From Eubacteriales bacterium (GTDB lineage Bacteria; Bacillota; Clostridia; Oscillospirales; CAG-272), in assembly GCA_045659405.1 (NCBI GenBank), contig JAZOWX010000015.1, positions 9,143 through 73,142 of the forward strand: DNA of 64,000 nt, read 5' to 3'. The position numbers and the translations under genes are program-made. How positions within the stretch are numbered: position 1 is the first letter of the stretch; every line of letters begins with the position of its first letter. The notes under the pieces were generated by a model. It was not told where the DNA came from and did no database searches. It was given only the letters and a program-made list of their open reading frames with translations. Shown piece after piece: positions 1 to 64,000 of this stretch.

Positions 1-156
1 AACATCTCTGTTTTTGCATACCTTATAGTATTCTTCGTAGGACTTAATTTCGTATTTGAGCTTGTGCTGAACATAATACTCTCGCCCGCAATTCTGCGTA
101 TCATAAACATAAGAAAGCCAAAGAAAACCGCAGAAAATACCGAAAAACAGGTATAA
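1..156 (+). CDS. 3' end of an unidentified membrane protein gene (partial, runs off the window start)
   Basis: Frame 1 is open from base 1 to TAA at 154-156. The translation (NISVFAYLIVFFVGLNFVFELVLNIILSPAILRIINIRKPKKTAENTEKQV*) is hydrophobic with a basic tail. A hairpin plus T-run follows. Confidence 0.35.
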   Translation, partial: NISVFAYLIVFFVGLNFVFELVLNIILSPAILRIINIRKPKKTAENTEKQV

Positions 157-173
157 AATTTCGCAATAAAAAA

Positions 174-208
174 GCTGTCGCAGCAAAAGCCTGCCGACAG
201 TTTTTTTT
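174..208 (+). terminator. Rho-independent terminator
   Basis: gctgtcgcag / ctgccgacag stem followed by an 8-T run at 201-208. Confidence 0.6.
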
Positions 209-392
209 AGCGATTTTGTATCGAAATAAAGGCTTTGGCGCTTGAAAAACAGGATTGTTATTGCAAAGTCGAGATTTATCAGCTCATAAAAACGATTTAT
301 ATTAAATCGACACTATTTTGTCGTTTTTACACTTGAAAAACAGAAAGCAGCGTTATAAAATAAAGCTGTATTCACTTCGGATAAGAGGTTTT

Positions 393-1706
393 ATGAAATT
401 ACTTTCAAAAAATACAAACGAGCTTTCGAACACCGAAAGAAAATACAGCCGCACACGGCTTCTTTACATAATAGAAGCGGCACTTGAATATTTCTTCTCG
501 CTCCTGCTCACAGGCGCTTATATTGCAAAGGTTGCAAGTGCAATAGGTATGTCTGACGCTACGGTAGGTATACTTACGCAGATGTCGTCGCTCGGCTGCG
601 TTTTCCAGCTTTGCGCACTTTTCATTTCAGGCAAAAAACAAGTTAAGCACTTCGTGCTTATAAGCCACACGATAAATCAGCTTTTCTTCTCGGCGGTTTG
701 GCTTATCCCTGTGTTCGACCTGCCAAAGGATTTAAAAGCTCCGCTCTTTATAGTAGCGCTGCTCGGCGGTTGGATGATACACCACGTAATAAACGCACCG
801 AAAATAAGCTGGTATATGTCTATGGTAGACGACCGTAAGCGTGGCAGCTTTACGGCAAAGAAAGAGATGTTCTCTCTCGTTTCGGGAATGGTCTTTACGC
901 TTACGATGAGCTACGTTATCGACTCGCTTGAGGCAAATGGCGAGCTGCGACAAGCCTTTTTGGTCGGCGGTATTACGATGCTCGTTATTACGCTTCTTCA
1001 CTCGCTGACGCTTATTTTCTCGCACGAGCCAAGTAAAAACGACGAATCTGACAAAGAAACAAAAAATACAAAAAACAGTATTATCAAGCTCTTGAAAAAC
1101 AAATCTCTGGACCGTTTGCTTGTACTCTCCGCACTCGCCGGTGTGATAAACAGCTGCGCTATGCCGTTTTTCGGAACGTATCAGAATAACGAGCTTGGCT
1201 TTTCGCTCGTGTTTATCTCGGTAATAGGAATAATTCACGTAATAGTCAGATGTGCAGCAGCAATATTTATGGGACTTTACGCAGACAGGCGCTCGTTTTT
1301 ATCAATGCTGAATCTATCCTACGTATTTGGACTTTTAAGCTACGTCATAACGATATTCACAATACCTTCAAACGGCAAGCTTATGTATACACTTTTCTAT
1401 ACCGTTTTCTTTGCAATATTCCAGGCAGGCTACGGAAACGGAATTATGAATCTCGTTTTTGATACGGTTGACCCTTATCACAGAACGGGAGCGTGGGCGC
1501 TTCACAACGTGGTCAGCGGACTTGTGGGATTCTTCACAACTATTGTATGCAGCTTTATTCTGAATGCCATACAGCAAAACGGCAACAAGGTGTTCGGAAT
1601 AAAGCTGTATGCGCAGCAGTTCCTCTCTGTTATTACTGTGCTGTTTATCATTTTTATAATTGTATATATCAACCTGTTTTTGAAAAAGAATAAAAGCAAA
1701 AAATGA
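393..1706 (+). CDS. MFS-type multi-pass membrane transporter
   Basis: ORF 318..1706. ATG at 393 is preceded by aagagg (383-388). About 12 hydrophobic segments with a central hydrophilic loop (SKNDESDKETKNTKN), which is MFS-like topology. Confidence 0.7.
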   Translation: MKLLSKNTNELSNTERKYSRTRLLYIIEAALEYFFSLLLTGAYIAKVASAIGMSDATVGILTQMSSLGCVFQLCALFISGKKQVKHFVLISHTINQLFFSAVWLIPVFDLPKDLKAPLFIVALLGGWMIHHVINAPKISWYMSMVDDRKRGSFTAKKEMFSLVSGMVFTLTMSYVIDSLEANGELRQAFLVGGITMLVITLLHSLTLIFSHEPSKNDESDKETKNTKNSIIKLLKNKSLDRLLVLSALAGVINSCAMPFFGTYQNNELGFSLVFISVIGIIHVIVRCAAAIFMGLYADRRSFLSMLNLSYVFGLLSYVITIFTIPSNGKLMYTLFYTVFFAIFQAGYGNGIMNLVFDTVDPYHRTGAWALHNVVSGLVGFFTTIVCSFILNAIQQNGNKVFGIKLYAQQFLSVITVLFIIFIIVYINLFLKKNKSKK

Positions 1707-1723
1707 AAGAAAAATAAAAAATA

Positions 1724-1760
1724 GCGGAGATGCTGTAAACACAGAATCTCCGCTTTTGCT
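1724..1760. terminator. Bidirectional hairpin terminator between convergent genes
   Basis: gcggagat (1724-1731) pairs with atctccgc (1746-1753). T-run on the + side; A-run upstream gives a T-run on the - side. Confidence 0.6.
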
Positions 1761-1799
1761 TTGTGTAAAAGCTGTATTTTTCATCAAAAATGCAAACTT

Positions 1800-4001
1800 T
1801 TATTTTAATTTTTTATCAATTTCCTCGAAAATTCTCTCGGCTATATTTTTCATACCGAGGTCACCCGGGTGACTTGCAACACCGCTGTGCGCAAACAGAT
1901 CACACGCCTTCATTTTATCATCTGCTCCGAGGTCGCCAAGATAAACGGTTGGCAAATTTTTCTCTTTTCCAAGGGCAATTATATCATCATCGGCAGGGTG
2001 TCGCCAGAAGCCCGTGGTTAAAATCACACTCGCACCCGTAGAGCTAAGATAATTTATAAGGCCCTCGTATTTTTCCCTGAAAATTTTCGAGTCGTATTCG
2101 TCCTTTGGGCAGTTTTCCACAACCCGCATTACGATTATATCCGCTCCGAAGCGACGGGCCGCCTCGTATTTTTCGAGGATTGTTTGCCCCTCCTTGTACC
2201 TGCTCTCCCACTCCGAAACCTGGCAGATGCAGAAAGCGGAATCAGGAGATTTTTCACAAATTTTTCGCATAAGGATATGAGCGTAGTCATTCTCCTTTTT
2301 TGATGCCGCCATTCCGAAATCGTGATACCAGCCAATCTCCGGACGTATTCCGTGCAGCGTTATCGAGTTTCCGACAAGCATTACACGAGCACCGCCGCCG
2401 TTTGGATTTTCAAATCTGATACAGCCGTCAGGCTTAAGCTGTCCTATGGCTGAAACTGTATTTTTGTCCATATCGGAAAAGGGGCTTACCGATATGCGTA
2501 TATTCTCGGCAAAATCACCCATATGACAGTCGCACTCATCAAGCGAGCGCATAGGCACACCGTTATAATAAAGGTCCTCTATGAGTATATTTTCGGTTTT
2601 ATGCTCACCGTCATAGCCGCCAAAGACAAGCTTTGGCAGATGCTTTCCGTAAAGATTTATATTTTTAAACGTAAAGCTGTGGTTTTTGCCTCGCCTGTTA
2701 ACTCCTGCCGAATACTCCTTGTGATACTCAACCGTAACCGATATGGTTTCGGGCATATATTCGGGGGCGGTGTTGTGATATTCCTCACCGTCCTTTGTCT
2801 GCAAGAGAAGCTTTGGTATAACCTCGTCAGCTTCAATATTGATATTGGTAAAGTAGACCTCGCTGACCTCTGCATAATCGACGTTCATACAGTCAAGCGC
2901 AGGTCCCATCAGGTGAATTATATCGCAGTTGCGAAAATGAATGTTTCTTATTTTTTCCGCCTTTGTTTCAGCGCCGATTTCAAGCGATTTGCCCCAGTCG
3001 TTGAATATAACCGTACGCTCAACAACAAGGTTTTCAAAGCTGTCATAGCAGCAGCCGCCGTGATAGGTAGCCGCCTTTATAGCCGCCATAACGTCAGCCT
3101 CGTTGTAAAAATCAAAGCCCTTTACACATATCGAATCGTCAAACGTCCGAATAAAGCAGTCGGATATATGAACGTCACGGCAGTTGTGCATATCTATGCC
3201 GTCGGAATTATAGCGCCAGCATCCGATAATCTTCAGGTTTTTTATTTTCAAATTACGACAGCCGATAGGGCGGATATTATAAACGAGCGAGTCACGCATT
3301 GTAATTCCGTCAATCTCAACGTCATCGCAATATTCAAGCTGTACTGTGTGTCGGCGCTTTGCGTTTTGCACGGCTGTTTCGTTGCCCACGGCATTTGTCG
3401 AGAAGAGTATTTCTTCCTTATTTTTGCTGTTATCAAGAATGCCCCTGCCGAGAATTTTTATATTTTTTGCATCCTCGGCTCGAACACACGCATATACCAC
3501 AGCGCCCTCATCAATGAAAAGCGTCTGCCCCGAATGAAGCTCAATAAGCCCCGCATCATGCTCGCCCGCACCAAAATAAATTACCCCCTCGTACGTGGGA
3601 TTTATTCCGTAATCCTTTATTCTGTCGGCAAATATATGAAGCGCACGACGTCTGTCTGTAACCTCAAGCGTAAAGTACGCAGGCTTCGGCAGGGTGAAGC
3701 TTATTTTTCCGTTCTCCACCTTTGGCGAGATACCGAGAGATTTCGGGCGGATTTTCACATTTTTCTCATCATATTCAAAATGACAGGCAACCTCAAACAA
3801 AAGCGGCTCGTCACATTCAAGCGAAACAAACTGCACCGTCTCGCTCTGACTTATCTCTCGCTGATGTCCGGGCCAGCGCCGATTAAACGGTACAGCCGAA
3901 ACACGAGCCGTGTTAGTATTTATTTCACAGCCGTTTACTTTCACCGTGTAGTCCTCGCACAGGACGTCGGTTTTTATCACCGGGTATACGTTTACGCTCA
4001 T
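1800..4001 (-). CDS. Fusion protein: GH28-like right-handed beta-helix glycosidase (N-terminal) plus SGNH/GDSL hydrolase (C-terminal)
   Basis: ATG at 4001 with GGAGGA upstream. 'YNSDGIDMHNCRDVHISDCFIRTFDDSICVKG' matches the GH28 NxDG...DDxIxxK pattern. The C-terminal part has 'VMLVGNSITLHG' (SGNH block I) and 'ASHPGDLGM' (block V-like). No signal peptide. Confidence 0.7.
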   Translation of the reverse strand: MSVNVYPVIKTDVLCEDYTVKVNGCEINTNTARVSAVPFNRRWPGHQREISQSETVQFVSLECDEPLLFEVACHFEYDEKNVKIRPKSLGISPKVENGKISFTLPKPAYFTLEVTDRRRALHIFADRIKDYGINPTYEGVIYFGAGEHDAGLIELHSGQTLFIDEGAVVYACVRAEDAKNIKILGRGILDNSKNKEEILFSTNAVGNETAVQNAKRRHTVQLEYCDDVEIDGITMRDSLVYNIRPIGCRNLKIKNLKIIGCWRYNSDGIDMHNCRDVHISDCFIRTFDDSICVKGFDFYNEADVMAAIKAATYHGGCCYDSFENLVVERTVIFNDWGKSLEIGAETKAEKIRNIHFRNCDIIHLMGPALDCMNVDYAEVSEVYFTNINIEADEVIPKLLLQTKDGEEYHNTAPEYMPETISVTVEYHKEYSAGVNRRGKNHSFTFKNINLYGKHLPKLVFGGYDGEHKTENILIEDLYYNGVPMRSLDECDCHMGDFAENIRISVSPFSDMDKNTVSAIGQLKPDGCIRFENPNGGGARVMLVGNSITLHGIRPEIGWYHDFGMAASKKENDYAHILMRKICEKSPDSAFCICQVSEWESRYKEGQTILEKYEAARRFGADIIVMRVVENCPKDEYDSKIFREKYEGLINYLSSTGASVILTTGFWRHPADDDIIALGKEKNLPTVYLGDLGADDKMKACDLFAHSGVASHPGDLGMKNIAERIFEEIDKKLK

Positions 4002-4181
4002 AGCTATCCTCCAAACAATCAAGCTTTATCAATCTAACCCAATTATAACGGATATTCTGTTTTTTACAATGCAAATTCTTTAAAAATCGTGAGTTTTATA
4101 CACTTATTTCCTGAAAAATATTGTTTTTTTGCACGATTTTCTGTTAAAATCTTTATAGAAAACAAACGAGGGGGTGTTGTT

Positions 4182-5084
4182 ATGCTCGGATACGCAATAG
4201 AAAAGCCAAATACTATTCCCGAGGCGGTGTGGGCTCTGAAAACCTCTTTAAACGACTATTCCTGGAAGAACTCGAACTCGCCTGATATGATAGAAATTTC
4301 AATTTCAACCGTCACCGAGCGAACAACTCTGTACCCCGGCAAACCACCGAGAAAAATACACGGCACGGCAGTTTCCTGCATAGTCGGAGACGTTGAGGTG
4401 AGCAGCTTCTCGCCCAGGGGCGCTCGAATAGACGTTGCCTCGATTGCGGCAAAAATCCCCGAATTGCACTTTGATTTGCGTGAATTTTCCGAAGCGGATT
4501 TTGAAAACCTGGAGCTTATTCTTTTACCGTCAACTCTCGATTTTCTCAAAGAGAGTGAAATCTCGGAATTTGAAAAGCTGTTTATGAGATATACACACAG
4601 CTATATGGAAAAGAGCGCCTCGGCAAAAATTCTGTGCGGCGCTATATTCCTCGATATCCTTTATAGGCTTGACTCCTACGCAAGAGGCGGAAAGAGAGAG
4701 CCTGCAAGAGATAAATACGTCAGCTATTACGCACAAAAGGCAAGGTCGATAATTGATATGCGATATGCCGAGCGAATCACCCTCGCCTCGGTTGCAGAGG
4801 AGCTTGGTATAACGCCGGAATATCTTTCCACGGTTTTCAAAAGATGCGTGGGTGATAGCTTTTCGGAAAAGCTTTTCGAAAAGCGTATAGCCGAGGCACG
4901 CAGGTTTGCTTGTGAGAGCGCCCTCTCGGTTTCGGAAATTGCCGAGCGCACAGGACTTGGCGACGACAGCAATCTGCGACGCAGATTTAAGCAAAAATTC
5001 GGAATAAGCATCAGAGAATACCGTAGCATCGCAAAGGAGCAAACGCTCTATCACGAAAAGCCAACAAGAGATAAATGTAAATAA
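4182..5084 (+). CDS. AraC/XylS family transcriptional regulator
   Basis: ATG at 4182 after gaggggg. C-terminal double HTH: 'ITLASVAEELGITPEYLSTVFKR...SVSEIAERTGLGDDSNLRRRFKQKFGISIREYR'. Divergent from the GH28/SGNH gene. Confidence 0.85.
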   Translation: MLGYAIEKPNTIPEAVWALKTSLNDYSWKNSNSPDMIEISISTVTERTTLYPGKPPRKIHGTAVSCIVGDVEVSSFSPRGARIDVASIAAKIPELHFDLREFSEADFENLELILLPSTLDFLKESEISEFEKLFMRYTHSYMEKSASAKILCGAIFLDILYRLDSYARGGKREPARDKYVSYYAQKARSIIDMRYAERITLASVAEELGITPEYLSTVFKRCVGDSFSEKLFEKRIAEARRFACESALSVSEIAERTGLGDDSNLRRRFKQKFGISIREYRSIAKEQTLYHEKPTRDKCK

Positions 5085-5115
5085 TAGGTTACACAAACGC
5101 CTTTAAACGCAAAGA

Positions 5116-5153
5116 AACTCGGTACACCGCTTGGTGTACCGAGTTCTTTTTTT
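5116..5153. terminator. Bidirectional terminator
   Basis: 13-bp perfect stem aactcggtacacc / ggtgtaccgagtt with loop gctt, then cttttttt. Lies between convergent genes. Confidence 0.8.
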
Positions 5154-5228
5154 AAGCTTTTGTTTCTCCCTTTTAGCGAAGCTTTACACAGCTTTCGGAA
5201 GAAAACGGGAAAAACAAGCGAAGCTATA

Positions 5229-7910
5229 TTATTTTCTTCTGTCAACCGCTCTATGAATAAGCTTGATTGCCTCAACGATAGGTATTATGAGAATGGCAAG
5301 ACCGAATGCGATGCCGTATTCCATCAAGTCGAGGTGCGCAAGTTCAAACGCCTTTGCAAAGAAATCAACCTCAATTACAAGCGTTGTAAGCAGTAGCGAG
5401 AGTATTCCCGCACCCCACAGCCACACGTTTTGAGCCTTCATTTTGAATATTGAGCCGTGAAGCGACCTCATATTGAACGCATGGCATATTTCGCAAAGCG
5501 AAAGCGTAAGGAATGCCATAGAAGTACCAAGCATTTCGGCAGAATACGTTCCCTGCGCGATAGCATCCGCATGAGAAAAATCTGCAAGCCAAAATCTGCC
5601 TATCAGATAAGAAACCATAGTAATTACGGTAACGAGAACACCCTGGTATCCAACCGCAAAGCCAAGACCGCCCGCAAAAATACCTTCCTTGCTTTCACGT
5701 GGCTTGCGTTTCATAATACTTGCTTCGGGCTTCTCCATACCAAGGGCAAGTGCGGGGAAGCAATCCGTGATAAGGTTTATCCAAAGCAGATGAACCGGGG
5801 CGAAAATAGAAAATCCGAAAAGCGTAGCGAAGAAAATTGTCAGCACCTCTGACAAATTAGATGCAAGAAGGAACTGTATAGCTTTTCTTATATTGTCGTA
5901 AATTCTACGTCCCTCTCCGACAGCAGAAACTATTGTTGCAAAGTTGTCATCGGCAAGAATCATATCAGCTACGTTTTTTGTAACGTCAGTACCTGTTATT
6001 CCCATACCGACACCGATATCCGCATTCTTGATTGAGGGTGCGTCATTTACACCGTCACCCGTCATAGCGGTAACCTTGCCCTTGTTTCTCCATGCATTGA
6101 CAATTCTTGTTTTGTGTTCAGGCTGAACACGTGCATAAACGCTGTATTTCTCAACTGCCAGCTCGAATTCCTCATCCGAAATGTTATCAAGTTCAGCGCC
6201 CGTAATTGCCTGCGAGGCATCTGTTATTATGCCAAGCTCCGTGGCAATGGCAACTGCGGTATCCTTATGGTCTCCTGTAATCATTATCGGGCGGATACCT
6301 GCGCTTCGGCACTCGTTTATAGCATCCTTAACCTCAGGGCGGACGGGGTCTATCATACCCACAAGGCCGAGGAAGCAAAGCTCACATTCAACGTTCTGCG
6401 AGTCATATACTGACGGCTCGGCGGTAAGCTCACGCTTTGCAGCAGCAAGAACACGCAGAGCACGGTCCGCCATACTCTTATTGGCGGCGAGTATATTCGC
6501 ACGGATTTCATCGGTAAGCTGCACAACCTTTGAGTCAACCAATACCATAGTGCATCTCTTCAAAAGCTCATCGGGAGCGCCTTTTGTAAACTGAACAAGA
6601 GAGCCGTCCGAAGCCTTGTGTACCGTTGACATCATCTTTCTGCCCGAGTCAAACGGAACTTCGCCTATTCTGACAAGCACGTCCTTTTGAGTGTTCTTGG
6701 AAAGGCCCACTTTCTCGGCATAGTTGACAAGCGCACACTCGGTAGGCTCACCGACAGCGGCACCCACCTCTGTATCAAACTCTGCATCAGAGCAAAGCGA
6801 CATAGCATTTGCAAGAAGCGCCTCGTCATCACCGTAATGGTCCACAACGGTCATCTTATTCTGGGTAAGAGTACCTGTTTTATCCGAGCAGATAATCTGC
6901 GTACAGCCGAGAGTTTCAACAGCGGTAAGCTTACGTATTATTGCATTGCGCTTTGACATATTGGTAACACCGATAGAAAGAACAATGGTAACAACCGTAG
7001 CAAGTCCCTCGGGAATTGCCGCAACCGCAAGAGAAATAGCAATCATAAAGGATTCGAGAATAGGCTCAAAGCCGATACCCTCACGAATAAGCTGAATGCC
7101 GAAAATGACAACGCAAATACCGATAACGAGATAGGTAAGAATCCTTGAGAGGCCTGCAAGCTTAATCTGCAGGGGTGTTTTTCCCGCCTCCGCTTGAGCA
7201 AGTGCATCTGCTATCTTACCCATTTCGGTCTGCATTCCCGTGGCTGTTACAACCGCCTTTCCGCGTCCGTAAACAACGGTAGAGCCCATAAACACCATAT
7301 TTTTTCTGTCACCGAGGGCAACGTCACCGCCGACATCCGCCGTAAGAGCTTCGACTCTTTTATCAACGGGGACCGATTCGCCCGTCAGCGCCGCTTCCTC
7401 AATTTTCATAGAAGCGCATTCAATAATCCTGGCATCCGCAGGAACAGAATCTCCCGCTTCAAGAACTATTATATCACCCACAACAAGGTCTTCGCTTGAA
7501 ATGGAAATCTGTTTTCCGTCACGAATGACCTTACTCTGCGCCTTTGACATTTCCTGCAGAGCTTCGATTGCCTTTTCCGCTTTGCTTTCCTGGAAAACGC
7601 CCAAAATAGCATTGATAAGCACAACCGCAAGAATAATAACCACGTCCGAGGGGAAGCCCATATGGCCCGAATGAATACCCTCGTAAATTTCTACGCCTGC
7701 CGAAATTGCCGCAGCAACAAGCAGAATAATTGTCATAGGCTCACAAAGCTGTTTTAAGAAACGGTGGAGCAAGGACTCCTTTTTTGCTTCAACCAGCTTG
7801 TTCTTGCCGTCCCTCTCAAGGCGCTTTGCCGCCTCCGAGGAGGTAAGTCCATCGGTACTTGTGTGAAACTCGCCAAGAACCTTATCGGTGCTTTCGCAGT
7901 AAAACTTCAT
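5229..7910 (-). CDS. Calcium-translocating P-type ATPase (P2A/PMCA-SERCA-like)
   Basis: 893 aa with 'ICSDKTGTLTQNKM' (phosphorylation site), 'AAIPEGLATVVT' (M4 PEGL motif), 'MTGDGVNDAPSIKNADIGVGMG' and about 10 TM segments. Confidence 0.9.
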   Translation of the reverse strand: MKFYCESTDKVLGEFHTSTDGLTSSEAAKRLERDGKNKLVEAKKESLLHRFLKQLCEPMTIILLVAAAISAGVEIYEGIHSGHMGFPSDVVIILAVVLINAILGVFQESKAEKAIEALQEMSKAQSKVIRDGKQISISSEDLVVGDIIVLEAGDSVPADARIIECASMKIEEAALTGESVPVDKRVEALTADVGGDVALGDRKNMVFMGSTVVYGRGKAVVTATGMQTEMGKIADALAQAEAGKTPLQIKLAGLSRILTYLVIGICVVIFGIQLIREGIGFEPILESFMIAISLAVAAIPEGLATVVTIVLSIGVTNMSKRNAIIRKLTAVETLGCTQIICSDKTGTLTQNKMTVVDHYGDDEALLANAMSLCSDAEFDTEVGAAVGEPTECALVNYAEKVGLSKNTQKDVLVRIGEVPFDSGRKMMSTVHKASDGSLVQFTKGAPDELLKRCTMVLVDSKVVQLTDEIRANILAANKSMADRALRVLAAAKRELTAEPSVYDSQNVECELCFLGLVGMIDPVRPEVKDAINECRSAGIRPIMITGDHKDTAVAIATELGIITDASQAITGAELDNISDEEFELAVEKYSVYARVQPEHKTRIVNAWRNKGKVTAMTGDGVNDAPSIKNADIGVGMGITGTDVTKNVADMILADDNFATIVSAVGEGRRIYDNIRKAIQFLLASNLSEVLTIFFATLFGFSIFAPVHLLWINLITDCFPALALGMEKPEASIMKRKPRESKEGIFAGGLGFAVGYQGVLVTVITMVSYLIGRFWLADFSHADAIAQGTYSAEMLGTSMAFLTLSLCEICHAFNMRSLHGSIFKMKAQNVWLWGAGILSLLLTTLVIEVDFFAKAFELAHLDLMEYGIAFGLAILIIPIVEAIKLIHRAVDRRK

Positions 7911-8067
7911 TGTTTTCCTCCGTTTTATCTCATTTTTATTTTATTGTATTACCGTACAGGTAAATTATACCGCCAACCGTTCGCCCGAGTCAAGCAAATC
8001 GGCTTTAAATTAATGTTAAATCCAAATTAAGCTATATATAACAGAACCGCTTACAAATGGCAAGGAT

Positions 8068-8113
8068 AAAAAAACAGCGTGAATTGTCGGTTTAAGACCT
8101 CACGCTGTTTTTC
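8068..8113. terminator. Hairpin terminator downstream of the pseudogene
   Basis: acagcgtga (8074-8082) pairs with tcacgctgt (8100-8108). Flanked by an A-run and a T-run. Confidence 0.55.
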
Positions 8114-8155
8114 AATCTTGTTTTTGCGGTTAAATCCAAGCCGCAGCTGTTTTTA

Positions 8156-8786
8156 TCAGAATCCGAAGAGTGCCTTTTGCGTTTGTGCATCGGGAATTGT
8201 TCCGTATTCGCAAAGCTGGAACGCCTCGGCATATCTTACCTTTGAGCCACGCTCCACACCGTACTTTTCGATAAGCTGTTGTCTGAATCTTGCCGCTGTT
8301 TTTGCAAAGCGCACGGCATAGCCTCTGCCTGCCGCCATAACCTCGGCATCCGTAGTATCTCGGGTGATATTCATGCCCCGAAGCCACTCCTTACGTGCCT
8401 CTTCCTCCTCGGGAACGTCGGTGTAGCCGTTGTTATAGGGAAGCCACTCGTAAACCTGGCACTCGTTTAGATGAGCAATATGAAGCTTACCGTCTATAAC
8501 GTCGTCTATATCTACAACGTAGGTTGCCTCGAAATCCGGGTTCTTGAATCTGTCCTCGTAGTAAACGATTATCGGCATTTTGCGGGTACGTCGGGGCAGG
8601 TGTGAGGAACTGTAAGTATATAGGATGCATCCTGCACGAGCTGCGCTGCCGCTCTGTGGTCTGCGTGATAATCTATCGTGCGGTGAGAAATCTTACCTCG
8701 TGTCCAGCCTTTACGTATTTTTGAGCAAGTCCGCCAACACGGAACTCATTATCGTCCTGATGTGCGCCTATTGCAAGAATTTTCAT
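8156..8786 (-). pseudogene. Decayed PIG-L/LmbE family deacetylase, in three frame fragments with an internal deletion
   Basis: Fragment 1 (8786->8673): [37 protein letters not shown] with GGAGG upstream. Fragment 2 (8673->8569, shifted frame): [34 protein letters not shown]. Fragment 3 is ORF 8156..8578. The AHxDD and HxDH motifs are only ~30 codons apart. Confidence 0.7.
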
Positions 8787-8993
8787 AATTCCGCCTCCGA
8801 AATTTTAATATTACGTATTTTAGCATACCGCGTCTGATTTATCAAGCAAATTTGCAATATTGCAAAACAAAGAATCCAAATAAAAAGCTTGTGCAAAGGC
8901 TGCGGTGTGAAAATCGGCAAAAAGCCGCCCGCCGCTATTGACTTAATCTTAAAATATATGGTAAAATTATAAAAAAACGGGAGTGCCGAAATT

Positions 8994-10265
8994 ATGAGAC
9001 TTACAATACCGTACGGAAGCGAAAGCGTTTCCTTTGACGTTCCGGATAAAAATTTCTGCGAGCTGCTTGAGCCGCACGAGCCGCAGTTTGAAAATGATGC
9101 CGCCGAGGTCATAGAGGAGGCTCTTGATAACCCGATTGGCACACCGAAGCTCGAGCAAATCGTCAGCGGCAAAAAGACGGTCAGCATTATAGTTGACGAT
9201 ATGTCAAGGCCGACACCCGTGCATCTGATACTGCCGCCCGTTATGAAAAGGCTTCACGCGGCGGGTATTGAGCGTGAAAATATCAAGGTTATAATTGCTC
9301 TTGGCTCTCACCGCTATATGACCGAAGATGAGATTATTGCCAAGGTCGGTGAGGAAATTTACAAAAACTACCGTGTCATAAACTCCGAATTCAAGGACGA
9401 GGAGTCGCTCGTGCTTATGGGTACTGCCGAGGACGGAAGCAAGATTTACGTCACGGGCGAGGCGGCGCAGTCGGATATCAGAATCGGTATCGGAAACATA
9501 GTTCCACACCCCGTTATGGGCTGGAGCGGCGGCGGTAAAATACTCTTCCCCGGAATTTCGGGCGAGCGGACGGTTGCTCTTTTCCACCTTATGGGCGGCT
9601 TGCACCCAAACGGAAACCTTTTCGGCTGGGATGAATCCCCCGTGCGCCACTGCATTGAGGGCTGGGTTGACGTTATCGGCCTCGATTTCATCATAAACAC
9701 AGCGCTCACGGGTGATTTCCGCATATACCGTGCTGTCAGCGGTCATTACGTAAAGGCGCACAGAGAGGGCGTTAAATACGCTCGTGAAATCTGGGGCGCA
9801 AAGACGAGCAAAAAGGCGGATATTATGATTGTAAGCTCCTACCCCGCAGACCAGGATTTCTGGCAGTCGGGCAAAGGACTTTACTCGGCAGAGGGCGGCC
9901 TTGTGGATGAGGGAGGCACGATAATTCTCGTTTCCCCGAACTACGAGGGTGTCGGACCGCACCCGGAATTCCCCGAATATATGGGTGATGACGGTGCGCA
10001 CGAAAAGCTTGTACGTGCAAAGGACGACGACACAATCCCCGGTGACAGACTTGCAATGTCGGTAGGCACTGCAATGTGCAAAATGCGTCTGCGCCGTGAG
10101 ATAATAATGGTAAGCGACGGTGTTATGAAAGAGGACTGCGACACCTGCAAGATTGGCTACTATCCGCTTTCCAAGCTTCAGCAGGCGATAGACGATACAA
10201 TAGCAAAATACGAAAATCCGACAGTTTCTGTAATAAGCCACGGAGGAGAGCTTTATGTATATTGA
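8994..10265 (+). CDS. LarA-family (nickel-pincer lactate racemase-like, DUF2088) protein
   Basis: 423 aa. 'VSIIVDDMSRPTP' and 'IALGSHRYMT' resemble LarA N-domain motifs, and the length is typical for LarA homologs. Confidence 0.75.
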   Translation: MRLTIPYGSESVSFDVPDKNFCELLEPHEPQFENDAAEVIEEALDNPIGTPKLEQIVSGKKTVSIIVDDMSRPTPVHLILPPVMKRLHAAGIERENIKVIIALGSHRYMTEDEIIAKVGEEIYKNYRVINSEFKDEESLVLMGTAEDGSKIYVTGEAAQSDIRIGIGNIVPHPVMGWSGGGKILFPGISGERTVALFHLMGGLHPNGNLFGWDESPVRHCIEGWVDVIGLDFIINTALTGDFRIYRAVSGHYVKAHREGVKYAREIWGAKTSKKADIMIVSSYPADQDFWQSGKGLYSAEGGLVDEGGTIILVSPNYEGVGPHPEFPEYMGDDGAHEKLVRAKDDDTIPGDRLAMSVGTAMCKMRLRREIIMVSDGVMKEDCDTCKIGYYPLSKLQQAIDDTIAKYENPTVSVISHGGELYVY

Positions 10266-10695
10266 TTTCAAGCCTGACGGAAAATGCTATTACTGCGGCG
10301 ACGAGTGTATGCAGTATATGAAGCCTATATTCGAGAATGACTATGCGATATCCTATATGGCGGGATATCAGAAATACTATCCCGGCAGATGTATAGTTGT
10401 CCTCAAAGCGCACAAGGTGGAGCTTAACGAATTTACCCCCGAGGAGCTAAACGGCTTTTTCGAGGTCGTAAGCCGTGTTGCGGGCGCTATTCAGAAGGCT
10501 TTTCCCTGCGACAAGCTCAACTACGGCACCTGCGGCGACACAAACCCGCATTTCCATATGCACATAGTACCGAAAATCAAGGACGGCTACACCTGGGGCA
10601 AGCTCTTTGAGATGCTCCCACCCGAGGACGACAGAGTCCTCATTCCGATAGAGGAGCTTGACAAAATGATTGAAAAAATCAGGGCTTGTCTTTAA
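10255..10695 (+). CDS. HIT family protein
   Basis: 'NPHFHMHIVPK' histidine triad. The start overlaps the LarA-like gene by 11 nt, with GGAGGAG upstream. Confidence 0.8.
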   Translation: MYIDFKPDGKCYYCGDECMQYMKPIFENDYAISYMAGYQKYYPGRCIVVLKAHKVELNEFTPEELNGFFEVVSRVAGAIQKAFPCDKLNYGTCGDTNPHFHMHIVPKIKDGYTWGKLFEMLPPEDDRVLIPIEELDKMIEKIRACL

Positions 10696-10771
10696 TATAC
10701 ACCAATCTTCACAAAGAACCGCTCCGCAACAGAAAGCAGAGCTACCGACAAGGATAAGCGAGGAAAACTCT

Positions 10772-11902
10772 ATGAAAATAGTTGCAGCAATAGACTCCTT
10801 TAAGGGCAGCCTTACGACCTTTGACGCCGCAGAGGCGGCAAAGTGCGGAATACAGCGTGTATACCCCGATGCCGAGGTCGTGATATCTCCGATAGCCGAC
10901 GGCGGTGAGGGCACAGCGCAGGCAATAGTCTATGCAAACGGCGGTGTTATGCGAAGCGTTGCCACCTCGGGACCGCTCGGCGATACGGTCATTGCCGAAT
11001 ACGGTATTTGCGGTGAGGTTGCAATTATAGAAATGGCGGCGGCAAGCGGACTTCCTCTTGTGCCAACCGATAAAAGAAATCCGCTTTATACCGACACCTA
11101 CGGAACGGGTGAGCTTATACTCGACGCTTTGCGCCAGGGATGCCGCAAATTTATTATCGGTATCGGCGGCAGCGCCACGAATGACGGCGGTATAGGTATG
11201 CTGCGTGCGCTCGGCGCAAAATTTCTTGACGAGGGCGGAAATCCCGTCAGCCGTGGCGGTATCGGTCTTTCGGAGCTTCGGAAAATAGAGGTATCCGATA
11301 TGGCAAAGGAGCTTTCCGAGTGCAGCTTTACCGTTGCCTGCGACGTTACAAATCCCCTGTGCGGTGAGCGTGGGTGCAGTCGCATCTTTGCACCGCAAAA
11401 GGGAGCGGATGAAAAAATTATCACCGATATGGACTCCTGGCTTTCAAAATATGCCGAGCTGACAAAGACGGTAAATCCCACATCCGACCCAAATTATCCG
11501 GGGGCGGGAGCTGCCGGGGGTCTTGGCTTTGCCTTTCTTTCATTCCTCGGTGCGACACTCAAATCGGGTATAGATATAGTCATAGCCGAAACAGGACTTG
11601 AGGAGCATATAAAAACCGCAGATTTCGTCATTACGGGCGAGGGTCGGCTTGACGGTCAGTCGCTTATGGGTAAGGCGCCGATAGGCGTCGCTTCGATTGC
11701 AAAAAAATACGGGAAGCCCGTGATAGCAATTGCGGGCGGAGTCACGGATGATGCGATAGAAGCACACGGACACGGCATTGATGCAATCTTCCCGATTGTA
11801 AGAGGCCCGATAGCTCTTGCCGAGGCTATGAAGGAGGATGTTGCACGTAAAAACATTTCAGCTACGGTAGAGCAAATTTTCAGACTTATAAGCATAAAAT
11901 AA
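10772..11902 (+). CDS. Glycerate kinase
   Basis: ATG at 10772 after gagga. N-terminus 'MKIVAAIDSFKGSLT', plus 'IIGIGGSATNDGGIGML' and 'VITGEGRLDGQSLMGKAP', typical of the GlxK/GarK family. Confidence 0.85.
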   Translation: MKIVAAIDSFKGSLTTFDAAEAAKCGIQRVYPDAEVVISPIADGGEGTAQAIVYANGGVMRSVATSGPLGDTVIAEYGICGEVAIIEMAAASGLPLVPTDKRNPLYTDTYGTGELILDALRQGCRKFIIGIGGSATNDGGIGMLRALGAKFLDEGGNPVSRGGIGLSELRKIEVSDMAKELSECSFTVACDVTNPLCGERGCSRIFAPQKGADEKIITDMDSWLSKYAELTKTVNPTSDPNYPGAGAAGGLGFAFLSFLGATLKSGIDIVIAETGLEEHIKTADFVITGEGRLDGQSLMGKAPIGVASIAKKYGKPVIAIAGGVTDDAIEAHGHGIDAIFPIVRGPIALAEAMKEDVARKNISATVEQIFRLISIK

Positions 11903-11950
11903 CCGTTTTTGCAAACAATTGTTTTAATAATATAGGCAAGGTGGAGAAAA

Positions 11951-13084
11951 ATGAATATTAACTCAACTAAAATCTCGACGGATTTTACCGGCGAGTATTG
12001 CTTCACACACGCAAGAGCTGTTATTTTAGATAACGGCTTCGGAATTATGACCTCCCAGCCGTTAAGACTCACGGGATGTGATATTTTCTACGGAATTTAC
12101 ATATCCAAAACAAATGATGCGGGTAAGAGCTGGTCAAAGCTCACCCCAAGCCAAACGCTGACAAGATATGCGCTGGGCGACGGCTTGGAAATGGCTATAT
12201 GCGATGCAACACCCATATATCACGAAAAAACAGGTAAAATCCTGCTGATAGGTCAAAGCGCTACCTATCTTAACGATGAAGCGGCGCCCCACTCGTCAAG
12301 ACACACGCTGTATGCCGTATATGACGATGTGACAGGTGACTTTGCACCGTTCAAAATTGTTGATATGCGAAAGGCGGATTCGCTTTACTACTCGGCGGGC
12401 AGCGGAAGCTCGCAGTACGTTATAGAGGAAAACGGTGATATACTTATTCCCATTTACCACATGGACTTTGAAAGCTCCAAGGATGCGTGGGGTAACTGCT
12501 ACGAAAGCTCGGTTATGCGTTGCTCCTTTGACGGTCAGACGCTCTCGTTTTTGGAAATCGGTGACTCGGTTACGGTTGATGTGCCGAGAGGTCTGTGCGA
12601 GCCGTCCTTGATACAGCACGGGGGGGAATATTTCCTCGCCTTGCGCAATGATTTATCAGGATATGTTTCAAAGGGATATGACGGCTTGAATTACGAAGCT
12701 CCAATAGAGCTTGTGTGGGATAGCGGTGAGAATATCGGAAACTACTGCACACAGCAGCACTGGATATCGCTTGACAATAAGCTTTATATGGTTTACACAA
12801 GACGCAGCGCTGATAACGGCAACGTTTTTCGTCACAGAGCGCCGCTCTTTATCGCAGAATTCGATACGGAGCGTATGTGCCTTATAAAAGCGACAGAGCG
12901 GATTGCCGTGCCAAACCGAGGCGCAAGGCTCGGAAACTTCGGCTGTCAGAGCAGAGAAAAGGATGCGTTCATATTCGCAGCCGAGTGGATGCAAACGACA
13001 GACCCCGACCCCTCGGATTACAAAAAATGTATGAGCTTTAGCAGTGACAACTCGATATTCGTCCTGCGCATAACACAAGACTAA
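11951..13084 (+). CDS. Sialidase-fold (BNR/Asp-box) protein, cytoplasmic
   Basis: 377 aa. Asp-box 'SKTNDAGKSWS' and a beta-propeller-like composition. No signal peptide. Confidence 0.55.
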   Translation: MNINSTKISTDFTGEYCFTHARAVILDNGFGIMTSQPLRLTGCDIFYGIYISKTNDAGKSWSKLTPSQTLTRYALGDGLEMAICDATPIYHEKTGKILLIGQSATYLNDEAAPHSSRHTLYAVYDDVTGDFAPFKIVDMRKADSLYYSAGSGSSQYVIEENGDILIPIYHMDFESSKDAWGNCYESSVMRCSFDGQTLSFLEIGDSVTVDVPRGLCEPSLIQHGGEYFLALRNDLSGYVSKGYDGLNYEAPIELVWDSGENIGNYCTQQHWISLDNKLYMVYTRRSADNGNVFRHRAPLFIAEFDTERMCLIKATERIAVPNRGARLGNFGCQSREKDAFIFAAEWMQTTDPDPSDYKKCMSFSSDNSIFVLRITQD

Positions 13085-13150
13085 AAGCGCAAGGGCAAAA
13101 AACAAGAGCTTCAACGCTTTTACGCTCGGCTAACGCAAGAAAGGCATAGA

Positions 13151-13969
13151 ATGAAATACAAAATAGTGGCAAGCGACCTTGACGGCACGCTTCTTAACAG
13201 TAATTCAACAGTAGGCGAGAAAAACCTTAATGCAATATCACAGCTATCGGAGCTTGGTATTCACTTCGTACCCGCAACCGGCAGGACGCTTTCGGAGCTT
13301 CCCCCCGAAGTTTTAAACTGCAAGGATATCCGTTATATAATACACTCAAACGGTGCGGCAGTAACCGACAGACTCTCGGGTGAGCAAATCCGCCTGTGTA
13401 TCGGACGTGATGCCGCAGGCAGACTGCTTGATATTCTTTTTAAATACGACGCTCATCTGACGGTAAGACACGGCGGCGAAAGCTATGCCGAGGAGCTGAC
13501 AGACTCTGTTGCAAACCGCTGTAAGGTTGACCCAAATCACGTGGCGGTGATTCGTAAGTACGCAAAATTCCCAACCGATTTCAAGGAGCTTGTTTACAGC
13601 TTTGATTATATAGAGGTGATTTCGGCATACTTCCGCTTTGAGGAAGAGCGGATAAAATGCCGTGAGGAAATAGAGGCGCTCGGTGAGTGCCATGCAGTAT
13701 CGGTAGGAGAGATCGGACTTGAAATATTCGACAAGTCGGCAGGCAAGGGGGCGGCACTTTTTGCGCTGTGCGACAAGCTCGGCATAGACCACAGACAAAC
13801 AATCGGTGTCGGTGACAGCGGCAACGATATAACGCTCCTGCGTGCGGCAGGTCTTGGTCTTGCGGTAGAAAATGCGGTTGACTCGCTCAAATCCGTGTCG
13901 AATAAAATCGTATGCTCAAACGACGAGGGCGTCGTGGCTTATATTCTCGAAAACTTCTGTCGGGAATAA
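13151..13969 (+). CDS. Cof-type HAD-IIB phosphatase
   Basis: 'IVASDLDGTLLN' (motif I) and 'GVGDSGNDITLL' (motif IV). 272 aa. Confidence 0.85.
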   Translation: MKYKIVASDLDGTLLNSNSTVGEKNLNAISQLSELGIHFVPATGRTLSELPPEVLNCKDIRYIIHSNGAAVTDRLSGEQIRLCIGRDAAGRLLDILFKYDAHLTVRHGGESYAEELTDSVANRCKVDPNHVAVIRKYAKFPTDFKELVYSFDYIEVISAYFRFEEERIKCREEIEALGECHAVSVGEIGLEIFDKSAGKGAALFALCDKLGIDHRQTIGVGDSGNDITLLRAAGLGLAVENAVDSLKSVSNKIVCSNDEGVVAYILENFCRE

Positions 13970-14009
13970 AAACAGCTTTAATCAGCGAATAATCGGGTAA
14001 TATATTGCA

Positions 14010-14057
14010 AAAAAGCAAGAAAAAGACAATAGTTATTGTCTTTTTCTTGCTTTTTAT
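14010..14057. terminator. Bidirectional terminator
   Basis: 16-bp perfect stem gcaagaaaaagacaat / attgtctttttcttgc, flanked by A6 and T5. Lies between convergent genes. Confidence 0.8.
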
Positions 14058-14091
14058 TTGATTTACCGCTTGTGTTTTAATTTCGGTGCGT

Positions 14092-14538
14092 TTACAGCTT
14101 TATTTTAACCACGGCCTTTTTAAAAGCTCCGCCCTCGCCGACCATTGCAGGTATATGCGCATCCTCGGGGAATACTATACAGAAATCCCCCACCCCGAGT
14201 ATAAGCTTATTTACCTTGCCCGAGGCGAGCAGATAGTCCTCATCTTTAACGTACTCCTTGACAACCGCAAGCTTTTCAATATCCGAGTACCCCATACCTT
14301 CAGTACCCTGTATGCAGTAGTGTATGTCGAGGTAATCCCTGTGAGCTTCAAAAACTCGAGGTGTGCCGTCGGCGGCAACATCGCTGCCCACCGAATCAAG
14401 AACATTTACTCTGAAGCCTGTGAACTCATAGCTTCCCTCGGCTGTGGCGTCGAGCGACGAAAGAAACTCAAAAGCCGCCCCAAAATTTTCATTTACCGAA
14501 TAATATCTTTTTGCGTCTTTAATATTTCCTACTATCAT
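14092..14538 (-). CDS. YhcH/YjgK/YiaL (DUF386) family protein
   Basis: ATG at 14538 ('MIVGNIKDAKRYYSVNENFGAAFEFL...'), ~148 aa, cupin-like, with 'FCIVFPEDAHIP' near the C-terminus as in family members. Confidence 0.6.
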   Translation of the reverse strand: MIVGNIKDAKRYYSVNENFGAAFEFLSSLDATAEGSYEFTGFRVNVLDSVGSDVAADGTPRVFEAHRDYLDIHYCIQGTEGMGYSDIEKLAVVKEYVKDEDYLLASGKVNKLILGVGDFCIVFPEDAHIPAMVGEGGAFKKAVVKIKL

Positions 14539-14608
14539 TTTTTCTACCAAAATCAGTTTCTTTGTTTATATTTTCAGGTGGCATTATTGTATGCTTTTTG
14601 AAAAACAA

Positions 14609-15286
14609 TCAAAGCTCCTCGAAGTGCTTGATTCCCACAACGCTGTCAACAGGAAGCGAGAAGATAACTCCGTGCGCATCGGTTGCATTTCCTGCCTTTT
14701 CCATAATTGCACGCATAATGTTATCTCTGTCAGACCTTGCCGCAACGATATACACCATTTCCTTTTCCTCGCTTATGGAAATGCCGAAGAATTTAGCCAT
14801 TTCAGAGCCCGTACCCTGCGCCTTAACGACAGTACCTCCGCTAGCTCCCGCACCTCTTGCAGCTTCCATAACGAGATCGGTATTACCTCTGTCCACAACC
14901 GTTATTATAAGAACCGTCTTTGTTTCACTCATATCCTTCTTCTCCTTTTTCTCTACCGGACCTTCGCCTGCGAAATAGTTAAGTGACGAACCGCCGCCAA
15001 CGCTGTCTATCGGGATAAATACGGCAATGCCGTTTCCTGCCGCACCTATATTCATCTTGAGGTACATATCACGCACAAGCTCGTCGTGAAGCTCGTCACG
15101 CACGAAAGCACCAAACATAACCTTTTCGGTCTTTTCAATACCGAAATAGTCGAGCATACGCTCGTTTGCAGTTCCGTGCGAGAGCATAACCATTGACCTT
15201 GCTATACCGTGCTCGGTGAAAAATTCGTGATATTTTTCGGCATATTCTCTTTGGGTTATAAGTATAAGATATTTTAGTCCTAACAT
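14609..15286 (-). CDS. Tandem (fused) P-II-like signal transduction protein
   Basis: 225 aa made of two ~100-aa halves. Each has a beta-alpha-beta pattern and ends in '...GIAVFIPIDSVGG' or '...GVIFSLPVDSVVG'. Sits immediately downstream of the DUF1538 gene. Confidence 0.65.
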   Translation of the reverse strand: MLGLKYLILITQREYAEKYHEFFTEHGIARSMVMLSHGTANERMLDYFGIEKTEKVMFGAFVRDELHDELVRDMYLKMNIGAAGNGIAVFIPIDSVGGGSSLNYFAGEGPVEKKEKKDMSETKTVLIITVVDRGNTDLVMEAARGAGASGGTVVKAQGTGSEMAKFFGISISEEKEMVYIVAARSDRDNIMRAIMEKAGNATDAHGVIFSLPVDSVVGIKHFEEL

Positions 15287-15295
15287 AATCTCACC

Positions 15296-16858
15296 TTACT
15301 CGATAATATCCTCGACAGTAATAACAGCCGTATCCTCTGCCGCAGCGATATTTTCTTCCTTTTTAATTCTTGCTGTCTTTATCTTATAGACCAGACCAAG
15401 TATCTGAATTGTAATGAGGGGCGTCATAGCAACCATTGCCACAACTCCGAAGCCCTCGGTTGCCACGTTTCCGCCAACGGCACGGCAAACACCGAGCGCA
15501 AGCGGCATAAGAAAGCTTGCCGTCATAGCACCCGAGGCAACTCCGCCCGAATCGAATGCTATCGCTGTGAATATATCCGGAACAACAAAGGTAAGAACGA
15601 TTGCTATAAGATATCCCGGAATCAGGAAATACATAATCGGAATATGTAAAATAATACGGAGCATCGAAAGTCCTACCGACACCGCAACACCTATCATAAG
15701 GCTGCCACGGAGCGCACTTTTTGCTATTGCGCCCGAGGTAATTTCGTAAACCTGCTTTGTAAGAACGTGCACCGCAGGCTCTGCCGCAACAACGAAGAAT
15801 CCGACAGCCATTCCTATCGGCAGGATTATCCAGTTATAGGAAAGCGAGCCCAACGTCTCTCCGACAAAGCTACCTACGGGCAGGAAGCCGACGTTTACTC
15901 CGAGCAGGAAAAGAACAAGTCCGAAATAGGTATAAAGAACACCGACGATTATTCTGATTATCTGCTGACGGGCAACACGCTGACCGAACAGCTGGAAAAT
16001 AAAGTAGAATGCAACTATCGGCAGAAGCGCTATCGCAACCTCCTCCATATAATGCGGAAGCTCTGTAACGAAAAGACGAAGCAGCTCCTTGGAATCCGAA
16101 ACGTCAGGCACGACTGCGGCTGACGAGTTAATTGTTTCGGGCTGATATATAATACCGAGAAGCATTACCGAAAGTATCGGGCCAATCGAGCAAAGCGCCG
16201 TAAGACCAAAGCTGTCAGTTTCGGCATTCTTGTCGCTTCTGAGCGAGGCAACGCCCGTACCGATAGCTATAATAAAGGGTACGCTCATCGGGCCTGTGGT
16301 AACTCCGCCCGAGTCAAACGCAAGCGGAATAAACACGTCAGGAACAAATACCGAAAGAACAAATACACCGGCATAGAAGCCGATAAGAAGATATGCGAGT
16401 TTTATTTTAAGCACGATTCGCAAAAATGCAATAACGAGAAAGGCGCCGACACCAACACCAACAGCCATAATAAGAAGCCAGGGGTCGATTGTTTGTGCGA
16501 GCTGTTTTCCCAGCACCTGCAAATCAGGCTCGGAAATGGTGATCATAATACCAACGATAAAGCATATCGGTAAGATTATCCATAATTTTTTGGTTTTCAT
16601 TACCGACGTGCCGACGTACTCGCCGATAGGTGTCATAGCCGTATCTGCACCCAGGGTGAAAAGACCCATACCGACAATTACGAGAAAAGCGCCGAGAACA
16701 AACGCTAAAAGCACCCCGCTGTTAATTGGGGCAACCGTGACGCTGAGCGCCAGAACTATCAAGGTTATCGGCAGAACAGACGTAAAGGCCTCTTTGACCT
16801 TTTCCGAAATAATCGTCCTGTCCGCCCGAATAAAGCTGATTCTGTTTTTCAAGGGCAT
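15296..16858 (-). CDS. DUF1538 family multi-pass membrane protein
   Basis: ATG at 16858 after GGAGAG. Internally duplicated membrane protein: 'FDSGGVTTGPMSVPFI' and 'FDSGGVASGAMTASFL' recur in the two halves. Confidence 0.7.
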   Translation of the reverse strand: MPLKNRISFIRADRTIISEKVKEAFTSVLPITLIVLALSVTVAPINSGVLLAFVLGAFLVIVGMGLFTLGADTAMTPIGEYVGTSVMKTKKLWIILPICFIVGIMITISEPDLQVLGKQLAQTIDPWLLIMAVGVGVGAFLVIAFLRIVLKIKLAYLLIGFYAGVFVLSVFVPDVFIPLAFDSGGVTTGPMSVPFIIAIGTGVASLRSDKNAETDSFGLTALCSIGPILSVMLLGIIYQPETINSSAAVVPDVSDSKELLRLFVTELPHYMEEVAIALLPIVAFYFIFQLFGQRVARQQIIRIIVGVLYTYFGLVLFLLGVNVGFLPVGSFVGETLGSLSYNWIILPIGMAVGFFVVAAEPAVHVLTKQVYEITSGAIAKSALRGSLMIGVAVSVGLSMLRIILHIPIMYFLIPGYLIAIVLTFVVPDIFTAIAFDSGGVASGAMTASFLMPLALGVCRAVGGNVATEGFGVVAMVAMTPLITIQILGLVYKIKTARIKKEENIAAAEDTAVITVEDIIE

Positions 16859-16956
16859 ATACTCTCCATATTTTGCTGTAAACATTATACCAAATATACT
16901 ATTTACTGTCAACACTTAATATGCCGACAAAGCGCATAAAATAATTATATGATAAT

Positions 16957-17010
16957 AAAAACCCCCGTTTAGCGTAGCGCCCTTAAGACACTGCCTAAAC
17001 GGGGATTTTT
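16957..17010. terminator. Hairpin terminator
   Basis: ccccgtttag (16963-16972) pairs with ctaaacgggg (16995-17004). Flanked by A5 and T5. Confidence 0.5.
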
Positions 17011-17047
17011 ATTTGGGGTTGCCTAAAGCACAGCTACCCGTGTTATA

Positions 17048-18097
17048 TTACTTTTTGATAGCAACTCTTGCGCCGCCGTTATCAGCCGACTCAATCTCTG
17101 CCATAACGATTCTTACGGAATCAACACTCTCCTCCGGCATATCATCAAGAGGCTCTTTGTTGTTTATGAGGCAATCACAGAAGTAAAAAATTTCTTCATA
17201 GTATGCGGTGAATGGGAGAAGGTCGTTGTTGGTGGTTTCGGAAATAACGTTTCCTCTTCCGTCCTGAACGCTCTTTTCAAGAATTTGTCTGCCGGGTGTA
17301 CGCTCGCAACGAACGTATCCCTTTTCAAAGTTTACGTGAACAACTCTGTTTTCGTACTTGCCACGGTTAGGTCCTGCCCACTGAGCTATTGCGTTTACCC
17401 ACATTCCGTCATACATAAGGTTAGCAGAAATGATGTCGTATCCGTTTACCTTTGCATCACCCGTAGAAATAGCCGCTACGCTAACAGCCTCAGGCATACC
17501 GAACATCCAACGGATAACGTCAATATTATGAATGTGATAGTCAAGTGTTGCGCCGCCCGAAAGGTTCTTGTCCCAGAACCACTTGTCGTAGTTTCTGCCC
17601 ATAGGACGAACGCCACCGCCCGCATGTCTGAACTCTGCGTAAAGCGGCTTGCCAAGCTCACCCGAATCAACAACTTCCTTTACATAGCGAGCTCCCTTCC
17701 AGAATCTATTGCAGTAAGCAATCATAAGCTTCTTACCGGTTCTGTTCTTTGCTTCTACCATAGCCTCTGCAGCCTCGGTGTTGATAGCCATAGGCTTCTC
17801 GGAAAGAACGTTATAGCCCATTTCCATAGCCTTGATAGCAACGGGGGAGTGAAGATACGTAGGAAGACAGATGTCAACGTAGTCAAGCTTACCCTTTTCT
17901 GCCTCAAGCATCTCGTCAACAGACTTGTACTCGCGGAAGTTATGACCTCTTCCTCTTACCTCTGCAAGACGAATCTCCTCCTTATCGCAAACAGCAACGA
18001 CCTCAACAGGACCGTTTTCCTTGGCAATCTTTTCGTACGCTGCAAGATGCGCGTCTACACCGATGTTACCAAGACCGATAATACCAACCTTTAACAT
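17048..18097 (-). CDS. Gfo/Idh/MocA family oxidoreductase
   Basis: N-terminal Rossmann 'LKVGIIGLGNIG', 'LSEKPMA' motif, 349 aa. Confidence 0.85.
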   Translation of the reverse strand: MLKVGIIGLGNIGVDAHLAAYEKIAKENGPVEVVAVCDKEEIRLAEVRGRGHNFREYKSVDEMLEAEKGKLDYVDICLPTYLHSPVAIKAMEMGYNVLSEKPMAINTEAAEAMVEAKNRTGKKLMIAYCNRFWKGARYVKEVVDSGELGKPLYAEFRHAGGGVRPMGRNYDKWFWDKNLSGGATLDYHIHNIDVIRWMFGMPEAVSVAAISTGDAKVNGYDIISANLMYDGMWVNAIAQWAGPNRGKYENRVVHVNFEKGYVRCERTPGRQILEKSVQDGRGNVISETTNNDLLPFTAYYEEIFYFCDCLINNKEPLDDMPEESVDSVRIVMAEIESADNGGARVAIKK

Positions 18098-18189
18098 AGT
18101 TAATTCTCCTTAAAATATGTATTTTTAAAAGTTTTGTTTACAAAATTTATTTTTTGAAAAGCTTTTTAACCGCAAGCTTTATCGACATA

Positions 18190-19029
18190 TTACTTTGCCG
18201 CCTTTGCAATAAGCTCCTCGAGGAACTTCTTGGTTTCGGCAATCTCGGCGTCACGCTCGGGGCTGTCGGGAATTTCACGCTCAATTGTGATATATCCGTC
18301 ATAGCCGATCTCGGTAAGCTTTTCGATAAGCTTCGGGTAGTTTGCGCCGCCCTTGCCTACCATAACCTCTTTACCCTTTGGGTTTCCGTCCTGGGGATAA
18401 ACAGCATCCTTGCCGTGGAAGCCGCAAACGTAGGGTGCAAACATACAGAGCGCATCGTAGGAATTTGCTCTGCCGTTTATCATCATATTTGCAGGGTCGT
18501 AGTTGATACCGATGTTATCGCAGCCAATCTCCTTGATAAGCTGTACGAGCGAGTTGGGAAGCTCCTCACCCGTCTCGAAGAGGAAGCGCTGACCGTATGG
18601 AGCTATCGTCTTGCAGATATGGCGAAGCGCTACCATTGCGCCGAGTCTGTCCTTATCGAAGGGGTTATCAGGAAGATATCCCATGTGAGTGATAATATCC
18701 TTAACACCGAGCTTTCTTGCAAGCTCCGCACCACCGAGAATATCCTTAACTCTCTGATTTCTGTAAGCCGCAGGAACAAGACCGAGGGTGAGGTACATAT
18801 TCGGGTAGCTCCATTCAACAGGGCCTGACCAGCCGCACCAAACGGCTGTAACCTTGAAATCAAGCTCTGCCATAGCACGCTTTACCTCGTTTGCAAACTC
18901 ATCCGTATGCATCGACATATCCCATACGGAAAGCTGGCAGTTGTCAAATCCAAGCTCCTTTGCCCACTTGAATTTAGCATACACGTTATCGGTGTTAACG
19001 TCACTTATAAGAATACCGACTTTTATCAT
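18190..19029 (-). CDS. Sugar phosphate isomerase/epimerase (xylose isomerase-like TIM barrel)
   Basis: 279 aa, with typical family length and pattern ('FLFETGEE', 'IGINYDPANM', 'GFHGKD'). Confidence 0.7.
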   Translation of the reverse strand: MIKVGILISDVNTDNVYAKFKWAKELGFDNCQLSVWDMSMHTDEFANEVKRAMAELDFKVTAVWCGWSGPVEWSYPNMYLTLGLVPAAYRNQRVKDILGGAELARKLGVKDIITHMGYLPDNPFDKDRLGAMVALRHICKTIAPYGQRFLFETGEELPNSLVQLIKEIGCDNIGINYDPANMMINGRANSYDALCMFAPYVCGFHGKDAVYPQDGNPKGKEVMVGKGGANYPKLIEKLTEIGYDGYITIEREIPDSPERDAEIAETKKFLEELIAKAAK

Positions 19030-19072
19030 TGTTTTCTCCTGTTATGTAAAGTTTTGTTTTAAAATCAGAGAA

Positions 19073-19846
19073 TTAAAGCTTCTCTAGCCAGCTCTCAAGC
19101 CACTTGCAGGAAAGTGTTGCTCTGATTACGGGAGTGTACTCGCCTCTTGCGCCGAACTCGATATAGAAGGTCTCTGCCTTACCGATATCACGTGCAACGG
19201 TGAAGAACTCATCCCAGTCAAGCTCGGACTTCCAAACGGGTGTGGTGTAGCCAAGCTCCTTGCCGTAGCCCTTAACGTGAACAACGGGCGCTCTGCCGGG
19301 GAACTTTTTAATGCACTCGATGGGGTCACCGCCGCCCGCCATCATATTACCGGTATCAATAGTCATACCGAAGTCCTCGGGAGTATTCATAAATACGTAC
19401 TCATAGAACGGAACGTCGCCAACCTTGTTAAGATAGTCACCGTCGTGAGCGTGGTAGCCCGAGCGAATTCCTCTTGATTTGAGGTACTCGTTAGCCTCTA
19501 CCATAAGCTTTACGCACTCATCAGCATAGCTCTCATCTTCTTTGAGCTTGTCGAACCTTACAGAGCCTACGACAAGGCTCTTTGCGCCAAGCGTAATAAG
19601 AGCATCGGCAGCCTTCTCAATTTTTCCGGGAACTATATCGTCAATTCCGCACATTGCGCTGTAACAAACAAGTCCCACCTCGTCAAGGTAGCCCCTCATC
19701 TTTTCAGCCTCGTCAAAGCAAGCACCGGCGAGAAGCTCAACACCGTCATAGCCCATTTCCTTTATCATTTTAAAGGTTCCCAGCGGATCCTCTGCAAAAT
19801 CCTCACGAAGCGAGTGAATCTGGATAGCGATTGGATACTTTTTCAT
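19073..19846 (-). CDS. Sugar phosphate isomerase/epimerase (xylose isomerase-like TIM barrel)
   Basis: 257 aa. 'MGYDGVEL', 'GYHAHDGD', 'TIDTGNMMAGG' and 'VHVKG' fit the AP-endonuclease-2/xylose isomerase-like TIM pattern. Confidence 0.7.
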   Translation of the reverse strand: MKKYPIAIQIHSLREDFAEDPLGTFKMIKEMGYDGVELLAGACFDEAEKMRGYLDEVGLVCYSAMCGIDDIVPGKIEKAADALITLGAKSLVVGSVRFDKLKEDESYADECVKLMVEANEYLKSRGIRSGYHAHDGDYLNKVGDVPFYEYVFMNTPEDFGMTIDTGNMMAGGGDPIECIKKFPGRAPVVHVKGYGKELGYTTPVWKSELDWDEFFTVARDIGKAETFYIEFGARGEYTPVIRATLSCKWLESWLEKL

Positions 19847-20013
19847 AATAAAATCTCCCTGTGAATATTTATTTAAATTTTACCTATTGCTTTTTATGCA
19901 CTTTTATTATATAATGTTTTTGCGCAAAAGCAAAGCGAAAAATTGCTTGTTCTTAACACTAAATTGCTTTTTTCTCGTATTTTTCAAAAAAACAAGGATT
20001 GGAAGAGAAAAAT

Positions 20014-20871
20014 ATGATAAGATACGAAACCCACCTGCCGCTTATGAACAGCGACAAGCCGTTCAAGGAGCATCTTTCAAAAAGAGAGGCGGCGGACAAT
20101 TTCATAGTCAACTGGCACCAGAGCCTGGAGCTTCTCTACCTTGTTTACGGAGACGTTGAGGTTATAACAAACGACGTCGGAGTGCGTCTTTGCCCCGGCG
20201 ACGTGGCGGTGGTAAACAGCTCTTATATTCACGACATTATCTGCCACGAAAAATCGAGCTACTACTGCATTATAGTAAACATAGACTTTCTTTCAGGCTT
20301 CGGTATAAAGATAGACGAGATAGAGTTTGACAGACTCGTGCGCTCGGAGCGTGTAAAAAATCTTACCCTTGAGATTATGAAGATTTGCCAAGAAAAGTCA
20401 CAAGGCTATGAGCTTGTTGCAAAGGCGCATATACTCACACTTGCATCCGAGCTTTTCATCAAGCACTCAAAGCGGCGCGACGAGCTTGGGGGGCGTGACG
20501 GAAACGGAAAGCTTGACGTGGCAAAGGATATTATCAAATATCTTCAGCAAAACTATGCCGAAAAGCTCACGCTTGAAACTATATCGGATGCTGTTGGGTA
20601 TAATAAATATTACGTATCGCATATTTTTAAGTCGGTAGCCGGTGTAACGGTTATGACCTATCTCAATATGCTTCGTGTCTTTCACGCAAAGGAGCTTTTA
20701 AAGACGAAAAAATACACGGTTTCGGAAGCGTGCCGTATGTGCGGCTTCGAAAACCTGTCCTATTTCACAAGAACCTATAAAAAGCATATGGGAAAGCTTC
20801 CGAGCGCAGATTTTGAAAAGGAAGCCGAGCCGAAGGTCCAAAATAACGGTTGTGTCAGCTGCTATTGCTGA
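20014..20871 (+). CDS. AraC family transcriptional regulator (cupin N-domain)
   Basis: ATG at 20014 after ggaagag. C-terminal HTH 'LTLETISDAVGYNKYYVSHIFKSVAGVTVMTYLNMLRVFHAKELL...VSEACRMCGFENLSYFTRTYKKHMGKLP'. Divergent from the oxidoreductase/isomerase genes. Confidence 0.85.
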   Translation: MIRYETHLPLMNSDKPFKEHLSKREAADNFIVNWHQSLELLYLVYGDVEVITNDVGVRLCPGDVAVVNSSYIHDIICHEKSSYYCIIVNIDFLSGFGIKIDEIEFDRLVRSERVKNLTLEIMKICQEKSQGYELVAKAHILTLASELFIKHSKRRDELGGRDGNGKLDVAKDIIKYLQQNYAEKLTLETISDAVGYNKYYVSHIFKSVAGVTVMTYLNMLRVFHAKELLKTKKYTVSEACRMCGFENLSYFTRTYKKHMGKLPSADFEKEAEPKVQNNGCVSCYC

Positions 20872-20903
20872 CAGAAAAACGATAGAGGTAAGGACTCCCT
20901 CCG

Positions 20904-20952
20904 TCATTTCTGCGAAATGCCACCTCCCTCGGTGATGGAGGCTAAAAAGCCA
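20904..20952 (+). repeat. Three-arm hairpin element, copy A
   Basis: actccctccgtCATTTCtgcGAAATGccaCCTCCCTCggtGATGGAGGc. Has a small 6-bp hairpin plus a C-rich/G-rich terminal hairpin, followed by taaaaa. Confidence 0.8.
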
Positions 20953-20962
20953 CCGAGCGCAG

Positions 20963-21024
20963 ATTTTGAAAAGGAAGCCGAGCCGAAGGTTCAAAATAAC
21001 GGCTATGTCGGCTGCTATTGCTGA
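20963..21024 (+). repeat. Untranslated duplicate of the last 62 nt (including stop) of the AraC gene
   Basis: 20810-20871 and 20963-21024 differ at only 4 of 62 positions. Confidence 0.9.
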
Positions 21025-21044
21025 TGGAAAAGGCACCTCATCCA

Positions 21045-21090
21045 CCGCTTTGCGGTCCCCCTTCCCCCACTGGGGAAGGCTAAAATGGCT
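21045..21090 (+). repeat. Three-arm hairpin element, divergent variant (copy B)
   Basis: acctcatccaCCGCtttGCGGtcCCCCTTCCCCactGGGGAAGGc. Same architecture as copy A but different sequence, followed by taaaat. Confidence 0.65.
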
Positions 21091-21145
21091 TATTAATTGC
21101 CACTGATGATAACATATCCCAATATCCCAAAATGGGGGTAAAATT

Positions 21146-22501
21146 ATGAAAGAAAAAATTTTTGATTTGCTCGAAAATCGCAAGCTCGCTGAGCTGAAGC
21201 CGGTTGTTTCGGAAATGAACGAGGTTGAGCTTGCAGAGATTTTCGAAGAGCTTGAAAAGGAGCAGCGCACGCTGCTATTCAGGATACTGCCAAAGGATTT
21301 GGCTGCCGAAACCTTTGTCGAGCTTGAAACCGATACAAAAAAAGCGCTCATTGAGGCGCTTACAGACCGTGAGCTTGGCGAGGTCATAAACGAGATGTTT
21401 GCCGATGATACGGTTGACCTTATCGAAGAAATGCCCGCAAACGTCGTGAAAAGGCTTTTGCGCCAGAGCAACAGCGAAACGAGAAAGACGATAAACGAGC
21501 TTTTGCGTTACTCAAAGGACAGCGCAGGAAGCATTATGACAACCGAGTTTATCTCGCTTTTCCGTGAAATGACGGTAGATGAGGCGCTGGCTAAAATCAA
21601 GCACCGCGCGATAGACTCCGAGACAATTTACACCTGCTACGTTACAGACGGCGCAAGACGGCTGGAGGGCTTCGTTACGGTAAAGGCGCTGCTCCTTGCC
21701 GACAAGGAAAGAAAAATTTCCGAAATTATGGAAGAAAACGTAATCTTTGCGCACACAGACGACGGGCGAGAAGAGGTTGCCCGTATGCTTGCCGATTACG
21801 ACTTCCTTGCCCTGCCGATAGTGGACAAAGAAAACCGCATTGTCGGTATTGTCACAGTCGATGACGCTATGGACGTTATCGAGGAGGAAACAACCGAGGA
21901 TATCGCAAAAATGGCGGCGGTATTGCCAACCGGTGTTCCATACCTGAAGCGCGGTGTTTTTGCAATATTCAAAAGCCGTATTCCCTGGCTTCTTCTGCTT
22001 ATGATAAGCGCAACCTTTACAGGTCTTATAATCAACAGCTTTGAGTCAAGGCTCAACGCAATATCGTCTGTACTTTTTGCCGTAGTGCCTATGATGATGG
22101 ACACGGGCGGAAACTCCGGCTCGCAGGCATCTGTAACCGTAATTCGTGCGCTCTCGCTCGGTGAGCTTGAAATCAGCGACGTTTTCCACGTGCTGTGGAA
22201 AGAGCTTCGGGCATCCCTGCTGCTCGGTATCACCCTCGGTGCCGCCTGCTTCTTAAAGCTTCTCGTTATCGACAATCTGCTCTTTGGATTTTCGGACTAC
22301 ACGCCGATTCGCTGTCTTGTTATTTCGTTAGCGCTCGTTGTAACCGTAATTATAGCAAAGCTCGTCGGCTGCACCCTGCCCATACTCGCAAAGCGGTTAC
22401 GGCTTGACCCTGCGGTTGTAGCTTCACCGTTTATTACGACGATAGTTGATGCGCTTTCCTTGATGCTCTACTGTTCGCTGGCAGTAGCGATTTTGTCGTA
22501 A
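21146..22501 (+). CDS. mgtE: Magnesium transporter MgtE
   Basis: 451 aa with an N-domain, a CBS pair and a TM domain containing 'MMMDTGGNSGSQASV'. Confidence 0.9.
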   Translation: MKEKIFDLLENRKLAELKPVVSEMNEVELAEIFEELEKEQRTLLFRILPKDLAAETFVELETDTKKALIEALTDRELGEVINEMFADDTVDLIEEMPANVVKRLLRQSNSETRKTINELLRYSKDSAGSIMTTEFISLFREMTVDEALAKIKHRAIDSETIYTCYVTDGARRLEGFVTVKALLLADKERKISEIMEENVIFAHTDDGREEVARMLADYDFLALPIVDKENRIVGIVTVDDAMDVIEEETTEDIAKMAAVLPTGVPYLKRGVFAIFKSRIPWLLLLMISATFTGLIINSFESRLNAISSVLFAVVPMMMDTGGNSGSQASVTVIRALSLGELEISDVFHVLWKELRASLLLGITLGAACFLKLLVIDNLLFGFSDYTPIRCLVISLALVVTVIIAKLVGCTLPILAKRLRLDPAVVASPFITTIVDALSLMLYCSLAVAILS

Positions 22502-22671
22502 ATAAACTCCCTCCGTCATTTCTACGAAATGCCACCTCCCTCGGGGATGGAGGCGAAAAATGCGCTTTCCTTGATGCTCTACTGTTCGCTGGCAGTAGCG
22601 ATTTTGTCGTAAATAAACTCCCTCCGTCATTTCTGCGAAATGCCACCTCCCTCGGGGAGGGAGGCAAAAAC
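22450..22671 (+). repeat. Two tandem 111-bp units, each made of the mgtE 3' end plus a hairpin element (copies C and D)
   Basis: 22450-22560 and 22561-22671 differ by about 3 positions. Element copies lie at 22506-22554 and 22617-22665. The real mgtE stop is at 22499-22501. Confidence 0.9.
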
Positions 22672-22765
22672 TGCTCACTTACAGTTGAAATTTTGTAGTA
22701 AATAAAAAACATCTCGGCTTATATGATATTGCCCTTTGGGGTTTTATCATGCCGAGATGCTTTTT

Positions 22766-24067
22766 TTATTTTTGGTCCTTGCGTATTTCCTCACGCTTGA
22801 TTTTGTAAATTTCTTCGGTTGCAAAGCCGAGCTTTGTTACCACGTTTTCTTTGGTGGGATAGCAATAATACGAGTCGTTTGCGATAGAGATATCAAAGCA
22901 GTCATACGGCTCAATATAGCAGTAATCATACTCAATATGCAAACTATTGTTTTCAAGAGGTTGTCTTTGTATCCTGTAATCCTCGCCACGGTAATGCCCC
23001 TCAAGAACAAATCCCTCCTCGGGATTGTGACGCAATTTTGCATCACCGAGATACTCGAAGCGCCAACATCTTGGGAGCGAATAAACACGCACGTCATCAG
23101 AAAATGAATACTCACCGCGCAGAATCTGCCCACGCACCTCGCTACGCTCCCACTCGTACCAATCGGGCACGTGTGAAAACTCGGTTTCGCCATTGTTTGC
23201 AGAAAGTGTGCCGTCGGTATTCAGCGTCCAGCGCTTGCCGCACTCGGTACAGAATATTTCAGCGCCCGACGAGGACATTTTCGACTCGGTTTTACAGCTT
23301 GGGCATTGATAAAGTATTTTATGAAGCCCCTCGGCACGGTATGGTTCGGTTATCTGTATGCCGTTTTCACGCTGATATTTATATTCGTCATACTGAAGCG
23401 CCGCCTTTATTTTCTCGTATATCTCGTCAGCAGACATATTTTTCACGTCATCTGCCGTCAGTATCTGCGTTGCGGTTGTATGAAGCGGCACTTTACGCTT
23501 CTTTCTGAAATTCCAGAAGGGTGTGTGCAGGTGATTTCCACGGTGAACGACTGCCACAACCGGCACCTTACACATTTTAACAAGCGAGCCGAGCGACTCC
23601 GGCATATATGCCGTCGTACCCGATGCCGAATATCTTGCCTCGGGGTACATTGCGAGGATATCACCCCTGTCAACAACCTTTCTTATCGACTTTACAAGAT
23701 GAAAATCGTTGACAAACTTTCTTGTGCATATTGCGCCAATCCATTCAAGAAGCCAGGGGCGTCTGTAATATCCGTCAATATTTACCACGTTATTGACACG
23801 GTATGGGTGGGTTATCTGCGAGGTAAGCTCAAAGTCAATAAAATACTGATGATTGCTGAGTAGAATATACGGCGGCTTCAGGCCCTCCATATTTATTTTT
23901 TCAATCTTGTATTTTTTACCGATAAGAAGTATCTTGGAAAGTATCCATATCAGCCATTCGAGATACCACGGCTGTCTTATCGGGTATTTTGCGGTTTTGT
24001 ACCGCTTTTTGTTTTTGTAGTTGACTTCCTTGTTTGCTTTGTTCATATCATTCATAATGCCATCCAA
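22766..24067 (-). CDS. Lysophospholipid (PlsC-type) acyltransferase family protein with a C-terminal extension
   Basis: 'LLSNHQYFIDFE' (HX4D acyltransferase motif) and 'YPEARYS'. The C-terminal half contains CPSC...CTEC (zinc-ribbon-like). Confidence 0.7.
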   Translation of the reverse strand: MDGIMNDMNKANKEVNYKNKKRYKTAKYPIRQPWYLEWLIWILSKILLIGKKYKIEKINMEGLKPPYILLSNHQYFIDFELTSQITHPYRVNNVVNIDGYYRRPWLLEWIGAICTRKFVNDFHLVKSIRKVVDRGDILAMYPEARYSASGTTAYMPESLGSLVKMCKVPVVAVVHRGNHLHTPFWNFRKKRKVPLHTTATQILTADDVKNMSADEIYEKIKAALQYDEYKYQRENGIQITEPYRAEGLHKILYQCPSCKTESKMSSSGAEIFCTECGKRWTLNTDGTLSANNGETEFSHVPDWYEWERSEVRGQILRGEYSFSDDVRVYSLPRCWRFEYLGDAKLRHNPEEGFVLEGHYRGEDYRIQRQPLENNSLHIEYDYCYIEPYDCFDISIANDSYYCYPTKENVVTKLGFATEEIYKIKREEIRKDQK

Positions 24068-24299
24068 ACCTGCTGTTCAAATTTATTTTCGTGGGTCGGC
24101 TATATCAACCTTGTATATTTTACCCGATTTTTATACAAAAAGCAAGTATTTTCGCAAAGAGTGGGGAAAACTTGTAAAAAAATTGTTGAATTTAAGTTTT
24201 ATTTATGTTAACATTAAACTAACACACGAATTTGCTTGTTATTAAAGCTGCGGATATGTGTGAAAATTGTTTGTTATACGCTTACATAGGAGATTTATT

Positions 24300-25034
24300 A
24301 TGATTTTTGAGATGTGGTCTGTATGGCATTTTCTTTATATGCTTTCTCCGTTTGTTATTTTCCCGATCCTTTATTTTGCGGTTAAAAATGCATCGGACAA
24401 GGTTAAGAACACAACCGCCCTGATACTCGGAATAATATCGCTTTCAATACTAATCATAAGAAATATTGATATATACGCAACCTGCGGAATGGACCTTGAG
24501 GTGATACCGCTTCAGGTATGTCACGTCGGAAGCATTGTAACAGGTCTTGCCCTGATTTTCAGAAAGAGATGGCTGCTTCTCACGGGCTTTTGCTTTAATA
24601 TGACACCTGCATTTTTAGCTATGATTTTTGCCGATTCGCTCGCAAACTACCCTACGCTTTTGGCGATAAGACCGCAGACATACGTGTGGGGGCATATTAT
24701 GATTGTGGTTTGCGCACTCTACGGCATACTTATTTACAAGCCGCACTCTACCAGGGGTGACGTAACAGCGTCGCTTTCGCTGATATCGGGAATACTCGCA
24801 AGTGCTATTATATGCAACTCGGCACTCCGCCTGATTGACGGCTGGGAACCAAACTATTTCTATCTTTATAACTACCAGGGTACACCGCTTAAGTTTCTCT
24901 ATGACATCTTCCCCACCACTACCGTCGGGTGGTTTTCTATAAATATTTTCTACGTGCTTGTTTTGATTGCAGTTTTTGTAGTCGTATATTTTGCTCTTCT
25001 TTACCTGACAAAAATCATATCCAAGACAAAATAA
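24300..25034 (+). CDS. Multi-pass membrane protein (YwaF/TIGR02206-like, tentative)
   Basis: ATG at 24300 after taggagat. About 7 hydrophobic segments. The family assignment is from memory only. Confidence 0.6.
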   Translation: MIFEMWSVWHFLYMLSPFVIFPILYFAVKNASDKVKNTTALILGIISLSILIIRNIDIYATCGMDLEVIPLQVCHVGSIVTGLALIFRKRWLLLTGFCFNMTPAFLAMIFADSLANYPTLLAIRPQTYVWGHIMIVVCALYGILIYKPHSTRGDVTASLSLISGILASAIICNSALRLIDGWEPNYFYLYNYQGTPLKFLYDIFPTTTVGWFSINIFYVLVLIAVFVVVYFALLYLTKIISKTK

Positions 25035-25351
25035 GTAAATTATAGTAGTCAAAAACGCATTTTTCAGAAAGTTTGATTTTACAAAAGCGTTGTTCCGCTT
25101 TTGTTAGATTAAGTCGGATGCGCCCCCATGACGAGGTGGATTTTATGCGGAATTTTTCGTTCTCGCACGAAGCCGCACGAGGATAGAGCCGGATGTAAGA
25201 GAGCGCAAAAAGCGAAAATGAAATACTCATAAAAAGAAGAAAGCCTGACGAAAAACCGTCAGGCTTTCAATGCTTATTAACTAAAAATTGAGCAGCTCGA
25301 AGCGTTATACAAGGTAAATGAAATACTTTTGTTTGTACTCAAATACAGCCG

Positions 25352-26305
25352 TCAAAAGCCGCCGCAGTATTCTTCAAACTCTGCAAGCGCCCCGACGTAT
25401 CCCTCTTTGTCTGCAAGGTACGCAATTCCGTGTCCTGCGCCCGAAATCAGCTTTATACGCTTTTTGCTCGGGCAAAGCTCATAAACCGCCTCGCTCATTG
25501 TATGCGGAACGAAATTATCATTATCTCCGTGAATGAAAATTATAGGCTTTTTGCAGCGTGACATCGCATCCGCAGGAGAGGTTTCATCTAAATCAAAGCC
25601 GCCGAAAAGCTTTGCCGAAAGCTTGACAAAGGGATAAAGAAGCCCCGACGGCAGGTGCATTTCGCCAATTACCTTTTTTATAATTTCCTTTGCCGAGCTA
25701 TAACCGCAATCCGCCATAATGCAAAGCACGTTGTCGGGAAGCTTCTCGCCTGCGGCAAGAAGCACGGTTGCAGCCCCCATAGAAACACCGCCGAGAATAA
25801 GTCTGACGTCAGGGCCGAAATGTCTGACTGCAAAATTCGCCCAAGCTACGGCATCGTGACGCTCGTTAATGCCAAAGCTTATAACACTTCCCTCTGACCT
25901 GCCGTGCGCTCTTTGGTCGATAAGCATAACGCTCCTGCCAAGGGCGGCGCAACGCTCAACAGCCGCACAAAGGTCACGCTCGGAGTTGCCGCGATAGCCG
26001 TGGAATATAAGCTCGATAACAGCTCCAGGACGGTATTCGTAATATTTGGCACGAAGCGTCAAGCCGTCATGCGATTTTATCTCAAAATTCTCGTGCGGAC
26101 GCTTGCGGTTTTCTTCCATCCAGCCTACCATATCACGGTGATACGGCTCGTATATACTGCCCTCGGGGAACTCATATTCGCCCTCGCCAAGCACACGGCG
26201 CGGCGCCGAATAAAAGGTCATACGGAATATAACGGCAAGAGCCGCAAAAAACAGCAGCAAAAGCGCCAAGACAATTATAATCGGAAGCCAAATTTCAATT
26301 CCCAT
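25352..26305 (-). CDS. Membrane-anchored alpha/beta hydrolase
   Basis: ATG at 26305 after GGAGAG. N-terminal TM helix, 'GGVSMGA' nucleophile elbow, 'HGDNDNFVP' and 'GAGHG'. Confidence 0.8.
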   Translation of the reverse strand: MGIEIWLPIIIVLALLLLFFAALAVIFRMTFYSAPRRVLGEGEYEFPEGSIYEPYHRDMVGWMEENRKRPHENFEIKSHDGLTLRAKYYEYRPGAVIELIFHGYRGNSERDLCAAVERCAALGRSVMLIDQRAHGRSEGSVISFGINERHDAVAWANFAVRHFGPDVRLILGGVSMGAATVLLAAGEKLPDNVLCIMADCGYSSAKEIIKKVIGEMHLPSGLLYPFVKLSAKLFGGFDLDETSPADAMSRCKKPIIFIHGDNDNFVPHTMSEAVYELCPSKKRIKLISGAGHGIAYLADKEGYVGALAEFEEYCGGF

Positions 26306-26449
26306 AATCTCTCCAAAAAGATTTAAATACAAATTACTTCATAAAAATTATAAGCCTATTTCAAAGCTTTGTCAATAAGCGCACAAACAAAAAAATAAAA
26401 GTTAACAAAAGAGCAAAAAGGACGGAATTTGCCGAAGCGAATTTAACGC

Positions 26450-26683
26450 TTATTTTATCTTTTTAATTTTCGAAATGCATAAATCACAAAGACGTATTTC
26501 TTGCGGATTTTCTATTCTTTCACCGCACAAGGCGCATATATTTTCATTTGCCGATATAATTATTGTGGAGTTCTCCAACGAAACCATCACTTTATCATTG
26601 CTTTTCAAGCCTAATATATTTCTGTACGTCTTTGGCAAAACTATTCTGCCAAGCTTGTCAATTTCTTTCTCTATTCCGCTCAT
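26450..26683 (-). CDS. AbrB/SpoVT (MazE-like swapped-hairpin) DNA-binding protein with a C-terminal CxxC..CxxC
   Basis: ATG at 26683 after GAGGG. 'IDKLGRIVLPKTYRNILGLKSNDKVMV' is an AbrB-type motif. The C-terminus is 'CALCGERIENPQEIRLCDLC'. Confidence 0.7.
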   Translation of the reverse strand: MSGIEKEIDKLGRIVLPKTYRNILGLKSNDKVMVSLENSTIIISANENICALCGERIENPQEIRLCDLCISKIKKIK

Positions 26684-26792
26684 TTTTCCCTCAATACAAG
26701 TAAATATTAATACCATTATGATAACACTTTGTTTGTATATTGTCAAGAAAAAAGTGTGTATAATGTTATCAAAATGTTTTCGAGGTGTTAGT

Positions 26793-26984
26793 ATGGCTAC
26801 GAACAAAATACAAACAGGAATAAGATTTGAGCCGGAATTGCTTTATAAGATAACACAGATAGCTAAAGACAACAAGCGCTCTCTGAATGCACAGCTTGAA
26901 TTTTTAGCCCAGAACTGTGTCAAGGAATACGAGGCTGAAAACGGAGAAATAGCGATAGACGAAAACAAGCTTTACAGCAAATAA
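26793..26984 (+). CDS. Ribbon-helix-helix (Arc/CopG-like) protein
   Basis: ATG at 26793 after gaggtg. 63 aa; 'IQTGIRFEPELLYKITQIAKDNKRSLNAQLEFLAQ' fits a beta-alpha-alpha RHH pattern. Confidence 0.6.
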   Translation: MATNKIQTGIRFEPELLYKITQIAKDNKRSLNAQLEFLAQNCVKEYEAENGEIAIDENKLYSK

Positions 26985-27026
26985 AAATTCGATTTAGCTT
27001 TGAGCTTGAAATAATTTGATAAACAC

Positions 27027-27057
27027 AAAAAAGGACGGGATTTTCCCGTCCTTTTTT
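27027..27057. terminator. Bidirectional terminator
   Basis: aaaaaaGGACGGGattttCCCGTCCtttttt. Confidence 0.8.
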
Positions 27058-27078
27058 GAATTCGCCGAAGCGAATAAA

Positions 27079-27843
27079 TTATTTCTTTGTAACCTTGGTT
27101 ACATGAGTGTTGATACCGTTGTACCAGTATGCGTAACCTTCTACAGTAATAATATCATCAGCTACAAGATCTTCGACAGCCTTGTAAACATCGCTATCAG
27201 GAGAAATGAGATAAGATTCTACACAGAATGTAGCGGTTGTCTCACCATATTTAACGGTCAGATAAATATCCTTGCCACGTTCGCCGCCCTGATACTCTAT
27301 TCCAACAACGGTAACTTCGTTAAACTTAACAAGCTGATTCTGATACTTTATAAGAGAATCCTTACCAAGCAAAGAGGTTACATCAAGTGCGGGAGCGACA
27401 TACTTGTCATCCTCGTCACCAACAAACTCGAATGTAGAACCCCAGTTAATTTCAACCTCACCTGCCCATGCGGTTTTTGTTCCGCTAACCTTTATCTTGG
27501 TTCCGGGGGTAAGTTTTTCAGCATCTGTCTGCGAGCACTTCATCTTGTAAGCGAAATATGCACCGTCAAGGTCTGCAAGATAAGCAGTAGTTACATAATC
27601 ATTAACATCATCCGAATCGAACCAACAACCCTGAGTAGCCTGAACGTAAGCCTCAATTACTACTGCATCGCCGACAGCAGCCGCTGCATACTCAGCGTAG
27701 GTCATAACACCCTCAGACTTGATTTTTACGTTGTTGTACTGTTCCTCATCCATCTTAAGATAGGAAGAGCCGCCGCTGCCGTTACACGATGTCATTGCAA
27801 ACACAAGTGTAAGCGCCAAAAGCAAAGTCAAAATCTTTTTCAT
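27079..27843 (-). CDS. Lipoprotein of unknown function (last gene of the ABC transporter operon)
   Basis: Signal peptide and lipobox 'LVFAMTSCNG'. 254 aa, acidic. Confidence 0.75.
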   Translation of the reverse strand: MKKILTLLLALTLVFAMTSCNGSGGSSYLKMDEEQYNNVKIKSEGVMTYAEYAAAAVGDAVVIEAYVQATQGCWFDSDDVNDYVTTAYLADLDGAYFAYKMKCSQTDAEKLTPGTKIKVSGTKTAWAGEVEINWGSTFEFVGDEDDKYVAPALDVTSLLGKDSLIKYQNQLVKFNEVTVVGIEYQGGERGKDIYLTVKYGETTATFCVESYLISPDSDVYKAVEDLVADDIITVEGYAYWYNGINTHVTKVTKK

Positions 27844-27947
27844 TTTCTTTTTCTCCTTTTTGGTTTTAAACCATTTAAGTTACATTTAAAAAATGTTTAA
27901 CTTAATTATACTCATTTTATTTGATATGTCAAGGTTTTCGGGGAATT

Positions 27948-36830: not shown

Positions 36831-38303
36831 TCATTTTTCCACGTAGTAACCGCAGGCAAACAGCCATTGGTCCTCCTCATCCGCAAAGACGTTAAAGCCC
36901 TCTACCCAGCCGTCTCCGTCACGGAAATAAAGCTGTGATATGCTGAACTTCTGTAAGAAATCCTTAAGCTCCTCGGTTACCTTATACACACCGTCGGAGT
37001 TGCAATACGTGGCGTATCCCTGCGCCTCTACACTGCCGGCATAATAGTTAAACTGCTCCTCGGTCAGAGTGTCTAACCAAACGTCCCATTCACTGACTAT
37101 CGCACTCCAACCCTTTATGAAGAGCGAATAGTCCTCGGTGGCGCTTATCTTCAGAGAATTGTTATCAAGCTCAATGCCCGCAAGCGAGCGGTCAATGTAA
37201 AGCGTCGGAGCATTTATCTTTGCATAGAGGATAGGTCCGTCATAAGCTCCGCTTTCCTCGTTGTAAAGGCAGTAGCAGCCAAGCTCATCGTTATATCCGA
37301 AGCGGGATGCGTCATAGAGCTTTATACCGCCGACGCTGGTATAAGCCTCGGTGTAGGTGTATCGGGTTTTGTCATAGTCCTGCGCCCGCTCAAATCTCTC
37401 GGTGGGAATTACCATTTCACAGTCGGTAGCCGGCGGGTCTATATAACCGTCACGCTTTACCGCAAATATAATTTTCTGTGGGTATTTTCCGCTGATTTCC
37501 GAAAGCTTGACGCCAACAGTATAGGTGTTTCCGACAAACCTGTCACCGGTTTCGATTTCGTGGAAAAAGTTTTTGGTATAGGTTGAAGACGCAGCGCCGT
37601 CGTCAACGGTATGCGATAGCCACTTTGCCGCAAATGTTCCGTTATAAATCTCAAGCGAGGGGTTAACCGTGTTTTCGGTTACGTCAACCCAGGACTCAAT
37701 CGTATAAGTTCCGCTCCTTGTAGGAGTAAGCTCGAAATAAGCCACCTGCGAGGCACGCTTGATTTCAACCGAGTAAATACCCGTGCCGCTTATCTTGAAG
37801 CAGTTATAAAGGCTGGAGCCCGTAGAGCTTGTGACACCTCTGATTTTTGAAATCTCAAAAAGCTCGATTTCAATATCTCTTTTGTCGTTTGTGGCAACGT
37901 AAATGTTGGGATTGTAGGCATATCCGTCGGGCACGGAGCTTATAGTAACACGGTAGTCACCGTCAAGCCCCTCCACCGAAGCGACTCCGTCAACCAGCTC
38001 CTGCACGTGATAGGTGAAGCCGTCAGTCCATTGAACGAATATCGTCTGGTCCTCATCGGGGATAAATTGCTCGCCGTCAAAGACAAGCTTTACCGTAAAC
38101 GGCTCTGCCCCATCTTCGGGGTCGGTGGGCTCGCTCGGTATCTCAACAACCGCACCGCACTTGTCGCAAATTCCGCTTTTATCGGTATCTCTGTGCGGGG
38201 GGCAAGGATCTGCTTGGGGTGTTGTGGGTGGTGTATAAACACCCTCGCAGGAGGAAAGCGCCAAAAGCGTCAGCGCAAGAATTAAGCTCAAAAATCTTTT
38301 CAT
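36831..38303 (-). CDS. Lipoprotein (490 aa) sharing the N-terminal HxDxDxxGxCDxCG module
   Basis: Lipobox 'LALSSCEG', then 'CPPHRDTDKSGICDKCG'. Its start overlaps the upstream stop (ATGA). Confidence 0.8.
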   Translation of the reverse strand: MKRFLSLILALTLLALSSCEGVYTPPTTPQADPCPPHRDTDKSGICDKCGAVVEIPSEPTDPEDGAEPFTVKLVFDGEQFIPDEDQTIFVQWTDGFTYHVQELVDGVASVEGLDGDYRVTISSVPDGYAYNPNIYVATNDKRDIEIELFEISKIRGVTSSTGSSLYNCFKISGTGIYSVEIKRASQVAYFELTPTRSGTYTIESWVDVTENTVNPSLEIYNGTFAAKWLSHTVDDGAASSTYTKNFFHEIETGDRFVGNTYTVGVKLSEISGKYPQKIIFAVKRDGYIDPPATDCEMVIPTERFERAQDYDKTRYTYTEAYTSVGGIKLYDASRFGYNDELGCYCLYNEESGAYDGPILYAKINAPTLYIDRSLAGIELDNNSLKISATEDYSLFIKGWSAIVSEWDVWLDTLTEEQFNYYAGSVEAQGYATYCNSDGVYKVTEELKDFLQKFSISQLYFRDGDGWVEGFNVFADEEDQWLFACGYYVEK

Positions 38304-40942
38304 CTTTTCCTCCTTTGCTGCCCCTTGCCAAAGAGGCTGACTATATCACGCCACTTAAGCTTTCTTATTATTATATCAGCAACGTACATCGCAGCAGCCG
38401 CAGCCATAAGCGGAAGAACGAGAGAGTACGTGTATCTTGCAATCTCGGACTCGTCGTTTTCGAGGCTCGGAAGCTCGTCTGTGAGAACAGCTCCTCTGTT
38501 TCTCATAGCCATATAAAGAGAAACCGGATCAAAGCTCTCAAAGCTGTTGTACTCGGGAGCGTAAGAAAGGTTGAAGTACTTTGTTGATGCGTACTGTGAC
38601 TCTGCGTATGAATAATCCACGTCTATCTTGTATTTTCCGAGCATATCGGTTGCAAAGGAATAGCTGTAACCCGAAAGCGCAAAGCTCGGCTGTACTGTAA
38701 CCTCACTGCCGTCAGGGTGGGTGACGGTAAGGATAAGCGTCGCATTCGGCTTTACGGTAATCGGACTAACCGTTACCTCTGCATTTATTCCGTCGTAGGA
38801 AACCGTGATATCAAGCGGCAAATCCCTATGCTCTGTCGGGATGTTTTCGGAAAACAGGTTTTTCATAAAGGTCTCGCCTGCCCCGCTGCGCCAATCCGAG
38901 GTCCATTGCCCCGAAAGGCTTGACGTAAAGCTCGAAACCCTACCGTTTCCGTAGCTCCAATAAGCGTAAAGCGGTACAGAAACCGAGCCGCCGCCCGCCT
39001 TGTTATAAACCGTAGTCAGAACCGTCGTAGCGCTCGCCTTTGGCTTTGCAAAAACAAAGCCGTGTATATCGGGAAGCTCTCCAACGCCCGACATTACACC
39101 GTCGAGCCGCTTGTTAACCTTTACGGGTGAGCGCCCCTCTATGACGCTCTCGGTAATATCGTCTGCCATCTCGCCAAGCACAAGCTCGGAAAGCTCTCGC
39201 TCGTCAATAATCCAGTAATAGTCACCAAGACCTGCCGCCGCAATATTCTCCATTACGTCAGTACCGTCATCATCTCTGTTCGGGTCGTCAACCTCGCCTA
39301 CGCAAAGGGCGGATACCGAAATATTTGCCGCTGAAAGGTCGGTAGCTATTTCAATCGGGTTATCCTTTTCATTCGTATAGGAAATACCGTCGCTTATAAG
39401 CATTATCTGCTTTTTATCAAAGGGCTGGGACAGCATTATATCCGCCGCCTCCGAAAGCGCCGCACCGATAACCGTACCCTGCGTCGGAGCAAGGCTGTCT
39501 ATAACGTCGCAAAGCTTTTCATAGTTTTTCGCCTGTGTGGGCGCTTGAGCTACCGAAATCCTACCCGCAAAAGAAACTATCGCAACGTAGTCGTCGGGAG
39601 AAAGAAGCTCAATTATCTGCTTTGCCGCCGCTCTCGCCATTATAAGCTTTGAGTTAAGCTGCATACTTCTTGAGGTATCTATAACTATTGTAAAGAGCTT
39701 GCTGTCCTGGTCGTTGTTTCCAAAGCGGACGGGAAGCATATCCTCAAGCTGTGAGAGCACGTCCTCGGTTTTGTTCTGTATTTTCGTATCACCCATTACG
39801 ACAAGGCTTTTGCCGAATACCGACACCGCAGTATCAACAGCGTCAATAAAGGCTGTGAAATTGTTAAGCTCACGCACGTCAACGTCCGAAAGCACAATCT
39901 CGTCGTACTTACATATCGCCTCGGGTGAGGTGGGAACGTTTCTGTTGTTTATATATGCGTCGATATTTGCGCCCTCACCGAAAAGCTCGCGCGCTCTGTC
40001 AAGATCCCCGACGTTCGTAGAAACGAGAAGCACCTCTATAACACCCTCAACCGATTGGGTGAAGCTGTATGAATTGTTTTTGTTGCTCTCATCCCTCGGG
40101 GCGGACACCGTAACTGTGTAGTCATAGTCGCCCTGAAGCTCTGTAAGCAAACTAAAGTTTACAATATTGTATCCACGGGTAAGCTGAACAGCCAAATTCT
40201 GCACTCTCTGCCCGTTGCATTCGAGGCTTACTATTGCCTCTGTATCGTAAGAGGATTGCACCAGCACGTCTGCACTTACCTCGTGATTGAGATAGGTGTT
40301 TTCGGTGAAATCAACGTCGCTTATCTGCACCTCTTTTGCATCGTCCGAAATATTGTTATCGAGATATACCGCATCAATCTTTATACCGCGGACGTGGAGC
40401 GATTCGATAGCGGTTACAAGCTCTCCGTCAAAATCAGGATTTGTCTGCTTGCCGTCTGTTATAAGAACAATCCGCTTTATGGAGCTGTCCGAGAAAAGAG
40501 TGCCTGTATATTCCAGCGCCGAAACTATATCGGTTGCGCTGTCGTCAACACCCGAATCGCCAACGGTGACAAAATCCCCGCCGAGCGGTGTATGAAGCTT
40601 ATAGTCCTTACCGAACGTGACGACACCGAGCCTTCCGTTTACGGGTAAATCGTCACGAAGAGAGTTTATATATCCGTCAATTTTGTCGAGGTTCTTTTCA
40701 CTCGATGCCGATACGTCGGCAAGTACGTAAACCTCGGTTTCGGTGATTACCGTAGTAATTGCCGCACCGCCCACCGCAAGCGACACAAGGAGCGCTATTA
40801 CTATATGAATAATAAACGACGCTCTGACGTTTTTATCCCTGTTGCTCTTTCTTATGGCAATAAGATAAGGAATGATTACGAGGAGTATGAGCGGGATAAA
40901 TATGAGTAGGTAAAGCGGATTATCGAAGCTGATACTTGTCAT
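38300..40942 (-). CDS. Membrane protein with a BatA-like N-terminus and two VWA domains
   Basis: ATG at 40942. 'FDNPLYLLIFIPLILLVIIPYL' N-terminal TM helices. VWA-1 has a degenerate MIDAS ('LADVSASS'). VWA-2 has an intact MIDAS ('VIDTSRSM'). C-terminal TM helix. Confidence 0.8.
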   Translation of the reverse strand: MTSISFDNPLYLLIFIPLILLVIIPYLIAIRKSNRDKNVRASFIIHIVIALLVSLAVGGAAITTVITETEVYVLADVSASSEKNLDKIDGYINSLRDDLPVNGRLGVVTFGKDYKLHTPLGGDFVTVGDSGVDDSATDIVSALEYTGTLFSDSSIKRIVLITDGKQTNPDFDGELVTAIESLHVRGIKIDAVYLDNNISDDAKEVQISDVDFTENTYLNHEVSADVLVQSSYDTEAIVSLECNGQRVQNLAVQLTRGYNIVNFSLLTELQGDYDYTVTVSAPRDESNKNNSYSFTQSVEGVIEVLLVSTNVGDLDRARELFGEGANIDAYINNRNVPTSPEAICKYDEIVLSDVDVRELNNFTAFIDAVDTAVSVFGKSLVVMGDTKIQNKTEDVLSQLEDMLPVRFGNNDQDSKLFTIVIDTSRSMQLNSKLIMARAAAKQIIELLSPDDYVAIVSFAGRISVAQAPTQAKNYEKLCDVIDSLAPTQGTVIGAALSEAADIMLSQPFDKKQIMLISDGISYTNEKDNPIEIATDLSAANISVSALCVGEVDDPNRDDDGTDVMENIAAAGLGDYYWIIDERELSELVLGEMADDITESVIEGRSPVKVNKRLDGVMSGVGELPDIHGFVFAKPKASATTVLTTVYNKAGGGSVSVPLYAYWSYGNGRVSSFTSSLSGQWTSDWRSGAGETFMKNLFSENIPTEHRDLPLDITVSYDGINAEVTVSPITVKPNATLILTVTHPDGSEVTVQPSFALSGYSYSFATDMLGKYKIDVDYSYAESQYASTKYFNLSYAPEYNSFESFDPVSLYMAMRNRGAVLTDELPSLENDESEIARYTYSLVLPLMAAAAAMYVADIIIRKLKWRDIVSLFGKGQQRRKR

Positions 40943-42767
40943 AGCAATACACCATCCAATCCGCAGAAAATACAACGGCAAGGCACACGAAAAGCATAAT
41001 CAGCTCGTCGTATATTCCGTCGTGTCCGGTATTCTGTGCCACACCGATAAGCGAGAGCTGACCGCCGGACTCGCTGACGTTGCGCTCGGATGCGGGAAGC
41101 TCGGAAAATACGTTCATCACCCTTTGCGAGCCGCTGACCGTCATCGTAACCTTATACGTGCCGACCTCAGAGAGGGCAAAGCTTGCCACCTCTGCTCCGA
41201 CGTTAAGGTAGGATACGTTTCCGAGCGGGCTGTCAATCCTTATTCCCTCACAGCCTGCTACGGTATTTACCGATGCCACCTCACCGACAGAATAAAGAGT
41301 TTTTTCAATCACTGTCGGGAATGAGTAATCAATAAGATTACGGGTAAGAGTTATAAAATCGGGAGAGAGCGGGAAATTCGAGTTGTGCAAATCAAATGCA
41401 AACACAGCCTCACGGTTTCCGTACTCTGTATTCCCTGTGAAAACGATAGGATTTCCCTTGTAGGAAAGAAGCGTTGAGAAGTTGCGGTTAAGTCCGATTT
41501 TCTGATATTTGAGAAGCGCAAGATCAGCGCCCGTCATACCCTCGGTAAGCTTTTTGACAAGCGACTGGCTTGAGTCTGACAGAGTAACGTCGCCCGCATA
41601 ATCAAGCTCAACCTCACCCTGCACGGTGAAGCCTGCGCCCTGTATGCTTCCGATAGGGTTGATAAACCAAACCGTACCGTCACGCGGGAGCGTATCGGGT
41701 ACAAAGCCGTCGAATATGTAAAGACCGTAGCCGCTCTGCGCATCAAAGTCCTCTGTCGGTATAACCGTCATATCGGCATATCCAACCGAGGAAAGCGCCG
41801 TCTTTATAAAGAAGGGTGCGTCGCTGACAATAAGCGTATCATAAGAATTCTCACTCTTTACGCTGTAAAGGATAACGCTGTTATCCAAGGGCTGTGAGTC
41901 CTCGCAGTCAATCTCAACACGCATTTTTTCGAAGCCTGCCGTATTTGCAACAAGCGAAAACGGCTGCGGCTCACCGTATACCTCAAGCGTAACCGAAGCA
42001 ACAGGCTCTGCAACGTTATCAACGTAAAGCTTTACCGTAAGCTCCGAAGCTCCCGAATACGAAACCAGGTTACCGATAACCGTGGTTTTTCCCTCGCTCT
42101 CGGATATCGCATAGCTGACACCGTCGAGCGCATAGTTTGTCTCGGCACCCGACACGTCAAGCACGCTTATATTCTCTGCCACAGCATAGCTCTTATCGGT
42201 AGCAAAGTAGGTAAGCGTTGCGGGATTTTCCGAAAAATACTGCTGTGCTATATCAAGAGCGCCCTCCAGGTTTGCCTGTGCATATCCAACCCTTGCGGTT
42301 GAAATAAGCTCCGCCGCAACCTCCTTGTCCTCGGTTTTGCTGAACAAAACGGTTGGGGTATCGGTTGCAAGTATAAGAGAATACCTGCTGCCCTCGGTAG
42401 CGCCGTCGATAAGCTCCAGAATTTTATCCTTTGCCTTATCAAATCTGCTGCCCTCGGAGCTGTTTGCCGACATACTTCCCGAAGCGTCAAGAACAAAGCA
42501 ATAATCCCTTGCGGCACCCGGTAAGGTTATTACGGGGTGCGCTATGGCAAGTGACATTGCGCCAATCGCCAGAATCTGCAAAAGGAGCGCTATAAGACCT
42601 GCAAAGCTCGAAAATCTCCGTCTCTTTTTGAGGAAGCGGTTACTGAGCGTCCACAGGTAGGTTGAAGCCACAGTTTGCTCTGTATATTTACTTTTAATAA
42701 TATAAATGATTATCAGAATCGGTATTCCGATAAGACCAAGCAATCCGTACGGATGGAGAAAATTCAC
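40920..42767 (-). CDS. BatA-like VWA domain membrane protein
   Basis: 'MNFLHPYGLLGLIGIPILIIIYIIK' (aerotolerance-regulator-like N-terminus), MIDAS 'VLDASGSMS' and a C-terminal TM helix. Confidence 0.8.
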   Translation of the reverse strand: MNFLHPYGLLGLIGIPILIIIYIIKSKYTEQTVASTYLWTLSNRFLKKRRRFSSFAGLIALLLQILAIGAMSLAIAHPVITLPGAARDYCFVLDASGSMSANSSEGSRFDKAKDKILELIDGATEGSRYSLILATDTPTVLFSKTEDKEVAAELISTARVGYAQANLEGALDIAQQYFSENPATLTYFATDKSYAVAENISVLDVSGAETNYALDGVSYAISESEGKTTVIGNLVSYSGASELTVKLYVDNVAEPVASVTLEVYGEPQPFSLVANTAGFEKMRVEIDCEDSQPLDNSVILYSVKSENSYDTLIVSDAPFFIKTALSSVGYADMTVIPTEDFDAQSGYGLYIFDGFVPDTLPRDGTVWFINPIGSIQGAGFTVQGEVELDYAGDVTLSDSSQSLVKKLTEGMTGADLALLKYQKIGLNRNFSTLLSYKGNPIVFTGNTEYGNREAVFAFDLHNSNFPLSPDFITLTRNLIDYSFPTVIEKTLYSVGEVASVNTVAGCEGIRIDSPLGNVSYLNVGAEVASFALSEVGTYKVTMTVSGSQRVMNVFSELPASERNVSESGGQLSLIGVAQNTGHDGIYDELIMLFVCLAVVFSADWMVYCYDKYQLR

Positions 42768-43648
42768 TTCAATACTCCCAAATTTTCCATTTTGCCGAAG
42801 AATACGTCCGAAAGCTCCTCGTCCGCCCCGACAAGTATATATCCGCCCTCACGAGCCATAAGGTAGTTTCTCAACCTACCGGTTGCATACCCGACAGCGT
42901 CTCTGTAAGCGGCAATAATATCTCTGTTTACGTTTTTGCGGTAGGTTTTCTCAATATTCTCCGAGTCGTAAAGCTGTACCCTGCCCGAAAGGTCGGGGGA
43001 GATTTCGCTCGGTGAAAGCACCTGAACACAAAGCACGTCACGGCGCTTATCCGTAAGATAATCTATCGCATTTTCATAATTGTCGTCGGTGAGGAAATCC
43101 GAGATAATAACCGAAAGTCCGTCAGCACGTCCGACGTTTGTTTTAAGTATAGCCTCGCTGATTTTGCAGTCACCCGAAAACTCAAGCTCGTTAAGCTTTC
43201 CGATAACGGTAATAAAATTGTCACGCCCGATAACCGAGCTTACAATAGGTCGAACCTCACCGCCCGACATGGCAAAAACAGACACCTTTTCCATTGCCGA
43301 TACCGAAATGTAGGCAATCGCCGCAGCGAGCTTTACCGCCATTTCAGCCTTTCCACCGTCGCCAAAATCCATAGAACGGCTGGTGTCAATGTAAATTTTT
43401 GTGTGCATCTGCCGCTCATCAAGATAAAGCTTCTCGTAAAGCTTCTCTGTTCTGGCATACACGTTCCAATCTATTTTGGTTATATCATCGCCGGGCATAT
43501 AGTCCCTGTAATCGGCAAACTCACAGGACGAGCCGAAGCTCTTACTTTTTCTGTTACCGCCGAAAGCGCCCGCCGAATTATGCTTTAAGAGAAGCTCCAA
43601 GCGCTCAAGACGCTCAAGAAAGCCCTCGTTTATAACTACGTTTTTCAT
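42764..43648 (-). CDS. DUF58 domain protein
   Basis: 'FADYRDYMPGDDITKIDWNVYART' is the DUF58 hallmark. Positioned directly after MoxR. Confidence 0.85.
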   Translation of the reverse strand: MKNVVINEGFLERLERLELLLKHNSAGAFGGNRKSKSFGSSCEFADYRDYMPGDDITKIDWNVYARTEKLYEKLYLDERQMHTKIYIDTSRSMDFGDGGKAEMAVKLAAAIAYISVSAMEKVSVFAMSGGEVRPIVSSVIGRDNFITVIGKLNELEFSGDCKISEAILKTNVGRADGLSVIISDFLTDDNYENAIDYLTDKRRDVLCVQVLSPSEISPDLSGRVQLYDSENIEKTYRKNVNRDIIAAYRDAVGYATGRLRNYLMAREGGYILVGADEELSDVFFGKMENLGVLK

Positions 43649-43657
43649 TACCCTGCG

Positions 43658-44701
43658 TTAAATTCTGCTTTTTGTGACGAGCGAGGTTTTAACCGTCTTT
43701 TTCACGGTAATCGGAGTCTTTCTGTTTTCCTTAACCAGAAGCGAGATTACGTCGTCAACCGAAAGCCCCTCGTTTGCGGCGGTATAGTTTATCTTAAGTC
43801 TGTGGCGAAGCACGGGTGCGGCAAGCGCATCAATGTCGTCGTAGGAAACGTTATAGTTCCCTCTCATAAGCGCTCTTACTTTAGCCGAGGTTATAAGCGC
43901 CTGCGCAGCTCTCGGAGATGCGCCGTACCTTATGTATTTTTTGGCAACCTCTGTGGTTTTTTCAAGCTCGGGGTGCGTTCCCGAAACAAGGTTTACGGCA
44001 TAGTTCATAACCTCGTCAAGCACGGGCACCTCTGACGACAGCTTACGCATAGTCAGTATTTCCTCACCGTTAACCACCGCTTCTGCAACCTCGTCAAGCG
44101 TTACCTGCGTCATCTTAACGATATCGACAAGCTCACTCGTCGAGGGGAATTTCATAATCAGCTTGAACACAAAACGGTCCATCTGCGCCTCGGGAAGAGG
44201 ATACGTACCGTCCTGCTCCACGGGGTTCTCGGTAGCCAACACGAAGAAGGGCTCTTTAAGCTTGTAGGTCTTATCCGCTACGGTTATCTTATGCTCCTGC
44301 ATTACCTCAAGCATTGCCGACTGCGTTTTCGGTGTCGCGCGGTTAATCTCGTCCGCCAGGACAAGGTTTGCGAATATCGGGCCGGGACGGAATACGGTCT
44401 GCATTTTTCCCGATTCGTCCTTTTCGATTACGTTTGCGCCCGTAACGTCAGAGGGCATAAGGTCGGGTGTAAACTGTATACGTGAAAACGGCAGATTGAG
44501 AACACGGCCAAGCGAGCGGACAAGTCTTGTCTTTCCGACACCGGGTACACCTTCAAGCAGTACGTTTCCGCCTGCTATAATTGCTATTATAACGTTTTCA
44601 ACAATCTCGTCCTGACCAACCACGTCACGGCGAAGCTGTTCTTTTATCTTATTTACTTTAACGCTGAAATTGCGTACGCTCTGTTCTGTGCTTATACTCA
44701 T
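43658..44701 (-). CDS. MoxR family AAA+ ATPase
   Basis: Walker A 'LLEGVPGVGKT', Walker B 'LADEINRA', 347 aa. Confidence 0.9.
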   Translation of the reverse strand: MSISTEQSVRNFSVKVNKIKEQLRRDVVGQDEIVENVIIAIIAGGNVLLEGVPGVGKTRLVRSLGRVLNLPFSRIQFTPDLMPSDVTGANVIEKDESGKMQTVFRPGPIFANLVLADEINRATPKTQSAMLEVMQEHKITVADKTYKLKEPFFVLATENPVEQDGTYPLPEAQMDRFVFKLIMKFPSTSELVDIVKMTQVTLDEVAEAVVNGEEILTMRKLSSEVPVLDEVMNYAVNLVSGTHPELEKTTEVAKKYIRYGASPRAAQALITSAKVRALMRGNYNVSYDDIDALAAPVLRHRLKINYTAANEGLSVDDVISLLVKENRKTPITVKKTVKTSLVTKSRI

Positions 44702-46179
44702 TGTTCTTCTCCTTTGCCGTCCTCTTTTGCGGCACCGTCATAAAGGCTTTCAAAATATTTTTGTAAGCTTGCGGCAAGCTCCTCTGAAATCTCGCCTGCA
44801 AGAATTTTTTCGGTGATTTTCGCATAGTACTCGTCGATAACCTCGCCGTACTGCACGTATTTTTCCTCGTCGGGGTAATAAATGACATCGTCGCTGCCGT
44901 ACATCATATCTCCGCTGCCATAGCCGCCGGAATCACCCTTTTGCTCCTCGTCGTCGTCACCCTCGGGCGGCTCTGTCTCCTCACCGCCGCCTGACGGCTT
45001 GCTTATCTCCTCTTCAACCTCGGGCGGAAGCTCGTCTTTGGATATACCGAAGATTTCCATAAGTCGGTTCACCGTATAAAGTCCGACCTCGGCATTTACC
45101 TTTTGCTCCGCAAGCGCTACCTCAAGCGAAAGCGTGAAGGACGCAAACAGCGAATCAACCGCTCCCTGTATACTGCCGTCGTCGTAATCCGAAATATTAT
45201 CGCTTATAGCGAAAAGTCCGTCAGAAAACGAATGAAGCGCCAAGGTCAAAGGGTCGCTCGCAAGCGAAAGTCTGCCAAGCGTTATCGCTATATCAGTACC
45301 GAGCGTCACAAGCACGGGATTAATCTCCACAACACCGCCCTCGGCAAACAGCGCACGAAGCACCGCAAGATTTTCCGTCGGTATCGGAGAGTCGGGAGTG
45401 CCTATCGCATCGGCAAGCTCGCTCATACCCGAAGCCTCGCTCAATCCGAATGCGGCGGTTATTTCATCATAGGTATTTGCGGTGTTTATCGCAAGATTTA
45501 CGTTCTTTATAGCACCTATTACAAGCGTTCTCATCTCTCTGTCAAGCTTGGTTGTACGAAGATTAACCAAAAGTCCCTCAAGCTCGTCGGTTACAGCCGC
45601 CTTTGCCGAATCACGAAGCTCTGAATCCTCGACGTATTCAATGAGGTTTAAAAGCGCGGTTTCCTGCCACTCGGTAAGCTCAAACGGAGCTTCGGGCGGC
45701 GGAGGTGTGGGCGGTATTTCCTTGTCAGGCACGAGGTATGCAAACGAGCACAGCGCAAGCGAAAGAACAAGGAATACGGTATAAATCCAGATACGCTTTA
45801 CAGCGTAGAAATCCAGCGGAAGCTTACCGAGAAGCTTTTCGGTTTCTTTACGCTGAAGCTTTACCATGCTGTTCCTGCGCTCGTCCTTAAAGGCTATCAT
45901 CGTTTGCGCCTTTTCGTTCAGCTTAAGCTCACGGTCTATGAGCCTTGCCGCCGTTTTGGCTCTCGGTGTGAGGATTATGCACCATAAAATGAAGCAAACC
46001 GCTCCGACAGCGCCACCGATTGCAAGCGCAAGCATCAGGTTATCGTCTATAACGTTAAGCTTCCCAAGAAGCAGCACGGCAGCCGCCGAAAGCAGCGCCA
46101 AAGAAAGCCCAAGAATCAGGCTTTTCAAGAAAACGCCACGGTTTATCTTGCGTTTGAATTTTTTAAAACCGCTTCTCAT
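44698..46179 (-). CDS. Membrane protein of unknown function (first gene of the MoxR operon)
   Basis: 493 aa. Two N-terminal TM helices and a third near residue 135, a Pro-rich segment 'PPTPPPPEAP' and an acidic Gly-rich tail. Its stop overlaps the MoxR start by 4 nt. Confidence 0.7.
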   Translation of the reverse strand: MRSGFKKFKRKINRGVFLKSLILGLSLALLSAAAVLLLGKLNVIDDNLMLALAIGGAVGAVCFILWCIILTPRAKTAARLIDRELKLNEKAQTMIAFKDERRNSMVKLQRKETEKLLGKLPLDFYAVKRIWIYTVFLVLSLALCSFAYLVPDKEIPPTPPPPEAPFELTEWQETALLNLIEYVEDSELRDSAKAAVTDELEGLLVNLRTTKLDREMRTLVIGAIKNVNLAINTANTYDEITAAFGLSEASGMSELADAIGTPDSPIPTENLAVLRALFAEGGVVEINPVLVTLGTDIAITLGRLSLASDPLTLALHSFSDGLFAISDNISDYDDGSIQGAVDSLFASFTLSLEVALAEQKVNAEVGLYTVNRLMEIFGISKDELPPEVEEEISKPSGGGEETEPPEGDDDEEQKGDSGGYGSGDMMYGSDDVIYYPDEEKYVQYGEVIDEYYAKITEKILAGEISEELAASLQKYFESLYDGAAKEDGKGEEQ

Positions 46180-46316
46180 AAGCTCCTCCTTAAAGTTTCA
46201 TTTATCCCGGCACGAAAGCCGCCGATACCGCCGAAAATTCAATCTGCTAAACGGCAAGCCCGCTCGCCGACTCGAAATACGAGCCAAAGAATAAAATACG
46301 CATTATTATATAATAT

Positions 46317-46345
46317 ATTTTAACAAACACTTTACCTTTTGTCAA
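46317..46345 (-). promoter_or_regulatory. Candidate sigma-A promoter for the MoxR operon
   Basis: On the - strand: TTGACA, a 17-nt spacer (aaaggtaaagtgtttgt), then TAAAAT. It lies about 130 nt upstream of the start at 46179. Confidence 0.4.
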
Positions 46346-46478
46346 GCACACATAACCAACTTTTGAAAATTTTGTCATTTTTGTTGACAAATCAACCCGG
46401 TTTTCGGTTATATCAAAAAAACGCGCCCTTTTGTGCGTTCTGCTTTTTGCCGCAAAGCCGAAAAACAAAAACGGGACA

Positions 46479-46527
46479 GACAGCGCATTGTTTCGCAATA
46501 TCTATCCCGTTTTTTATTCGGTTTTGC
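46479..46527 (-). terminator. Terminator after the 183-aa membrane protein gene
   Basis: aacggga...tcccgtt stem with a long loop, with a T-run on the - strand. Confidence 0.45.
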
Positions 46528-46570
46528 CTGAATTCGACAGCCCCTGGGCTTCGTTTTATTGAACCGTTAC

Positions 46571-47122
46571 TTATCCGTGCAGTACTTCGCCCTTAAGCGA
46601 TGCGCCATTCGGGCAGAAGGAGGCAACAAGCTTTGCAATTCTTGCCGTTCCCTCGAAGATTACAGCCGCGGATTTACCGCCGTCGTTGAAATAAAGAATA
46701 ATTCTCTTGTCAGAGGACTGCGACTCGGAAAAATCATACACCCTTTCAAGTCCCTCGGTTTTATCCTCGGTGGGGTTATACACCTTTGCAAGAGTTGCTA
46801 CCTTTACCTGAAGCTTCAGCTTCGGGCGGCGGCGTCTGCCGTTTTTGGTAACTCTTATACCGCCGAATTCCATTTCACCGTGCTTGAATTCATAATAGTA
46901 ATCATAACTGATAAAGCCCCAGGTGAAGTAAACCAGCATCCAGGTAAAAATCGGAAGCACAGCTATAAACCAGAATAGTTGAAAGGCGCAAAGAATCGCA
47001 AAAACAGAAGCCGCAAACAATGCGTATCCACAGATTGCAATATTCTTTGCAAGCTTAAGCTTACCCTCGTTTTTTCTGTCGTAAACATACTCGGCATAAT
47101 TAGGGGAATCATACTCGTTCAT
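46571..47122 (-). CDS. Small membrane protein of unknown function (2 TM helices plus a soluble C-domain)
   Basis: 183 aa. 'ICGYALFAASVFAILCAFQLFWFIAVLPIFTWMLVYFTWGFI' is followed by a basic 'GRRRRPKLK' stretch. Confidence 0.6.
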   Translation of the reverse strand: MNEYDSPNYAEYVYDRKNEGKLKLAKNIAICGYALFAASVFAILCAFQLFWFIAVLPIFTWMLVYFTWGFISYDYYYEFKHGEMEFGGIRVTKNGRRRRPKLKLQVKVATLAKVYNPTEDKTEGLERVYDFSESQSSDKRIILYFNDGGKSAAVIFEGTARIAKLVASFCPNGASLKGEVLHG

Positions 47123-47162
47123 TGGAAAATCCTCGCTTTTTGCAAACTTATATTTTCATTTT

Positions 47163-48521
47163 TTAGTTTTTCAGAGAGTGAATAGGCGCAGGGATTCTTC
47201 CGCCGCGAGCGATAAATTTCTCACAGGATTTGCCCTTTATGGGCATAATCGGAGCATATCCGAGCAAGCCGCCAAACTCTGCCGAATCACCGACGCTCTT
47301 ACCGACAACGGGTATTACTCTTACCGCTGTCGTCTTGTTGTTGATAACACCGATGGAAATTTCATCTGCGATAATTCCGGATATAGTTGATGCAGGTGTA
47401 TCACCCGGTATGGCTATCATATCAAGGCCAACCGAGCAAACAGCCGTCATCGCCTCAAGCTTATCGAGGGTGAGCGCACCGTCTGCCGCTGCGGCTATCA
47501 TTCCTCTGTCCTCCGACACGGGAATAAATGCGCCCGAAAGACCGCCTACGTGGTTGGATGCCATAACACCGCCCTTTTTGACAGCGTCGTTAAGAAGTGC
47601 TAGCGCTGCTGTCGTTCCGTGAGCGCCTGTCATTTCAAGGCCCATATTTTCGAGTATCTCGGCAACAGAGTCGCCCGCCGCAGGTGTGGGAGCGAGAGAA
47701 AGGTCAACTATACCGTAGGGTGTGCCGAGCCTTTTTGATGCCTCGGAGGCAATAAGCTGTCCGACACGGGTTATCTTGAACGCAATGCGCTTTACCGTCT
47801 CGGCAAGAGCGGAGAAATCACATTCACCCGCCTCTTTTATTGCCGCAGCAACGACACCCGGTCCGCTGACACCGACGTTTATAACCGTATCAGGCTCACC
47901 GATGCCGTGAACAGCGCCCGCCATAAACGGGTTATCCTCGGGAATGTTGGCAAACACAACAAGCTTTGCACAGCCTATGGAATCACGGTCTGCGGTAAGC
48001 GCCGCTGTCTTTTTTACTATCTCGCCCATTTTTTTGACAGCGTCCATATTTATGCCCGCCTTGGTGGTGGCGACGTTTATCGAGGAGCATATTCTCGTTG
48101 TGGTTGCGAGCGCCTCGGGAATTGCCTCTATGAGGTTTTTCGCACCGAGCGTTTCGCCCTTCTGCACGTGGGCGGAAAATCCGCCGATAAAGTTTACGCC
48201 AAGCGTATCTGCCGCACGCTCAAGAACCGCCGCAAGTCTTACAAAGCCCTCGGGCGAAAGTCCTGCGCCTATATAGGAAAGCGGTGTTACCGATATTCGC
48301 TTATTTACAATCGGAATACCGTACATACGCTCAAGCTCCTCGCATACCGAGACAAGCCTGCCCGCAGATTTGGTTATTTTATCGTATACCTTAACCTCAA
48401 GACGCTCGGGGTCGTCGGATATACAGTCAAAGAGCGAAATACCCATCGTTACGGTTCGTATATCGAGGTTTTGCTCCTTTATCATCTCAATGGTTTCAAG
48501 AATATCACCGGCATTTATCAT
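47163..48521 (-). CDS. UPF0210/DUF711 (PFL-like) protein
   Basis: 452 aa. The N-terminus '[24 protein letters not shown]' is typical of UPF0210. Paired with an upstream ACT protein. Confidence 0.8.
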
Positions 48522-48787
48522 ATCTTATGCATAGTGTTGAAAATATCCTCGTGCATAACTCGGATATCAACTCCACACTCCTCTCCCGTCTGTTTCATTG
48601 CCGAAGCAAATGCGGAGAAGTCACAGCTTAAATTGTCAAGCTCAACAAGCATAATCATTGCAAAATACTCACGCATAACAGTCTGGCTTATATCAACGAT
48701 ATTAACTCCGAAGCGAGAGCATTCTTTGCTTGCGGTAGCTATAATACCAACCTTATCTTTTCCGGTTACGGTAACAACTGCTTTCAT
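48518..48787 (-). CDS. ACT domain protein (UPF0237)
   Basis: 89 aa. '[20 protein letters not shown]'. Overlaps the UPF0210 start by 4 nt. Confidence 0.8.
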
Positions 48788-48912
48788 TTGTCTGTCCTTT
48801 CAAAATCACGGTAATATGTGCCGAGGCACTAAGCTTCGGGCTTGTTCGGATATTACAATCCGAAGCCGCCGTCCCTTATATAATAACACAAAATAAGTAA
48901 CATTTCAAGCTT

Positions 48913-50925
48913 TTATTTCACGCCGATGCGCCTGATATTTTTAGGCTGATAGTCACCGCCCGAAAAATATGCCGAAGCCGTCCTGCTAATCTCCCCGGCA
49001 CTCTCAACCGAGAATATAAAATGCCCCGAGGAAATACCCGCCGAGCGAAGCTCGTCGGCTCTGTCAGCCATAAAGGTCACAGCAGAATTGAGTATAAGAT
49101 TTCTGTGGCGGTATTCACGCATAATCGGGAAGCGTGCGCCACGTCTGTCAACAAGCGGCATATCAGGGCATTTTCCCGAGCAGCCGCCACGCTTCATATA
49201 ACAGCGCTCTGTAATCATAAGCGGTATTCTGCCGTATACCGTAACTCTGCCGCCGATATCCCTCGCCCTTGGCAGGGTCAGCTCTGCTGAAAGCAGACTG
49301 TCGGTGACACCGAGCGCTGCGTATGCGGATTTTGCATATTTATTCGTTATGTTCAAACGGATATCGCCAACAGCCGAAAATCCAAGCTCACGGCAAAGCG
49401 GAATATGCGAAATGTTCGAAACAAGCGCATACCTAGCTCCGCAGGACTTTACCCTTGAGAGCCTCTCTTTTACCTCGCCAAGCTCGGAATCAAAAATCAC
49501 GGGCGGTATATAAACACCCCATCTGCCGCTTTCGGCTTCGGGCGAAAACAGCGGCACGAAGAGCTTGTCAAACTGCGACAAAATTCGCACGTCAAGCTCG
49601 GAAATAATCGCAGGGTTCAAAAACAGCGCTGAGTTTCCTGCGATAGGCTTCGGATATTTTTCATACGAGAGCGTCGGAATTTCAACTCTTTCTCTTTCAC
49701 AGCCAAGAAATCCGTGACACGCCTCACGGCGAAGTGCGTTTATTGCCGATACGGGAAGATTTATACCCGTATCAAGCTCCAGCTCAATATCCGCCTCGCA
49801 AAGCGAGAGCGGTGTTGCTCCGGTTTTCGAAAGACGGCTGCGCACAGCGTCAAAATCCAGCGGACTAGATATTGCCGCACTCGGCACAGCTCCAAAGGCG
49901 GTATAAGAGCGATTCTCGGTATATACCGTAAGCTCCGACGGGCAGCCGAGCTTTATTTTCGCTATGGCCCGTACGGGGAGCTTTTTCTCCTCAAACCTGA
50001 TTTCCCCTGACAGCTCACGGCTCTGCGCCTTGTCCTTGTCGGTGCGCACGCCCTCCATTGCCTCAAGCTTGCCGACGAAATATCCGTCTGTGAAGCCGTC
50101 TCTTGAAAACGCAAGGCGGAGCTTTTTTTCCTCGGTGGGTGTTGCGCATCTGCCCTCGTCAAGAAGTCGGCGGTATATCGAGGTCACGGTATATACGTAT
50201 GCCGGGGATTTCATTCTTCCCTCAATTTTGAGGGATGCGACACCCGACGCTATAAGCTCGGGGATATGAGCGCTGAGCGACAGGTCGGAAAGCGACAGCC
50301 TGTAACCCCCCTCATAAGGCAGACGGCAGGGCTGGGCGCACTCGCCACGGTTTCCGCTTCTGCCGCCGATAAGCGAGGAAAAGAGGCACTGCCCCGAATG
50401 GCAAACGCAAAGCGCACCGTGAACAAAGACCTCGGTTTCGGGGCGGCAGGCGTCTGTTGTGGACCTTATATCCGACAACGACAGCTCACGTGCCAGCACC
50501 ACTCGCTGACAGCCGAGGCTGTGCGCCATATCAGCACCGGGTGTGTTATGCACCGAAAGCTGTGTTGAAGCGTGAACCTCAAGCTTCGGCAAATACCTGC
50601 CTAGAGCGGATATAAGGCCCACGTCTTGGCATATAACCGCATCAACGCCTATTCTGTAAAGCTCGGCGCAATATTTAACCGCATCTTCCATCTCCTTGTC
50701 AAAAAGAAGCGTGTTAACCGTAACGTAAAGCTTTACCGAATACAGGTGGCAATACTCCACCGCACGGCTAATCTCATCAATATCAAAATTTTTTGCAAAC
50801 GCCCTCGCACCAAAGCGAAGACCGCCGATATACACGGCATCCGCCCCTGCCGAAACGGCAGCGACAAGACATTCAAAATCTCCCGCCGGCGAAAGCAGCT
50901 CGGGCAGCTTTTCTTTTCTTCTCAT
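48913..50925 (-). CDS. U32 family peptidase
   Basis: 670 aa. 'PELLSPAGDFECLVAAVSAGADAVYIGG' and 'ELSLSDI...VFVHGALCVCHSGQCLFSS' are U32 hallmarks. Confidence 0.8.
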   Translation of the reverse strand: MRRKEKLPELLSPAGDFECLVAAVSAGADAVYIGGLRFGARAFAKNFDIDEISRAVEYCHLYSVKLYVTVNTLLFDKEMEDAVKYCAELYRIGVDAVICQDVGLISALGRYLPKLEVHASTQLSVHNTPGADMAHSLGCQRVVLARELSLSDIRSTTDACRPETEVFVHGALCVCHSGQCLFSSLIGGRSGNRGECAQPCRLPYEGGYRLSLSDLSLSAHIPELIASGVASLKIEGRMKSPAYVYTVTSIYRRLLDEGRCATPTEEKKLRLAFSRDGFTDGYFVGKLEAMEGVRTDKDKAQSRELSGEIRFEEKKLPVRAIAKIKLGCPSELTVYTENRSYTAFGAVPSAAISSPLDFDAVRSRLSKTGATPLSLCEADIELELDTGINLPVSAINALRREACHGFLGCERERVEIPTLSYEKYPKPIAGNSALFLNPAIISELDVRILSQFDKLFVPLFSPEAESGRWGVYIPPVIFDSELGEVKERLSRVKSCGARYALVSNISHIPLCRELGFSAVGDIRLNITNKYAKSAYAALGVTDSLLSAELTLPRARDIGGRVTVYGRIPLMITERCYMKRGGCSGKCPDMPLVDRRGARFPIMREYRHRNLILNSAVTFMADRADELRSAGISSGHFIFSVESAGEISRTASAYFSGGDYQPKNIRRIGVK

Positions 50926-51054
50926 ATTTATACCGATTCCGTTTTTCGTTATAAGTATATTTTAGCATAATAGAGAGGTAATTGCAAGAGATATTGCTCA
51001 CCAAAGCAAAAATCAAAGGCTCTGTAAAATTCAAAAATCCGCACACAGAGAAAA

Positions 51055-53373
51055 TCAGTCCAGCTCCTCTACCCTCATTACCGTAACGGTTATATCGTCG
51101 GAGCATTTTCTGTGCGCTTTAGCCGCAGAAAGAATAGAGCCCGCAAAATCCGAAAGCGAGGCGGGATTTGCAGAAGAGATAAGCTCAAGCAGCCAGGGCG
51201 CATCCTCTGGAACACCCGTAACACCGTCGGACATCATAATCACGTAATCTCCTGTCTCGACCTGCACCCTTATTCTTTCGCTGTCGATAGTAGACATAAG
51301 ACCGAGCGGTGCGGTTTGGGAGCGTATCCTGAAAATAGAGCCGCCACGCTTTATGTAGGACGGTGCGCCGCCGCTTTTAAGAAAGACGGCTTCCTTGCTG
51401 TAAAGGTCGAGCGAAAACAGGTCAACGGTTGCCGAGCATTCCTCACGTCCGCCGCCAAGATAGGTATTGAGTAAATGCATTACCGACTCACCCGGGGTGG
51501 CAATCGAGAGAATTGCCGACAGGTATGATGCGACGAATTCAGAGCATTTTCTCGCAACCTCACCGCTTCCCATACCGTCGGAAATCAGAGCGTAAAAGCT
51601 GTCAGCACATTCGATTTTTCGTGCGACGTCGCCGGATACGTCACTGCCGTGCGCCACAGAGCCGACGCTTGCGTAGGATACCGAATATTTTTTCCTTACC
51701 GAGCATTCCATAAGCGCCATATTGCCGCGCCTGAAATATTCTGCCGTGCCAAGCGGCGCACCGAGCGCACCCTCAATCACCCGACGAAGCTCGGGTGAGG
51801 TTATCAACACACCGTCCTCATCACGTCCTGCAAGAATTACGTGTTTGCGCCTCTCGCCAAATACACGAGCTGTGAAATCAGCAAAACCACCCGCAGAAAG
51901 TGCCGACTCAAGTCTGTCTGTCAGCGGCTCGTTCATAGAATACTCCGCCGCCAGTACCCCCTCTGCCTCGTTTATGATTTTGCCAAAGAGGCGAAGCTCG
52001 CCCGAGGGGGGCGAAAAGGAGAGAACGAGCGCATCGTACATTTGCTTTATATCTGTAAAAATCGAAAAAATTTCATTGTCCGAAACAGCGAGATAAGCGA
52101 GGTCTTGGCGGTTGATTCCCTCTTTTTTGTAAAGTTTTATTGCTATTTTTTCAACATTTTCATCCTTTTCGGCAAACGGCAGGTGCTGTTTGATTACACC
52201 GAAAACCAAGCTCGAAAGCTCGTCCACGCTCGGCACTCTGACAAGAAAAGCTCCGAGCGCCGCCGATAGCGAGGACATAACCGAGCAGAGCGAATGGCTG
52301 ACGGCTTTTGCCGAGCTTTTATAGGCAAGCGCCATTGTTCCGACCATATCTATTGCCGAGCGGTCTATGTCTGCCTCGCTCGTCTTTTCGGACGTCGGTC
52401 TTATTTTTTTGATAATAGGAAATACAAGCGCCGCCGCTGCGGCATATTCGGGAAGCGTCGAGGCAACTCCCGTCACACCGCCCACGTATGCGGAAAATAC
52501 AGATAACAAAGCACCGCCAAAGACAGCCGAATAAAGAAGTCCGAAGCCCGAAAGCGCACCGGCTGTAAGACCGGCAAGCATAAACGCACCGCTATACGTA
52601 CCCGAAATTGCAAAGGCGCAGACAAAGCCTGCGGCGGCGCCGCTCACAGCACCGAAGCGCCGTGCCCCGATAAGCGCACAGGCGGCGGCAAAAAGATACC
52701 CCGGGGATATTCCGAGTGCCGAATATCCCCGCACCGAAAAGCTTGTCACAAAAAGCAGCAAAAGAAGAGATATGCGAAGCCAGATTACACCGCCACCCGT
52801 GCGAAGGCGGTGTACGGCCGTATCAGAGGTGAAAAGAGCAAACGGGTCATATGCCAAGCCGAAAACTCCCGAATAGCCGAGCGCCAAAAGCGGCGGCACT
52901 ATTATCATAGTAAGTCCGAAAAGCAACGCCCGCATTTCAAAGCCCGAAAGCAATATCTCATAGACTGCCGCAATAAAGCCGCCGATAACCGAAACCGACA
53001 TTCGAAGCAGAATCCCCTCGCCAAACAGCACAGCACCCTCGCTTCGCTTCCCTGCCCCGGATACTATAACCCGCAGGAAAACTATTATCAGAGCGGTCAT
53101 AGCGTAAATTATACCGCCCTCGCCAAGCGTCATTGCGCCAAGAAGCACACCGACCAAGGCAAGCCACACACCGCGCGGCAGAGCCGCAAGAAATGCAGCC
53201 GCAAACGGGTGAGCGCCAAAAACCAAGGGCGCACGCACAAAGAGGAATGCCCCAAGCACCGCCGCTATATCCCAAATCAATATTTTAGGCGAATTTTTTC
53301 TTCGCTCCGCCGCTCGGCGAAGGACCTCGGAAACTCCGACTCCGCCCACTGCGCTTTCTCTTTCCTTTTCCAT
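51055..53373 (-). CDS. spoIIE: Stage II sporulation protein E (PP2C phosphatase with a polytopic N-domain)
   Basis: 772 aa. About 10 N-terminal TM helices and a C-terminal PP2C domain with 'YALISDGMGSG' and 'VIMMSDGV'. Confidence 0.85.
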   Translation of the reverse strand: MEKERESAVGGVGVSEVLRRAAERRKNSPKILIWDIAAVLGAFLFVRAPLVFGAHPFAAAFLAALPRGVWLALVGVLLGAMTLGEGGIIYAMTALIIVFLRVIVSGAGKRSEGAVLFGEGILLRMSVSVIGGFIAAVYEILLSGFEMRALLFGLTMIIVPPLLALGYSGVFGLAYDPFALFTSDTAVHRLRTGGGVIWLRISLLLLLFVTSFSVRGYSALGISPGYLFAAACALIGARRFGAVSGAAAGFVCAFAISGTYSGAFMLAGLTAGALSGFGLLYSAVFGGALLSVFSAYVGGVTGVASTLPEYAAAAALVFPIIKKIRPTSEKTSEADIDRSAIDMVGTMALAYKSSAKAVSHSLCSVMSSLSAALGAFLVRVPSVDELSSLVFGVIKQHLPFAEKDENVEKIAIKLYKKEGINRQDLAYLAVSDNEIFSIFTDIKQMYDALVLSFSPPSGELRLFGKIINEAEGVLAAEYSMNEPLTDRLESALSAGGFADFTARVFGERRKHVILAGRDEDGVLITSPELRRVIEGALGAPLGTAEYFRRGNMALMECSVRKKYSVSYASVGSVAHGSDVSGDVARKIECADSFYALISDGMGSGEVARKCSEFVASYLSAILSIATPGESVMHLLNTYLGGGREECSATVDLFSLDLYSKEAVFLKSGGAPSYIKRGGSIFRIRSQTAPLGLMSTIDSERIRVQVETGDYVIMMSDGVTGVPEDAPWLLELISSANPASLSDFAGSILSAAKAHRKCSDDITVTVMRVEELD

Positions 53374-53647
53374 AAATACACCCCCGCTCCCATATCACAG
53401 TACCGAATACGGCACGGCAAATACGGTTTTTATTACATTTTATTACGGATTTTCTGCGAAAAACCGAGAAATCGGGCGAGGGTGTTTACAGAGGTTTTGC
53501 CGTTTTCTCGGCTTTTATGATGAATAAAAAGAAAAAAAGCGACACTCGGTCACTTTTTTCGGTTAATTGCGATATGTTATCATAGAATTTCGGAATATTT
53601 TCGGTTTTCGAAGAAATCGGTGGCTGACGGGCGAAGGCTTATCCCGC

Positions 53648-54298
53648 TTATCCGTTCCAATATGTTGAAATATCCGAAAGATACGAATCCTCTGAATAGC
53701 TGATAGGCAGAAGCCGCTCACCGTCGTAAAGCACACGGCTTATAGAAGCGTTTGAGGGAAAATCAAGCTTCTCGCTCGCCTCGCCTTGGCTGTATCCGTA
53801 TATTTTTCCGAAAAACGCACGTATTGCGGCGGCGTGGGTGGCAATCAGAACACGTTTTCCGGGATTTTCACGGGCAATATCCAAAACGGCAGCGTGTATA
53901 CGCTCGGCAAGATGCGGCACCGACTCTGCGTCCACGCACCCAAATGATGCAAATTGAGTTTTCCATACAACCGAATACTCGTAGGGATATTCAGCTTTTA
54001 TCTTCTCAACCGCCATATTTTCCCATTTGCCGACGTTCATCTCACGAAGCTCTCTTTTCGCTACAATATTCATATTACGTATGCGTGCGTGCGGAAGAGC
54101 GGTATTGTATGCACGAATCAGATCACTTGAGTATATAGCGTCGATTTTTTCGTTTGCAAAATGCTCTGCACAAACCTCTGCCTGGTGATATCCGAGGCTC
54201 GAAAGGTCAAGATCGGTGTGACCGAGAAAAACGTGAGCTTCATTTCCAAGGCTCTGTCCGTGCCTTTCTATTAAAATTTCCGTGTATAAATTATTCAT
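53648..54298 (-). CDS. Histidine phosphatase (phosphoglycerate mutase-like) family protein
   Basis: ATG at 54298 after GGAG. 'ILIERHGQSLGN' (RHG motif) and 'IATHAAAIRA'. Confidence 0.8.
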   Translation of the reverse strand: MNNLYTEILIERHGQSLGNEAHVFLGHTDLDLSSLGYHQAEVCAEHFANEKIDAIYSSDLIRAYNTALPHARIRNMNIVAKRELREMNVGKWENMAVEKIKAEYPYEYSVVWKTQFASFGCVDAESVPHLAERIHAAVLDIARENPGKRVLIATHAAAIRAFFGKIYGYSQGEASEKLDFPSNASISRVLYDGERLLPISYSEDSYLSDISTYWNG

Positions 54299-55665
54299 TC
54301 GGTATCTCCGTTTCACAGTTTTCTGCGGCTTGTAAGGCTACAATATTTTTGCATATTTATTCATTTTTGCGTTTTCAAACATCTGAGCTATCGAACTAAA
54401 AAAATCGCATCCAAAGGCGATGAGCTGTACAGCCACACAAACCGATATAAGCCAACATAAGAATTATACATCAACAAAGCGCAAAGGTCAAGAGCCGAAG
54501 CATCAATGGCAAAAAACAAAACCAAAAAACAGAAAAAACAAAACCAAAAACAAAAAGCAAAAAAACAAAAAGCAAAAGCAAAAAAACAAAATATCAACCG
54601 TCGCAATCAGTCACACAGAAAGCTGCCTAACGAGCGGCAAAGCCAAAAGCCGCAAAGCTCCCTCAAGCACCCTGCAAAAAAGAGGACAGAGCCACCGTTC
54701 AAAAGCGCCCCGAAAGTGTAGTACAAAAAGACGACCTAAAATCGCCCAAAAAGCACCCTAAAAGCGAGCACGAAAAAGAACAGCCAAAACTGCGCGCACA
54801 AAAAGAAGTACATCACCAGCATCACCCCAAAAGCGTAGTGCAAAAAGAAGAACAGCGCCAAAATTTGCACAGAACGCTTCGGATAGAAAAACGCAAAAAT
54901 CCAAAAAGTTCCGCTAACAGCAAAGCAAAAAACGCAGCAACCCAAAGGAAGCAGCTGCGATAAAGGGGCAAAAAGCACCCTACGTCTTGTCACACAAGAC
55001 ACAAATCCAAGGCAGGAAAAACAGGGAACGTCTGTGCTTATTTATTCTTCTCTGTGCATTTTTATTCACCAATATAAGGAAATTTACTTTCGCACAAATT
55101 ACGAATTAAGCCACAAATTCACAGCAAAAATCGGTGCAAAAATCAGCTTTAAAACACGCCCTTTCGTAAAAGTTACAATCAAAATATGCAAAAACGCCAA
55201 AAATTTGTGCAAAAATCACCCGAGCAAAACAAATTTTCCATTTTTTGTCATAAAAGCCCATATTTTGCCATATTTTACCTTTTAAATCGCAAAATTTGCT
55301 TTTTCTAACAAAAAGAGCTGCGAAGCGCCACGGATGCCTCAAAAAACAGCCAAAAAACACACTAAAAGATCAAAAAACGTGGCAAAATAGCGTAAAAACA
55401 CCGAAAGCATGTCAAAAATACATCAAAACACACTGAAATACCACCCGAAGACCACACCCAAACACACCGCAACGGTTTAAAAAAGGATAAAAAGCGGCAA
55501 AAACAGCAGTAAATATCGGATTTTTGGACAAAATCAGCGCAAATTACCGCAAAAAAACAAACAAAAAGTTGCAGAAAAGGCGGCAATTTCAGGTAAAGGA
55601 AGCAGAGCAACCGCCACGGCTCTTGGCACAGCCACAAGCATTTGCCAAGCCAAAGCGCAAGAAAA

Positions 55666-55681
55666 TGTTTCACGTGAAACA
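55666..55681. promoter_or_regulatory. parS site 1 (perfect)
   Basis: TGTTTCACGTGAAACA, matching the Firmicute parS consensus tGTTNCACGTGAAACa. Confidence 0.85.
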
Positions 55682-55879
55682 CCCAAAAATCAAGCTTTAC
55701 CCACAAAATAGCCATATTTTGCTCAAAAAACAGCGTTTACCTGCATTTTTTCACGGTTTTTGTGCGGATTTTACCGATTTTGAGCTGTTGTGTGGCTCAA
55801 AAAGCGCCCCCTTGGGGTGAAATGCAGCCAAACAGCTAGATTTCAATCGTATATACCACAGTAACACCAGTGGCGCAAT

Positions 55880-55895
55880 TGTTTCACGTGGAACA
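55880..55895. promoter_or_regulatory. parS site 2 (one mismatch)
   Basis: TGTTTCACGTGgAACA. An extra GTGAAAC half-site lies at 55899-55905. Confidence 0.7.
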
Positions 55896-55924
55896 TTTGT
55901 GAAACCATATAGTTATCGAGGATT

Positions 55925-55940
55925 TGTTTCACGTGAAACA
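55925..55940. promoter_or_regulatory. parS site 3 (perfect)
   Basis: TGTTTCACGTGAAACA. Confidence 0.85.
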
Positions 55941-56417
55941 TTCGGCTCATCCGGACAGCCACGAGGGCTTGTTTTGTGATAAAAATCCGATTGTCCAAGT
56001 GTTGTGCAGAGGCAACGTGTGCCAGAGGCGCAAAAGCGGATATATAGCTGTGTTTGACCGATTTTGTGTCTTTTCAGCGTTGTTTTGCAAACTTTGGGCG
56101 GATTTTATTGTGTTTTTGTTGCGTTTCGCCGTGCTTTTGATGCGTTTTTGCCGTTTTGTAGCCTTGTTCTCTGTTTTTTTACCACCAACAACCGCTCTTT
56201 ACAGGCTTTGAGCTTTGCTTGTTCAAAGCTGCGCCTCACCTGTTTCTTGATACTGCCGCATCAGCAACTCCTCAGCTCACAACCTCTCGGCGCACGCCCT
56301 CGGTTTACAAACCTTGACTTACAGCCCTCGACTTACAATACATAGCGCACAGCGCTCAAAAGCAACACCAGTGGGTTTAAGATTGTTTAAACTTATTTAA
56401 ACACCCACACAATTTGA

Positions 56418-56433
56418 TGTTTCACGTGAAACA
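56418..56433. promoter_or_regulatory. parS site 4 (perfect)
   Basis: TGTTTCACGTGAAACA. Confidence 0.85.
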
Positions 56434-56479
56434 TATAGCTTTGCGCAGAAAAAGCGGTCAATTCAGGCGCTTTGCGCCG

Positions 56480-56495
56480 TGTTTCACGTGAAACA
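56480..56495. promoter_or_regulatory. parS site 5 (perfect)
   Basis: TGTTTCACGTGAAACA. Confidence 0.85.
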
Positions 56496-56835
56496 TTTGC
56501 TTTTTTACATCTAGAAGCCGCCACTTGACTTTGAACAGCCTTTTATCTTTTGAAGTCGCTATACAAAACAACACAAAAAGAACACAAAAAGCAAACATAT
56601 AGATAAATAAAAATGAAACCGTACACAGCGCAACCAACAAGCGGGGTGGCAAGGAAATTCAAAAAAGAGAGCAAAGATATCACCAAAACATAGTACAAAG
56701 CAGCTCGAACCTTGCCAAAATACTTTTAACGGTCTTTTTTTGGTTATACTTCGCCATTGAGCTATTGATTTCCCCGGTTTTTCTTTGCTGTGCGTCAATT
56801 AATTACCCGTTTCGCTTTACTGTGCAGTGATAAAT

Positions 56836-57084
56836 CTACGGTTTCACTCCGCCACAAAGCAATCGATTCCTCTTTTTTTGCTCTGTTATGCACCAAACAA
56901 CCCCACACTTCGCTTCGTTATGGAGCAACAAGCTCCCCTTTCTACTCTGATATGCGATAATAAACCCCTGATTTCACTTTGCTACGAGCAACAAGCTCCC
57001 TTTTTTGCTCTGGTATGCGATAACCAACCCAGGATTTCACTTTGCTACGGAGCAATCAACCCCTCTTTTTGCTTTGGTTTGTAG
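56836..57084 (+). repeat. About 4 tandem copies of a 62-66 bp repeat
   Basis: Units start at 56873, 56939 and 57001, with partial units at both ends. The shared core is ttttttgctctgNtatgcNa...(g/a)tttcac...gc(t/c)ac...agcaa...ctccc. Confidence 0.8.
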
Positions 57085-57201
57085 TAAATTCATTGCTGTT
57101 TTAGCTTCAAATCCCGTGTTTTGCTTTTCTTTGCGGTTCTTTCATTTTTATTGTATATTTATATACTATATATAATTATAAGGAAGATTTTTTTATTTAT
57201 A

Positions 57202-57230
57202 TTGACAAAGTCTTGCACTTTTGATATAAT
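57202..57230 (+). promoter_or_regulatory. Consensus sigma-A promoter upstream of soj/parA
   Basis: TTGACA (57202-57207), a 17-nt spacer ending in tga, then TATAAT (57225-57230). Embedded in an AT-rich tract at 57120-57240. Confidence 0.7.
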
Positions 57231-57278
57231 AATTATGTGAACTTATAACTTCTAACCGATTGGAGTAGCTTTTATTCT

Positions 57279-58040
57279 ATGGGAAAGGTTGTTTCTTTTT
57301 CTAACCAGAAAGGCGGCGTAGGAAAAACCACGTCCTGCGTCAATATTTCAGCACAAATAGCCAATAAGGGCAAAAAGGTGCTTATGATAGATATGGACCC
57401 TCAAGGCAATGCAACGAGCGGTCTTGGAATACAGAAATCAAAGATTAAAAAGACAATATACGACGTAATTATCGGAAAATGCGACATAAAAGATGCTATT
57501 ATCAAGACAAATTTCAAGAATTTGTCCGTAGTTCCGGCAAATATTGACCTCGCAGGCGCTGAAATAGAGCTTCACGACCTTGAGGAAGCGGAAAACTTCA
57601 CCAAGCTTGCGCTCGATTCGATAAAGGATAGCTTTGATTACATATTTATAGACTGTCCCCCCTCACTCGGAATGCTTACCGTAAAGGCTCTTACCGCTTC
57701 TGACGGTGTTGTAATACCGATGCAATGCGAATTTTACTCGCTTGAGGGTATGTCACAGCTTTTAAATACAGTAAAGAGAATAAGACAGCTCTATAATCCC
57801 ACGCTCCAGGTTGTCGGAATACTGCTCACAATGTACAACGGCAGACTCACTCTTACCTCCCAGGTTGTTGCGGAGCTTAAAAAGTACTATTCGGACAAGC
57901 TGTTCCGTGTTCCGATTTCAAGAACAGTAAGACTTTCGGAAGCTCCGGGTTACGGTGAGCCTATATGCTATCACGACCCCTACGGAAAGGGCGCTCTTGA
58001 GTATGCAGCCGTTTCAAAAGAGCTTATGATGCGCATTTAA
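57279..58040 (+). CDS. soj: Chromosome partitioning ATPase ParA/Soj
   Basis: 253 aa. Deviant Walker A 'SNQKGGVGKTTS', plus 'MIDMDPQGNATSGLG' and 'IFIDCPPSLG'. Confidence 0.9.
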   Translation: MGKVVSFSNQKGGVGKTTSCVNISAQIANKGKKVLMIDMDPQGNATSGLGIQKSKIKKTIYDVIIGKCDIKDAIIKTNFKNLSVVPANIDLAGAEIELHDLEEAENFTKLALDSIKDSFDYIFIDCPPSLGMLTVKALTASDGVVIPMQCEFYSLEGMSQLLNTVKRIRQLYNPTLQVVGILLTMYNGRLTLTSQVVAELKKYYSDKLFRVPISRTVRLSEAPGYGEPICYHDPYGKGALEYAAVSKELMMRI

Positions 58041-58093
58041 AGCGATAAAAAGCCGATTTTCTTACAAAATCAAACGAGTGTGAAACACTAAAA

Positions 58094-58194
58094 GACAGCA
58101 AAAAGATAGCAAAAAGACAATAAAAAGACGGCAAACAGACAGCAAAAAAGTCAGTAAAAAGTCAGTAAAAAGTCAACAAAGATACGACAAAAAA
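58094..58194 (+). repeat. Nine tandem ~11-bp A-tract units in the soj-spo0J spacer
   Basis: gacagcaaaaa gatagcaaaaa gacaataaaaa gacggcaaaca gacagcaaaaaa gtcagtaaaaa gtcagtaaaaa gtcaacaaa gatacgacaaaaaa. Confidence 0.85.
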
Positions 58195-58254
58195 TATTAG
58201 TCTTACAGATAATTAAATGGTATTTTTTTACCATTTATCACAACGGAGGAATAT

Positions 58255-59145
58255 ATGGCAAAGAAGAACAGCGGTCTTGGAAGAGGACTCGATGCAATTT
58301 TTCTTGACAATGCTACAACAGAGGGCACAGACAGCGAAAACAGAATAACAATCCTGAAGCTGTCGCTCATCGACCCGAACAAGGATCAGCCGAGAAAGAC
58401 GTTTGAAAAAGAACCGCTTGAGGAGCTTGCGGCTTCAATCTCGGAAAACGGACTTCTTCAGCCTATTCTTGTCAGAGAGTACGGTGACGGAAGATATCAG
58501 ATTATCGCAGGCGAGCGCAGATTCCGTGCATCAAAGCTTGCGGGACTTACCGAAGTTCCGACCATAGTTCTTGACAAGGATGACCGCCGTGCGGCAGAAA
58601 TTTCGCTGATAGAAAATATACAAAGAGAGGATTTGAATCCTCTTGAGGAAGCACTCGGCTACCGCTCGCTCGCAGAGCAGTACGGTATGACGCAGGAGGA
58701 AATTTCCGCAAGAACAGGAAAGAGCAGAAGCGCTGTTGCCAATATGATGCGTCTTCTCGACCTGCCCCGTGAGGTGCTTGACCTCGTTGGCGCACGCAGA
58801 CTTTCCGCAGGCCACGCAAGAACACTTCTCGGTCTTCGTGATAGCGGTATGATTATGGATATTGCAAATGCGGCAATAGACGGTGACCTCTCTGTACGCG
58901 CGCTTGAGGAGCTTGTTAAACGCACGAACAAGGCAGCCGCAAAGCCTAAAACCGAAGATGAAGCTCCGCTTCCGATTGTTGATTATTTCAGAGAGCTTGA
59001 GCTTCGTGTTCAATCCGCCCTCGGCAGACGCTGTGTAATTGAGGAAAAGGGCAGAAAGAAGAGAATATCTCTTTATTACGAGGATAACGAGGACCTCACA
59101 GAGCTTCTCGAATCCATCCTCGGAAAAGATTTTATGGATAATTAA
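58255..59145 (+). CDS. spo0J: Chromosome partitioning protein ParB/Spo0J
   Basis: 296 aa. 'GLGRGLDAIF', 'IIAGERRFRAS', 'LIENIQREDLNPLEEA' and an HTH 'TQEEISARTGKSRSAVANMMRLL'. Confidence 0.9.
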   Translation: MAKKNSGLGRGLDAIFLDNATTEGTDSENRITILKLSLIDPNKDQPRKTFEKEPLEELAASISENGLLQPILVREYGDGRYQIIAGERRFRASKLAGLTEVPTIVLDKDDRRAAEISLIENIQREDLNPLEEALGYRSLAEQYGMTQEEISARTGKSRSAVANMMRLLDLPREVLDLVGARRLSAGHARTLLGLRDSGMIMDIANAAIDGDLSVRALEELVKRTNKAAAKPKTEDEAPLPIVDYFRELELRVQSALGRRCVIEEKGRKKRISLYYEDNEDLTELLESILGKDFMDN

Positions 59146-59251
59146 TCGAAGATTTGCAAATATTTGTTGTCAAAAATCCGACTTTTCATATAAAATTTGC
59201 GAAGGCAAACCGTGTTTTTTCGCAACAAACCAACCGCAAATCAAATTTAAT

Positions 59252-59328
59252 TTAATCATAAATCAACTGTAATTTAATTATAAATCAACTATAAGCTAAT
59301 TATAAATCAATCATAAACTAATCATTTT
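59252..59328 (+). repeat. About 3.5 AT-rich direct repeats of ~22 bp
   Basis: ttaatcataaatcaactgtaat / ttaattataaatcaactataagc / taattataaatcaatcataaac / taatcatttt. Confidence 0.75.
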
Positions 59329-59341
59329 GATGCAATTCACC

Positions 59342-59542
59342 CAACCGAAAATTAAGCCTATGCCGAGCAGCCAAGGCGTGTTTGCTGTGTCTTTTGGCAA
59401 CCCGAAAGCACGTCACGACGGCTTAATCCAAGCAGGGAAATGGTGGTGAAAATCCACCGCAACAGCCATTACCGTAATAAGCCGAAAAATATATAGAATT
59501 TTTCAAAAATCTGCGGCTTTAAGTCGGAAGACCTGTCGGTTG
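59342..59542 (+). ncRNA. Cobalamin (B12) riboswitch aptamer
   Basis: The core 'agcaGGGAAatgGTGGTGAAAATCCACCgcaACaGCC' and the B12 box 'AAGTCGGAAGACCTGTCGG' are present. A closing P1 can form between caaccga (59342-59348) and tcggttg (59536-59542). About 200 nt. Confidence 0.7.
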
Positions 59543-59770
59543 ATACGTGTGTATTATTCAAAAGGGCATATAACAGTCGGATTGTTAAAAACCCAGGCTG
59601 TTTGACGCACCTTTATTACACACAGGTGTTTGGTATATATCCCTTGGGCAAAAGAGGGGATTCCAAACGGAGTTAAAGAATCGGACGTCGCATAAAAGTG
59701 AAAAAGCTATGCGTAAAGTCCCCTGAAAATGAAAATTTTCTCTATTCTTTTTGTAAACACCGCTTTGGAT

Positions 59771-59796
59771 GAGTCCCCGAATTGGGGACTCTTTTT
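59771..59796 (+). terminator. Rho-independent terminator/attenuator between the riboswitch and downstream genes
   Basis: GAGTCCCCgaattGGGGACTC followed by ttttt. Confidence 0.7.
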
Positions 59797-59914
59797 GCAT
59801 TCCTTTGTCGACGTTTTTAAAACTTTAGTTGACAAAATGTGGGGAAGCGAAAAGCTTTCCGCTTTAAAAGCGAGCTTCATTGCCGCAAAACTTACAAAAA
59901 AGGAGAAACAAAAA

Positions 59915-60328
59915 ATGAAAAAAACACTCTCGCTGATTTTAGCATTCACGCTTGTGATTTTATCGCTCGTTTCCTGCATAGAACCAGAAGGCGGCACAGT
60001 TACCGTTGTTATAGGCACACAAACACCAACCGAGTATAAGCTCGATTTCGAGGCCGAGCAGATAGAAAACGGACTTCTTTCGGTTTTGGATTTGCTGGGT
60101 ATCGAATACGACATATCGGGCGGCTTTTTAAGCAGAGTTGGCGAGCTTGCCCCAACACCCCCAAAATACATCTACATTTACACCTCTGCCACAGAGGATG
60201 CCGACGTCTCATCCTATGCTCAAACTATGGAGTACAAGGGAAAAACACTCACAAGCTCGGGTGTCGGCGCTCGTGATATGCATATAACAGACGGCGCTAT
60301 TATCTATATAGGAACAATCGTTTATTAA
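59915..60328 (+). CDS. DUF4430-like lipoprotein (putative B12-related binding protein)
   Basis: ATG at 59915 after GGAG. Lipobox 'LSLVSCIE'. 137 aa. Located downstream of the cobalamin riboswitch. Confidence 0.6.
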   Translation: MKKTLSLILAFTLVILSLVSCIEPEGGTVTVVIGTQTPTEYKLDFEAEQIENGLLSVLDLLGIEYDISGGFLSRVGELAPTPPKYIYIYTSATEDADVSSYAQTMEYKGKTLTSSGVGARDMHITDGAIIYIGTIVY

Positions 60329-60329
60329 T

Positions 60330-60872
60330 ATGAAGAGTAAAACAAAACGCATAGCTCTCACTGCGGCGCTCGTCGGTATAATGGCTGCTACCATCGAGTG
60401 CGCAAAGCTTGTCCTTGCCGCAATCCCAAACGTTGAGATTATTACGCTTCTTATAGCCGCTTACTCATATACCTTTGGCTCTGTCGGTATTTGTGCCGCA
60501 CTTGTTTTTGTGGTAATAGAGCCGCTTATCTGGGGCTTTGGCACTTGGATTATATCATACTTTATTTATTGGCCGCTCGTAGCTTTTGTCTTCTTTACTC
60601 TCGGAAAAAGGAAAACAAAAAACGTCGCATTCATAACTCTTGCGGCGGCTTTGCTGACTGTTTTTTTCGGTGTCCTTACCTCGCTTGTTGACATAGGTAT
60701 TTTCTCCGGCTCTTTTGATAATTTTCTGTATCGCTTTGCTGTTTATTATATTCGCGGAATTTGGTTTTACCTGACCCAGCTTATAACTAACGTCGTAATT
60801 TTCCCCATTCTTTTCATTCCGACAACAAAGCTTCTTTATGAAATAAAGAAAAAACAAACGCCCGACGCCTGA
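60330..60872 (+). CDS. ECF-transporter S-component-like membrane protein
   Basis: 180 aa, about 6 TM helices, with an N-terminus 'RIALTAALVGIMAATIECAKLVL' typical of S components. Starts 2 nt after the lipoprotein gene. Confidence 0.5.
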   Translation: MKSKTKRIALTAALVGIMAATIECAKLVLAAIPNVEIITLLIAAYSYTFGSVGICAALVFVVIEPLIWGFGTWIISYFIYWPLVAFVFFTLGKRKTKNVAFITLAAALLTVFFGVLTSLVDIGIFSGSFDNFLYRFAVYYIRGIWFYLTQLITNVVIFPILFIPTTKLLYEIKKKQTPDA

Positions 60873-60886
60873 TAAAAGAAACTAAA

Positions 60887-60925
60887 AAACGGCTTACCTT
60901 AATTAAAGGCGAGCCGTTTTCTTCA
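60887..60925 (+). terminator. Rho-independent terminator
   Basis: aaaacggct (60887-60895) pairs with agccgtttt (60913-60921) and is followed by a T-rich run. Confidence 0.6.
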
Positions 60926-61050
60926 TATATTTATTAAAAGATAATTTTTATAATTTTTGGGGTTCATACATATAAAATGCTTTTACAATTTCGGGGTTTT
61001 CATATATAGAAAAATGTTTTTAAATTTCGGGGTTTTGACTTATGGAAGCT

Positions 61051-61401
61051 TTATTGCTCCGAATTTTTCAGCATTTCTTGTATCATACGGTTAAGCTCGG
61101 GATTTTGCAGGGCTATAATGCTTGATATACCGAAAGCAATTCCGAATGCTCCCATAATAAGAGCGCCGATAGAAATCTTGTCAAAATACCCAAGGTTTAT
61201 TCTTGATATAAGAGCGAAAATAACCGCAAAAACTCCAAGCGCTATTCCGAGCCCCGGAATGCAACAGCAAAGCACAGAGGCTATTGATATAATAAGCGCC
61301 GCAACCGACCAGACACGTCTGTTATTCTTTTGAGGCATAAGCTCCTCAAAGTTTATTTCTTCACCGTCTGTAGTCTTATCCTGGTAGAAATCGTTATCCA
61401 T
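61051..61401 (-). CDS. DUF4190-like small membrane protein
   Basis: 116 aa. Two TM helices with a Cys-rich stretch: 'WSVAALIISIASVLCCCIPGLGIALGVFAVIFALISR'. Confidence 0.65.
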   Translation of the reverse strand: MDNDFYQDKTTDGEEINFEELMPQKNNRRVWSVAALIISIASVLCCCIPGLGIALGVFAVIFALISRINLGYFDKISIGALIMGAFGIAFGISSIIALQNPELNRMIQEMLKNSEQ

Positions 61402-61568
61402 ATAAAGCCTCCTTATTTATTTTAAAGGAAGAAAAATTTTCCCCCTTTGTTTCTTCCTTTTAATTTTATCATAACACTGTCGTTTTTTCAATAGCCGTGT
61501 TGAAAATAATAATATTTTGTGATAAACTTATCTTGTTGCTACTGTTTTATATAAAAAGGGGGGATAAA

Positions 61569-61991
61569 ATGGAAACTAAAAATCTTTTAAAAAGGTTTAT
61601 TTTTTATAATTTATTACTTCTTTTCGTTACTCTTTCCTTTCTGACTTTATATTTTATTTCGCTTAAATTTGACCTGCACCTGCTCGACTGCGCACTTTAT
61701 CGGGAGCTTGGCGTTTTTTGCCCCGGGTGCGGCGGCACACGCTCTCTTGTGTTTCTTTTGAGGCTTGATTTTTTAAATTCATTCATCGCCTATCCGCCGC
61801 TTATCATCTCTCTTTTATTGATTCTTACCTGCGATTTTCTCTGTGTTTTTTCAATAATAAAAAGGGATATGAAATATATAAGGCTTTTTCGGGTGGAATA
61901 TTTTCTTATAATACCCGCGTTAATTATTCTTAATTTTTTAATAAGAAATTCTCTTCTTTTTTCGGGAATTGACTATATGCCTAATCTTTGA
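61569..61991 (+). CDS. DUF2752 family membrane protein
   Basis: ATG at 61569 after aaagggggg. Contains the 'FCPGCGGTRS' hallmark. Confidence 0.7.
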   Translation: METKNLLKRFIFYNLLLLFVTLSFLTLYFISLKFDLHLLDCALYRELGVFCPGCGGTRSLVFLLRLDFLNSFIAYPPLIISLLLILTCDFLCVFSIIKRDMKYIRLFRVEYFLIIPALIILNFLIRNSLLFSGIDYMPNL

Positions 61992-62096
61992 TATAAAGTT
62001 CAAATCTTTGTTTTTAACTTATTTTTTAAACCTGTATAAACTGCTCTTTGTGGGGGAAAATAACCCCACAAAGAGTTTTTTTGTGAGGTTATTATT

Positions 62097-62552
62097 TTGG
62101 ATATTTCTACAAATGAAAAGAAAAAGAAAATAATAAAAAAACACACTCCGCACTCGCCTGTTTTCAAAAATTGTACGCTTTCGTTTGTTTTTGGCGGCAT
62201 TATTTGTGTTTTTGGTGAACTTTTGTTTATGTTTTACAAATATCTTTTTGCCGACGAGAAGCTCTCGGGAACGCTGGTTACCGTTACCGTTATAGCTCTT
62301 GCCGCCATTCTCACGGGGTTTGGAGTTTTCGACAGCATTGCAAAGCATGCGGGGGCGGGTACTCTCGTGCCCGTATCAGGCTTTTCAAACGCTCTTACAA
62401 GCGTTGCCATTGATGCAAAGAGCGAGGGCATTTTGCTCGGTGTCGGCTCAAAGCTTTTTTTGGTTGCGGGTCCTGTTATAGTTTGGGGACTTGTCAGCGG
62501 CGTGGTATACGGAATAATTTATTACGCTCTAAAAATTTTCGGGGTAATATAA
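62097..62552 (+). CDS. spoVAC: Stage V sporulation protein AC
   Basis: TTG start at 62097 with GAGG 8 nt upstream. 'HTPHSPVFKNCTLSFVFGGIICVFGE' and 'VPVSGFSNALTSVAIDAKSEG'. Confidence 0.85.
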   Translation: MDISTNEKKKKIIKKHTPHSPVFKNCTLSFVFGGIICVFGELLFMFYKYLFADEKLSGTLVTVTVIALAAILTGFGVFDSIAKHAGAGTLVPVSGFSNALTSVAIDAKSEGILLGVGSKLFLVAGPVIVWGLVSGVVYGIIYYALKIFGVI

Positions 62553-63557
62553 ATGGCTATTATAAAATTCAAAAGAAAAATATCCTTTCTTTCACACTCG
62601 GCAGTTGGCGGATATGAGGAGGGGCGCGGTGCGTTTGGGAGTAAATTTGATTTCATAGACACAACCGACAGCTTCGGTCAGAAAACCTGGGAGCTTTCGG
62701 AGGCGGAAATGGCTCGCTCGGCTGTTAATATAGCGCTCGGAAAGGCAAATATATCACACACCGACCTATCCTTTATGATAGGCGGAGACCTTCAAAATCA
62801 ATGCGTTGCAAGCTCTATTGGTGCAGCCTCATTCGGTGTTCCGTTTTTCGGGGTTTACGGTGCTTGTTCAACCTGCACGGAAAGCATAGCTCTTCTTTCT
62901 TCGGTGCTTTCATCCTGCGAGGGCGACGTACTTGGCTGTGCTGTTACGTCATCCCACAATTCAGCCGCTGAAAGACAGTTCAGAACACCGATAGAATACG
63001 GTGGACAGCGAAACCGCAGTGCGCAGTGGACGGCAACCGCCGCCGGTGCTTTTATCCTTACAACCGCAAAAACAAAAAATCCCTACGTTTTAGAGGCTAT
63101 GGCGGGAAGAATAATTGACGGAGCTACGAGGGATGCGGCAAATATGGGCCCTGCTATGGCTTTTTCCGCCGCAGATACAATTATTTCTTACTTTAATGAG
63201 AGCGAGTATTCCCCGAAGGATTTTGATTATATAATAACCGGTGACCTCGGATATGCGGGAAGCGCTGTGCTTTGCGATATACTTTCTGAAAAACTTCCTA
63301 TGGCAAAGGGCCGACATATAGACTGCGGTACGCTTCTTTACGATAAAAACAAGCAGGATACTCACAGCGGAGCTTCAGGCTGCGGCACGTCGGCATCTGT
63401 TTTGTCCTGTCATTTTCTTCCTCTTTTAAAAGAGGGAAAAATCAAAAGAATTCTTCTTCTTTCAACCGGCGCTCTTATGAGCCCGTCGAGCGTTATGCAG
63501 GGGCAGAACATTTTCGGCACAGCGCCGCTCGTTCATATTTGCTCGGACTGTTTTTAA
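62553..63557 (+). CDS. spoVAD: Stage V sporulation protein AD (thiolase-fold)
   Basis: 334 aa. 'GGDLQNQCVASS' and 'VYGACSTCTES'. Starts immediately after spoVAC. Confidence 0.85.
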   Translation: MAIIKFKRKISFLSHSAVGGYEEGRGAFGSKFDFIDTTDSFGQKTWELSEAEMARSAVNIALGKANISHTDLSFMIGGDLQNQCVASSIGAASFGVPFFGVYGACSTCTESIALLSSVLSSCEGDVLGCAVTSSHNSAAERQFRTPIEYGGQRNRSAQWTATAAGAFILTTAKTKNPYVLEAMAGRIIDGATRDAANMGPAMAFSAADTIISYFNESEYSPKDFDYIITGDLGYAGSAVLCDILSEKLPMAKGRHIDCGTLLYDKNKQDTHSGASGCGTSASVLSCHFLPLLKEGKIKRILLLSTGALMSPSSVMQGQNIFGTAPLVHICSDCF

Positions 63558-63618
63558 TTTTTTTGCTCTTCTTTTTTAATATTTTCCTAAAAATATTTTT
63601 TTAAAAAGGTATTTTATT

Positions 63619-63978
63619 ATGCATTTTCTTTACGTTTTTCTCGCGGGCGGCATTATTTGTATGCTTGCTCAAATACTGATAGATAAAACAAATATAACCC
63701 CCGCAAGAATTTTGGTTCTTTACGTTTGTCTTGGAGTTTTCTTATATGCTGTCGGCATATACGAGCCGCTTTTCAAGCTTTTCGGCGAGGGTGTTGCTCT
63801 GCCTCTTATCGGCTTTGGCGCAGGTATCGGAAAGGGTGTTATGGAGGCTATACAAAAGGACGGCGCAATAGGTATTCTGACAGGCGGACTCACAGCTACC
63901 TCGGCAGGTATAACAGCTGCTATTTTTATGGGTATTATAGTAACTCTTTTCTCTCGCGGAAAATCCAAAAAAATGTGA
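63619..63978 (+). CDS. spoVAE: Stage V sporulation protein AE(B)
   Basis: 119 aa. 'FLAGGIICMLAQILIDKTNITPARILV' and 'GFGAGIGKGV'. Confidence 0.8.
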   Translation: MHFLYVFLAGGIICMLAQILIDKTNITPARILVLYVCLGVFLYAVGIYEPLFKLFGEGVALPLIGFGAGIGKGVMEAIQKDGAIGILTGGLTATSAGITAAIFMGIIVTLFSRGKSKKM

Positions 63979-64000
63979 ATTTTAACAAAAACTTTTATTT

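What the first reader, a model, noticed from the sequence alone, without database searches (positions are those of the whole stretch)
20810..21095. Hairpin element inserted after the AraC gene together with a second, untranslated copy of the gene's last 62 nt
- The layout is X (gene end plus stop, 20810-20871), a 32-nt linker, element A (20904-20952), taaaaagcca, X' (20963-21024, 4 of 62 mismatches), then element B (21045-21090).
- Element B shares the architecture of A but not its sequence.
- A simple tandem duplication would copy the same element twice, which is not what is seen.
- The pattern instead looks like insertion of an ~90-nt cassette with a very long (~62 nt) target duplication, or recombination-driven 3'-end replacement.
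- The X/X' differences change two C-terminal codons (NNGCVSCYC versus NNGYVGCYC), so the event also swapped the protein's tail.
Basis: partly seen in the sequence, partly recalled or inferred. Interest (0 to 1): 0.7.

Follow-up and report, generated by a model that had tools for sequence, protein, structure and literature searches.

The report
Hairpin repeat insertions duplicating gene ends
A small, widespread double-hairpin repeat has landed just after the stop codons of two neighbouring genes, and each landing left an extra, untranslated copy of the gene's last 35-86 bases; this unusually long footprint keeps the gene intact and points to an insertion route not yet described.

Summary
An 86-nt block (20793-20878, the araC-family gene end with its stop) recurs at 20946-21031 (78/86 identical), with element A between the copies and element B after the second.

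The same pattern occurs at the next gene, mgtE: gene end, A, gene end, A, then a third decayed copy (22449-22701). A and B are not unique. They belong to a very large family of ~50-nt two-hairpin interspersed repeats in gut and rumen Clostridia and their phages, with look-alikes in Proteobacteria and Planctomycetes. Rfam has no matching family.

Relatives supply empty sites. They also supply an independent case: B plus a 48-nt duplicate at mgtE, absent in strains 1-4 SNPs away. The same insert is 100% identical in a lineage whose flanks differ by ~5%, and there it is flanked by that lineage's own duplicate.

In the two polarised mgtE cases the downstream copy looks like the displaced original end. 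In the window it decays (all changes G/C to A), while the translated copy changed only synonymously.

Best reading: insertion of a mobile hairpin element coupled to a long, variable target duplication. Only such outcomes are viable at a gene's 3' end. The enzymology is unknown, and rivals remain open (an old duplication with gene conversion and deletion, or slippage). The claimed "tail swap" is unproven.

The parts
20014..20871 (+). araC-family regulator gene (ATG at 20014; an alternative TTG lies at 19999). It has a Cys-rich C-terminal tail and its stop is at 20869-20871.
   Evidence: ORF list. Homologues carry PF12833, PF02311 and PF00165. The Cys-rich tail is conserved in orthologues.
20793..20878 (+). 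X: the translated copy of the 86-nt repeat, made of the last 76 nt of the gene, the stop, and CAGAAAA.
   Evidence: the repeat finder family D1; BLAST E = 3e-27. It is identical to the gene end of strain L001.
20879..20894 (+). 16-nt filler between X and element A (ACGATAGAGGTAAGGA). It is not part of the family consensus.
   Evidence: Sequence. Element boundaries were derived from 113 chromosomal copies. A loosely similar stretch precedes the A-like copy in L005.
20895..20948 (+). Element A, a double-hairpin repeat: head CTCCCTCC, hairpin 1 GTCATTTC/GAAATGcC, hairpin 2 CCTCC...GGAGG, tail GC-TAAAAA. The tail overlaps the AAAGC microhomology at the start of X'.
   Evidence: Subfamily members were found.
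20946..21031 (+). X': the untranslated second copy of the araC gene end, 78/86 identical to X, with its own TGA.
   Evidence: translation.
21034..21085 (+). Element B, a double-hairpin repeat of the CCTCATCC...CCTTCCCC...GGGGAAGG subfamily. The identical 47-mer follows the gene directly in strain L001 and sits at the mgtE end in relatives L242 and L244.
21146..22501 (+). mgtE magnesium transporter gene.
   Evidence: ORF. Homologues carry PF03448, PF00571 and PF01769.
22449..22505 (+). mgtE X1: the translated gene end (last 50 nt plus TAA) followed by ATAAA. It is the first unit of the 111-nt tandem repeat.
   Evidence: TRF; BLAST.
22507..22559 (+). Element A1, a copy of A with loop TAC and tail GCGAAAAA.
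22560..22616 (+). mgtE X2: an untranslated copy of the gene end, identical to X1 over 57 nt.
22618..22670 (+). Element A2, a copy of A that differs from A1 at 3-4 positions.
22671..22701 (+). mgtE X'': an old, decayed copy of the last 31 nt of mgtE, lying next to the native terminator. It shares derived states with the window's own gene. Its 5 private changes are all G/C to A, and one creates a stop.
   Evidence: 0 of 2000 shuffles reach the score; polarisation with outgroups.
22710..22767 (+). Native mgtE terminator (CATCTCGGC...GCCGAGATG plus a T-run). It is homologous to the terminator in relatives and has been pushed about 210 nt away from the stop by the insertions.
   Evidence: Sequence; alignment to L242 and L367.

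Best explanation
**What it is**
A and B are copies of a short (~50 nt), non-coding, double-hairpin interspersed repeat. The family is mobile or otherwise copy-spreading, and is abundant in gut and rumen Clostridia and their phages.

In this lineage such elements have entered repeatedly just downstream of the stop codons of the araC-family gene and of mgtE. Each entry was coupled to duplication of the last 35-86 nt of the gene, stop included. The result is: gene end, short filler, element, A-rich tail, second copy of the gene end, native downstream DNA.
- At mgtE, where the copies can be polarised, the downstream copy is the displaced original end. It is no longer translated and decays.
- The upstream copy keeps the reading frame closed, so the gene survives.

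**How it most likely works (inferred)**
The element is not pasted by a transposase with a fixed stagger. It is captured at a break or stalled fork:
- The nascent strand switches to an element copy elsewhere, or a fragment is captured.
- Synthesis then re-engages the original template 35-86 nt back, at a few bases of A-rich microhomology, and recopies the gene end.
- Return points ahead of the departure point would delete target bases. At a gene's 3' end only the 'duplication' outcomes leave a working gene, so only these are seen there.
- The + strand here looks like the lagging strand, so araC and mgtE would face the replication fork head-on. That would place stalls at their 3' ends.
- Later, the direct repeats allow the element plus one copy to be deleted.

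**Shown versus inferred**
- Shown: the structures, family membership, filled and empty alleles, and which copy is ancestral at mgtE.
- Inferred: coupling of insertion and duplication in a single event, and the template-switch or capture mechanism.
For: **The pattern recurs**
- araC: X-A-X'.
- mgtE: X-A1-X-A2-X''.
- All four family members found in the 64 kb lie next to a gene-end copy, and the three A copies separate successive copies.

**Independent event in relatives (93-94% MgtE identity)**
- L242 and L244 carry X, CGATGCTTTGA, B, AAACTGCT, X', then native downstream sequence.
- L367 and L368 differ from the filled alleles L241, L242 and L244 by only 1-4 SNPs in ~2.6 kb. They hold one gene end and no element.
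- X' equals the empty allele, including its TAA stop and the adjoining AATGACTCCCC also seen in orthologue L002.

**Identical insert in a diverged background**
- L241 and L243 share a 142-nt insert with 0 differences.
- Their flanks differ by about 5%, and by 7 of 51 nt within X.
- Each insert is flanked by its own lineage's version of the duplicate.

**Independent origin in the window lineage**
- X'' shares derived states with the window's own gene, so this duplication arose separately.
- X'' then changed 5 times, all G/C to A, including a new stop.
- The translated copy changed 3 times, all synonymous third positions.

**Deeper relatives have empty sites**
- Relatives at 83-88% identity have empty sites at both genes.

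**A and B behave as discrete units**
- Conservation ends sharply at CA-CCTCATCC...GGGGAAGG-CTT.
- Hairpin 1 is kept as a perfect stem of at least 5 bp in 90 of 107 B-type and 56 of 80 A-type middle segments. About 5% of shuffles reach this, and more than 40 different arm sequences are used.

**Signs against a fixed-stagger transposase**
- Duplicate lengths vary: 31-35, 48, 57 and 86 nt.
- Junctions carry filler nucleotides, and 1-5 nt of microhomology with the A-run tail.
- Phage filled/empty pairs show 4-35 nt replaced or a 5-7 nt duplication.

**Local duplication is enriched at elements**
- 11 of 117 chromosomal B copies score at least 40 in the flank test, against 3 of 702 random and 1 of 377 intergenic control positions. 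Most are arrays, and some include unique flank.

**Context**
- No transposase, integrase or reverse transcriptase was found among the 30 ORF products scanned (nearly all of the larger ones), nor in the already-typed genes next to the site.
- GC skew is negative over 1-58 kb.
Against: - **Not a family-wide footprint.** Outside this clade no gene-end duplicate was seen among about 400 family members. Four phage filled/empty pairs lack long duplications. The long duplication is at most one possible outcome.
- **The 'empty' alleles may be secondary.** L367, L368 and L001 could arise by recombination between the direct repeats. That route needs no extra mutations for L367, whereas the insertion direction needs two (GCG to GCA and TAA to TGA in the upstream copy), unless those bases came in with the insert.
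- **The araC copies are too diverged for a recent event.** X and X' differ by 9%, while the strain lacking A (L001) differs from the window by only 1.3%. Either the event is old and L001 lost it, or the copy was made from or into a diverged template.
- **A rival fits the L241/L243 comparison too.** X and X' co-varying between these lineages is also what an old duplication with gene conversion would give.
- **Small sample.** The evidence rests on four or five events in one small clade, and all of the window's elements lie within 1.8 kb.
- **Untested steps.** The head-on orientation is inferred from skew and gene orientation only. No DnaA-box cluster was found. No enzyme or intermediate has been identified.
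Confidence: 0.5

Rival explanations
1. One old duplication per site, followed by gene conversion and repeated deletion. The gene-end duplicate with an element in the middle arose once, long ago, in each lineage. X and X' are then kept alike by gene conversion. The elements are swapped or homogenised by conversion from other genomic copies. The 'empty' alleles (L367, L368, L001) are precise deletions between the direct repeats.
For: - L367 equals what a crossover in the 35-nt identical block of L242 X and X' would give, with no extra mutation needed.
- L001 looks like an X/X' hybrid: X-type SNPs followed by the X'-type 'TG' and then B.
- X and X' co-vary between L241 and L243.
- The nested-insert allele of B is shared across lineages.
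Against: - The 142-nt insert, including 11 nt of non-element filler, has 0 differences between lineages whose flanks differ by about 5%. An old neutral insert should have diverged, and conversion from other element copies cannot homogenise the filler.
- This scenario still needs an original insertion-plus-duplication event, so it changes the timing rather than the nature of the event.
- Deeper relatives are empty.
- The window's duplicates arose independently of the L242 lineage's.
Confidence: 0.2
2. Ordinary replication slippage or unequal exchange, provoked by a hairpin already present after the stop codon. This duplicates the unit [gene end + element] in tandem, and later turnover changes one of the elements.
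For: - The mgtE repeat in the window is a clean 111-nt x2 tandem array with the same element in both units.
- Arrays of [element + flank] units occur in other genomes: L255, L246, L307, L130.
- There is microhomology at the junctions (AAAGC at araC).
Against: - L242 has X-B-X' with no second element, and the native sequence follows directly after X'.
- The araC site has A in one unit and B in the other, and the two cannot be aligned outside hairpin 2.
- A1 and A2 differ at 3-4 of ~55 nt, while the adjoining 57-nt gene-end copies are identical. This point is weak (P about 0.06).
Confidence: 0.15
3. Replacement of the gene's 3' end by recombination with foreign DNA (homology-facilitated illegitimate recombination). 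An incoming allele carrying [gene end + element] recombined by homology inside the gene and joined illegitimately, leaving the resident end behind as X'.
For: - The araC X and X' differ by 9%, mostly by transitions, with synonymous and non-synonymous changes mixed.
- The upstream copy in L242 differs from the empty allele only by 'silent' changes (GCA, TGA).
Against: - No donor-type SNP tract leads into the insert. L242 versus L367 shows 3 SNPs in 2.6 kb, none near the junction.
- X1 and X2 at mgtE are identical.
- Duplicates carry their own lineage's SNPs on both sides of an identical insert.
- The window's translated araC tail is the same in L001, which lacks A.
Confidence: 0.08
4. A functional arrangement. 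The spare copy acts as a template or reserve for changing the protein's C-terminus, either like a diversity-generating retroelement or as a recombinational switch. Alternatively, the elements act as 3'-UTR regulators and the copies are selected for.
For: - The layout resembles the variable-repeat, hairpin, template-repeat order of such retroelements.
- X and X' at araC encode different tails.
- L001 shows that recombination between the copies happens.
Against: - No reverse transcriptase was found among the 30 ORF products scanned.
- The differences are not at adenines of the putative template.
- The mgtE copies are identical or plainly decaying, with an in-frame stop and changes all to A.
- The targets are housekeeping-type genes.
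- The elements are not terminators: an A-run, not a T-run, follows the hairpin.
Confidence: 0.04
5. Assembly artefact: two strain alleles were stitched in tandem.
For: The source is probably a metagenome-type assembly, and the Logan contig L001 breaks inside B.
Against: - The junction sequences (element tail joined to an internal gene position) cannot be produced without reads that contain them.
- The same kind of structure is present in four or more independent assemblies from different samples and assemblers, L241-L244.
- The copies carry distinct SNPs.
Confidence: 0.03

Closest known systems
REP / BIME / REPIN elements (repetitive extragenic palindromes, mobilised by RAYT Y1 transposases)
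   Same: - Short, GC-rich, hairpin-forming and non-coding.
- Many copies, lying between genes and often just after stop codons, sometimes in arrays or inverted pairs (L005, L178).
- Associated with local tandem amplification.
   Different: - Two different hairpins in tandem plus a conserved C-rich head, and no GTAG-type head.
- The stem of hairpin 1 is hypervariable.
- Found in phage genomes and across phyla.
- No RAYT was found here.
- To my knowledge, REPs are not reported to leave 35-86-nt duplicates of gene ends.
Bacterial MITEs (for example Correia, RUP, BOX, ERIC)
   Same: - Small, non-autonomous-looking interspersed elements with defined ends.
- Presence/absence polymorphism between strains.
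- Frequent location in 3' intergenic regions.
   Different: - No terminal inverted repeats.
- No fixed short target duplication: the footprints seen range from replacement of 4-35 nt, through a 5-7 nt duplication, to duplications of 31-86 nt.
Template-switch or break-repair insertions (FoSTeS/MMBIR-type templated insertions; variable target duplications of non-LTR retrotransposition)
   Same: - Variable-length flanking duplication.
- Filler nucleotides and microhomology at the junctions.
- An A-rich 3' tail at the junction.
- Some copies lack a 5' extension that others have.
   Different: - These mechanisms are described mainly in eukaryotes or as one-off rearrangements, not as the spreading route of a bacterial repeat family.
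- There is no evidence here for an RNA intermediate or a reverse transcriptase.
Integrative elements that duplicate a gene's 3' end (tRNA/tmRNA-type att sites); also CRISPR repeat duplication by Cas1-Cas2
   Same: The target gene stays intact because the insert is flanked by a direct repeat that includes the gene's 3' end. The duplicate has the length scale of an att site or a CRISPR repeat (tens of nt).
   Different: - The insert is only ~55-80 nt and encodes nothing.
- The duplicate is a copy of the local target rather than a sequence carried by the element.
- No integrase or Cas genes lie nearby.
Diversity-generating retroelements (variable repeat at the gene end, hairpin, template repeat)
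   Same: The order of parts: gene 3' end, hairpin, non-coding near-copy of the gene end.
   Different: - No reverse transcriptase was found.
- Mismatches are not adenine-specific.
- The repeats are short.
- The copies are identical or decaying.

Membership tests
REP/REPIN-RAYT | A single 20-40-nt imperfect palindrome with a conserved 5' tetranucleotide head (GTAG-like). | tested here: not met
   The elements have a C-rich head plus two distinct hairpins, and no GTAG head.
REP/REPIN-RAYT | Tens to hundreds of extragenic copies per genome. | tested here: inconclusive
   Only 4 copies lie in this 64-kb window, and the rest of the genome is not available. The family as a whole returned at least 120 stretches per scan.
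REP/REPIN-RAYT | A cognate RAYT (Y1 HUH transposase) gene, usually flanked by REPs. | tested here: inconclusive
   None was found among the 30 ORF products scanned with Pfam, which include nearly all of the larger ones. A single-copy gene elsewhere in the genome cannot be excluded.
REP/REPIN-RAYT | Inverted doublets (REPINs) as the mobile unit. | tested here: not met
   All four window copies and the L242 copy are single and in the same orientation. Inverted pairs exist elsewhere, in L005 and L178.
MITE | Terminal inverted repeats. | tested here: not met
   The consensus ends, CACCTCATCC... and ...GGGGAAGGCTT, are not inverted copies of each other.
MITE | A target-site duplication of fixed, short length. 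| tested here: not met
   Footprints are 31-86 nt here. In phage filled/empty pairs they are a 0-7 nt duplication or a 4-35 nt replacement.
Diversity-generating retroelement | A reverse transcriptase gene next to the template repeat. | tested here: not met
   No reverse-transcriptase domain was found in the flanking genes or among the 30 ORF products scanned.
Diversity-generating retroelement | Variable/template repeat mismatches confined to adenines of the template repeat. | tested here: not met
   The four core mismatches are C/T, T/C, G/A and A/G.
Integrative element with an att site in a gene's 3' end | The insert carries an integrase and its own copy of the gene end (attP). | tested here: not met
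   The insert is 66-78 nt (142 nt with the nested piece). The duplicates match the recipient lineage, not the insert.
Simple tandem duplication | Two head-to-tail copies of one and the same unit. | tested here: inconclusive
   Met for mgtE in the window (111 nt x2). Not met for araC, where A differs from B, nor for L242, where X-B-X' has no second element.
Intrinsic terminator | A GC-rich hairpin followed by a U-run on the transcribed strand. | tested here: not met
   Hairpin 2 is followed by an A-run on the gene strand. The scan does not call A or B, and the real terminator lies at 22710-22767.
Any Rfam RNA family | A match to a curated covariance model. | tested here: not met
   There were 0 hits at gathering score in the window. 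Only chance-level hits (E of 0.05 or more) appeared in 20700-22800.

The most novel reading that the evidence does not exclude
These double-hairpin repeats may spread by a route not yet described, one that makes long (about 30-90 nt), variable target duplications. It could be fork-stalling and template switching at the 3' ends of head-on genes, or an unknown site-directed nuclease or integrase.

Such insertions would be tolerated right at, or even inside, the stop codon, because the gene end is regenerated. The same small cassette could then enter the same site independently in lineages about 5% apart. Displaced gene ends would become a datable fossil record of insertions and an occasional source of new C-termini.
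Probability: 0.3. Interest if true: 0.75.

Novelty: new variant of a known kind. Interest (0 to 1): 0.6.

Why it matters
- **An unexplained abundant feature.** Short hairpin repeats are among the most common unexplained features of bacterial genomes. For this very widespread family (gut and rumen Clostridia, their phages, and look-alikes in other phyla) neither a name nor a mechanism could be found in Rfam or in the searched literature.
- **A handle on the insertion chemistry.** Clear filled/empty allele pairs with an unusually long footprint that regenerates the gene end give a concrete way to study how such elements insert.
- **How compact genomes tolerate insertions.** The footprint shows how insertions at gene boundaries can be tolerated.
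- **Practical consequences.** The pattern explains spurious small ORFs and assembly breaks at these sites. It also warns annotators that 'extra' gene-end copies are by-products of insertion, not genes.
- **A testable link.** If the connection to head-on replication-transcription conflict holds, it would tie repeat spread to fork stalling.

Tried and rejected
- **Known RNA families.** Rfam gave nothing at gathering score and only chance-level hits.
- **Terminator reading.** Rejected: no T-run follows the hairpins, and the real terminator lies further downstream.
- **DGR-like template repeat.** Rejected: mismatches are not at adenines and no reverse transcriptase was found.
- **Exact A core in public collections.** 0 hits in 185,579 species genomes and 0 in viral contigs. 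There was 1 hit in JGI metagenomes, unexpectedly in a high-GC tolB-pal contig and without a duplicate.
- **Third copy of the araC end after B.** Not significant: 755 of 2000 shuffles reach the score.
- **Gene-end duplicates elsewhere.** Tested among about 400 family members from viral and genome collections. Only arrays of elements or of composite units turned up.
- **Consensus structure by MAFFT plus RNAalifold.** Failed because the hairpin arms are misaligned. Replaced by a direct stem count against shuffles. No covariance model was built.
- **Exact look-ups of the small ORFs that cross the elements.** Not on record. The window's own MgtE was also not retrievable by exact look-up, although it is in the protein collection.
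- **Filler and nested insert elsewhere.** The L242 filler plus B junction, and the nested insert, were found only at this locus in L241-L244.
- **Literature.** Six searches run (a seventh and eighth failed on term format), on Clostridia repeats, REPIN/RAYT, long target duplications and template-switch insertions, found no description of this family or footprint. The Bradyrhizobium REPs are different sequences.
- **DnaA-box cluster to fix the origin.** Not found.
Full report
**1. The observation**

The layout described is in the sequence.
- The araC-family gene (20014-20871) ends inside an 86-nt block, 20793-20878. That block recurs at 20946-21031 with 78/86 identity and a spacing of 153 nt. 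Self-BLAST gives E = 3e-27.
- The second copy would encode ...NNGYVGCYC instead of ...NNGCVSCYC.
- Between the copies lie 16 nt of filler and element A (20895-20948). After the second copy comes element B (21034-21085).

**2.

- A 28-nt core of A occurs twice more in the window, where none is expected by chance.
- Both extra copies sit in a 111-nt x2 tandem repeat at the end of the next gene, mgtE (22449-22674, 96% matches). Each unit is the last 50 nt of mgtE, TAA, ATAAA, and element A.
- Directly after the second unit lies a third, decayed copy of the gene end (22671-22701). It is 27/35 identical, and 0 of 2000 shuffles reach its score. The native terminator follows at 22710-22767.
- A structure-based scan finds only these four elements in the whole 64 kb. 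Every family member in the window therefore lies next to a gene-end copy, and the three A copies separate successive copies.

**3. What A and B are**

They are two subfamilies of one large family of ~50-nt interspersed repeats.
- *Architecture.* A C-rich head (TCCCTCC or CCTCATCC), a variable hairpin 1, then a C-rich arm, a loop and a G-rich arm forming hairpin 2, ending in GGC and an A/T-rich tail.
The B subfamily also hit the limit in species-representative genomes.
- *Hosts.* Oscillospiraceae, Acutalibacteraceae, Lachnospiraceae, Christensenellales, Ruminococcus, Butyrivibrio, Selenomonadaceae, and even a Flexilinea MAG.
- *Defined ends.* In 113 chromosomal copies conservation stops sharply at CA-CCTCATCC...GGGGAAGG-CTT, as expected for a discrete unit.
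- *Hairpin 1 is conserved as structure, not sequence.* 90 of 107 B-type and 56 of 80 A-type middle segments have a perfect stem of at least 5 bp. About 5% of shuffles do. More than 40 different arm sequences are used.
- *Orientation.* Elements occur in both orientations relative to genes, with a roughly 2:1 preference for the sense orientation upstream of a start codon.
- *No known identity.* Rfam has no match. The elements are not terminators, because an A-run follows hairpin 2.
- *Look-alikes in other phyla.* They occur in unannotated human-faecal phage records and in plasmids of Xanthomonas sacchari (the sufC-sufB spacer), Planctomyces and Pleomorphomonas. An almost exact A core occurs in a high-GC tolB-pal metagenome contig.
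- *Literature.* My searches found no description.

**4. Comparative evidence at the two sites**

*Deeper relatives.* araC and mgtE are syntenic in relatives. Orthologues at 83-88% identity have neither elements nor duplicates: the araC-mgtE spacers are 27-132 nt against 274 nt here, and a terminator follows mgtE directly.

*Strain L001.* This strain is 98.7% identical to the window (1407/1425). Its gene end carries the window's X-type SNPs and is followed directly by B. It has no A and no second copy.

*The 93-94% relatives.*
- L242 and L244 carry, at the mgtE end, X (stop TGA), CGATGCTTTGA, an element identical to the window's B, AAACTGCT, X' (48 nt, stop TAA), and then the native downstream sequence.
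- L241 and L243 have the same layout, with a further ~83-nt piece nested in B.
- L367 and L368 differ from L241, L242 and L244 by only 1-4 SNPs in ~2.6 kb. They have a single gene end and no element.
- The downstream copy X' equals that empty allele. The upstream copy differs at two silent positions, GCA and TGA.
- L241 and L243 share a 142-nt insert with no difference, although their flanks differ by about 5% and by 7 of 51 nt within X. Each insert is flanked on both sides by its own lineage's version of the gene end.

*The window's mgtE copies, polarised with outgroups.*
- X'' shares derived states (ATT TTG) with the window's own gene, so this duplication arose in the window lineage, independently of the L242 event.
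- Since then the translated copy changed three times, all synonymous third positions.
- X'' changed five times, all G/C to A, including a new stop.
- That is the signature of a functional copy next to a decaying pseudo-end.

**5. Is the long duplicate a general footprint of the family? No.**

- About 400 distinct family members from viral and genome collections were tested. Similarity between upstream and downstream flanks came only from arrays of elements or of composite units (L101, L103, L178, L246, L255, L307). None came from a duplicated gene end.
- Such local repeats are nevertheless far commoner at elements than at control positions: 11 of 117 score at least 40, against 3 of 702 random and 1 of 377 intergenic positions.
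- Four filled/empty pairs among phage contigs show 4, 16 or 35 nt of target replaced, or a 5-7 nt duplication (GGTGA).
- The target alteration is therefore variable: deletion, short duplication or long duplication.

**6. Most likely mechanism**

*Shown.* The structures, the family membership, the filled and empty alleles, and the downstream copy being the ancestral end at mgtE.

*Inferred.*
- Insertion and duplication happen in one event.
- Variable duplicate length (31-86 nt), filler nucleotides and 1-5 nt of A-rich microhomology at the junctions all argue against a transposase with a fixed stagger. So do the variable footprints elsewhere. They point instead to capture or copying of an element at a break or stalled fork, with re-engagement of the original template some tens of nt back.
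- At a gene's 3' end only such backward returns regenerate an intact reading frame, so selection leaves only these. In L242 and L243 the junction seems to lie inside the stop codon (T|AA), and the insert supplies GA to remake TGA.
- GC skew is negative across 1-58 kb, and most genes between 22.7 and 54 kb are on the minus strand. araC and mgtE are therefore probably lagging-strand, head-on genes, and a fork would stall at their 3' ends. This is an inference only; no DnaA-box cluster was found.
- No transposase, integrase or reverse transcriptase was found among the 30 ORF products scanned with Pfam, which include nearly all of the larger ones.

**7. Rivals**

- *An old duplication kept similar by gene conversion, with 'empty' alleles produced by deletion between the repeats.* This is the strongest rival.
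  - It needs no extra mutation to derive L367, and it explains L001 as an X/X' hybrid.
  - It does not explain a 142-nt insert, non-element filler included, that is identical across lineages about 5% apart.
  - It still needs an initial insertion-plus-duplication event.
- *Plain slippage.* It fits the 111-nt x2 array, but not X-B-X' in L242 or A versus B at araC.
- *Import of a foreign 3' end.* It lacks any donor SNP tract.
- *A DGR-like or switching function.* It has no support.
- *Assembly artefact.* It is excluded by the junction sequences and by independent assemblies.
- *Unresolved point.* The 9% divergence of X and X' at araC, against 1.3% between the window and L001, is explained only by assuming the araC event is old and L001 lost it, or that the copy was made from or into a diverged template.

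**8.

- 'Insertion with a very long target duplication' is the best-supported reading, although it is not a family-wide footprint.
- '3'-end replacement by recombination' is disfavoured.
- 'The protein's tail was swapped' cannot be shown. The translated tail is the same in the strain without A. The conserved C-x-G-C-Y/C motif of orthologues matches each copy at only one of the two variable positions.

**9. Novelty**

- The element type is REP- or MITE-like, a known kind. It fails the defining tests of REP/REPIN, MITE, DGR, integrative elements and terminators.
- The recurrent 31-86-nt gene-end duplication coupled to its insertion is, as far as I could find, undescribed.
- I rate it a new variant of a known kind, with moderate to high interest. 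The mechanistic part rests on few events in one clade.

Noticed in passing
L005 630-760 (JGI metagenome contig Ga0307414_10199784): A high-GC tolB-pal locus, alphaproteobacterium-like, carries an element whose head, hairpin 1 and C-rich arm match the window's low-GC element A exactly at all 26 specified bases of the 27-nt search pattern. A second family member sits next to it in inverted orientation. Sharing this particular hairpin-1 variant across phyla suggests recent horizontal spread or very strong constraint.
   Followed up: partly
L369 395-445 (Xanthomonas sacchari plasmid NZ_CP010410.1, sufC-sufB spacer); L370 398-450 (Planctomyces plasmid): Elements of the same architecture occur in Gammaproteobacteria, Alphaproteobacteria and Planctomycetes plasmids. 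One example is CCCTCATCCGGCGCTTCGCGCCACCTTCTCCCAGAGGGAGAAGG. They are unannotated in those records. The family appears to be far broader than Clostridia.
   Followed up: partly
L241 3895-3977 and L243 3895-3977: Element B at the mgtE end is split by an ~83-nt nested piece, GTTCTCGCTGCGG...GACAGTCCACTGGACTGTC...CGCTTCGCTA, which replaces 4 nt (TTCC) of hairpin 2. It is present in L241 but absent in L242 and L244, which are near-identical strains. It is identical in the diverged L243. It was not found in any other fetched locus or in IMG/VR.
   Followed up: partly
window 22468-22501 (and the copy at 22579-22612): The three synonymous changes that the window's mgtE end acquired create a terminator-like hairpin (CTACTG...CAGTAG, or TCGCT...AGCGA, followed by TTTTGT) inside the last codons. 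The insertions have pushed the native terminator about 210 nt away, so this might be a replacement terminator, or it might be chance.
   Followed up: no
window 54316-57279: A ~3-kb stretch without long ORFs lies just upstream of a parA-like gene (57279-58040). It contains A-rich periodic repeats (54510-54591) and a 63-nt x3.1 tandem array (56874-57073). Gene orientation flips here and cumulative GC skew flattens beyond ~58 kb. It could be origin-proximal, but no DnaA-box cluster was found.
   Followed up: partly
window 58090-58194 and 59238-59322: Further short tandem arrays (AAAAGACAGCA x8, and a 22-nt unit x3.9) lie between and after the parA-like and following genes.
   Followed up: no
L241 2370-2394, L242 420-443, L367 945-961: In the 93-94% relatives the araC-family gene appears to be decaying. 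An A8 run (A7 in L243) shifts the frame and removes the Cys-rich tail, and the called product is only 169 aa. In the 88% relatives (L365, L366) the gene is absent altogether.
   Followed up: no
L246 (oriented minus strand) 4660-5070: A 228-nt unit is duplicated between B elements in an Eubacteriales MAG. The unit contains a run of short hairpins, each preceded by CAATATAACTG. This is an unrelated-looking repeat array of unknown nature.
   Followed up: no
L010 1258-1340 versus L044 2450-2475 (phage contigs): An ~85-nt insertion carrying a B-type element sits between a stop codon and the next gene's start. It duplicates GGTGA, that is the stop plus part of the ribosome-binding site. The downstream gene therefore keeps a ribosome-binding site after the insertion.
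   Followed up: partly
window 32923-36699 (minus strand): A 1258-aa ORF has internal 72-nt-spaced coding repeats (36403-36517). It was not scanned against Pfam.
   Followed up: no

What the first reader, a model, noticed from the sequence alone, without database searches (positions are those of the whole stretch)
22450..22671. The same phenomenon at mgtE: the gene's 3' end plus hairpin element is present as two 111-bp tandem units
- Unit 1 (22450-22560) contains the real mgtE end and stop (22499-22501) and element C.
- Unit 2 (22561-22671) repeats the last 51 coding nt, the stop and element D, with about 3 differences.
- The element begins 5 nt after the stop codon in both units.
- Two independent loci within 2 kb show gene-end plus element duplication. 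This argues for a mechanism tied to the element rather than chance.
- The differences fall in the stems: unit 1 has a mismatched terminal hairpin (GATGGAGG) and unit 2 a perfect one (GAGGGAGG).
Basis: seen in the sequence. Interest (0 to 1): 0.65.

Follow-up and report, generated by a model that had tools for sequence, protein, structure and literature searches.

The report
Duplicated mgtE end plus hairpin element
The last ~50 bases of a magnesium-transporter gene plus a small REP-like double-hairpin repeat really are present twice in tandem, with a third decayed copy behind them; this is most likely a by-product of copying errors at the hairpin, resembles tandem clusters known for REPIN repeats, and leaves the protein unchanged.

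Summary
TRF reports a 111-nt period, 2.0 copies, 96% matches at 22449-22674. Each unit holds the last ~50 nt of mgtE, the stop, 5 nt, and a 55-nt double-hairpin element.

It lies between unit 2 and the true terminator.

Related strains show that this site changes often:
- some have [gene end][a different element of the same superfamily][gene end];
- some carry an extra 80-nt module nested in that element;
- near-identical strains (0.1% divergent) have a single gene end;
- more distant relatives have neither element nor duplication.

In every event the right edge of the duplication is the 3' tail of an element. The left edge lies 37-86 nt upstream, at 1-5 nt of microhomology.

The element belongs to a cross-phylum REP/MITE-like hairpin superfamily. 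About 120 other copies show no such duplication, so duplication is not an obligatory part of element insertion.

Best reading: microhomology-mediated slippage or template switching at the hairpin, repeated over time. Older layers also brought in a new element copy.

Tandem REPIN clusters that include flanking sequence (Bertels and Rainey 2011) are the closest precedent. Moderate interest; a new variant of a known kind.

The parts
19999..20871 (+). AraC-family regulator gene (context); its 3' end shows the same phenomenon
   Evidence: ORF; Pfam HTH_18, HTH_AraC and AraC_binding
20793..20878 (+). AraC gene-end copy 1 (in-frame functional end, stop at 20869-20871)
   Evidence: the repeat finder family D3
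20894..20948 (+). Element A (A-type double hairpin), preceded by a 15-nt leader at 20879-20893
   Evidence: Family D2; core match; DNA fold -8.4 kcal/mol, z = -2.8
20946..21031 (+). AraC gene-end copy 2 (untranslated, 91% identical to copy 1)
   Evidence: Smith-Waterman score 70 against a null 99th percentile of 14
21033..21085 (+). Element B (B-type double hairpin; the 19-mer CCACCGCTTTGCGGTCCCC within its core was used as the search pattern)
   Evidence: DNA fold -13.1 kcal/mol, z = -4.2; same core in more than 119 loci of species-representative genomes (about 50 different genomes, from Firmicutes to Proteobacteria and Acidobacteria)
21146..22501 (+). mgtE gene (451 aa), stop at 22499-22501
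22449..22559 (+). Tandem unit 1: last 50 coding nt, stop, ATAAA, then element C (22506-22560)
22560..22670 (+). Tandem unit 2: untranslated copy of the gene end plus element D (22617-22671, perfect second hairpin)
   Evidence: D folds at -11.2 kcal/mol, z = -3.6
22670..22706 (+). Third, 5'-truncated and decayed copy of the mgtE end (29/37 identical, mostly G-to-A changes); the displaced older gene end
   Evidence: Family D5
22704..22772 (+). True intrinsic terminator of mgtE (15-nt arms, then a T run); homologous to the terminator in relatives L001-L003
   Evidence: Inverted repeat I7; blastn match to L003; sequences

Best explanation
The 222-bp stretch is a genuine two-copy tandem array. Its 111-nt unit is the 3' end of mgtE (with the stop codon) plus a 55-nt non-coding, REP/MITE-like double-hairpin element. 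It is the youngest layer of repeated rearrangement at this gene end.

Proposed mechanism (inferred):
- While the + strand is being made, the nascent strand finishes the element's hairpins and A-rich tail, comes off the template, and re-pairs about 50-90 nt upstream at a few bases of microhomology (here A/TGC). GC skew and gene orientation suggest the + strand is the lagging nascent strand in a head-on gene pair.
- It then copies the gene end and element again.
- Older layers formed the same kind of junction but brought in a new element copy. This applies to element D with the decayed copy c3, element A at the AraC gene, and element B in the L002 lineage. The new copy came either by template switching to another copy or by import of a homologous fragment joined illegitimately at the element tail.

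Consequences:
- The upstream copy stays the translated gene end, so the protein is unchanged.
- Downstream copies sit in the 3' UTR and decay.
- Recombination between copies deletes the structure again, as seen in L167 and L168.

Shown: the anatomy, the boundaries, the microhomologies, the strain polymorphism, the hairpin constraint and the absence of a coding change. Inferred: the replication-slippage or template-switch chemistry and the direction of events.
For: Anatomy and boundaries:
- Tandem array and exact differences. The coding part is 56/56 identical, against 3 changes in the element.
- 'TGC' follows both units.
- Third decayed copy, then the terminator.
- All events share the element's 3' tail as right boundary. 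Junction microhomologies are ATGC, ACTG, AAAGC and GC.

Strain comparison:
- L002 and L167 differ by 5 of 4791 nt plus one 114-nt indel. L167 equals an exact copy1-left/copy2-right recombinant.
- States B, B* and empty recur in independent assemblies.
- Outgroups L004, L169-L175 have no element and no duplication.

Hairpin constraint:
- The hairpins are strong and structurally constrained.
- 95 of 109 unique B copies keep a perfect hairpin of at least 5 bp, with 36 different arm sequences; 6 of 109 shuffles do.
- 8 covarying versions of hairpin 1 occur in one skeleton.

Against an obligatory link to insertion:
- Flank duplication is absent from about 120 other copies.
- Other hairpin-bearing units in the clade are tandemly duplicated between short direct repeats without any gene end: 84 nt x2 in L180 flanked by GCGGTG, and 84 nt x1 versus x2 in L175 versus L174.

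Replication context:
- Negative GC skew on the + strand and mostly minus-strand genes put araC-mgtE head-on, with the + strand as lagging nascent strand.

Precedent:
- REPIN clusters are tandem repeats 'including the flanking sequences' (PMC3116915).
Against: - In three of four events the new element differs from the one downstream of the second gene-end copy: A versus B at the AraC gene, intact B versus a decayed relic in L002, and D versus a bare terminator. Simple slip-back on one template cannot explain these; a second template or imported DNA is needed, and no donor was found.
- Elements C, D and A are about equally distant from one another (93-95%) although the flanks of C and D are identical.
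- L001 and L003 carry an element identical over 143 nt inside flanks that differ at 12%. In each strain both gene-end copies carry that strain's own variants. This fits recurrent insertion with target duplication better than one old slippage event, unless the copies are homogenised by gene conversion.
- The same left boundary (within 1 nt) is used in the window and in the L001-L003 lineage. This hints at sequence preference.
- Replication direction is inferred from skew only.
Confidence: 0.5

Rival explanations
1. Each element copy arrived by transposition that makes long, variable target-site duplications (37-86 nt). It inserted just after the stop codon, at the 5' foot of an existing hairpin (an older element or the terminator). 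The duplicated gene ends would then be true target duplications. The behaviour would resemble IS1549 and IS1634, acting on a non-autonomous mini-element with 8-9 nt terminal inverted repeats (CTCCCTCC/GGAGGGAG).
For: - The pattern [flank][new element][flank][older hairpin] holds for all four events.
- The new element differs in type from the older one in three of them.
- Both gene-end copies carry the host strain's own variants, while the element is identical between 6%-divergent strains. Four sites group copies by strain and one by position; that one, TGA versus TAA, can be supplied by the element's first bases.
- Long variable direct repeats of 8-514 bp are documented for IS1549 and IS1634, with no mechanism known (PMC2266710).
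Against: - About 120 other copies of the superfamily, including young near-identical ones, have no flanking duplication.
- No transposase was found among about 34 large ORFs of the window, nor any enrichment among 150 neighbours of other copies.
- Copies within a pair are not identical (6-22% divergent), with mismatches clustered next to the element.
- C would have had to insert exactly at the flank/D boundary.
Confidence: 0.2
2. Gene-end replacement by imported DNA. A fragment from a related strain carrying mgtE (or araC) followed by an element recombined homologously within the gene. Its other end was joined illegitimately, at microhomology with the element tail (A(C)TGC versus GA(T/C)GC in mgtE), inside the resident gene's last 40-90 nt. 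The resident gene end was left behind as a downstream remnant. The 111-nt array would be a later local duplication.
For: - L002 differs from the empty allele L167 by 0.1% overall, yet 2 of the 3 mgtE differences lie in the last 13 nt next to the element (including TAA to TGA). Copy 2 matches L167 from its 4th base on.
- Element B* is identical in strains 6% apart.
- c3 keeps ancestral states that the window's current gene end has lost.
- The tail-to-gene microhomology would explain reuse of the same joint site.
Against: - No donor allele with a simple [gene][element] arrangement was found among 20 orthologous loci.
- All joints would have had to fall upstream of the stop.
- L167 is equally well explained as a deletion product.
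- Competence or another import route of these uncultured Clostridia is unknown.
Confidence: 0.15
3. An HUH-type (RAYT or IS200/IS605-like) enzyme cuts at the element's 3' tail and at a pseudo-site in the gene, releases a single-stranded circle [gene end + element], and re-inserts it next to itself.
For: - The right boundary is fixed at 8-9 nt 3' of the second hairpin, and the left boundary recurs.
- REPIN-like inverted doublets of this superfamily exist in gut contigs.
- RAYT-linked REPINs form tandem clusters with their flanks.
Against: - No Y1 transposase appears among the 25 most frequent of 119 Pfam families matched by 150 neighbouring ORFs of other copies; only those 25 were listed. None was found in the window either.
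- The GTAG or CGTC head typical of RAYT-linked REPs is absent.
- The model predicts identical elements in both units.
Confidence: 0.08
4. Assembly artefact: only one unit exists and the assembler went round a repeat twice, or merged two strain variants.
For: No reads are available. The source genome is not in the protein collection, so there is no independent assembly of this exact strain.
Against: - The units differ at 3 positions within 32 nt. Strain variants would give a bubble in the assembly graph, not a tandem.
- The third decayed copy and the AraC duplication (91% identical) cannot be assembler products.
- Analogous structures recur in at least 8 independent assemblies from different samples.
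Confidence: 0.03

Closest known systems
Tandemly repeated REPIN/REP clusters that include flanking sequence (P. fluorescens SBW25; Bertels and Rainey 2011, PMC3116915)
   Same: - Short hairpin-forming extragenic repeats are found as near-identical tandem units made of a 5' flank plus the element.
- That paper attributes them to 'a second mechanism' distinct from element mobilisation.
- Inverted doublets of the present superfamily exist.
   Different: - Here the repeated flank is the coding 3' end and stop codon of the upstream gene.
- The element is a single module in a Clostridia-type genome, with a different skeleton ([C-box] GTCA-hairpin-TGCCA [C-box] loop [G-box]) and no GTAG head.
- A RAYT link is not shown.
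- Successive layers carry different element types.
Hairpin- and microhomology-mediated tandem duplication by replication slippage or template switching (own knowledge: work on palindrome-stimulated deletion and duplication in E. coli; MMBIR/FoSTeS-type templated insertions)
   Same: - Junctions at 1-5 nt of microhomology.
- A hairpin at the boundary.
- Reciprocal deletion allele present.
- Templated insertion flanked by a duplication.
   Different: - Recurrence at one gene end in several lineages.
- Reuse of nearly the same left boundary.
- The inserted template is always a member of one repeat superfamily.
IS1549 and IS1634 (IS1634 family): long, variable-length direct repeats on insertion (PMC2266710)
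   Same: Insertion flanked by direct duplications of tens to hundreds of bp, of variable length.
   Different: Those are autonomous DDE insertion sequences of more than 1.5 kb. Here the insert is a 48-70 nt non-coding hairpin element, and no such transposase was seen.
Integrase-mediated integration into gene 3' ends (tRNA or protein genes), and mobile ORFs in fungal mitochondria that bring a replacement C-terminus (own knowledge)
   Same: A new gene end is followed by the insert and then by the displaced old gene end as a remnant. The ORF stays intact.
   Different: The insert here is only 55-143 nt and encodes nothing. No integrase or endonuclease is present.
MITEs such as Correia, ERIC, RUP and BOX (own knowledge)
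   Same: Small size, terminal inverted repeats, intergenic position, co-transcription into 3' UTRs, and modular variants (the nested 80-nt module in B*).
   Different: No short fixed target duplication. The cognate insertion sequence is unknown.

Membership tests
REP/REPIN (RAYT-associated) | Short (20-60 nt) imperfect palindrome able to form a hairpin | tested here: met
   Two hairpins per 55-nt module. DNA folds of -8 to -13 kcal/mol, z from -1.5 to -4.2. Covariation in both hairpins.
REP/REPIN (RAYT-associated) | Extragenic, many copies per genome, often as inverted doublets | tested here: inconclusive
   Extragenic: yes. Only 4 copies in this 64-kb window, all single modules. There are multiple copies in other MAGs (13-20 loci per MAG even in the truncated scan, e.g. 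RGIG4611 and RGIG8637) and inverted doublets in gut contigs L176-L179. The whole source genome is not available.
REP/REPIN (RAYT-associated) | Conserved GTAG or CGTC head at the hairpin foot | tested here: not met
   The skeleton is [C-box] GTCA...TGCCA [C-box]; no GTAG or CGTC head.
REP/REPIN (RAYT-associated) | A RAYT (Y1 transposase) gene flanked by the repeats | tested here: inconclusive
   None among about 34 large ORFs of the window. None among the top families of 150 ORFs next to other copies. The sample is too small to exclude a single-copy gene.
MITE | Terminal inverted repeats and no coding capacity | tested here: met
   CTCCCTCC...GGAGGGAG termini in a 55-nt element. Larger composite versions have inverted modules at both ends.
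MITE | Short target-site duplication of fixed length, and a cognate insertion sequence with the same ends | tested here: not met
   No short duplication at the copies inspected. The duplications here are 37-86 nt and variable. No cognate insertion sequence was found.
Diversity-generating retroelement (TR/VR at a gene 3' end) | Repeat pair differing mainly at adenines of the template repeat, with a reverse transcriptase nearby | tested here: not met
   mgtE copies are 56/56 identical. AraC copies differ by mixed transitions and transversions that are not adenine-specific. No RT among the neighbouring ORFs.
CRISPR array | Identical repeats separated by unique spacers, with cas genes or a leader | tested here: not met
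   The 'spacer' is a copy of the adjacent gene end. There are only two repeats and no cas domains in the window ORFs scanned.
Integrase-type att duplication at a gene 3' end | A large element with an integrase between the direct repeats | tested here: not met
   Only 55-143 nt of non-coding hairpin sequence lies between the copies.
IS1634-family long-direct-repeat insertion | A DDE transposase encoded by the inserted element | tested here: not met
   The insert is non-coding. Mobilisation in trans is not testable here.
Known RNA families (Rfam 15) | Match to a curated covariance model | tested here: not met
   No hit at gathering score in the window. Only chance-level hits at E up to 10 in 20700-22900.

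The most novel reading that the evidence does not exclude
In this clade of gut Clostridia, single double-hairpin modules are placed at gene 3' ends by a process that copies 40-90 nt of the upstream target each time. This could be a long, variable target duplication or an imported gene-end cassette. Every arrival then renews the coding end and pushes the old end downstream. That would be a distinct insertion mode for non-autonomous bacterial repeats, and a route to C-terminal and 3'-UTR turnover.
Probability: 0.2. Interest if true: 0.7.

Novelty: new variant of a known kind. Interest (0 to 1): 0.42.

Why it matters
- It gives a clean, polymorphic natural example of how hairpin repeats remodel gene ends without harming the protein. 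Nested layers, an empty allele and a reciprocal recombinant are all present.
- It links an undescribed, cross-phylum double-hairpin repeat superfamily to local structural instability.
- It shows a way for C-termini and 3' UTRs to turn over: the two AraC gene-end copies already differ by 3 amino acids.
- Practically, such arrays confuse gene calling, break short-read assemblies (many copies sit at contig ends) and could serve as strain markers.
- If the rarer reading (long target duplication or cassette import) were true, it would be a new mobilisation mode.

Tried and rejected
- **Rfam:** gathering and permissive scans found nothing.
- **DGR, CRISPR and integrase-att readings:** defining features not met (see the membership table).
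- **A-type core in species-representative genomes:** 0 hits with the 27-mer. **In viral contigs:** 0 hits.
- **Literature search for the core sequences:** nothing relevant. Keyword searches for long target duplications of MITEs or REP gene-end duplications gave nothing specific.
- **Flank duplications around other copies:** an exact-seed test and a sensitive Smith-Waterman test on about 160 copies found none apart from the mgtE and araC loci and one composite-repeat dimer, L092.
- **Are the 'leader' sequences before elements A and B relics of a gene end?** No significant similarity (P = 0.65 and 0.17).
- **Donors of the leaders:** none in the window or in 184 loci.
- **Relic of an older B element after copy 2 in L002 and L167:** only weak support (shuffle P about 0.04).
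- **Transposase next to the elements:** none found.
- **General preference for sitting just after a same-strand stop codon in other genomes:** not seen in a crude ORF-based test.
- **DnaA-box cluster to fix the replication origin:** not found.
- **Homologous unequal crossing-over between c1 and c3 as the origin of the 111-nt array:** rejected. The middle copy would then be a c3-left/c1-right hybrid, but it is identical to c1 throughout.
Full report
**1. Observation**

- Tandem Repeats Finder reports one strong array in the window: 22449-22674, period 111, 2.0 copies, 96% matches. The repeat finder gives 22449-22559 and 22560-22670 at 97%.
- The ORF 21146-22501 is a 451-aa MgtE with MgtE_N, CBS and MgtE domains. 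Its stop lies at 22499-22501, inside unit 1.
- Each unit is the last ~50 coding nt, TAA, ATAAA, and a 55-nt element: ACTCCCTCC-GT-CATTTC-TGC-GAAATG-CC-ACCTCCCTC-GGG-GAGGGAGG-C-AAAAA.
  - 22524, in the loop of hairpin 1;
  - 22548, in the stem of hairpin 2 (GATGGAGG versus GAGGGAGG);
  - 22555 and 22560, in the tail.
- The coding portion is 56/56 identical, and 'TGC' follows both units.
It is 29/37 identical (P about 2e-9), mostly through G-to-A changes. It sits directly after element D and directly before the real terminator, whose 15-nt arms lie at 22704-22718 and 22751-22765 and are followed by a T run.
- The layout is therefore [gene...c1][C][c2][D][c3, truncated and decayed][terminator].
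- The AraC-family gene upstream shows [c1 20793-20878][15-nt leader + element A][c2 20946-21031, 91% identical][element B].

**2. The element**

- A, C and D are 93-95% identical to one another. B is a different type with the same architecture.
- The architecture is a C-rich box, a small hairpin H1, a second C-rich box, a loop, and a G-rich box that can pair with either C-box.
- As single-stranded DNA the modules fold at -8 to -13 kcal/mol, with z from -1.5 to -4.2.
- Rfam has nothing for them.
- The B core 19-mer occurs in more than 119 loci from about 50 species-representative genomes; the scan was truncated. Hosts include Selenomonadaceae, many Clostridia MAGs, Dialister, Bacteroidaceae, and also Brevundimonas, Sphingomonas and Acidobacteria. 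Many copies lie at contig ends.
- The A-type H1 core occurs in 41 soil or rhizosphere metagenome contigs, as part of a repeat of about 230 nt.
- Relatives in human-gut contigs occur as inverted doublets with termini AAACTCC...GGAGTT, which resemble REPINs.
- In some MAGs the module forms both ends of a composite repeat longer than 300 nt.
- Both hairpins are maintained by compensatory change:
  - 95 of 109 unique B copies keep a perfect hairpin of at least 5 bp, with 36 different arm sequences; 6 of 109 shuffles do.
  - Eight different H1 hairpins sit in the same GTCA...TGCCA skeleton.
- This is therefore a widespread REP/MITE-like superfamily that I could not find described.
- No transposase was found in the window or enriched beside 150 neighbouring ORFs of other copies.

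**3. Comparative evidence at the same locus**

MgtE homologues of 79-94% identity were traced to their contigs.

- L002, L166, L182 and L184 have [c1, TGA][CGATGCTTTGA + element B][c2, TAA][terminator].
- L001, L003, L180, L181 and L183 have the same arrangement with an 80-nt module nested in B's second hairpin. I call this variant B*.
- L167 and L168 have a single gene end.
- L004, L005 and L169-L175 have neither element nor duplication. None of the relatives has elements at the AraC gene end.
- L002 and L167 differ by 5 of 4791 nt plus one 114-nt indel. L167 is exactly c1-left joined to c2-right. It is therefore either the ancestor or a deletion product of recombination between the 51-nt repeats.
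- L001 and L003 are 6% divergent in mgtE. They carry B* identical over 143 nt, while the flanking copies differ at 7/51 and 5-6/51 positions.
- At four sites both copies within a strain share the strain's own variant. Only the stop codon (TGA versus TAA) groups the copies by position.
- Likewise, the window's c3 shares ATTTTGT with the window's own gene end.
- Either the duplications are made anew from local sequence, or the copies are homogenised by gene conversion.

**4. What the events have in common**

- The right boundary is always the element's tail, GGC-A(3-5)-(C)(TGC).
- The left boundary lies 37-86 nt upstream, with 1-5 nt of microhomology (ATGC, ACTG, AAAGC, GC).
- The newer [gene end + element] always lies upstream of an older hairpin, whether an element, a possible relic or the terminator.
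- The left boundary of the 111-nt event matches, within 1 nt, that of the L001-L003 lineage. The element tail (A(C)TGC) resembles the gene sequence there (GA(T/C)GC).

**5. Not a general property of the superfamily**

- An exact-seed test and a sensitive local-alignment test on about 160 copies found flank duplication only at these loci. Scores were 70, 56 and 19 in the window and 45-47 in L001, L002, L003 and L166, against a null 99th percentile of 14.
- In 20 kb of the L-lineage the only module is the one at mgtE.
- Other hairpin-bearing intergenic units in this clade are tandemly duplicated between short direct repeats, with no gene end involved:
  - 84 nt x2 between two permease genes in L180, L181 and L183, flanked by GCGGTG;
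  - an 84-nt unit present once in L175 and twice in L174, which encode the same MgtE protein.

**6. Mechanism**

- The 111-nt array itself is most simply a recent microhomology-mediated tandem duplication next to a strong hairpin.
- Replication context:
  - GC skew is negative on the + strand.
  - Most genes between 14 and 54 kb lie on the minus strand.
  - araC and mgtE are therefore probably head-on to replication.
  - The + strand is probably the lagging nascent strand. This is the setting where hairpins favour slippage, but the inference is weak.
- The older layers need more than slip-back, because the new element differs from the downstream one: A versus B, intact B versus a weak relic, and D versus the terminator.
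- Three readings remain for those layers:
  - template switching to another copy;
  - import of a homologous fragment joined illegitimately at the tail;
  - transposition with long, variable target duplication. A precedent exists for IS1549 and IS1634, with 8-514 bp repeats and no known mechanism (PMC2266710).
- I could not find donors, and the leader sequences are not recognisable gene-end relics.

**7. Comparison with what is known**

- Bertels and Rainey (PMC3116915) describe 16 ordered clusters in P. fluorescens SBW25. In these, near-identical REPINs are tandemly repeated 'including the flanking sequences', and the authors attribute them to a second, unknown mechanism.
- The present case is the same kind of structure.
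- It differs in that the flank is a coding 3' end with its stop, the element family and phylum are different, successive layers carry different element types, and strain-level polymorphism is visible.
- Membership in REP/REPIN proper is not established: there is no GTAG head and a RAYT link is not shown.

**8. Verdict**

- The protein is unaffected, and no function is implied.
- Novelty: a new variant of a known kind. Interest: 0.42.
- The most novel reading still open is element arrival coupled to long target duplication or gene-end cassette import. I give it about 0.2 probability.

Noticed in passing
window 22670-22706: A third, 5'-truncated and decayed copy of the mgtE 3' end (29/37 identical, mostly G-to-A changes) lies between unit 2 and the true terminator.
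   Followed up: yes
Genome-contig loci L006-L124; metagenome loci L125-L165: The element cores are conserved across phyla. The exact 19-mer CCACCGCTTTGCGGTCCCC occurs in more than 119 loci from about 50 species-representative genomes, from Selenomonadaceae and Clostridia to Brevundimonas, Sphingomonas and Acidobacteria. The A-type hairpin core occurs in soil metagenomes. The second hairpin always covaries. I found no description of this superfamily.
   Followed up: partly
L001/L003/L180/L181/L183, e.g. L001 4385-4464: An 80-nt module (GTTCTCGC...CTGACAGTCCACTGGACTGTCA...CGCTAC) replaces 5 nt of the 5' arm of element B's second hairpin. It is identical in strains 6% apart and absent from strains whose mgtE is identical (L002, L182). 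This suggests modular swapping within the elements. A similar internal swap is seen in L040, L050, L082 and L098.
   Followed up: partly
L174 about 1330-1500 versus L175 (AraC-mgtE intergenic region): Two contigs encoding the same MgtE protein differ by one versus two tandem copies of an 84-nt GC-rich hairpin-bearing unit, flanked by a CTTGCGCG direct repeat.
   Followed up: partly
L180 17641-17808 (also L181, L183); orthologous gap in the window is about 30464-30517: An 84-nt hairpin-bearing unit is present as a tandem dimer (96% identical, flanked by GCGGTG) between two ABC permease genes. It is absent from the window's orthologous 54-nt spacer.
   Followed up: partly
L001/L002/L167 versus L003 versus L166, AraC gene 3' region: A poly-A tract near the AraC 3' end has 8, 7 or 6 A's in close strains, which shifts the reading frame of the last codons. 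Gene calls are 169, 290 and 202 aa, and the L166 ORF runs into the mgtE start.
   Followed up: no
window 54300-57280: A stretch of about 3 kb without large ORFs contains several tandem repeats: A-rich 6-28 nt units at 54510-54591 and a 63-nt unit x3 at 56874-57073. It lies next to parA and parB (57279-59145). Gene orientation switches from mostly minus to plus here and the GC skew flattens. This could be an origin or partition region, but there is no DnaA-box cluster.
   Followed up: partly
window 58090-58194 and 59238-59322: Further short tandem repeats lie around parB: an 11-nt AAAAGACAGCA unit x8 between parA and parB, and a 22-nt AT-rich unit x3-4 downstream of parB. The latter may be parS-like or iteron-like.
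   Followed up: no
window 22468-22487 and 22579-22598: The mgtE coding end itself contains an 8-bp hairpin (CTACTG...CAGTAG) followed by a T-rich run, which the simple scan scored as terminator-like. It is duplicated with the unit.
   Followed up: no
L112 1730-2100; L104 5080-5270: In distant relatives, the B-type modules sit in intergenic clusters alongside other palindromic repeats. These include GTAGGGGCGG...CCGCCC units with a GTAG head, typical of RAYT-linked REPs.
   Followed up: no

What the first reader, a model, noticed from the sequence alone, without database searches (positions are those of the whole stretch)
54299..57278. A 2.98 kb gene desert with polarity-flipping composition where rsmG/noc-type genes would be expected upstream of soj-spo0J
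- Elsewhere in the window intergenic gaps are mostly under 400 bp. Here 2.98 kb has no credible ORF.
- The longest ORFs are 117 aa or less and translate to K/Q/N-rich or F/C/L-rich low complexity.
- The top strand is strongly T-depleted and built from 'caaaaa/gcaaaa' words from about 54.40 to 55.72 kb. This includes a near-homopurine/C run at 54500-54600.
- It then becomes A-depleted (T/G-rich 'gttttt/gattttg' words) at about 55.73-56.21 kb. It flips back to T-depleted at 56.54-56.70 kb and again to A-depleted at 56.70-57.15 kb.
- Shared words occur in opposite orientation in the two kinds of arm. For example, caaaaatcggtgcaaaaatc at 55125 matches the reverse complements of 55768-55790 and 56055-56068. 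The region therefore looks like nested, degenerate inverted arrays.
- The parS sites lie at or near the polarity switches.
- Hypothesis: a dedicated architectural centromere or ParB/SMC loading platform rather than decayed genes.
Basis: partly seen in the sequence, partly recalled or inferred. Interest (0 to 1): 0.75.

Follow-up and report, generated by a model that had tools for sequence, protein, structure and literature searches.

The report
Curved, gene-free chromosomal centromere region
The 3-kb gap upstream of soj-spo0J is a gene-free chromosome-segregation site holding five ParB-binding parS sites set in strongly pre-bent DNA, a layout that related gut Clostridia keep even though the sequence itself is not conserved.

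Summary
Window 54299-57278 has no credible gene, no known RNA and no mobile-element similarity. It shows extreme, sign-flipping A/T strand skew. All five parS sites of the 64-kb window lie in it.

The polarity flips are not the conserved feature. In 40+ related uncultured Clostridia (Soj at least 65% identical), the soj-upstream gap varies from 0.2 to 5 kb and is unalignable. Four features recur:
- A parS cluster.
- A/T tracts spaced at about 10.2-10.6 bp, which predict strong intrinsic curvature.
- Tract positions phase-locked to each parS dyad, with peaks at about 15, 25, 35.5 and 45.5 bp (per-locus Rayleigh p about 1e-5 to 1e-6). The outgroup shows no such locking.
- A roughly 120-bp conserved element, typically 0.4-0.7 kb upstream of the first parS.

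The outgroup keeps the canonical gidA-rsmG-(noc)-soj order, has short gaps and lacks the curvature signal.

Best reading: a specialised centromere whose DNA shape is under selection. How it acts on ParB or SMC is inferred, not shown. The main rival is that slippage-driven repeat expansion produced the curvature as a by-product. I rate it a new variant of a known kind and moderately to highly interesting.

The parts
54299..57278 (.). Gene-free interval between His_Phos_1 (minus strand, ATG at 54298) and soj (plus strand, ATG at 57279)
   Evidence: no ORF over 117 aa, no Pfam match, no conserved coding signal; no Rfam family, no tRNA; no similarity to plasmids or phages.
54400..55000 (+). A/C-rich, T-depleted block (T 9.3%). 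It includes an (AAAAAC)n-type microsatellite and the 84-nt T-free run at 54508-54591. It is not helically periodic.
   Evidence: for composition and repeats; periodicity power 2.8, below the shuffle mean.
54463..54491 (-). Promoter-like site TTGACC-17-TATAAT facing the His_Phos_1 gene
   Evidence: 11 of 12 consensus positions. This is a consensus match only.
55163..55279 (+). Conserved element of about 120 bp. Consensus: TTCGTAnAnTTTACAAC..AAAATATGCAAAAA..AAAAAA..GCATAAATAnCCCGAG..CCATATTTTACCATTT. It ends in 10-bp direct repeats TTTACC-N4-TTTACC.
   Evidence: together with the soj promoter, the only parts of the gap alignable to relatives; nhmmer finds it in about 20 in-clade loci, always on the soj strand and always left of the parS cluster; no consensus RNA structure.
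55200..55660 (+). Strongly curved segment built from plus-strand A-tracts spaced at about 10.4-10.7 bp, between the conserved element and parS1
   Evidence: power up to 34.5 against a window median of 4.2; 0 of 500 shuffles reach it; the 300-bp end-to-end/contour ratio is 0.17, the lowest of the 64 kb, with either parameter set.
55666..55681 (.). parS1, perfect TGTTTCACGTGAAACA
55880..55895 (.). parS2, TGTTTCACGTGGAACA (one mismatch). An extra half-site GTGAAAC follows at 55899.
55925..55940 (.). parS3, perfect
55945..56300 (+). Curved segment built from plus-strand T-tracts with a period of about 10.15-10.5 bp
   Evidence: power 23-27; 0 of 500 shuffles reach it; ratio 0.27 at 56001-56300.
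55363..55524 (+). Left arm of a degenerate inverted repeat. The right arm is 56032-56181, with 65% identity over 168 columns. The arms flank parS1-3.
   Evidence: Smith-Waterman score 39; nulls that shuffle the right arm reach at most 29-36. Marginal (11/300) when the left arm's units are shuffled.
56418..56433 (.). parS4, perfect
56480..56495 (.). parS5, perfect. Its flanks form a 24-nt inverted match with parS1.
   Evidence: inverted repeat I1
56780..57150 (+). About 5-6 degenerate tandem units of 63 bp (6 helical turns). Some units carry a half-parS-like RTTTCAC (56841, 56971, 57034) and some a GGAGC-N5-GCTCC hairpin followed by a T run.
   Evidence: TRF reports 56874-57073, period 63, 3.1 copies.; periodicity marginal (1 of 500 shuffles).
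57202..57230 (+). soj promoter, perfect TTGACA-17-TATAAT with an upstream TG
   Evidence: the words TATTGACA and GTATAATA recur in 19-20 of 35 in-clade gaps; alignable to L001.
57279..58040 (+). soj (ParA-type Walker ATPase)
58041..58254 (+). soj-spo0J spacer. It holds about 10 tandem 11-bp A-tract units (58090-58196), a half-parS GTGAAACA at 58080-58087, and GGTATTTTTTTACCATTTATC at 58219-58239, which resembles the 3' motif of the conserved element.
58255..59145 (+). spo0J (ParB) with ParB_N and HTH domains and a GERRFRA CTP-binding box

Best explanation
The gap is an expanded chromosomal centromere region for the adjacent Soj/Spo0J (ParA/ParB) system.

**Shown**
- Five consensus parS sites lie in about 830 bp, directly upstream of parAB genes, and the ParB carries the CTP-binding box.
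- The DNA around and between the sites consists of A/T tracts spaced at the helical repeat. By wedge models this makes about 55.0-56.3 kb the most curved DNA of the 64-kb window.
- In relatives the sequence turns over completely. The parS cluster, the roughly 10.4-bp phasing, the curvature, the rotational register of tracts relative to each parS dyad, and a 120-bp element 0.4-0.7 kb upstream of the first parS are all retained. This pattern is what selection on DNA shape would produce.

**Inferred mechanism**
- Tract centres fall about 1.5, 2.5, 3.5 ... helical turns from the dyad. Standard A-tract geometry then bends the flanks away from the face that a ParB dimer contacts.
- Each parS would therefore sit exposed on the convex side of a pre-bent or coiled segment. 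The static coil would bring the five sites and the conserved element within a few hundred angstroms of each other.
- Such DNA should localise to plectoneme or hairpin apices. It should favour nucleation of the ParB-CTP partition complex, and hence SMC loading. The absence of genes keeps RNA polymerase out of the way.

**Origin of the strand-skewed blocks.** The blocks and their polarity flips are best explained as the footprint of how this DNA is generated. Local tandem duplication of 10-11-bp units and their multiples (21 and 63 bp) keeps tracts on one strand within a block. The flips are not a functional polarity.

**Expansions beyond the core.** Parts of the 2.98 kb are probably expansions beyond the roughly 0.5-1 kb core module seen in species with short gaps. 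These are the non-periodic 54.4-55.0 kb block and the 63-bp repeats.
For: **parS and the Par genes**
- Five parS sites occur here and none elsewhere in the window.
- soj and spo0J are adjacent, and Spo0J carries GERRFRA.

**Periodicity in the window**
- The nine strongest 500-bp windows of 636 all lie at 54.9-56.3 kb, with power up to 34.5 against a median of 4.2.
- Zero of 500 tract-preserving shuffles reach the observed value.

**Predicted curvature in the window**
- The ten most curved 300-bp windows of 1275 lie at 55.05-56.0 kb, with end-to-end/contour ratios of 0.17-0.31 against a median of 0.89.
- The result is robust to an AA-wedge-only model at three twist values.

**Clade comparison**
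- The strongest periodicity window of each 10-20-kb locus lies upstream of soj in most in-clade loci, with power of 20-45 in about 30 of them against at most about 20 elsewhere. The outgroup shows nothing comparable.
- The most curved window lies within 700 bp of a soj-upstream parS in 28 of 40 in-clade loci and in 4 of 31 outgroup loci.
- The modelled distance from the conserved element to the first parS is a median 0.19 of the contour length, against 0.84 for controls. It is below the 1.5th percentile in 14 of 18 loci.

**Phase-locking to parS**
- Tract frequency peaks at about 15, 25, 35.5, 45.5, 56, 66.5 and 77.5 bp from the dyad.
- The per-locus Rayleigh statistic is R=0.52-0.57, p about 1e-5 to 1e-6, over 43 loci with neighbouring parS sites masked. 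The outgroup gives R of about 0.02.

**Sequence turnover**
- Even L001, whose Soj is 98% identical, aligns only at the 125-bp element and the soj promoter.

**Literature**
- Supercoiling enhances ParB condensation, but ParB does not itself pin plectonemes (PMC11602141). This leaves a possible role for sequence-encoded pinning.
Against: - There are no binding, transcription or contact data for any of these uncultured organisms.
- Curvature is predicted from wedge parameters that I recalled from memory, and it ignores thermal flexibility and supercoiling.
- parS-to-parS spacings are not helically phased, so there is no single coherent face for all sites.
- Gap length varies 25-fold, so most of the extra DNA is dispensable.
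- The block with the most extreme skew (54.4-55.0 kb) is not periodic.
- Curved intergenic segments also occur elsewhere in these genomes, for example at window 1701-2000 and L002 -8650.
- Because the gap is the largest non-coding stretch of each locus, the 28/40 statistic is inflated relative to a null restricted to non-coding DNA.
- Tandem duplication of units about 10.5 bp long would create periodicity without selection.
Confidence: 0.6

Rival explanations
1. The gap is a neutral by-product. It is a recombination- and slippage-prone, weakly constrained intergenic region in which A-rich micro- and minisatellites expand and decay. Curvature, skewed blocks and length variation are side effects. 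Only the parS sites, the soj promoter and the 120-bp element are functional.
For: - Gap length ranges from 0.2 to 5 kb among species, and the sequence is unalignable.
- TRF finds an (AAAAAC)n array, several 10-11-bp mini-repeats, and 21-, 28- and 63-bp repeats.
- Skew polarity is not conserved.
- The 54.4-55.0 kb block is non-periodic.
- Species with short gaps evidently manage without the extra DNA.
Against: - A neutral process does not explain why the period is about 10.2-10.6 bp in most of about 40 independently diverged gaps.
- It does not explain why tracts keep a fixed rotational register relative to the parS dyads across 43 loci while the outgroup shows none.
- It does not explain why the segment between the conserved element and the first parS is the most folded in 14 of 18 loci.
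Confidence: 0.2
2. The gap is a transcription-control region. Curved upstream DNA and a distal operator regulate soj-spo0J and/or the divergent His_Phos gene. The operator would be the 120-bp element with its TTTACC-N4-TTTACC direct repeats, which resemble response-regulator boxes. Looping, or binding by a nucleoid-associated protein, would mediate the control. parS sites would then simply be housed in the regulatory region.
For: - The conserved element keeps a fixed orientation relative to soj.
- The same ACCATATTTTACCATTT-type motif recurs on the same strand in the soj-spo0J spacer of the window and of several relatives, and is absent from the outgroup.
- A strong soj promoter and a divergent promoter-like site are present.
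- Curved DNA upstream of promoters is a known phenomenon (from my own knowledge).
- The model places the element close in space to parS and the downstream DNA.
Against: - The curvature peaks 1.3-2 kb from the soj promoter in this window, and it is registered on the parS dyads, not on promoters.
- No clear promoter consensus lies inside the element.
- Kilobase-scale curvature exceeds that of typical promoter-upstream bends.
Confidence: 0.12
3. The skewed arms are transcribed. They would give long A/C-rich, U-poor non-coding RNA (a protein sponge), or C-rich, G-poor Rho-loading tracts that stop transcription before it reaches parS.
For: In the window, the strand that reads towards parS1-3 is A/C-rich and G-poor on both sides. 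Such RNA would be unstructured.
Against: - No Rfam family matches and the element has no consensus structure.
- Sequence is not conserved.
- Polarity relative to parS is not conserved in relatives.
- No convincing promoter-terminator pair is present: terminator-like hits number 10, against 6.3 +/- 2.8 expected.
Confidence: 0.04
4. The gap holds decayed genes (remnants of rsmG/noc lost when the canonical gidA-rsmG-noc-soj order broke up), an old mobile-element scar, an assembly artefact, or oriC.
For: Outgroup relatives carry rsmG and a noc-like parB exactly where the gap now lies. Three in-clade loci still have gidA a few kb upstream.
Against: - tblastn with outgroup Noc, GidB and GidA finds nothing in the gap, even at E<=10.
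- There is no tblastx or Pfam signal.
- There are no plasmid or phage matches.
- The same architecture appears in dozens of independent assemblies, which rules out an artefact.
- Only one near-DnaA box lies in the gap, with no cluster, and DnaA-box words are not among the words enriched in the gaps.
Confidence: 0.03

Closest known systems
Chromosomal parS clusters next to parAB (Bacillus subtilis, Caulobacter, Pseudomonas, Myxococcus; reviews PMC7333895 and PMC5002424)
   Same: The 16-bp palindrome has the same consensus. Several copies lie close to the parA-parB operon. The ParB has an HTH domain and a CTP-binding box.
   Different: In the searched literature, known clusters are described as parS sites in ordinary coding or intergenic DNA. 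Here the sites sit in a gene-free interval of up to 5 kb. Its A/T tracts are helically phased, predicted to be strongly curved, and rotationally registered on each parS.
P1 plasmid parS with an IHF-induced bend (from my own knowledge; not tested here)
   Same: A sharp bend at the centromere is part of the architecture of the ParB-DNA complex.
   Different: In P1 the bend is made by a protein (IHF) at one site inside a site of about 80 bp. Here the bend would be sequence-encoded, extend over 1 kb or more, and flank standard chromosomal parS palindromes.
Plasmid centromeres with iterons: R1 parC/ParR U-shaped complex (PMC2241845) and TP228 parH (PMC3130281)
   Same: Repeats are spaced at about one helical turn, and the centromere is a bent or pliable DNA scaffold.
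   Different: Those repeats are the protein-binding sites themselves, bound by RHH proteins in type Ib/II systems, and span about 100-160 bp. Here the phased units are generic A-tracts, and the specific sites are HTH-ParB palindromes.
A-tract clusters and 10-11-bp periodicity in prokaryotic genomes (PMC3940949, PMC3431218, PMC4132750)
   Same: The sequence signal is the same: short A/T runs phased with the helix, associated with intrinsic bending and often found in non-coding DNA.
   Different: Those are genome-wide statistical signals of debated function. Here the signal is concentrated at one locus, is the strongest in each 10-20-kb neighbourhood, and is phase-locked to a defined protein-binding site.
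Periodic A/T clusters derived from Helitron minisatellites in C. elegans (bioRxiv 10.64898/2026.08.08.743475)
   Same: Minisatellite-like repeats are remodelled to match the helical repeat. They are proposed to act mechanically as supercoil or plectoneme sinks.
   Different: That system is a eukaryotic chromatin insulator with no link to a segregation system.

Membership tests
Chromosomal ParABS centromere (parS) | 16-bp palindrome matching TGTTNCACGTGAAACA | tested here: met
   five sites (four perfect, one with one mismatch to TGTTTCACGTGAAACA), against a mean of 0.12 matches in shuffles. None occurs elsewhere in the 64 kb.
Chromosomal ParABS centromere (parS) | Cognate parA and parB genes; ParB with ParB_N and HTH domains and a GxxRxxA CTP-binding box | tested here: met
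   AAA_31/CbiA for Soj; ParB_N and HTH_ParB for Spo0J. GERRFRA is present.
Chromosomal ParABS centromere (parS) | Origin-proximal location | tested here: inconclusive
   No dnaA gene and no DnaA-box cluster lie in the 64 kb. Outgroup relatives have the origin-type gidA-gidB-noc-soj order, and three in-clade loci keep gidA nearby.
Chromosomal ParABS centromere (parS) | ParB binding and spreading, and SMC recruitment in vivo | not testable with these tools
   This needs ChIP-seq or Hi-C. The organisms are uncultured MAGs.
Intrinsically curved DNA (phased A-tracts) | A/T runs repeated at the helical period (about 10-11 bp) beyond what composition predicts | tested here: met
   power up to 34.5, and 0 of 500 tract-preserving shuffles reach it for 54.9-56.6 kb. 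Not met for 54.4-55.0 kb.
Intrinsically curved DNA (phased A-tracts) | Predicted static curvature far above the genomic background | tested here: met
   the lowest end-to-end/contour ratios of the window (0.09-0.3), with two parameter sets and three twist values.
Intrinsically curved DNA (phased A-tracts) | Anomalous gel mobility, enhanced cyclisation, or curvature seen by AFM | not testable with these tools
   This is an experimental test.
Replication origin (oriC) | Cluster of DnaA boxes with an AT-rich unwinding element, usually next to dnaA | tested here: not met
   one 1-mismatch box in the gap; 17 in the window against 12.8 expected; no DnaA-box word is among the words enriched in the 35 gaps.
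Pseudogene or decayed gene region | Residual protein-level similarity to a gene family or to the syntenic genes of relatives | tested here: not met
Structured non-coding RNA | Match to a known family, or a conserved secondary structure with covariation | tested here: not met
   no Rfam match; zero predicted pairs in 16 aligned copies of the conserved element. Only the element could be aligned.
Iteron-type plasmid centromere (parC/sopC-like) | Tandem direct repeats that are themselves the binding sites of the centromere-binding protein | tested here: inconclusive
   A 63-bp repeat of about 5 units contains three half-parS-like RTTTCAC words. The repeat is species-specific, is not found in relatives, and its binding is unknown.

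The most novel reading that the evidence does not exclude
In this clade the chromosomal centromere is a regional, shape-encoded element. A kilobase-scale, sequence-directed DNA coil acts as a mechanical code. It is continually rebuilt by repeat turnover but held in helical register with each parS. It presents the parS sites on its outer face, gathers them together with a conserved accessory element, and pins the locus at a supercoil apex. In this way it sets where and how ParB-CTP clamps and SMC are loaded. It may compensate for the loss of the noc/rsmG neighbourhood.
Probability: 0.3. Interest if true: 0.85.

Novelty: new variant of a known kind. Interest (0 to 1): 0.68.

Why it matters
Bacterial chromosomal centromeres are currently treated as point-like 16-bp sites. 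The DNA around them is considered only as a track for ParB sliding. If DNA shape around parS is under selection, then DNA mechanics becomes a testable variable in three processes: ParB clamp loading, partition-complex condensation and SMC loading. Relevant mechanics include pre-bending, rotational setting and supercoil pinning.

The locus offers natural sequence sets for single-molecule and heterologous tests. These are dozens of unrelated sequences that share the same predicted geometry, plus an outgroup that lacks it.

It also shows that comparing shape rather than sequence can reveal constraint in non-coding bacterial DNA that alignment-based methods score as junk.

Tried and rejected
- **Origin of replication.** The DnaA-box scan shows no cluster.
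- **Known RNAs and tRNAs.** Nothing is found at gathering score or at E<=1.
- **RNA structure in the conserved element.** No pairs are predicted.
- **Coding potential.** ORFs are at most 117 aa, with no Pfam match and no tblastx conservation.
- **Remnants of rsmG, noc or gidA.** None is found in the gap.
- **Mobile-element origin.** No plasmid or phage similarity is found.
- **Exact-protein look-up of Soj in assemblies.** The sequence is not on record.
- **Metagenome scan with a degenerate 18-mer from the conserved element.** It returned 120 chance hits from unrelated environments. None carried the full element. This was a wasted scan, because the pattern was too short.
- **Conserved polarity rule (A-rich left of parS, T-rich right).** Rejected, because the clade means are about 0.
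- **Helical phasing of parS-to-parS spacing.** Absent in the clade.
- **Clade-wide test for inverted symmetry within the gaps.** Uninformative, because masked parS positions matched each other.
- **Protein-binding words other than parS.** The enriched 8-mers are parS with its flanks, A-tracts flanked by CG/GC, the soj promoter and the TTTTACCAT motif.
- **Promoter assignment for the conserved element.** I tried sigma-A and sporulation sigma consensus sequences by eye and found no convincing fit.
- **Partner genes downstream of spo0J.** They are not conserved across the clade. The His_Phos query in that call was mis-framed by my error and should be ignored. Synteny of that gene rests on the blastn.

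Full report
**1. What is in the window**

The interval lies between a histidine-phosphatase gene and soj.
- The phosphatase gene is on the minus strand. Its in-frame ATG is at 54298, preceded by GGAG.
- soj is on the plus strand, with its ATG at 57279, and is followed by spo0J.
- Neighbouring genes such as SpoIIE and SpoVAC/AD mark a spore-forming member of the Clostridia.

The 2,980 bp show none of the following:
- an ORF longer than 117 aa;
- a Pfam match for the ten longest ORFs;
- a tRNA or an Rfam family, even at E<=1;
- similarity to plasmids or phages;
- a DnaA-box cluster.

All five parS sites of the 64-kb window lie inside the interval, at 55666, 55880, 55925, 56418 and 56480. Four are perfect TGTTTCACGTGAAACA. 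Spo0J carries the GERRFRA CTP-binding box.

**2.

AT skew by segment:

| Segment (kb) | AT skew |
|---|---|
| 54.4-55.0 | about +0.6 to +0.77 |
| 55.3-55.7 | about +0.45 to +0.6 |
| 56.0-56.3 | about -0.46 |
| 56.5-56.7 | +0.41 |
| 56.7-57.3 | about -0.1 to -0.36 |

- T is only 9.3% at 54400-55000, which holds the longest T-free run of the window (84 nt).
- The first arm is interrupted at 55.0-55.3 kb, where T is 29%.
- parS1 and parS4/5 lie near skew switches. parS2/3 do not, and one switch has no parS.
- One degenerate inverted repeat (55363-55524 against 56032-56181, 65% identity) is above three of four shuffle nulls. The other arm pairs are not.

**3.

A Fourier analysis of AAA/TTT positions gives these results.
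- The nine strongest 500-bp windows of 636 all fall at 54.9-56.3 kb. Periods are 10.1-10.75 bp and power reaches 34.5, against a window median of 4.2 and a 99th percentile of 19.7.
- Shuffles that keep every tract intact never reach the observed values for 54.9-56.6 kb, 55.1-55.72 kb or 55.73-56.21 kb (0 of 500 each).
- The 63-bp repeat zone is marginal (1 of 500).
- The most T-depleted block, 54.4-55.0 kb, is not periodic.

A dinucleotide wedge model, with Bolshoy/Trifonov-type angles that I recalled from memory, predicts the following.
- 300-bp pieces at 55.05-56.0 kb have end-to-end/contour ratios of 0.17-0.31, against a window median of 0.89. These are the ten lowest of 1275 windows.
- A minimal AA/TT-wedge-only model at 10.3, 10.5 and 10.7 bp per turn gives the same hot spot.
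- The five parS sites and a conserved element (section 5) lie within about 150-730 angstroms of each other in the model, although up to 1265 bp of contour separates them.

Tandem Repeats Finder reports several 10-11-bp mini-repeats, 21- and 28-bp repeats, an (AAAAAC)n array, and a 63-bp unit (six helical turns) repeated about five times at 56.78-57.15 kb.

**4. Relatives**

A scan of one genome per species with Soj returned 80 loci, all uncultured Clostridia and mostly from ruminant gut. They split into two groups.

In-clade loci (Soj at least 65% identical, mostly 82-98%):
- The soj-upstream gap ranges from about 0.2 to 5.0 kb.
- It nearly always holds 1-5 parS sites.

Outgroup loci (Soj about 58-63% identical):
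- The gap is usually 150-500 bp.
- The canonical order gidA-rsmG-(noc-like parB)-soj is present.

The gap nevertheless holds no detectable remnant of those genes.

The gap is not alignable even to the closest relative, L001. Its Soj is 98% identical, while the flanking phosphatase gene is 73% identical at the nucleotide level. The only alignable parts are a 125-bp island and the soj promoter.

**5. What is conserved**

(a) parS clusters.

(b) Periodicity.
- In most in-clade loci the strongest 10-11-bp periodicity window of the whole 10-20-kb locus lies upstream of soj.
- Power there is 20-45 in about 30 loci, against at most about 20 elsewhere.
- The outgroup shows no such concentration.

(c) Curvature.
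- The most curved 300-bp window lies within 700 bp of a soj-upstream parS in 28 of 40 in-clade loci and in 4 of 31 outgroup loci.
- Caveat: the gap is also the largest non-coding stretch of each locus, so a null restricted to non-coding DNA would be less extreme.

(d) A conserved element of about 120 bp (window 55163-55279).
- nhmmer finds it in about 20 in-clade loci. It is always on the soj strand and always left of the parS cluster.
- The first parS is typically 430-720 bp downstream.
- It has no consensus RNA structure and no convincing promoter consensus.
- Some species carry a palindrome at one position: TGCATATATGCA or TGAATATTCA.
- Its 3' end is a 10-bp direct repeat, TTTACC-N4-TTTACC. 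The same motif recurs on the same strand in the soj-spo0J spacer of the window and of several relatives, and is absent from the outgroup.

(e) The DNA between the element and the first parS is the folded part.
- The modelled distance is a median 0.19 of the contour length, against 0.84 for equally spaced control points.
- It is at or below the 1.4th percentile in 14 of 18 loci.

(f) Tract positions are locked to the parS dyads. This is the most telling result.
- The pooled profile of tract frequency against distance from the dyad oscillates with peaks at about 15, 25, 35.5, 45.5, 56, 66.5 and 77.5 bp.
- Neighbouring parS-like sites were masked and one vector was taken per locus.
- The Rayleigh test then gives R=0.52-0.57 and p of about 1e-5 to 1e-6 over 43 loci.
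- The outgroup gives R of about 0.02.

**6. What is not conserved**

- The sign of the AT skew left and right of the parS cluster averages +0.04 and -0.04 across the clade.
- Strongly skewed 200-bp windows are nevertheless five times commoner in the gaps than outside (11.9% against 2.5%).
- parS-to-parS spacings show no helical phasing.
- The 63-bp repeat and the other blocks are species-specific.

I therefore read the skewed blocks and their flips as the footprint of local tandem duplication. Duplication keeps tracts on one strand within a block. The blocks do not reflect a functional polarity.

**7. Interpretation**

Shown:
- This is a parS centromere region next to parAB.
- It is gene-free and RNA-family-free.
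- Its DNA is built of helically phased A/T tracts.
- Phasing, predicted curvature and register with parS persist through complete sequence turnover in a defined clade.

Inferred:
- By standard A-tract geometry the bend is towards the minor groove at the tract centre. Tract centres at about n+0.45 turns from the dyad therefore bend the flanks away from the face carrying the two major grooves that a ParB dimer reads.
- Each parS would then sit on the convex, exposed side of a pre-bent segment.
- Such DNA should prefer plectoneme or hairpin apices.
- Published single-molecule work shows that supercoiling enhances ParB condensation and that ParB itself does not pin plectonemes (PMC11602141). Sequence-encoded pinning is therefore a plausible, untested contribution.

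My searches found no report of curved DNA organised around chromosomal parS. The nearest analogues are:
- protein-bent or iteron-based plasmid centromeres (PMC2241845, PMC3130281; P1 parS/IHF from my own knowledge);
- genome-wide A-tract periodicity (PMC3940949, PMC3431218);
- helically phased minisatellites proposed as mechanical elements in C. elegans (bioRxiv 10.64898/2026.08.08.743475).

**8. Rivals**

- The main rival is that the curvature is a neutral by-product of repeat expansion. It explains the length variation and the non-periodic block. It does not explain the clade-wide period or the register with parS.
- A transcription-control reading, with a distal operator and curved upstream DNA, is compatible with the conserved element. 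It may be partly true alongside the centromere reading.
- The ncRNA, decayed-gene, mobile-element, artefact and oriC readings found no support.

**9. Verdict**

The mechanism remains inferred. I classify it as a new variant of a known kind, a chromosomal parS centromere with a conserved DNA-shape component, and score interest at about 0.68.

Noticed in passing
window 58041-58254 (soj-spo0J spacer): The spacer holds about ten tandem 11-bp A-tract units (58090-58196), a lone parS half-site GTGAAACA (58080-58087), and GGTATTTTTTTACCATTTATC just before the spo0J ribosome-binding site. In many in-clade relatives a full parS sits in this spacer, at +766 to +916 from the soj start.
   Followed up: partly
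window 55258-55279; L016 about 10833-10870; L010, L011, L003, L020, L034 (soj-spo0J spacers): A 10-bp direct repeat ACCATATTTT (TTTACC-N4-TTTACC) occurs in 2-3 copies, almost only on the soj strand and only in the clade. It is often followed by TTATCAA. It resembles the direct-repeat boxes of OmpR/PhoB-type response regulators, or an IHF-like WATCAA site. The binding factor is unknown.
   Followed up: partly
window 56829, 56950, 57013; L001 9597-9743: The species-specific repeats between the last parS and the soj promoter share a GYGATAA core in both the window and L001, although the repeats are otherwise unrelated (63-bp units against roughly 42-44-bp units).
   Followed up: no
window 52400-53300 (inside SpoIIE, minus strand): Top-strand AT skew is +0.35 to +0.61 and there is a 59-nt T-free run (53135-53193) inside a real gene. 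The likely cause is T-rich codons in the multi-pass membrane domain of SpoIIE. Strong skew alone therefore does not indicate non-coding DNA.
   Followed up: partly
window 1701-2000: This is the second most curved predicted segment outside the soj region (end-to-end/contour 0.32). It lies at the junction of ORFs 318-1706 (plus) and 1800-4022 (minus). Curved intergenic DNA is therefore not unique to the centromere in this genome.
   Followed up: no
L075 9307-10000; L052 about 9200-9780: Some outgroup genomes lack noc between rsmG and soj. They instead have a dense array of 6-7 parS sites in about 0.7-0.8 kb, without the curvature signal. This may be an intermediate state in the evolution of the expanded centromere.
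   Followed up: no
L018 2153-4015, L028 2660-4513, L035 2971-4821: Three in-clade loci keep gidA (mnmG) a few kb upstream of the gap, while rsmG and noc are missing. Several other loci have gidA about 9 kb upstream on the opposite strand. The neighbourhood has been rearranged repeatedly, but the unit of element, curved DNA, parS, soj and spo0J stays together.
   Followed up: partly
window 59729-60872: Two adjacent plus-strand ORFs (199 and 180 aa) downstream of spo0J have no Pfam match. The second is clearly a multi-pass membrane protein. They are conserved only in L001.
   Followed up: partly
window 55880-55905: parS2 (one mismatch) is followed 4 bp later by an extra half-site, GTGAAAC. RTTTCAC half-sites outside full parS sites number 5 in the gap, against about 0.8 expected from the rest of the window.
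   Followed up: partly

Follow-up and report, generated by a model that had tools for sequence, protein, structure and literature searches.

Five 16-bp palindromes, packed into 830 bp of DNA beside parA and parB, are very probably the loading sites (parS) of a chromosomal ParABS system and, with the gene-free DNA that flanks them, are predicted to constitute its centromere. The palindromes lie 0.8–1.6 kb upstream of parA, in a 64-kb stretch of DNA that we refer to as the window. The arrangement is no oddity. Clustered parS sites next to parAB are the rule in the clade to which the organism belongs, and an array of five is towards the high end of what the clade shows.

Chromosomal parS was defined by the 16-bp palindrome tGTTNCACGTGAAACa, for which the consensus in PMC8299390 is TGTTCCACGTGAAACA. 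In the 64-kb window, the pattern search returned four perfect sites (TGTTTCACGTGAAACA) and one with a single mismatch (TGTTTCACGTGGAACA; positions of all features are in Table 1). These are the same five sites, at the same positions, that the original prediction had reported. Centre-to-centre, neighbouring sites are separated by 214, 45, 493, and 62 bp, and the two short spacings had been given correctly. With up to three mismatches allowed, no further match was found across the 64-kb window; parB is free of sites, as had been claimed, and so is parA. Shuffled sequence is expected to yield 0.01 matches at up to two mismatches and 0.39 at up to three. None of 100 shuffles gave five. The prediction had also drawn attention to extra GTGAAAC half-sites, at 55899 and 58080. 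Both exist. Note that the heptamer has 8 + 8 copies in the window, ten of them inside full parS sites, and the remaining six compare with about eight expected by chance. Since the extra half-sites occur at chance frequency, they carry little weight on their own. The half-site at 55899 may be a decayed parS site.

Table 1. Positions of the parS sites and of associated features in the window; entries for related loci are preceded by the name of the locus
Feature	Position	Strand	Description
His_Phos (histidine phosphatase) gene	53648-54316	-	left border of the gap
Gap holding the parS array	54317..57278	.	2.96 kb, ORF-free, flanked by divergent genes
Low-complexity tract	54400..55700	+	T-poor, A/C-rich, 1.3 kb
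Conserved non-coding DNA block	55088-55300	+	found with nhmmer, once per locus in 19-20 relatives
parS site 1	55666..55681	.	perfect palindrome, TGTTTCACGTGAAACA
parS site 2	55880..55895	.	one mismatch, TGTTTCACGTGGAACA
Lone GTGAAAC half-site	55899..55905	+	4 bp past site 2; chance frequency
parS site 3	55925..55940	.	perfect
parS site 4	56418..56433	.	perfect
parS site 5	56480..56495	.	perfect
63-bp tandem repeat	56874..57073	+	3.1 copies, between parS array and parA promoter
parAB sigma-70 promoter	57202..57230	+	perfect TTGACA-17-TATAAT with TG upstream
parA/soj	57279..58040	+	Walker-type ParA ATPase, 253 aa
Spacer A-tract repeat	58090..58180	+	8 copies, 11-bp phased A-tract, AAAAGACAGCA
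parB/spo0J	58255..59145	+	296 aa; ParB_N and HTH_ParB
Conserved block in relatives	L001 7318-7483; L005 7462-7673; L025 7004-7184; L028 2036-2204; L021 8523-8697; others		
Tandem repeats in relatives	L005 8538-8660; L006 8089-8233; L010 7058-7136; L025 8610-8876; L026 8255-8312; L031 8135-8204		
noc-like paralogue locus, example	L037 paralogue 8009-8611; parS 8956/9001/9049; parA 9221		

The genes next to the array encode both partner proteins. ParA is a deviant Walker A ATPase (AAA_31, 1.9e-70; CbiA, 1.3e-26) whose gene adjoins parB. The ParB translation matches ParB_N (3e-34) and HTH_ParB (2.2e-34), starts with an N-terminal LGRGLDAI segment, and carries the CTP-motif GERRFRA. Judged by sequence, these are the parts of a cognate ParB: an N-terminal ParA-activating peptide, a CTPase domain (GERRxRA), and the HTH_ParB domain. 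Against the TIGR00180 family model, the protein scores 200 bits, well above the cut-off of 58, while its score against the Noc model (233) is below the cut-off of 315. The best relatives of known structure (PDB entries 1vz0, 7bnk, 4umk, 6t1f, and 6sdk) are the chromosomal Spo0J/ParB proteins of Thermus, Myxococcus, Helicobacter, Caulobacter, and Bacillus. The match to KorB is weak (E 2.5e-17, versus 1e-54 for Spo0J). The assignment of the palindromes as parS is thus upheld, given the exact 16-bp consensus and adjoining ParA and ParB proteins, the latter passing tests for the chromosomal ParB family.

The two genes are separated by a 214-bp spacer. In the window, this contains no full parS, only the half-site at 58080, and in many relatives the equivalent spacer holds one or two parS sites. 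The A-tracts listed in Table 1 are strongly phased with the DNA helix (11-bp power, z = 11), so the spacer is predicted to be intrinsically curved. We looked for the same phasing throughout the gap upstream of parA, where it was not significant. Downstream of parB there are other features of the sequence. Immediately beyond the gene, at 59238-59322, an AT-rich unit of 22 bp (AAATCAACTATAATTTAATTAT) is repeated in tandem about four times, and the repeats look like iterons. Further on, at 59403-59554 of the plus strand, is a sub-threshold match to the cobalamin riboswitch (22.5 bits, against a gathering threshold of 31.5; E 0.012), which precedes a gene for a putative lipoprotein (start at around 59916). 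Compared with the nearest related locus (L001), the non-coding DNA of this region is 77% identical over 59421-59543 and 98% identical over 59625-59672.

The array had been described as intergenic, and every search of the gap agrees with this. There is no ORF of 120 aa or longer between 54317 and 57278, the ten longest ORFs of the gap have no Pfam match, and six-frame translations compared with 80 related loci revealed no conserved protein. This comparison, made with tblastn, gave just two marginal matches, one over parS and one over a conserved block of DNA. At gathering thresholds, Rfam had no match in the whole window. A permissive Rfam search for structured RNA, between 54000 and 60500, recovered only the riboswitch-like match downstream of parB. 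The right side of the gap contains the parAB promoter, and its tatATTGACA motif recurs in the gaps of 13 out of 25 relatives. The His_Phos gene, on the left, is weakly CobC-like (alpha-ribazole phosphatase model, below the cut-off). Elsewhere in the window there are genes for SpoIIE, SpoVAD, an ABC transporter, BatA/VWA/MoxR proteins, and a peptidase of family U32. This set of neighbours indicates the chromosome of a sporulating Clostridia bacterium.

A scan of species-representative genomes, based on ParB, identified 80 loci. The closest are from metagenome-assembled genomes of uncultured Eubacteriales or "Ruminococcus", from the guts of ruminants and other hosts. We defined a close clade by ParB identity of at least 59%, which gave 28 usable loci, each taken with 10 kb on either side. 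Two or more parS sites are present in 27 of these, and three or more in 21; the median is three and the maximum six. Altogether, the close clade has 93 sites, 75 no more than 4 kb upstream of parA and 18 in the parA-parB spacer. No parS was found within genes, or elsewhere within these 10 kb, at any of the 28 loci. Since the number of sites ranges from zero to six among close relatives, the exact number is not constrained. The sites are never closer than 35 bp, centre-to-centre, in the set of relatives, with a mode of 35–39 bp. A search for literature specifically on parS in Clostridia gave nothing relevant.

The gene order His_Phos, parS, parA, parB is shared by many species-level relatives. 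In compact cases, His_Phos, a conserved block, parS, the promoter, and parA follow one another within about 0.7 kb. The 3 kb found in the window is thus a lineage-specific expansion, with low-complexity and repeat DNA. At L001, where ParA and ParB are 98% and 90% identical to the window proteins, the gap between His_Phos and parA is 2.3 kb and has three parS sites, compared with five in the window. Except for one block, the two gaps cannot be aligned. The k-mers common to 25 gaps derive only from parS (often flanked by A/T), the proximal promoter, and that conserved block. Two loci differ in the operon itself: at L012 (parA 6203-6964, parB 10001-10879) and L020 (parA 6120-6881, parB 10001-10879), the genes are about 3 kb apart, versus the usual 0.2 kb or so, which suggests insertion into the operon. 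Other relatives have arrangements of their own. In a more distant Oscillospiraceae group (L035-L044), a noc-like ParB paralogue precedes three parS sites, parA, and parB, with sites 35–57 bp apart in an intergenic spacer of only 115–313 bp. In an uncultured Clostridiales (L060), there is a regular 39-bp tandem array with nine or ten parS sites (8723-9086), directly upstream of the parA promoter.

We examined the decay of sites using the window together with 32 close loci, amounting to 565 kb. The sample has 83 perfect sites, 19 with one mismatch, three with two mismatches, and four with three (2.2 are expected by chance); decayed copies are almost absent. Meanwhile, the DNA around the sites is unalignable between relatives, even with L001. 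Sites that are near-perfect or absent, while their flanks evolve freely, point to each being individually maintained. Hence, each parS appears to be under selection, although an alternative is that the copies are homogenised. The same pattern argues against the local duplication that had been proposed for the window because flanking words (aacaccagtgg, catatag) are repeated. The words are indeed there. Nevertheless, the flanks of the five sites resemble one another no more than random 60-mers drawn from the gap do, and we rejected local duplication for this reason. Of 40 comparisons, the one with the shared 11-mer reaches the 95th percentile. The higher scores arise because neighbouring parS sites fall within the flanks of one another.

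By analogy with chromosomal ParB proteins studied biochemically, a ParB dimer would bind each palindrome via the HTH domain. CTP, at the GERRxRA N-domain, would then close the dimer into a clamp, which would slide onto neighbouring DNA and free parS for reloading. This cycle of binding, CTP-dependent closure, and site reloading is outlined in PMC7053999. Five loading sites within 830 bp would multiply the loading flux, so that a dense ParB zone is expected over the gap and the parAB operon. The dense complex would activate ParA (Soj), for segregation of the origin region, and would probably load SMC. Note that, in this divergent and ORF-free setting, RNA polymerase is expected to move away from the array and not through it. 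We infer that five sites are beneficial. In single-molecule experiments, more parS sites mean a higher rate of ParB clamp loading and stronger condensation (PMC8299390). In Caulobacter, the spread of ParB from a single site covers only about 2 kb, and it has been suggested that clustering makes ParB locally denser; additional parS sites are best tolerated there beside the native cluster (PMC5815017).

We considered whether the array might mainly, or additionally, be a long-range operator. Clamps would then slide about 0.7–1.5 kb, to the promoters of parAB and/or His_Phos, and tune their expression, an autoregulation like that by KorB, a clamp of the ParB family. We regard this as unlikely. Consistent with an operator, the gap has just one strong promoter, with all of the parS sites upstream of it, and, in two compact relatives (L028 and L021), parS is about 40–60 bp upstream of the -35 element. 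Furthermore, KorB, a CTP-dependent clamp, can silence distant promoters, as outlined in PMC11790492, and in some species genes close to parS are silenced when ParB is overproduced (PMC7022226). However, loss of Spo0J in B. subtilis leaves the expression of parS-adjacent genes unchanged (PMC7022226). Among relatives, the last parS may be as little as about 40 bp or more than 2.5 kb away from the parA promoter, which is not operator-like, and no KorA-like partner is evident.

It is similarly unlikely that a single site matters and that the others are a nearly neutral by-product, having accumulated beside the centromere where sites do least harm. One parS suffices in P. aeruginosa and in C. glutamicum (the latter as outlined in PMC7083940), and a permissive zone for new sites has been argued for (PMC5815017). 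Turnover is also rapid, given three sites at L001 against five in the window, unalignable flanks, and zero to six sites across the clade. Yet extra copies, if neutral, should decay, and 83 of the 102 sites with no more than one mismatch are perfect, while relics with two or three mismatches are close to chance. At least three sites are kept in 21 of 28 relatives, and both loading and condensation increase in vitro as parS sites are added (PMC8299390). The perfect-or-absent spectrum therefore speaks against largely neutral multiplicity.

Leaving these alternatives and returning to a multi-site ParB loading zone, the gap also holds DNA other than parS. The conserved block (Table 1) always lies on the parA strand, between His_Phos and parS, in the 19–20 relatives that have it. 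It comprises two TTCG-N6-TTAC boxes, ATATGCA, (G)CA(T/A)AAATCACCCGAG, and 10-bp CCATnTTTT repeats. There is no ORF in the block, and RNAalifold returned zero pairs. Without conserved RNA pairing, the block looks like a protein-binding DNA element. Compared by eye with consensus sequences, the block bears no convincing resemblance to sigma-A or sporulation-sigma promoters, or to Spo0A boxes. When metagenomes were scanned for its core (TTTAC-N26-42-ATAAATCACCCGAG), 41 loci were returned; all were chance matches, and none had the block, parA, parB, or parS. The low-complexity tract, within which the block lies, has a T content of 4–20% per 100-bp bin, except for two bins at 32–35%. The A content reaches 70% per 100 bp, especially at 54506-54595, and there are degenerate CAAAAA/GCAAAAA units. 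A tract of like style is present at L001 but is not alignable with that of the window. In the DNA separating the parS cluster from the parA promoter, where the window has its 63-bp repeat, several relatives have unrelated tandem repeats with periods of 18–82 bp. This position is either an expansion hotspot or a place for lineage-specific binding arrays. We looked for a motif common to the repeats of the relatives, and k-mers were not enriched beyond parS, the promoter, and the block.

It is conceivable, but distinctly improbable, that all of these parts belong to an extended, clade-specific centromere. This would have three layers: the conserved module, a variable number of near-perfect parS sites, and fast-evolving gene-free DNA, of low complexity or in tandem repeats, that can reach 3–5 kb. 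The conserved module would bind a further factor associated with the centromere, which might stop ParB clamps as a boundary or roadblock, be a co-factor of SMC or ParB, or regulate parAB during development. In that case, the extended region would be analogous, on a small bacterial scale, to a regional centromere.

A further possibility, which we hold to be very improbable, is that the gap is, or contains, the replication origin, with parS as mere origin furniture. In the window, genes diverge from the gap, with about 29 kb of minus-strand genes leftward and all genes rightward on the plus strand. The region is AT-rich and repeat-rich, and cumulative GC skew falls to around 57 kb and then flattens, as could be the case if an origin were at this position or further right. 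Relatives give no consistent signal, and the divergence of gene orientation is not seen in them. An oriC typically combines clustered DnaA boxes with an AT-rich unwinding element, in most cases beside dnaA. The gap has a single DnaA box, with one mismatch, and boxes are not enriched in the window (17 observed versus 12.8 expected). Neither dnaA nor a cluster of DnaA boxes was found in the 64-kb window, the gaps of 20 relatives have no such clusters, and dnaA is absent from the 10 kb to either side in the close clade. Lacking a DnaA-box cluster, a nearby dnaA, and a general divergence, an origin within the gap is largely refuted. Finally, other dimeric factors might in principle recognise a palindrome centred on CACGTG, and ParABS cassettes do occur on mobile elements, but the chance that the sites belong to another regulator, or to the partition cassette of an integrated plasmid or ICE, is negligible: the full 16-mer is the universal chromosomal parS consensus, the His_Phos, parS, parA, parB order is syntenic in many species-level relatives, neighbouring genes have housekeeping or sporulation roles (SpoIIE, SpoVAD), and the ParB resembles chromosomal proteins rather than plasmid RepB or KorB.

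Read as a ParB loading zone, the array shows where the centromere lies in a Ruminococcus-like lineage of uncultured gut bacteria. In this branch of the Clostridia, tight intergenic parS clusters beside parAB, and not the dispersed pattern of Bacillus, are the norm. The result is incremental and leaves the ParABS model unchanged. Its main value lies in comparisons of centromere turnover and in the conserved block. The comparative set has two to nine sites per species, with flanks that turn over quickly and sites that are perfect or absent. Together with the L060 array, this provides material for the problem, posed by Tran et al. (PMC5815017), of how centromeres expand in bacteria and why parS sites gather side by side.

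How does the array compare with well-known partition systems? B. subtilis has ten dispersed parS sites, one of them inside spo0J. It resembles the window organism in being a sporulating Firmicute with the 16-bp consensus and a soj-spo0J pair, and the two ParB proteins have an equal set of domains and the same CTP motif. Unlike in B. subtilis, where the strongest sites are 5–39 kb apart (PMC5815017), the five parS sites of the window are intergenic and within 830 bp, with none in parB or elsewhere in the 64 kb. Hence, there is no dispersed organisation of the Bacillus type within the 64-kb window.

The sopC locus of plasmid F consists of twelve 43-bp repeats, each with one SopB site. Like the window array, it has many palindromes for a ParB-family protein, at short spacing, beside the partition operon. 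In contrast, the window array is chromosomal, with irregular spacing and unrelated flanks, and Tandem Repeats Finder detected no repeat over its sites. A tandem organisation of the sopC kind is present at L060, and its 39-bp array is a chromosomal analogue of sopC. With the KorB-OB system of RK2, the window shares palindromes upstream of promoters, at which CTP-dependent clamps load in the RK2 case (as outlined in PMC11790492). The window ParB differs in being a canonical chromosomal partition protein with no evident KorA partner.

The closest parallels are clustered chromosomal centromeres. According to a review, most species have several parS sites near oriC (PMC7022226). Caulobacter, with parS1-7, has its five strongest sites in 5 kb (PMC5815017), Myxococcus xanthus has 24 upstream of parAB (PMC3778016), and Corynebacterium glutamicum has ten (parS1-10) in 35 kb, nine of which are intergenic (PMC7083940). 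As in the window, these are multiple 16-bp consensus sites beside parAB, and they too have been read as raising the local density of ParB; the mostly intergenic placement in C. glutamicum is a further likeness. The original prediction regarded the tight array as a different organisation. This is borne out with respect to dispersed Bacillus sites, but the array is not distinctive, given the clusters already known and the 27 of 28 relatives with at least two sites, all beside parAB. Differences are of degree and context. Five sites in 0.83 kb is denser than five in 5 kb (Caulobacter) or ten in 35 kb (Corynebacterium). The gap that holds the window array is also unusually long, of low complexity, and free of ORFs; in Caulobacter crescentus, by contrast, the sites lie within genes that are essential or have a high fitness cost (PMC5815017). 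Lastly, the window array comes from a Firmicutes/Clostridia genome. We conclude that the window is a rather dense example of an already known type, the clustered centromere.
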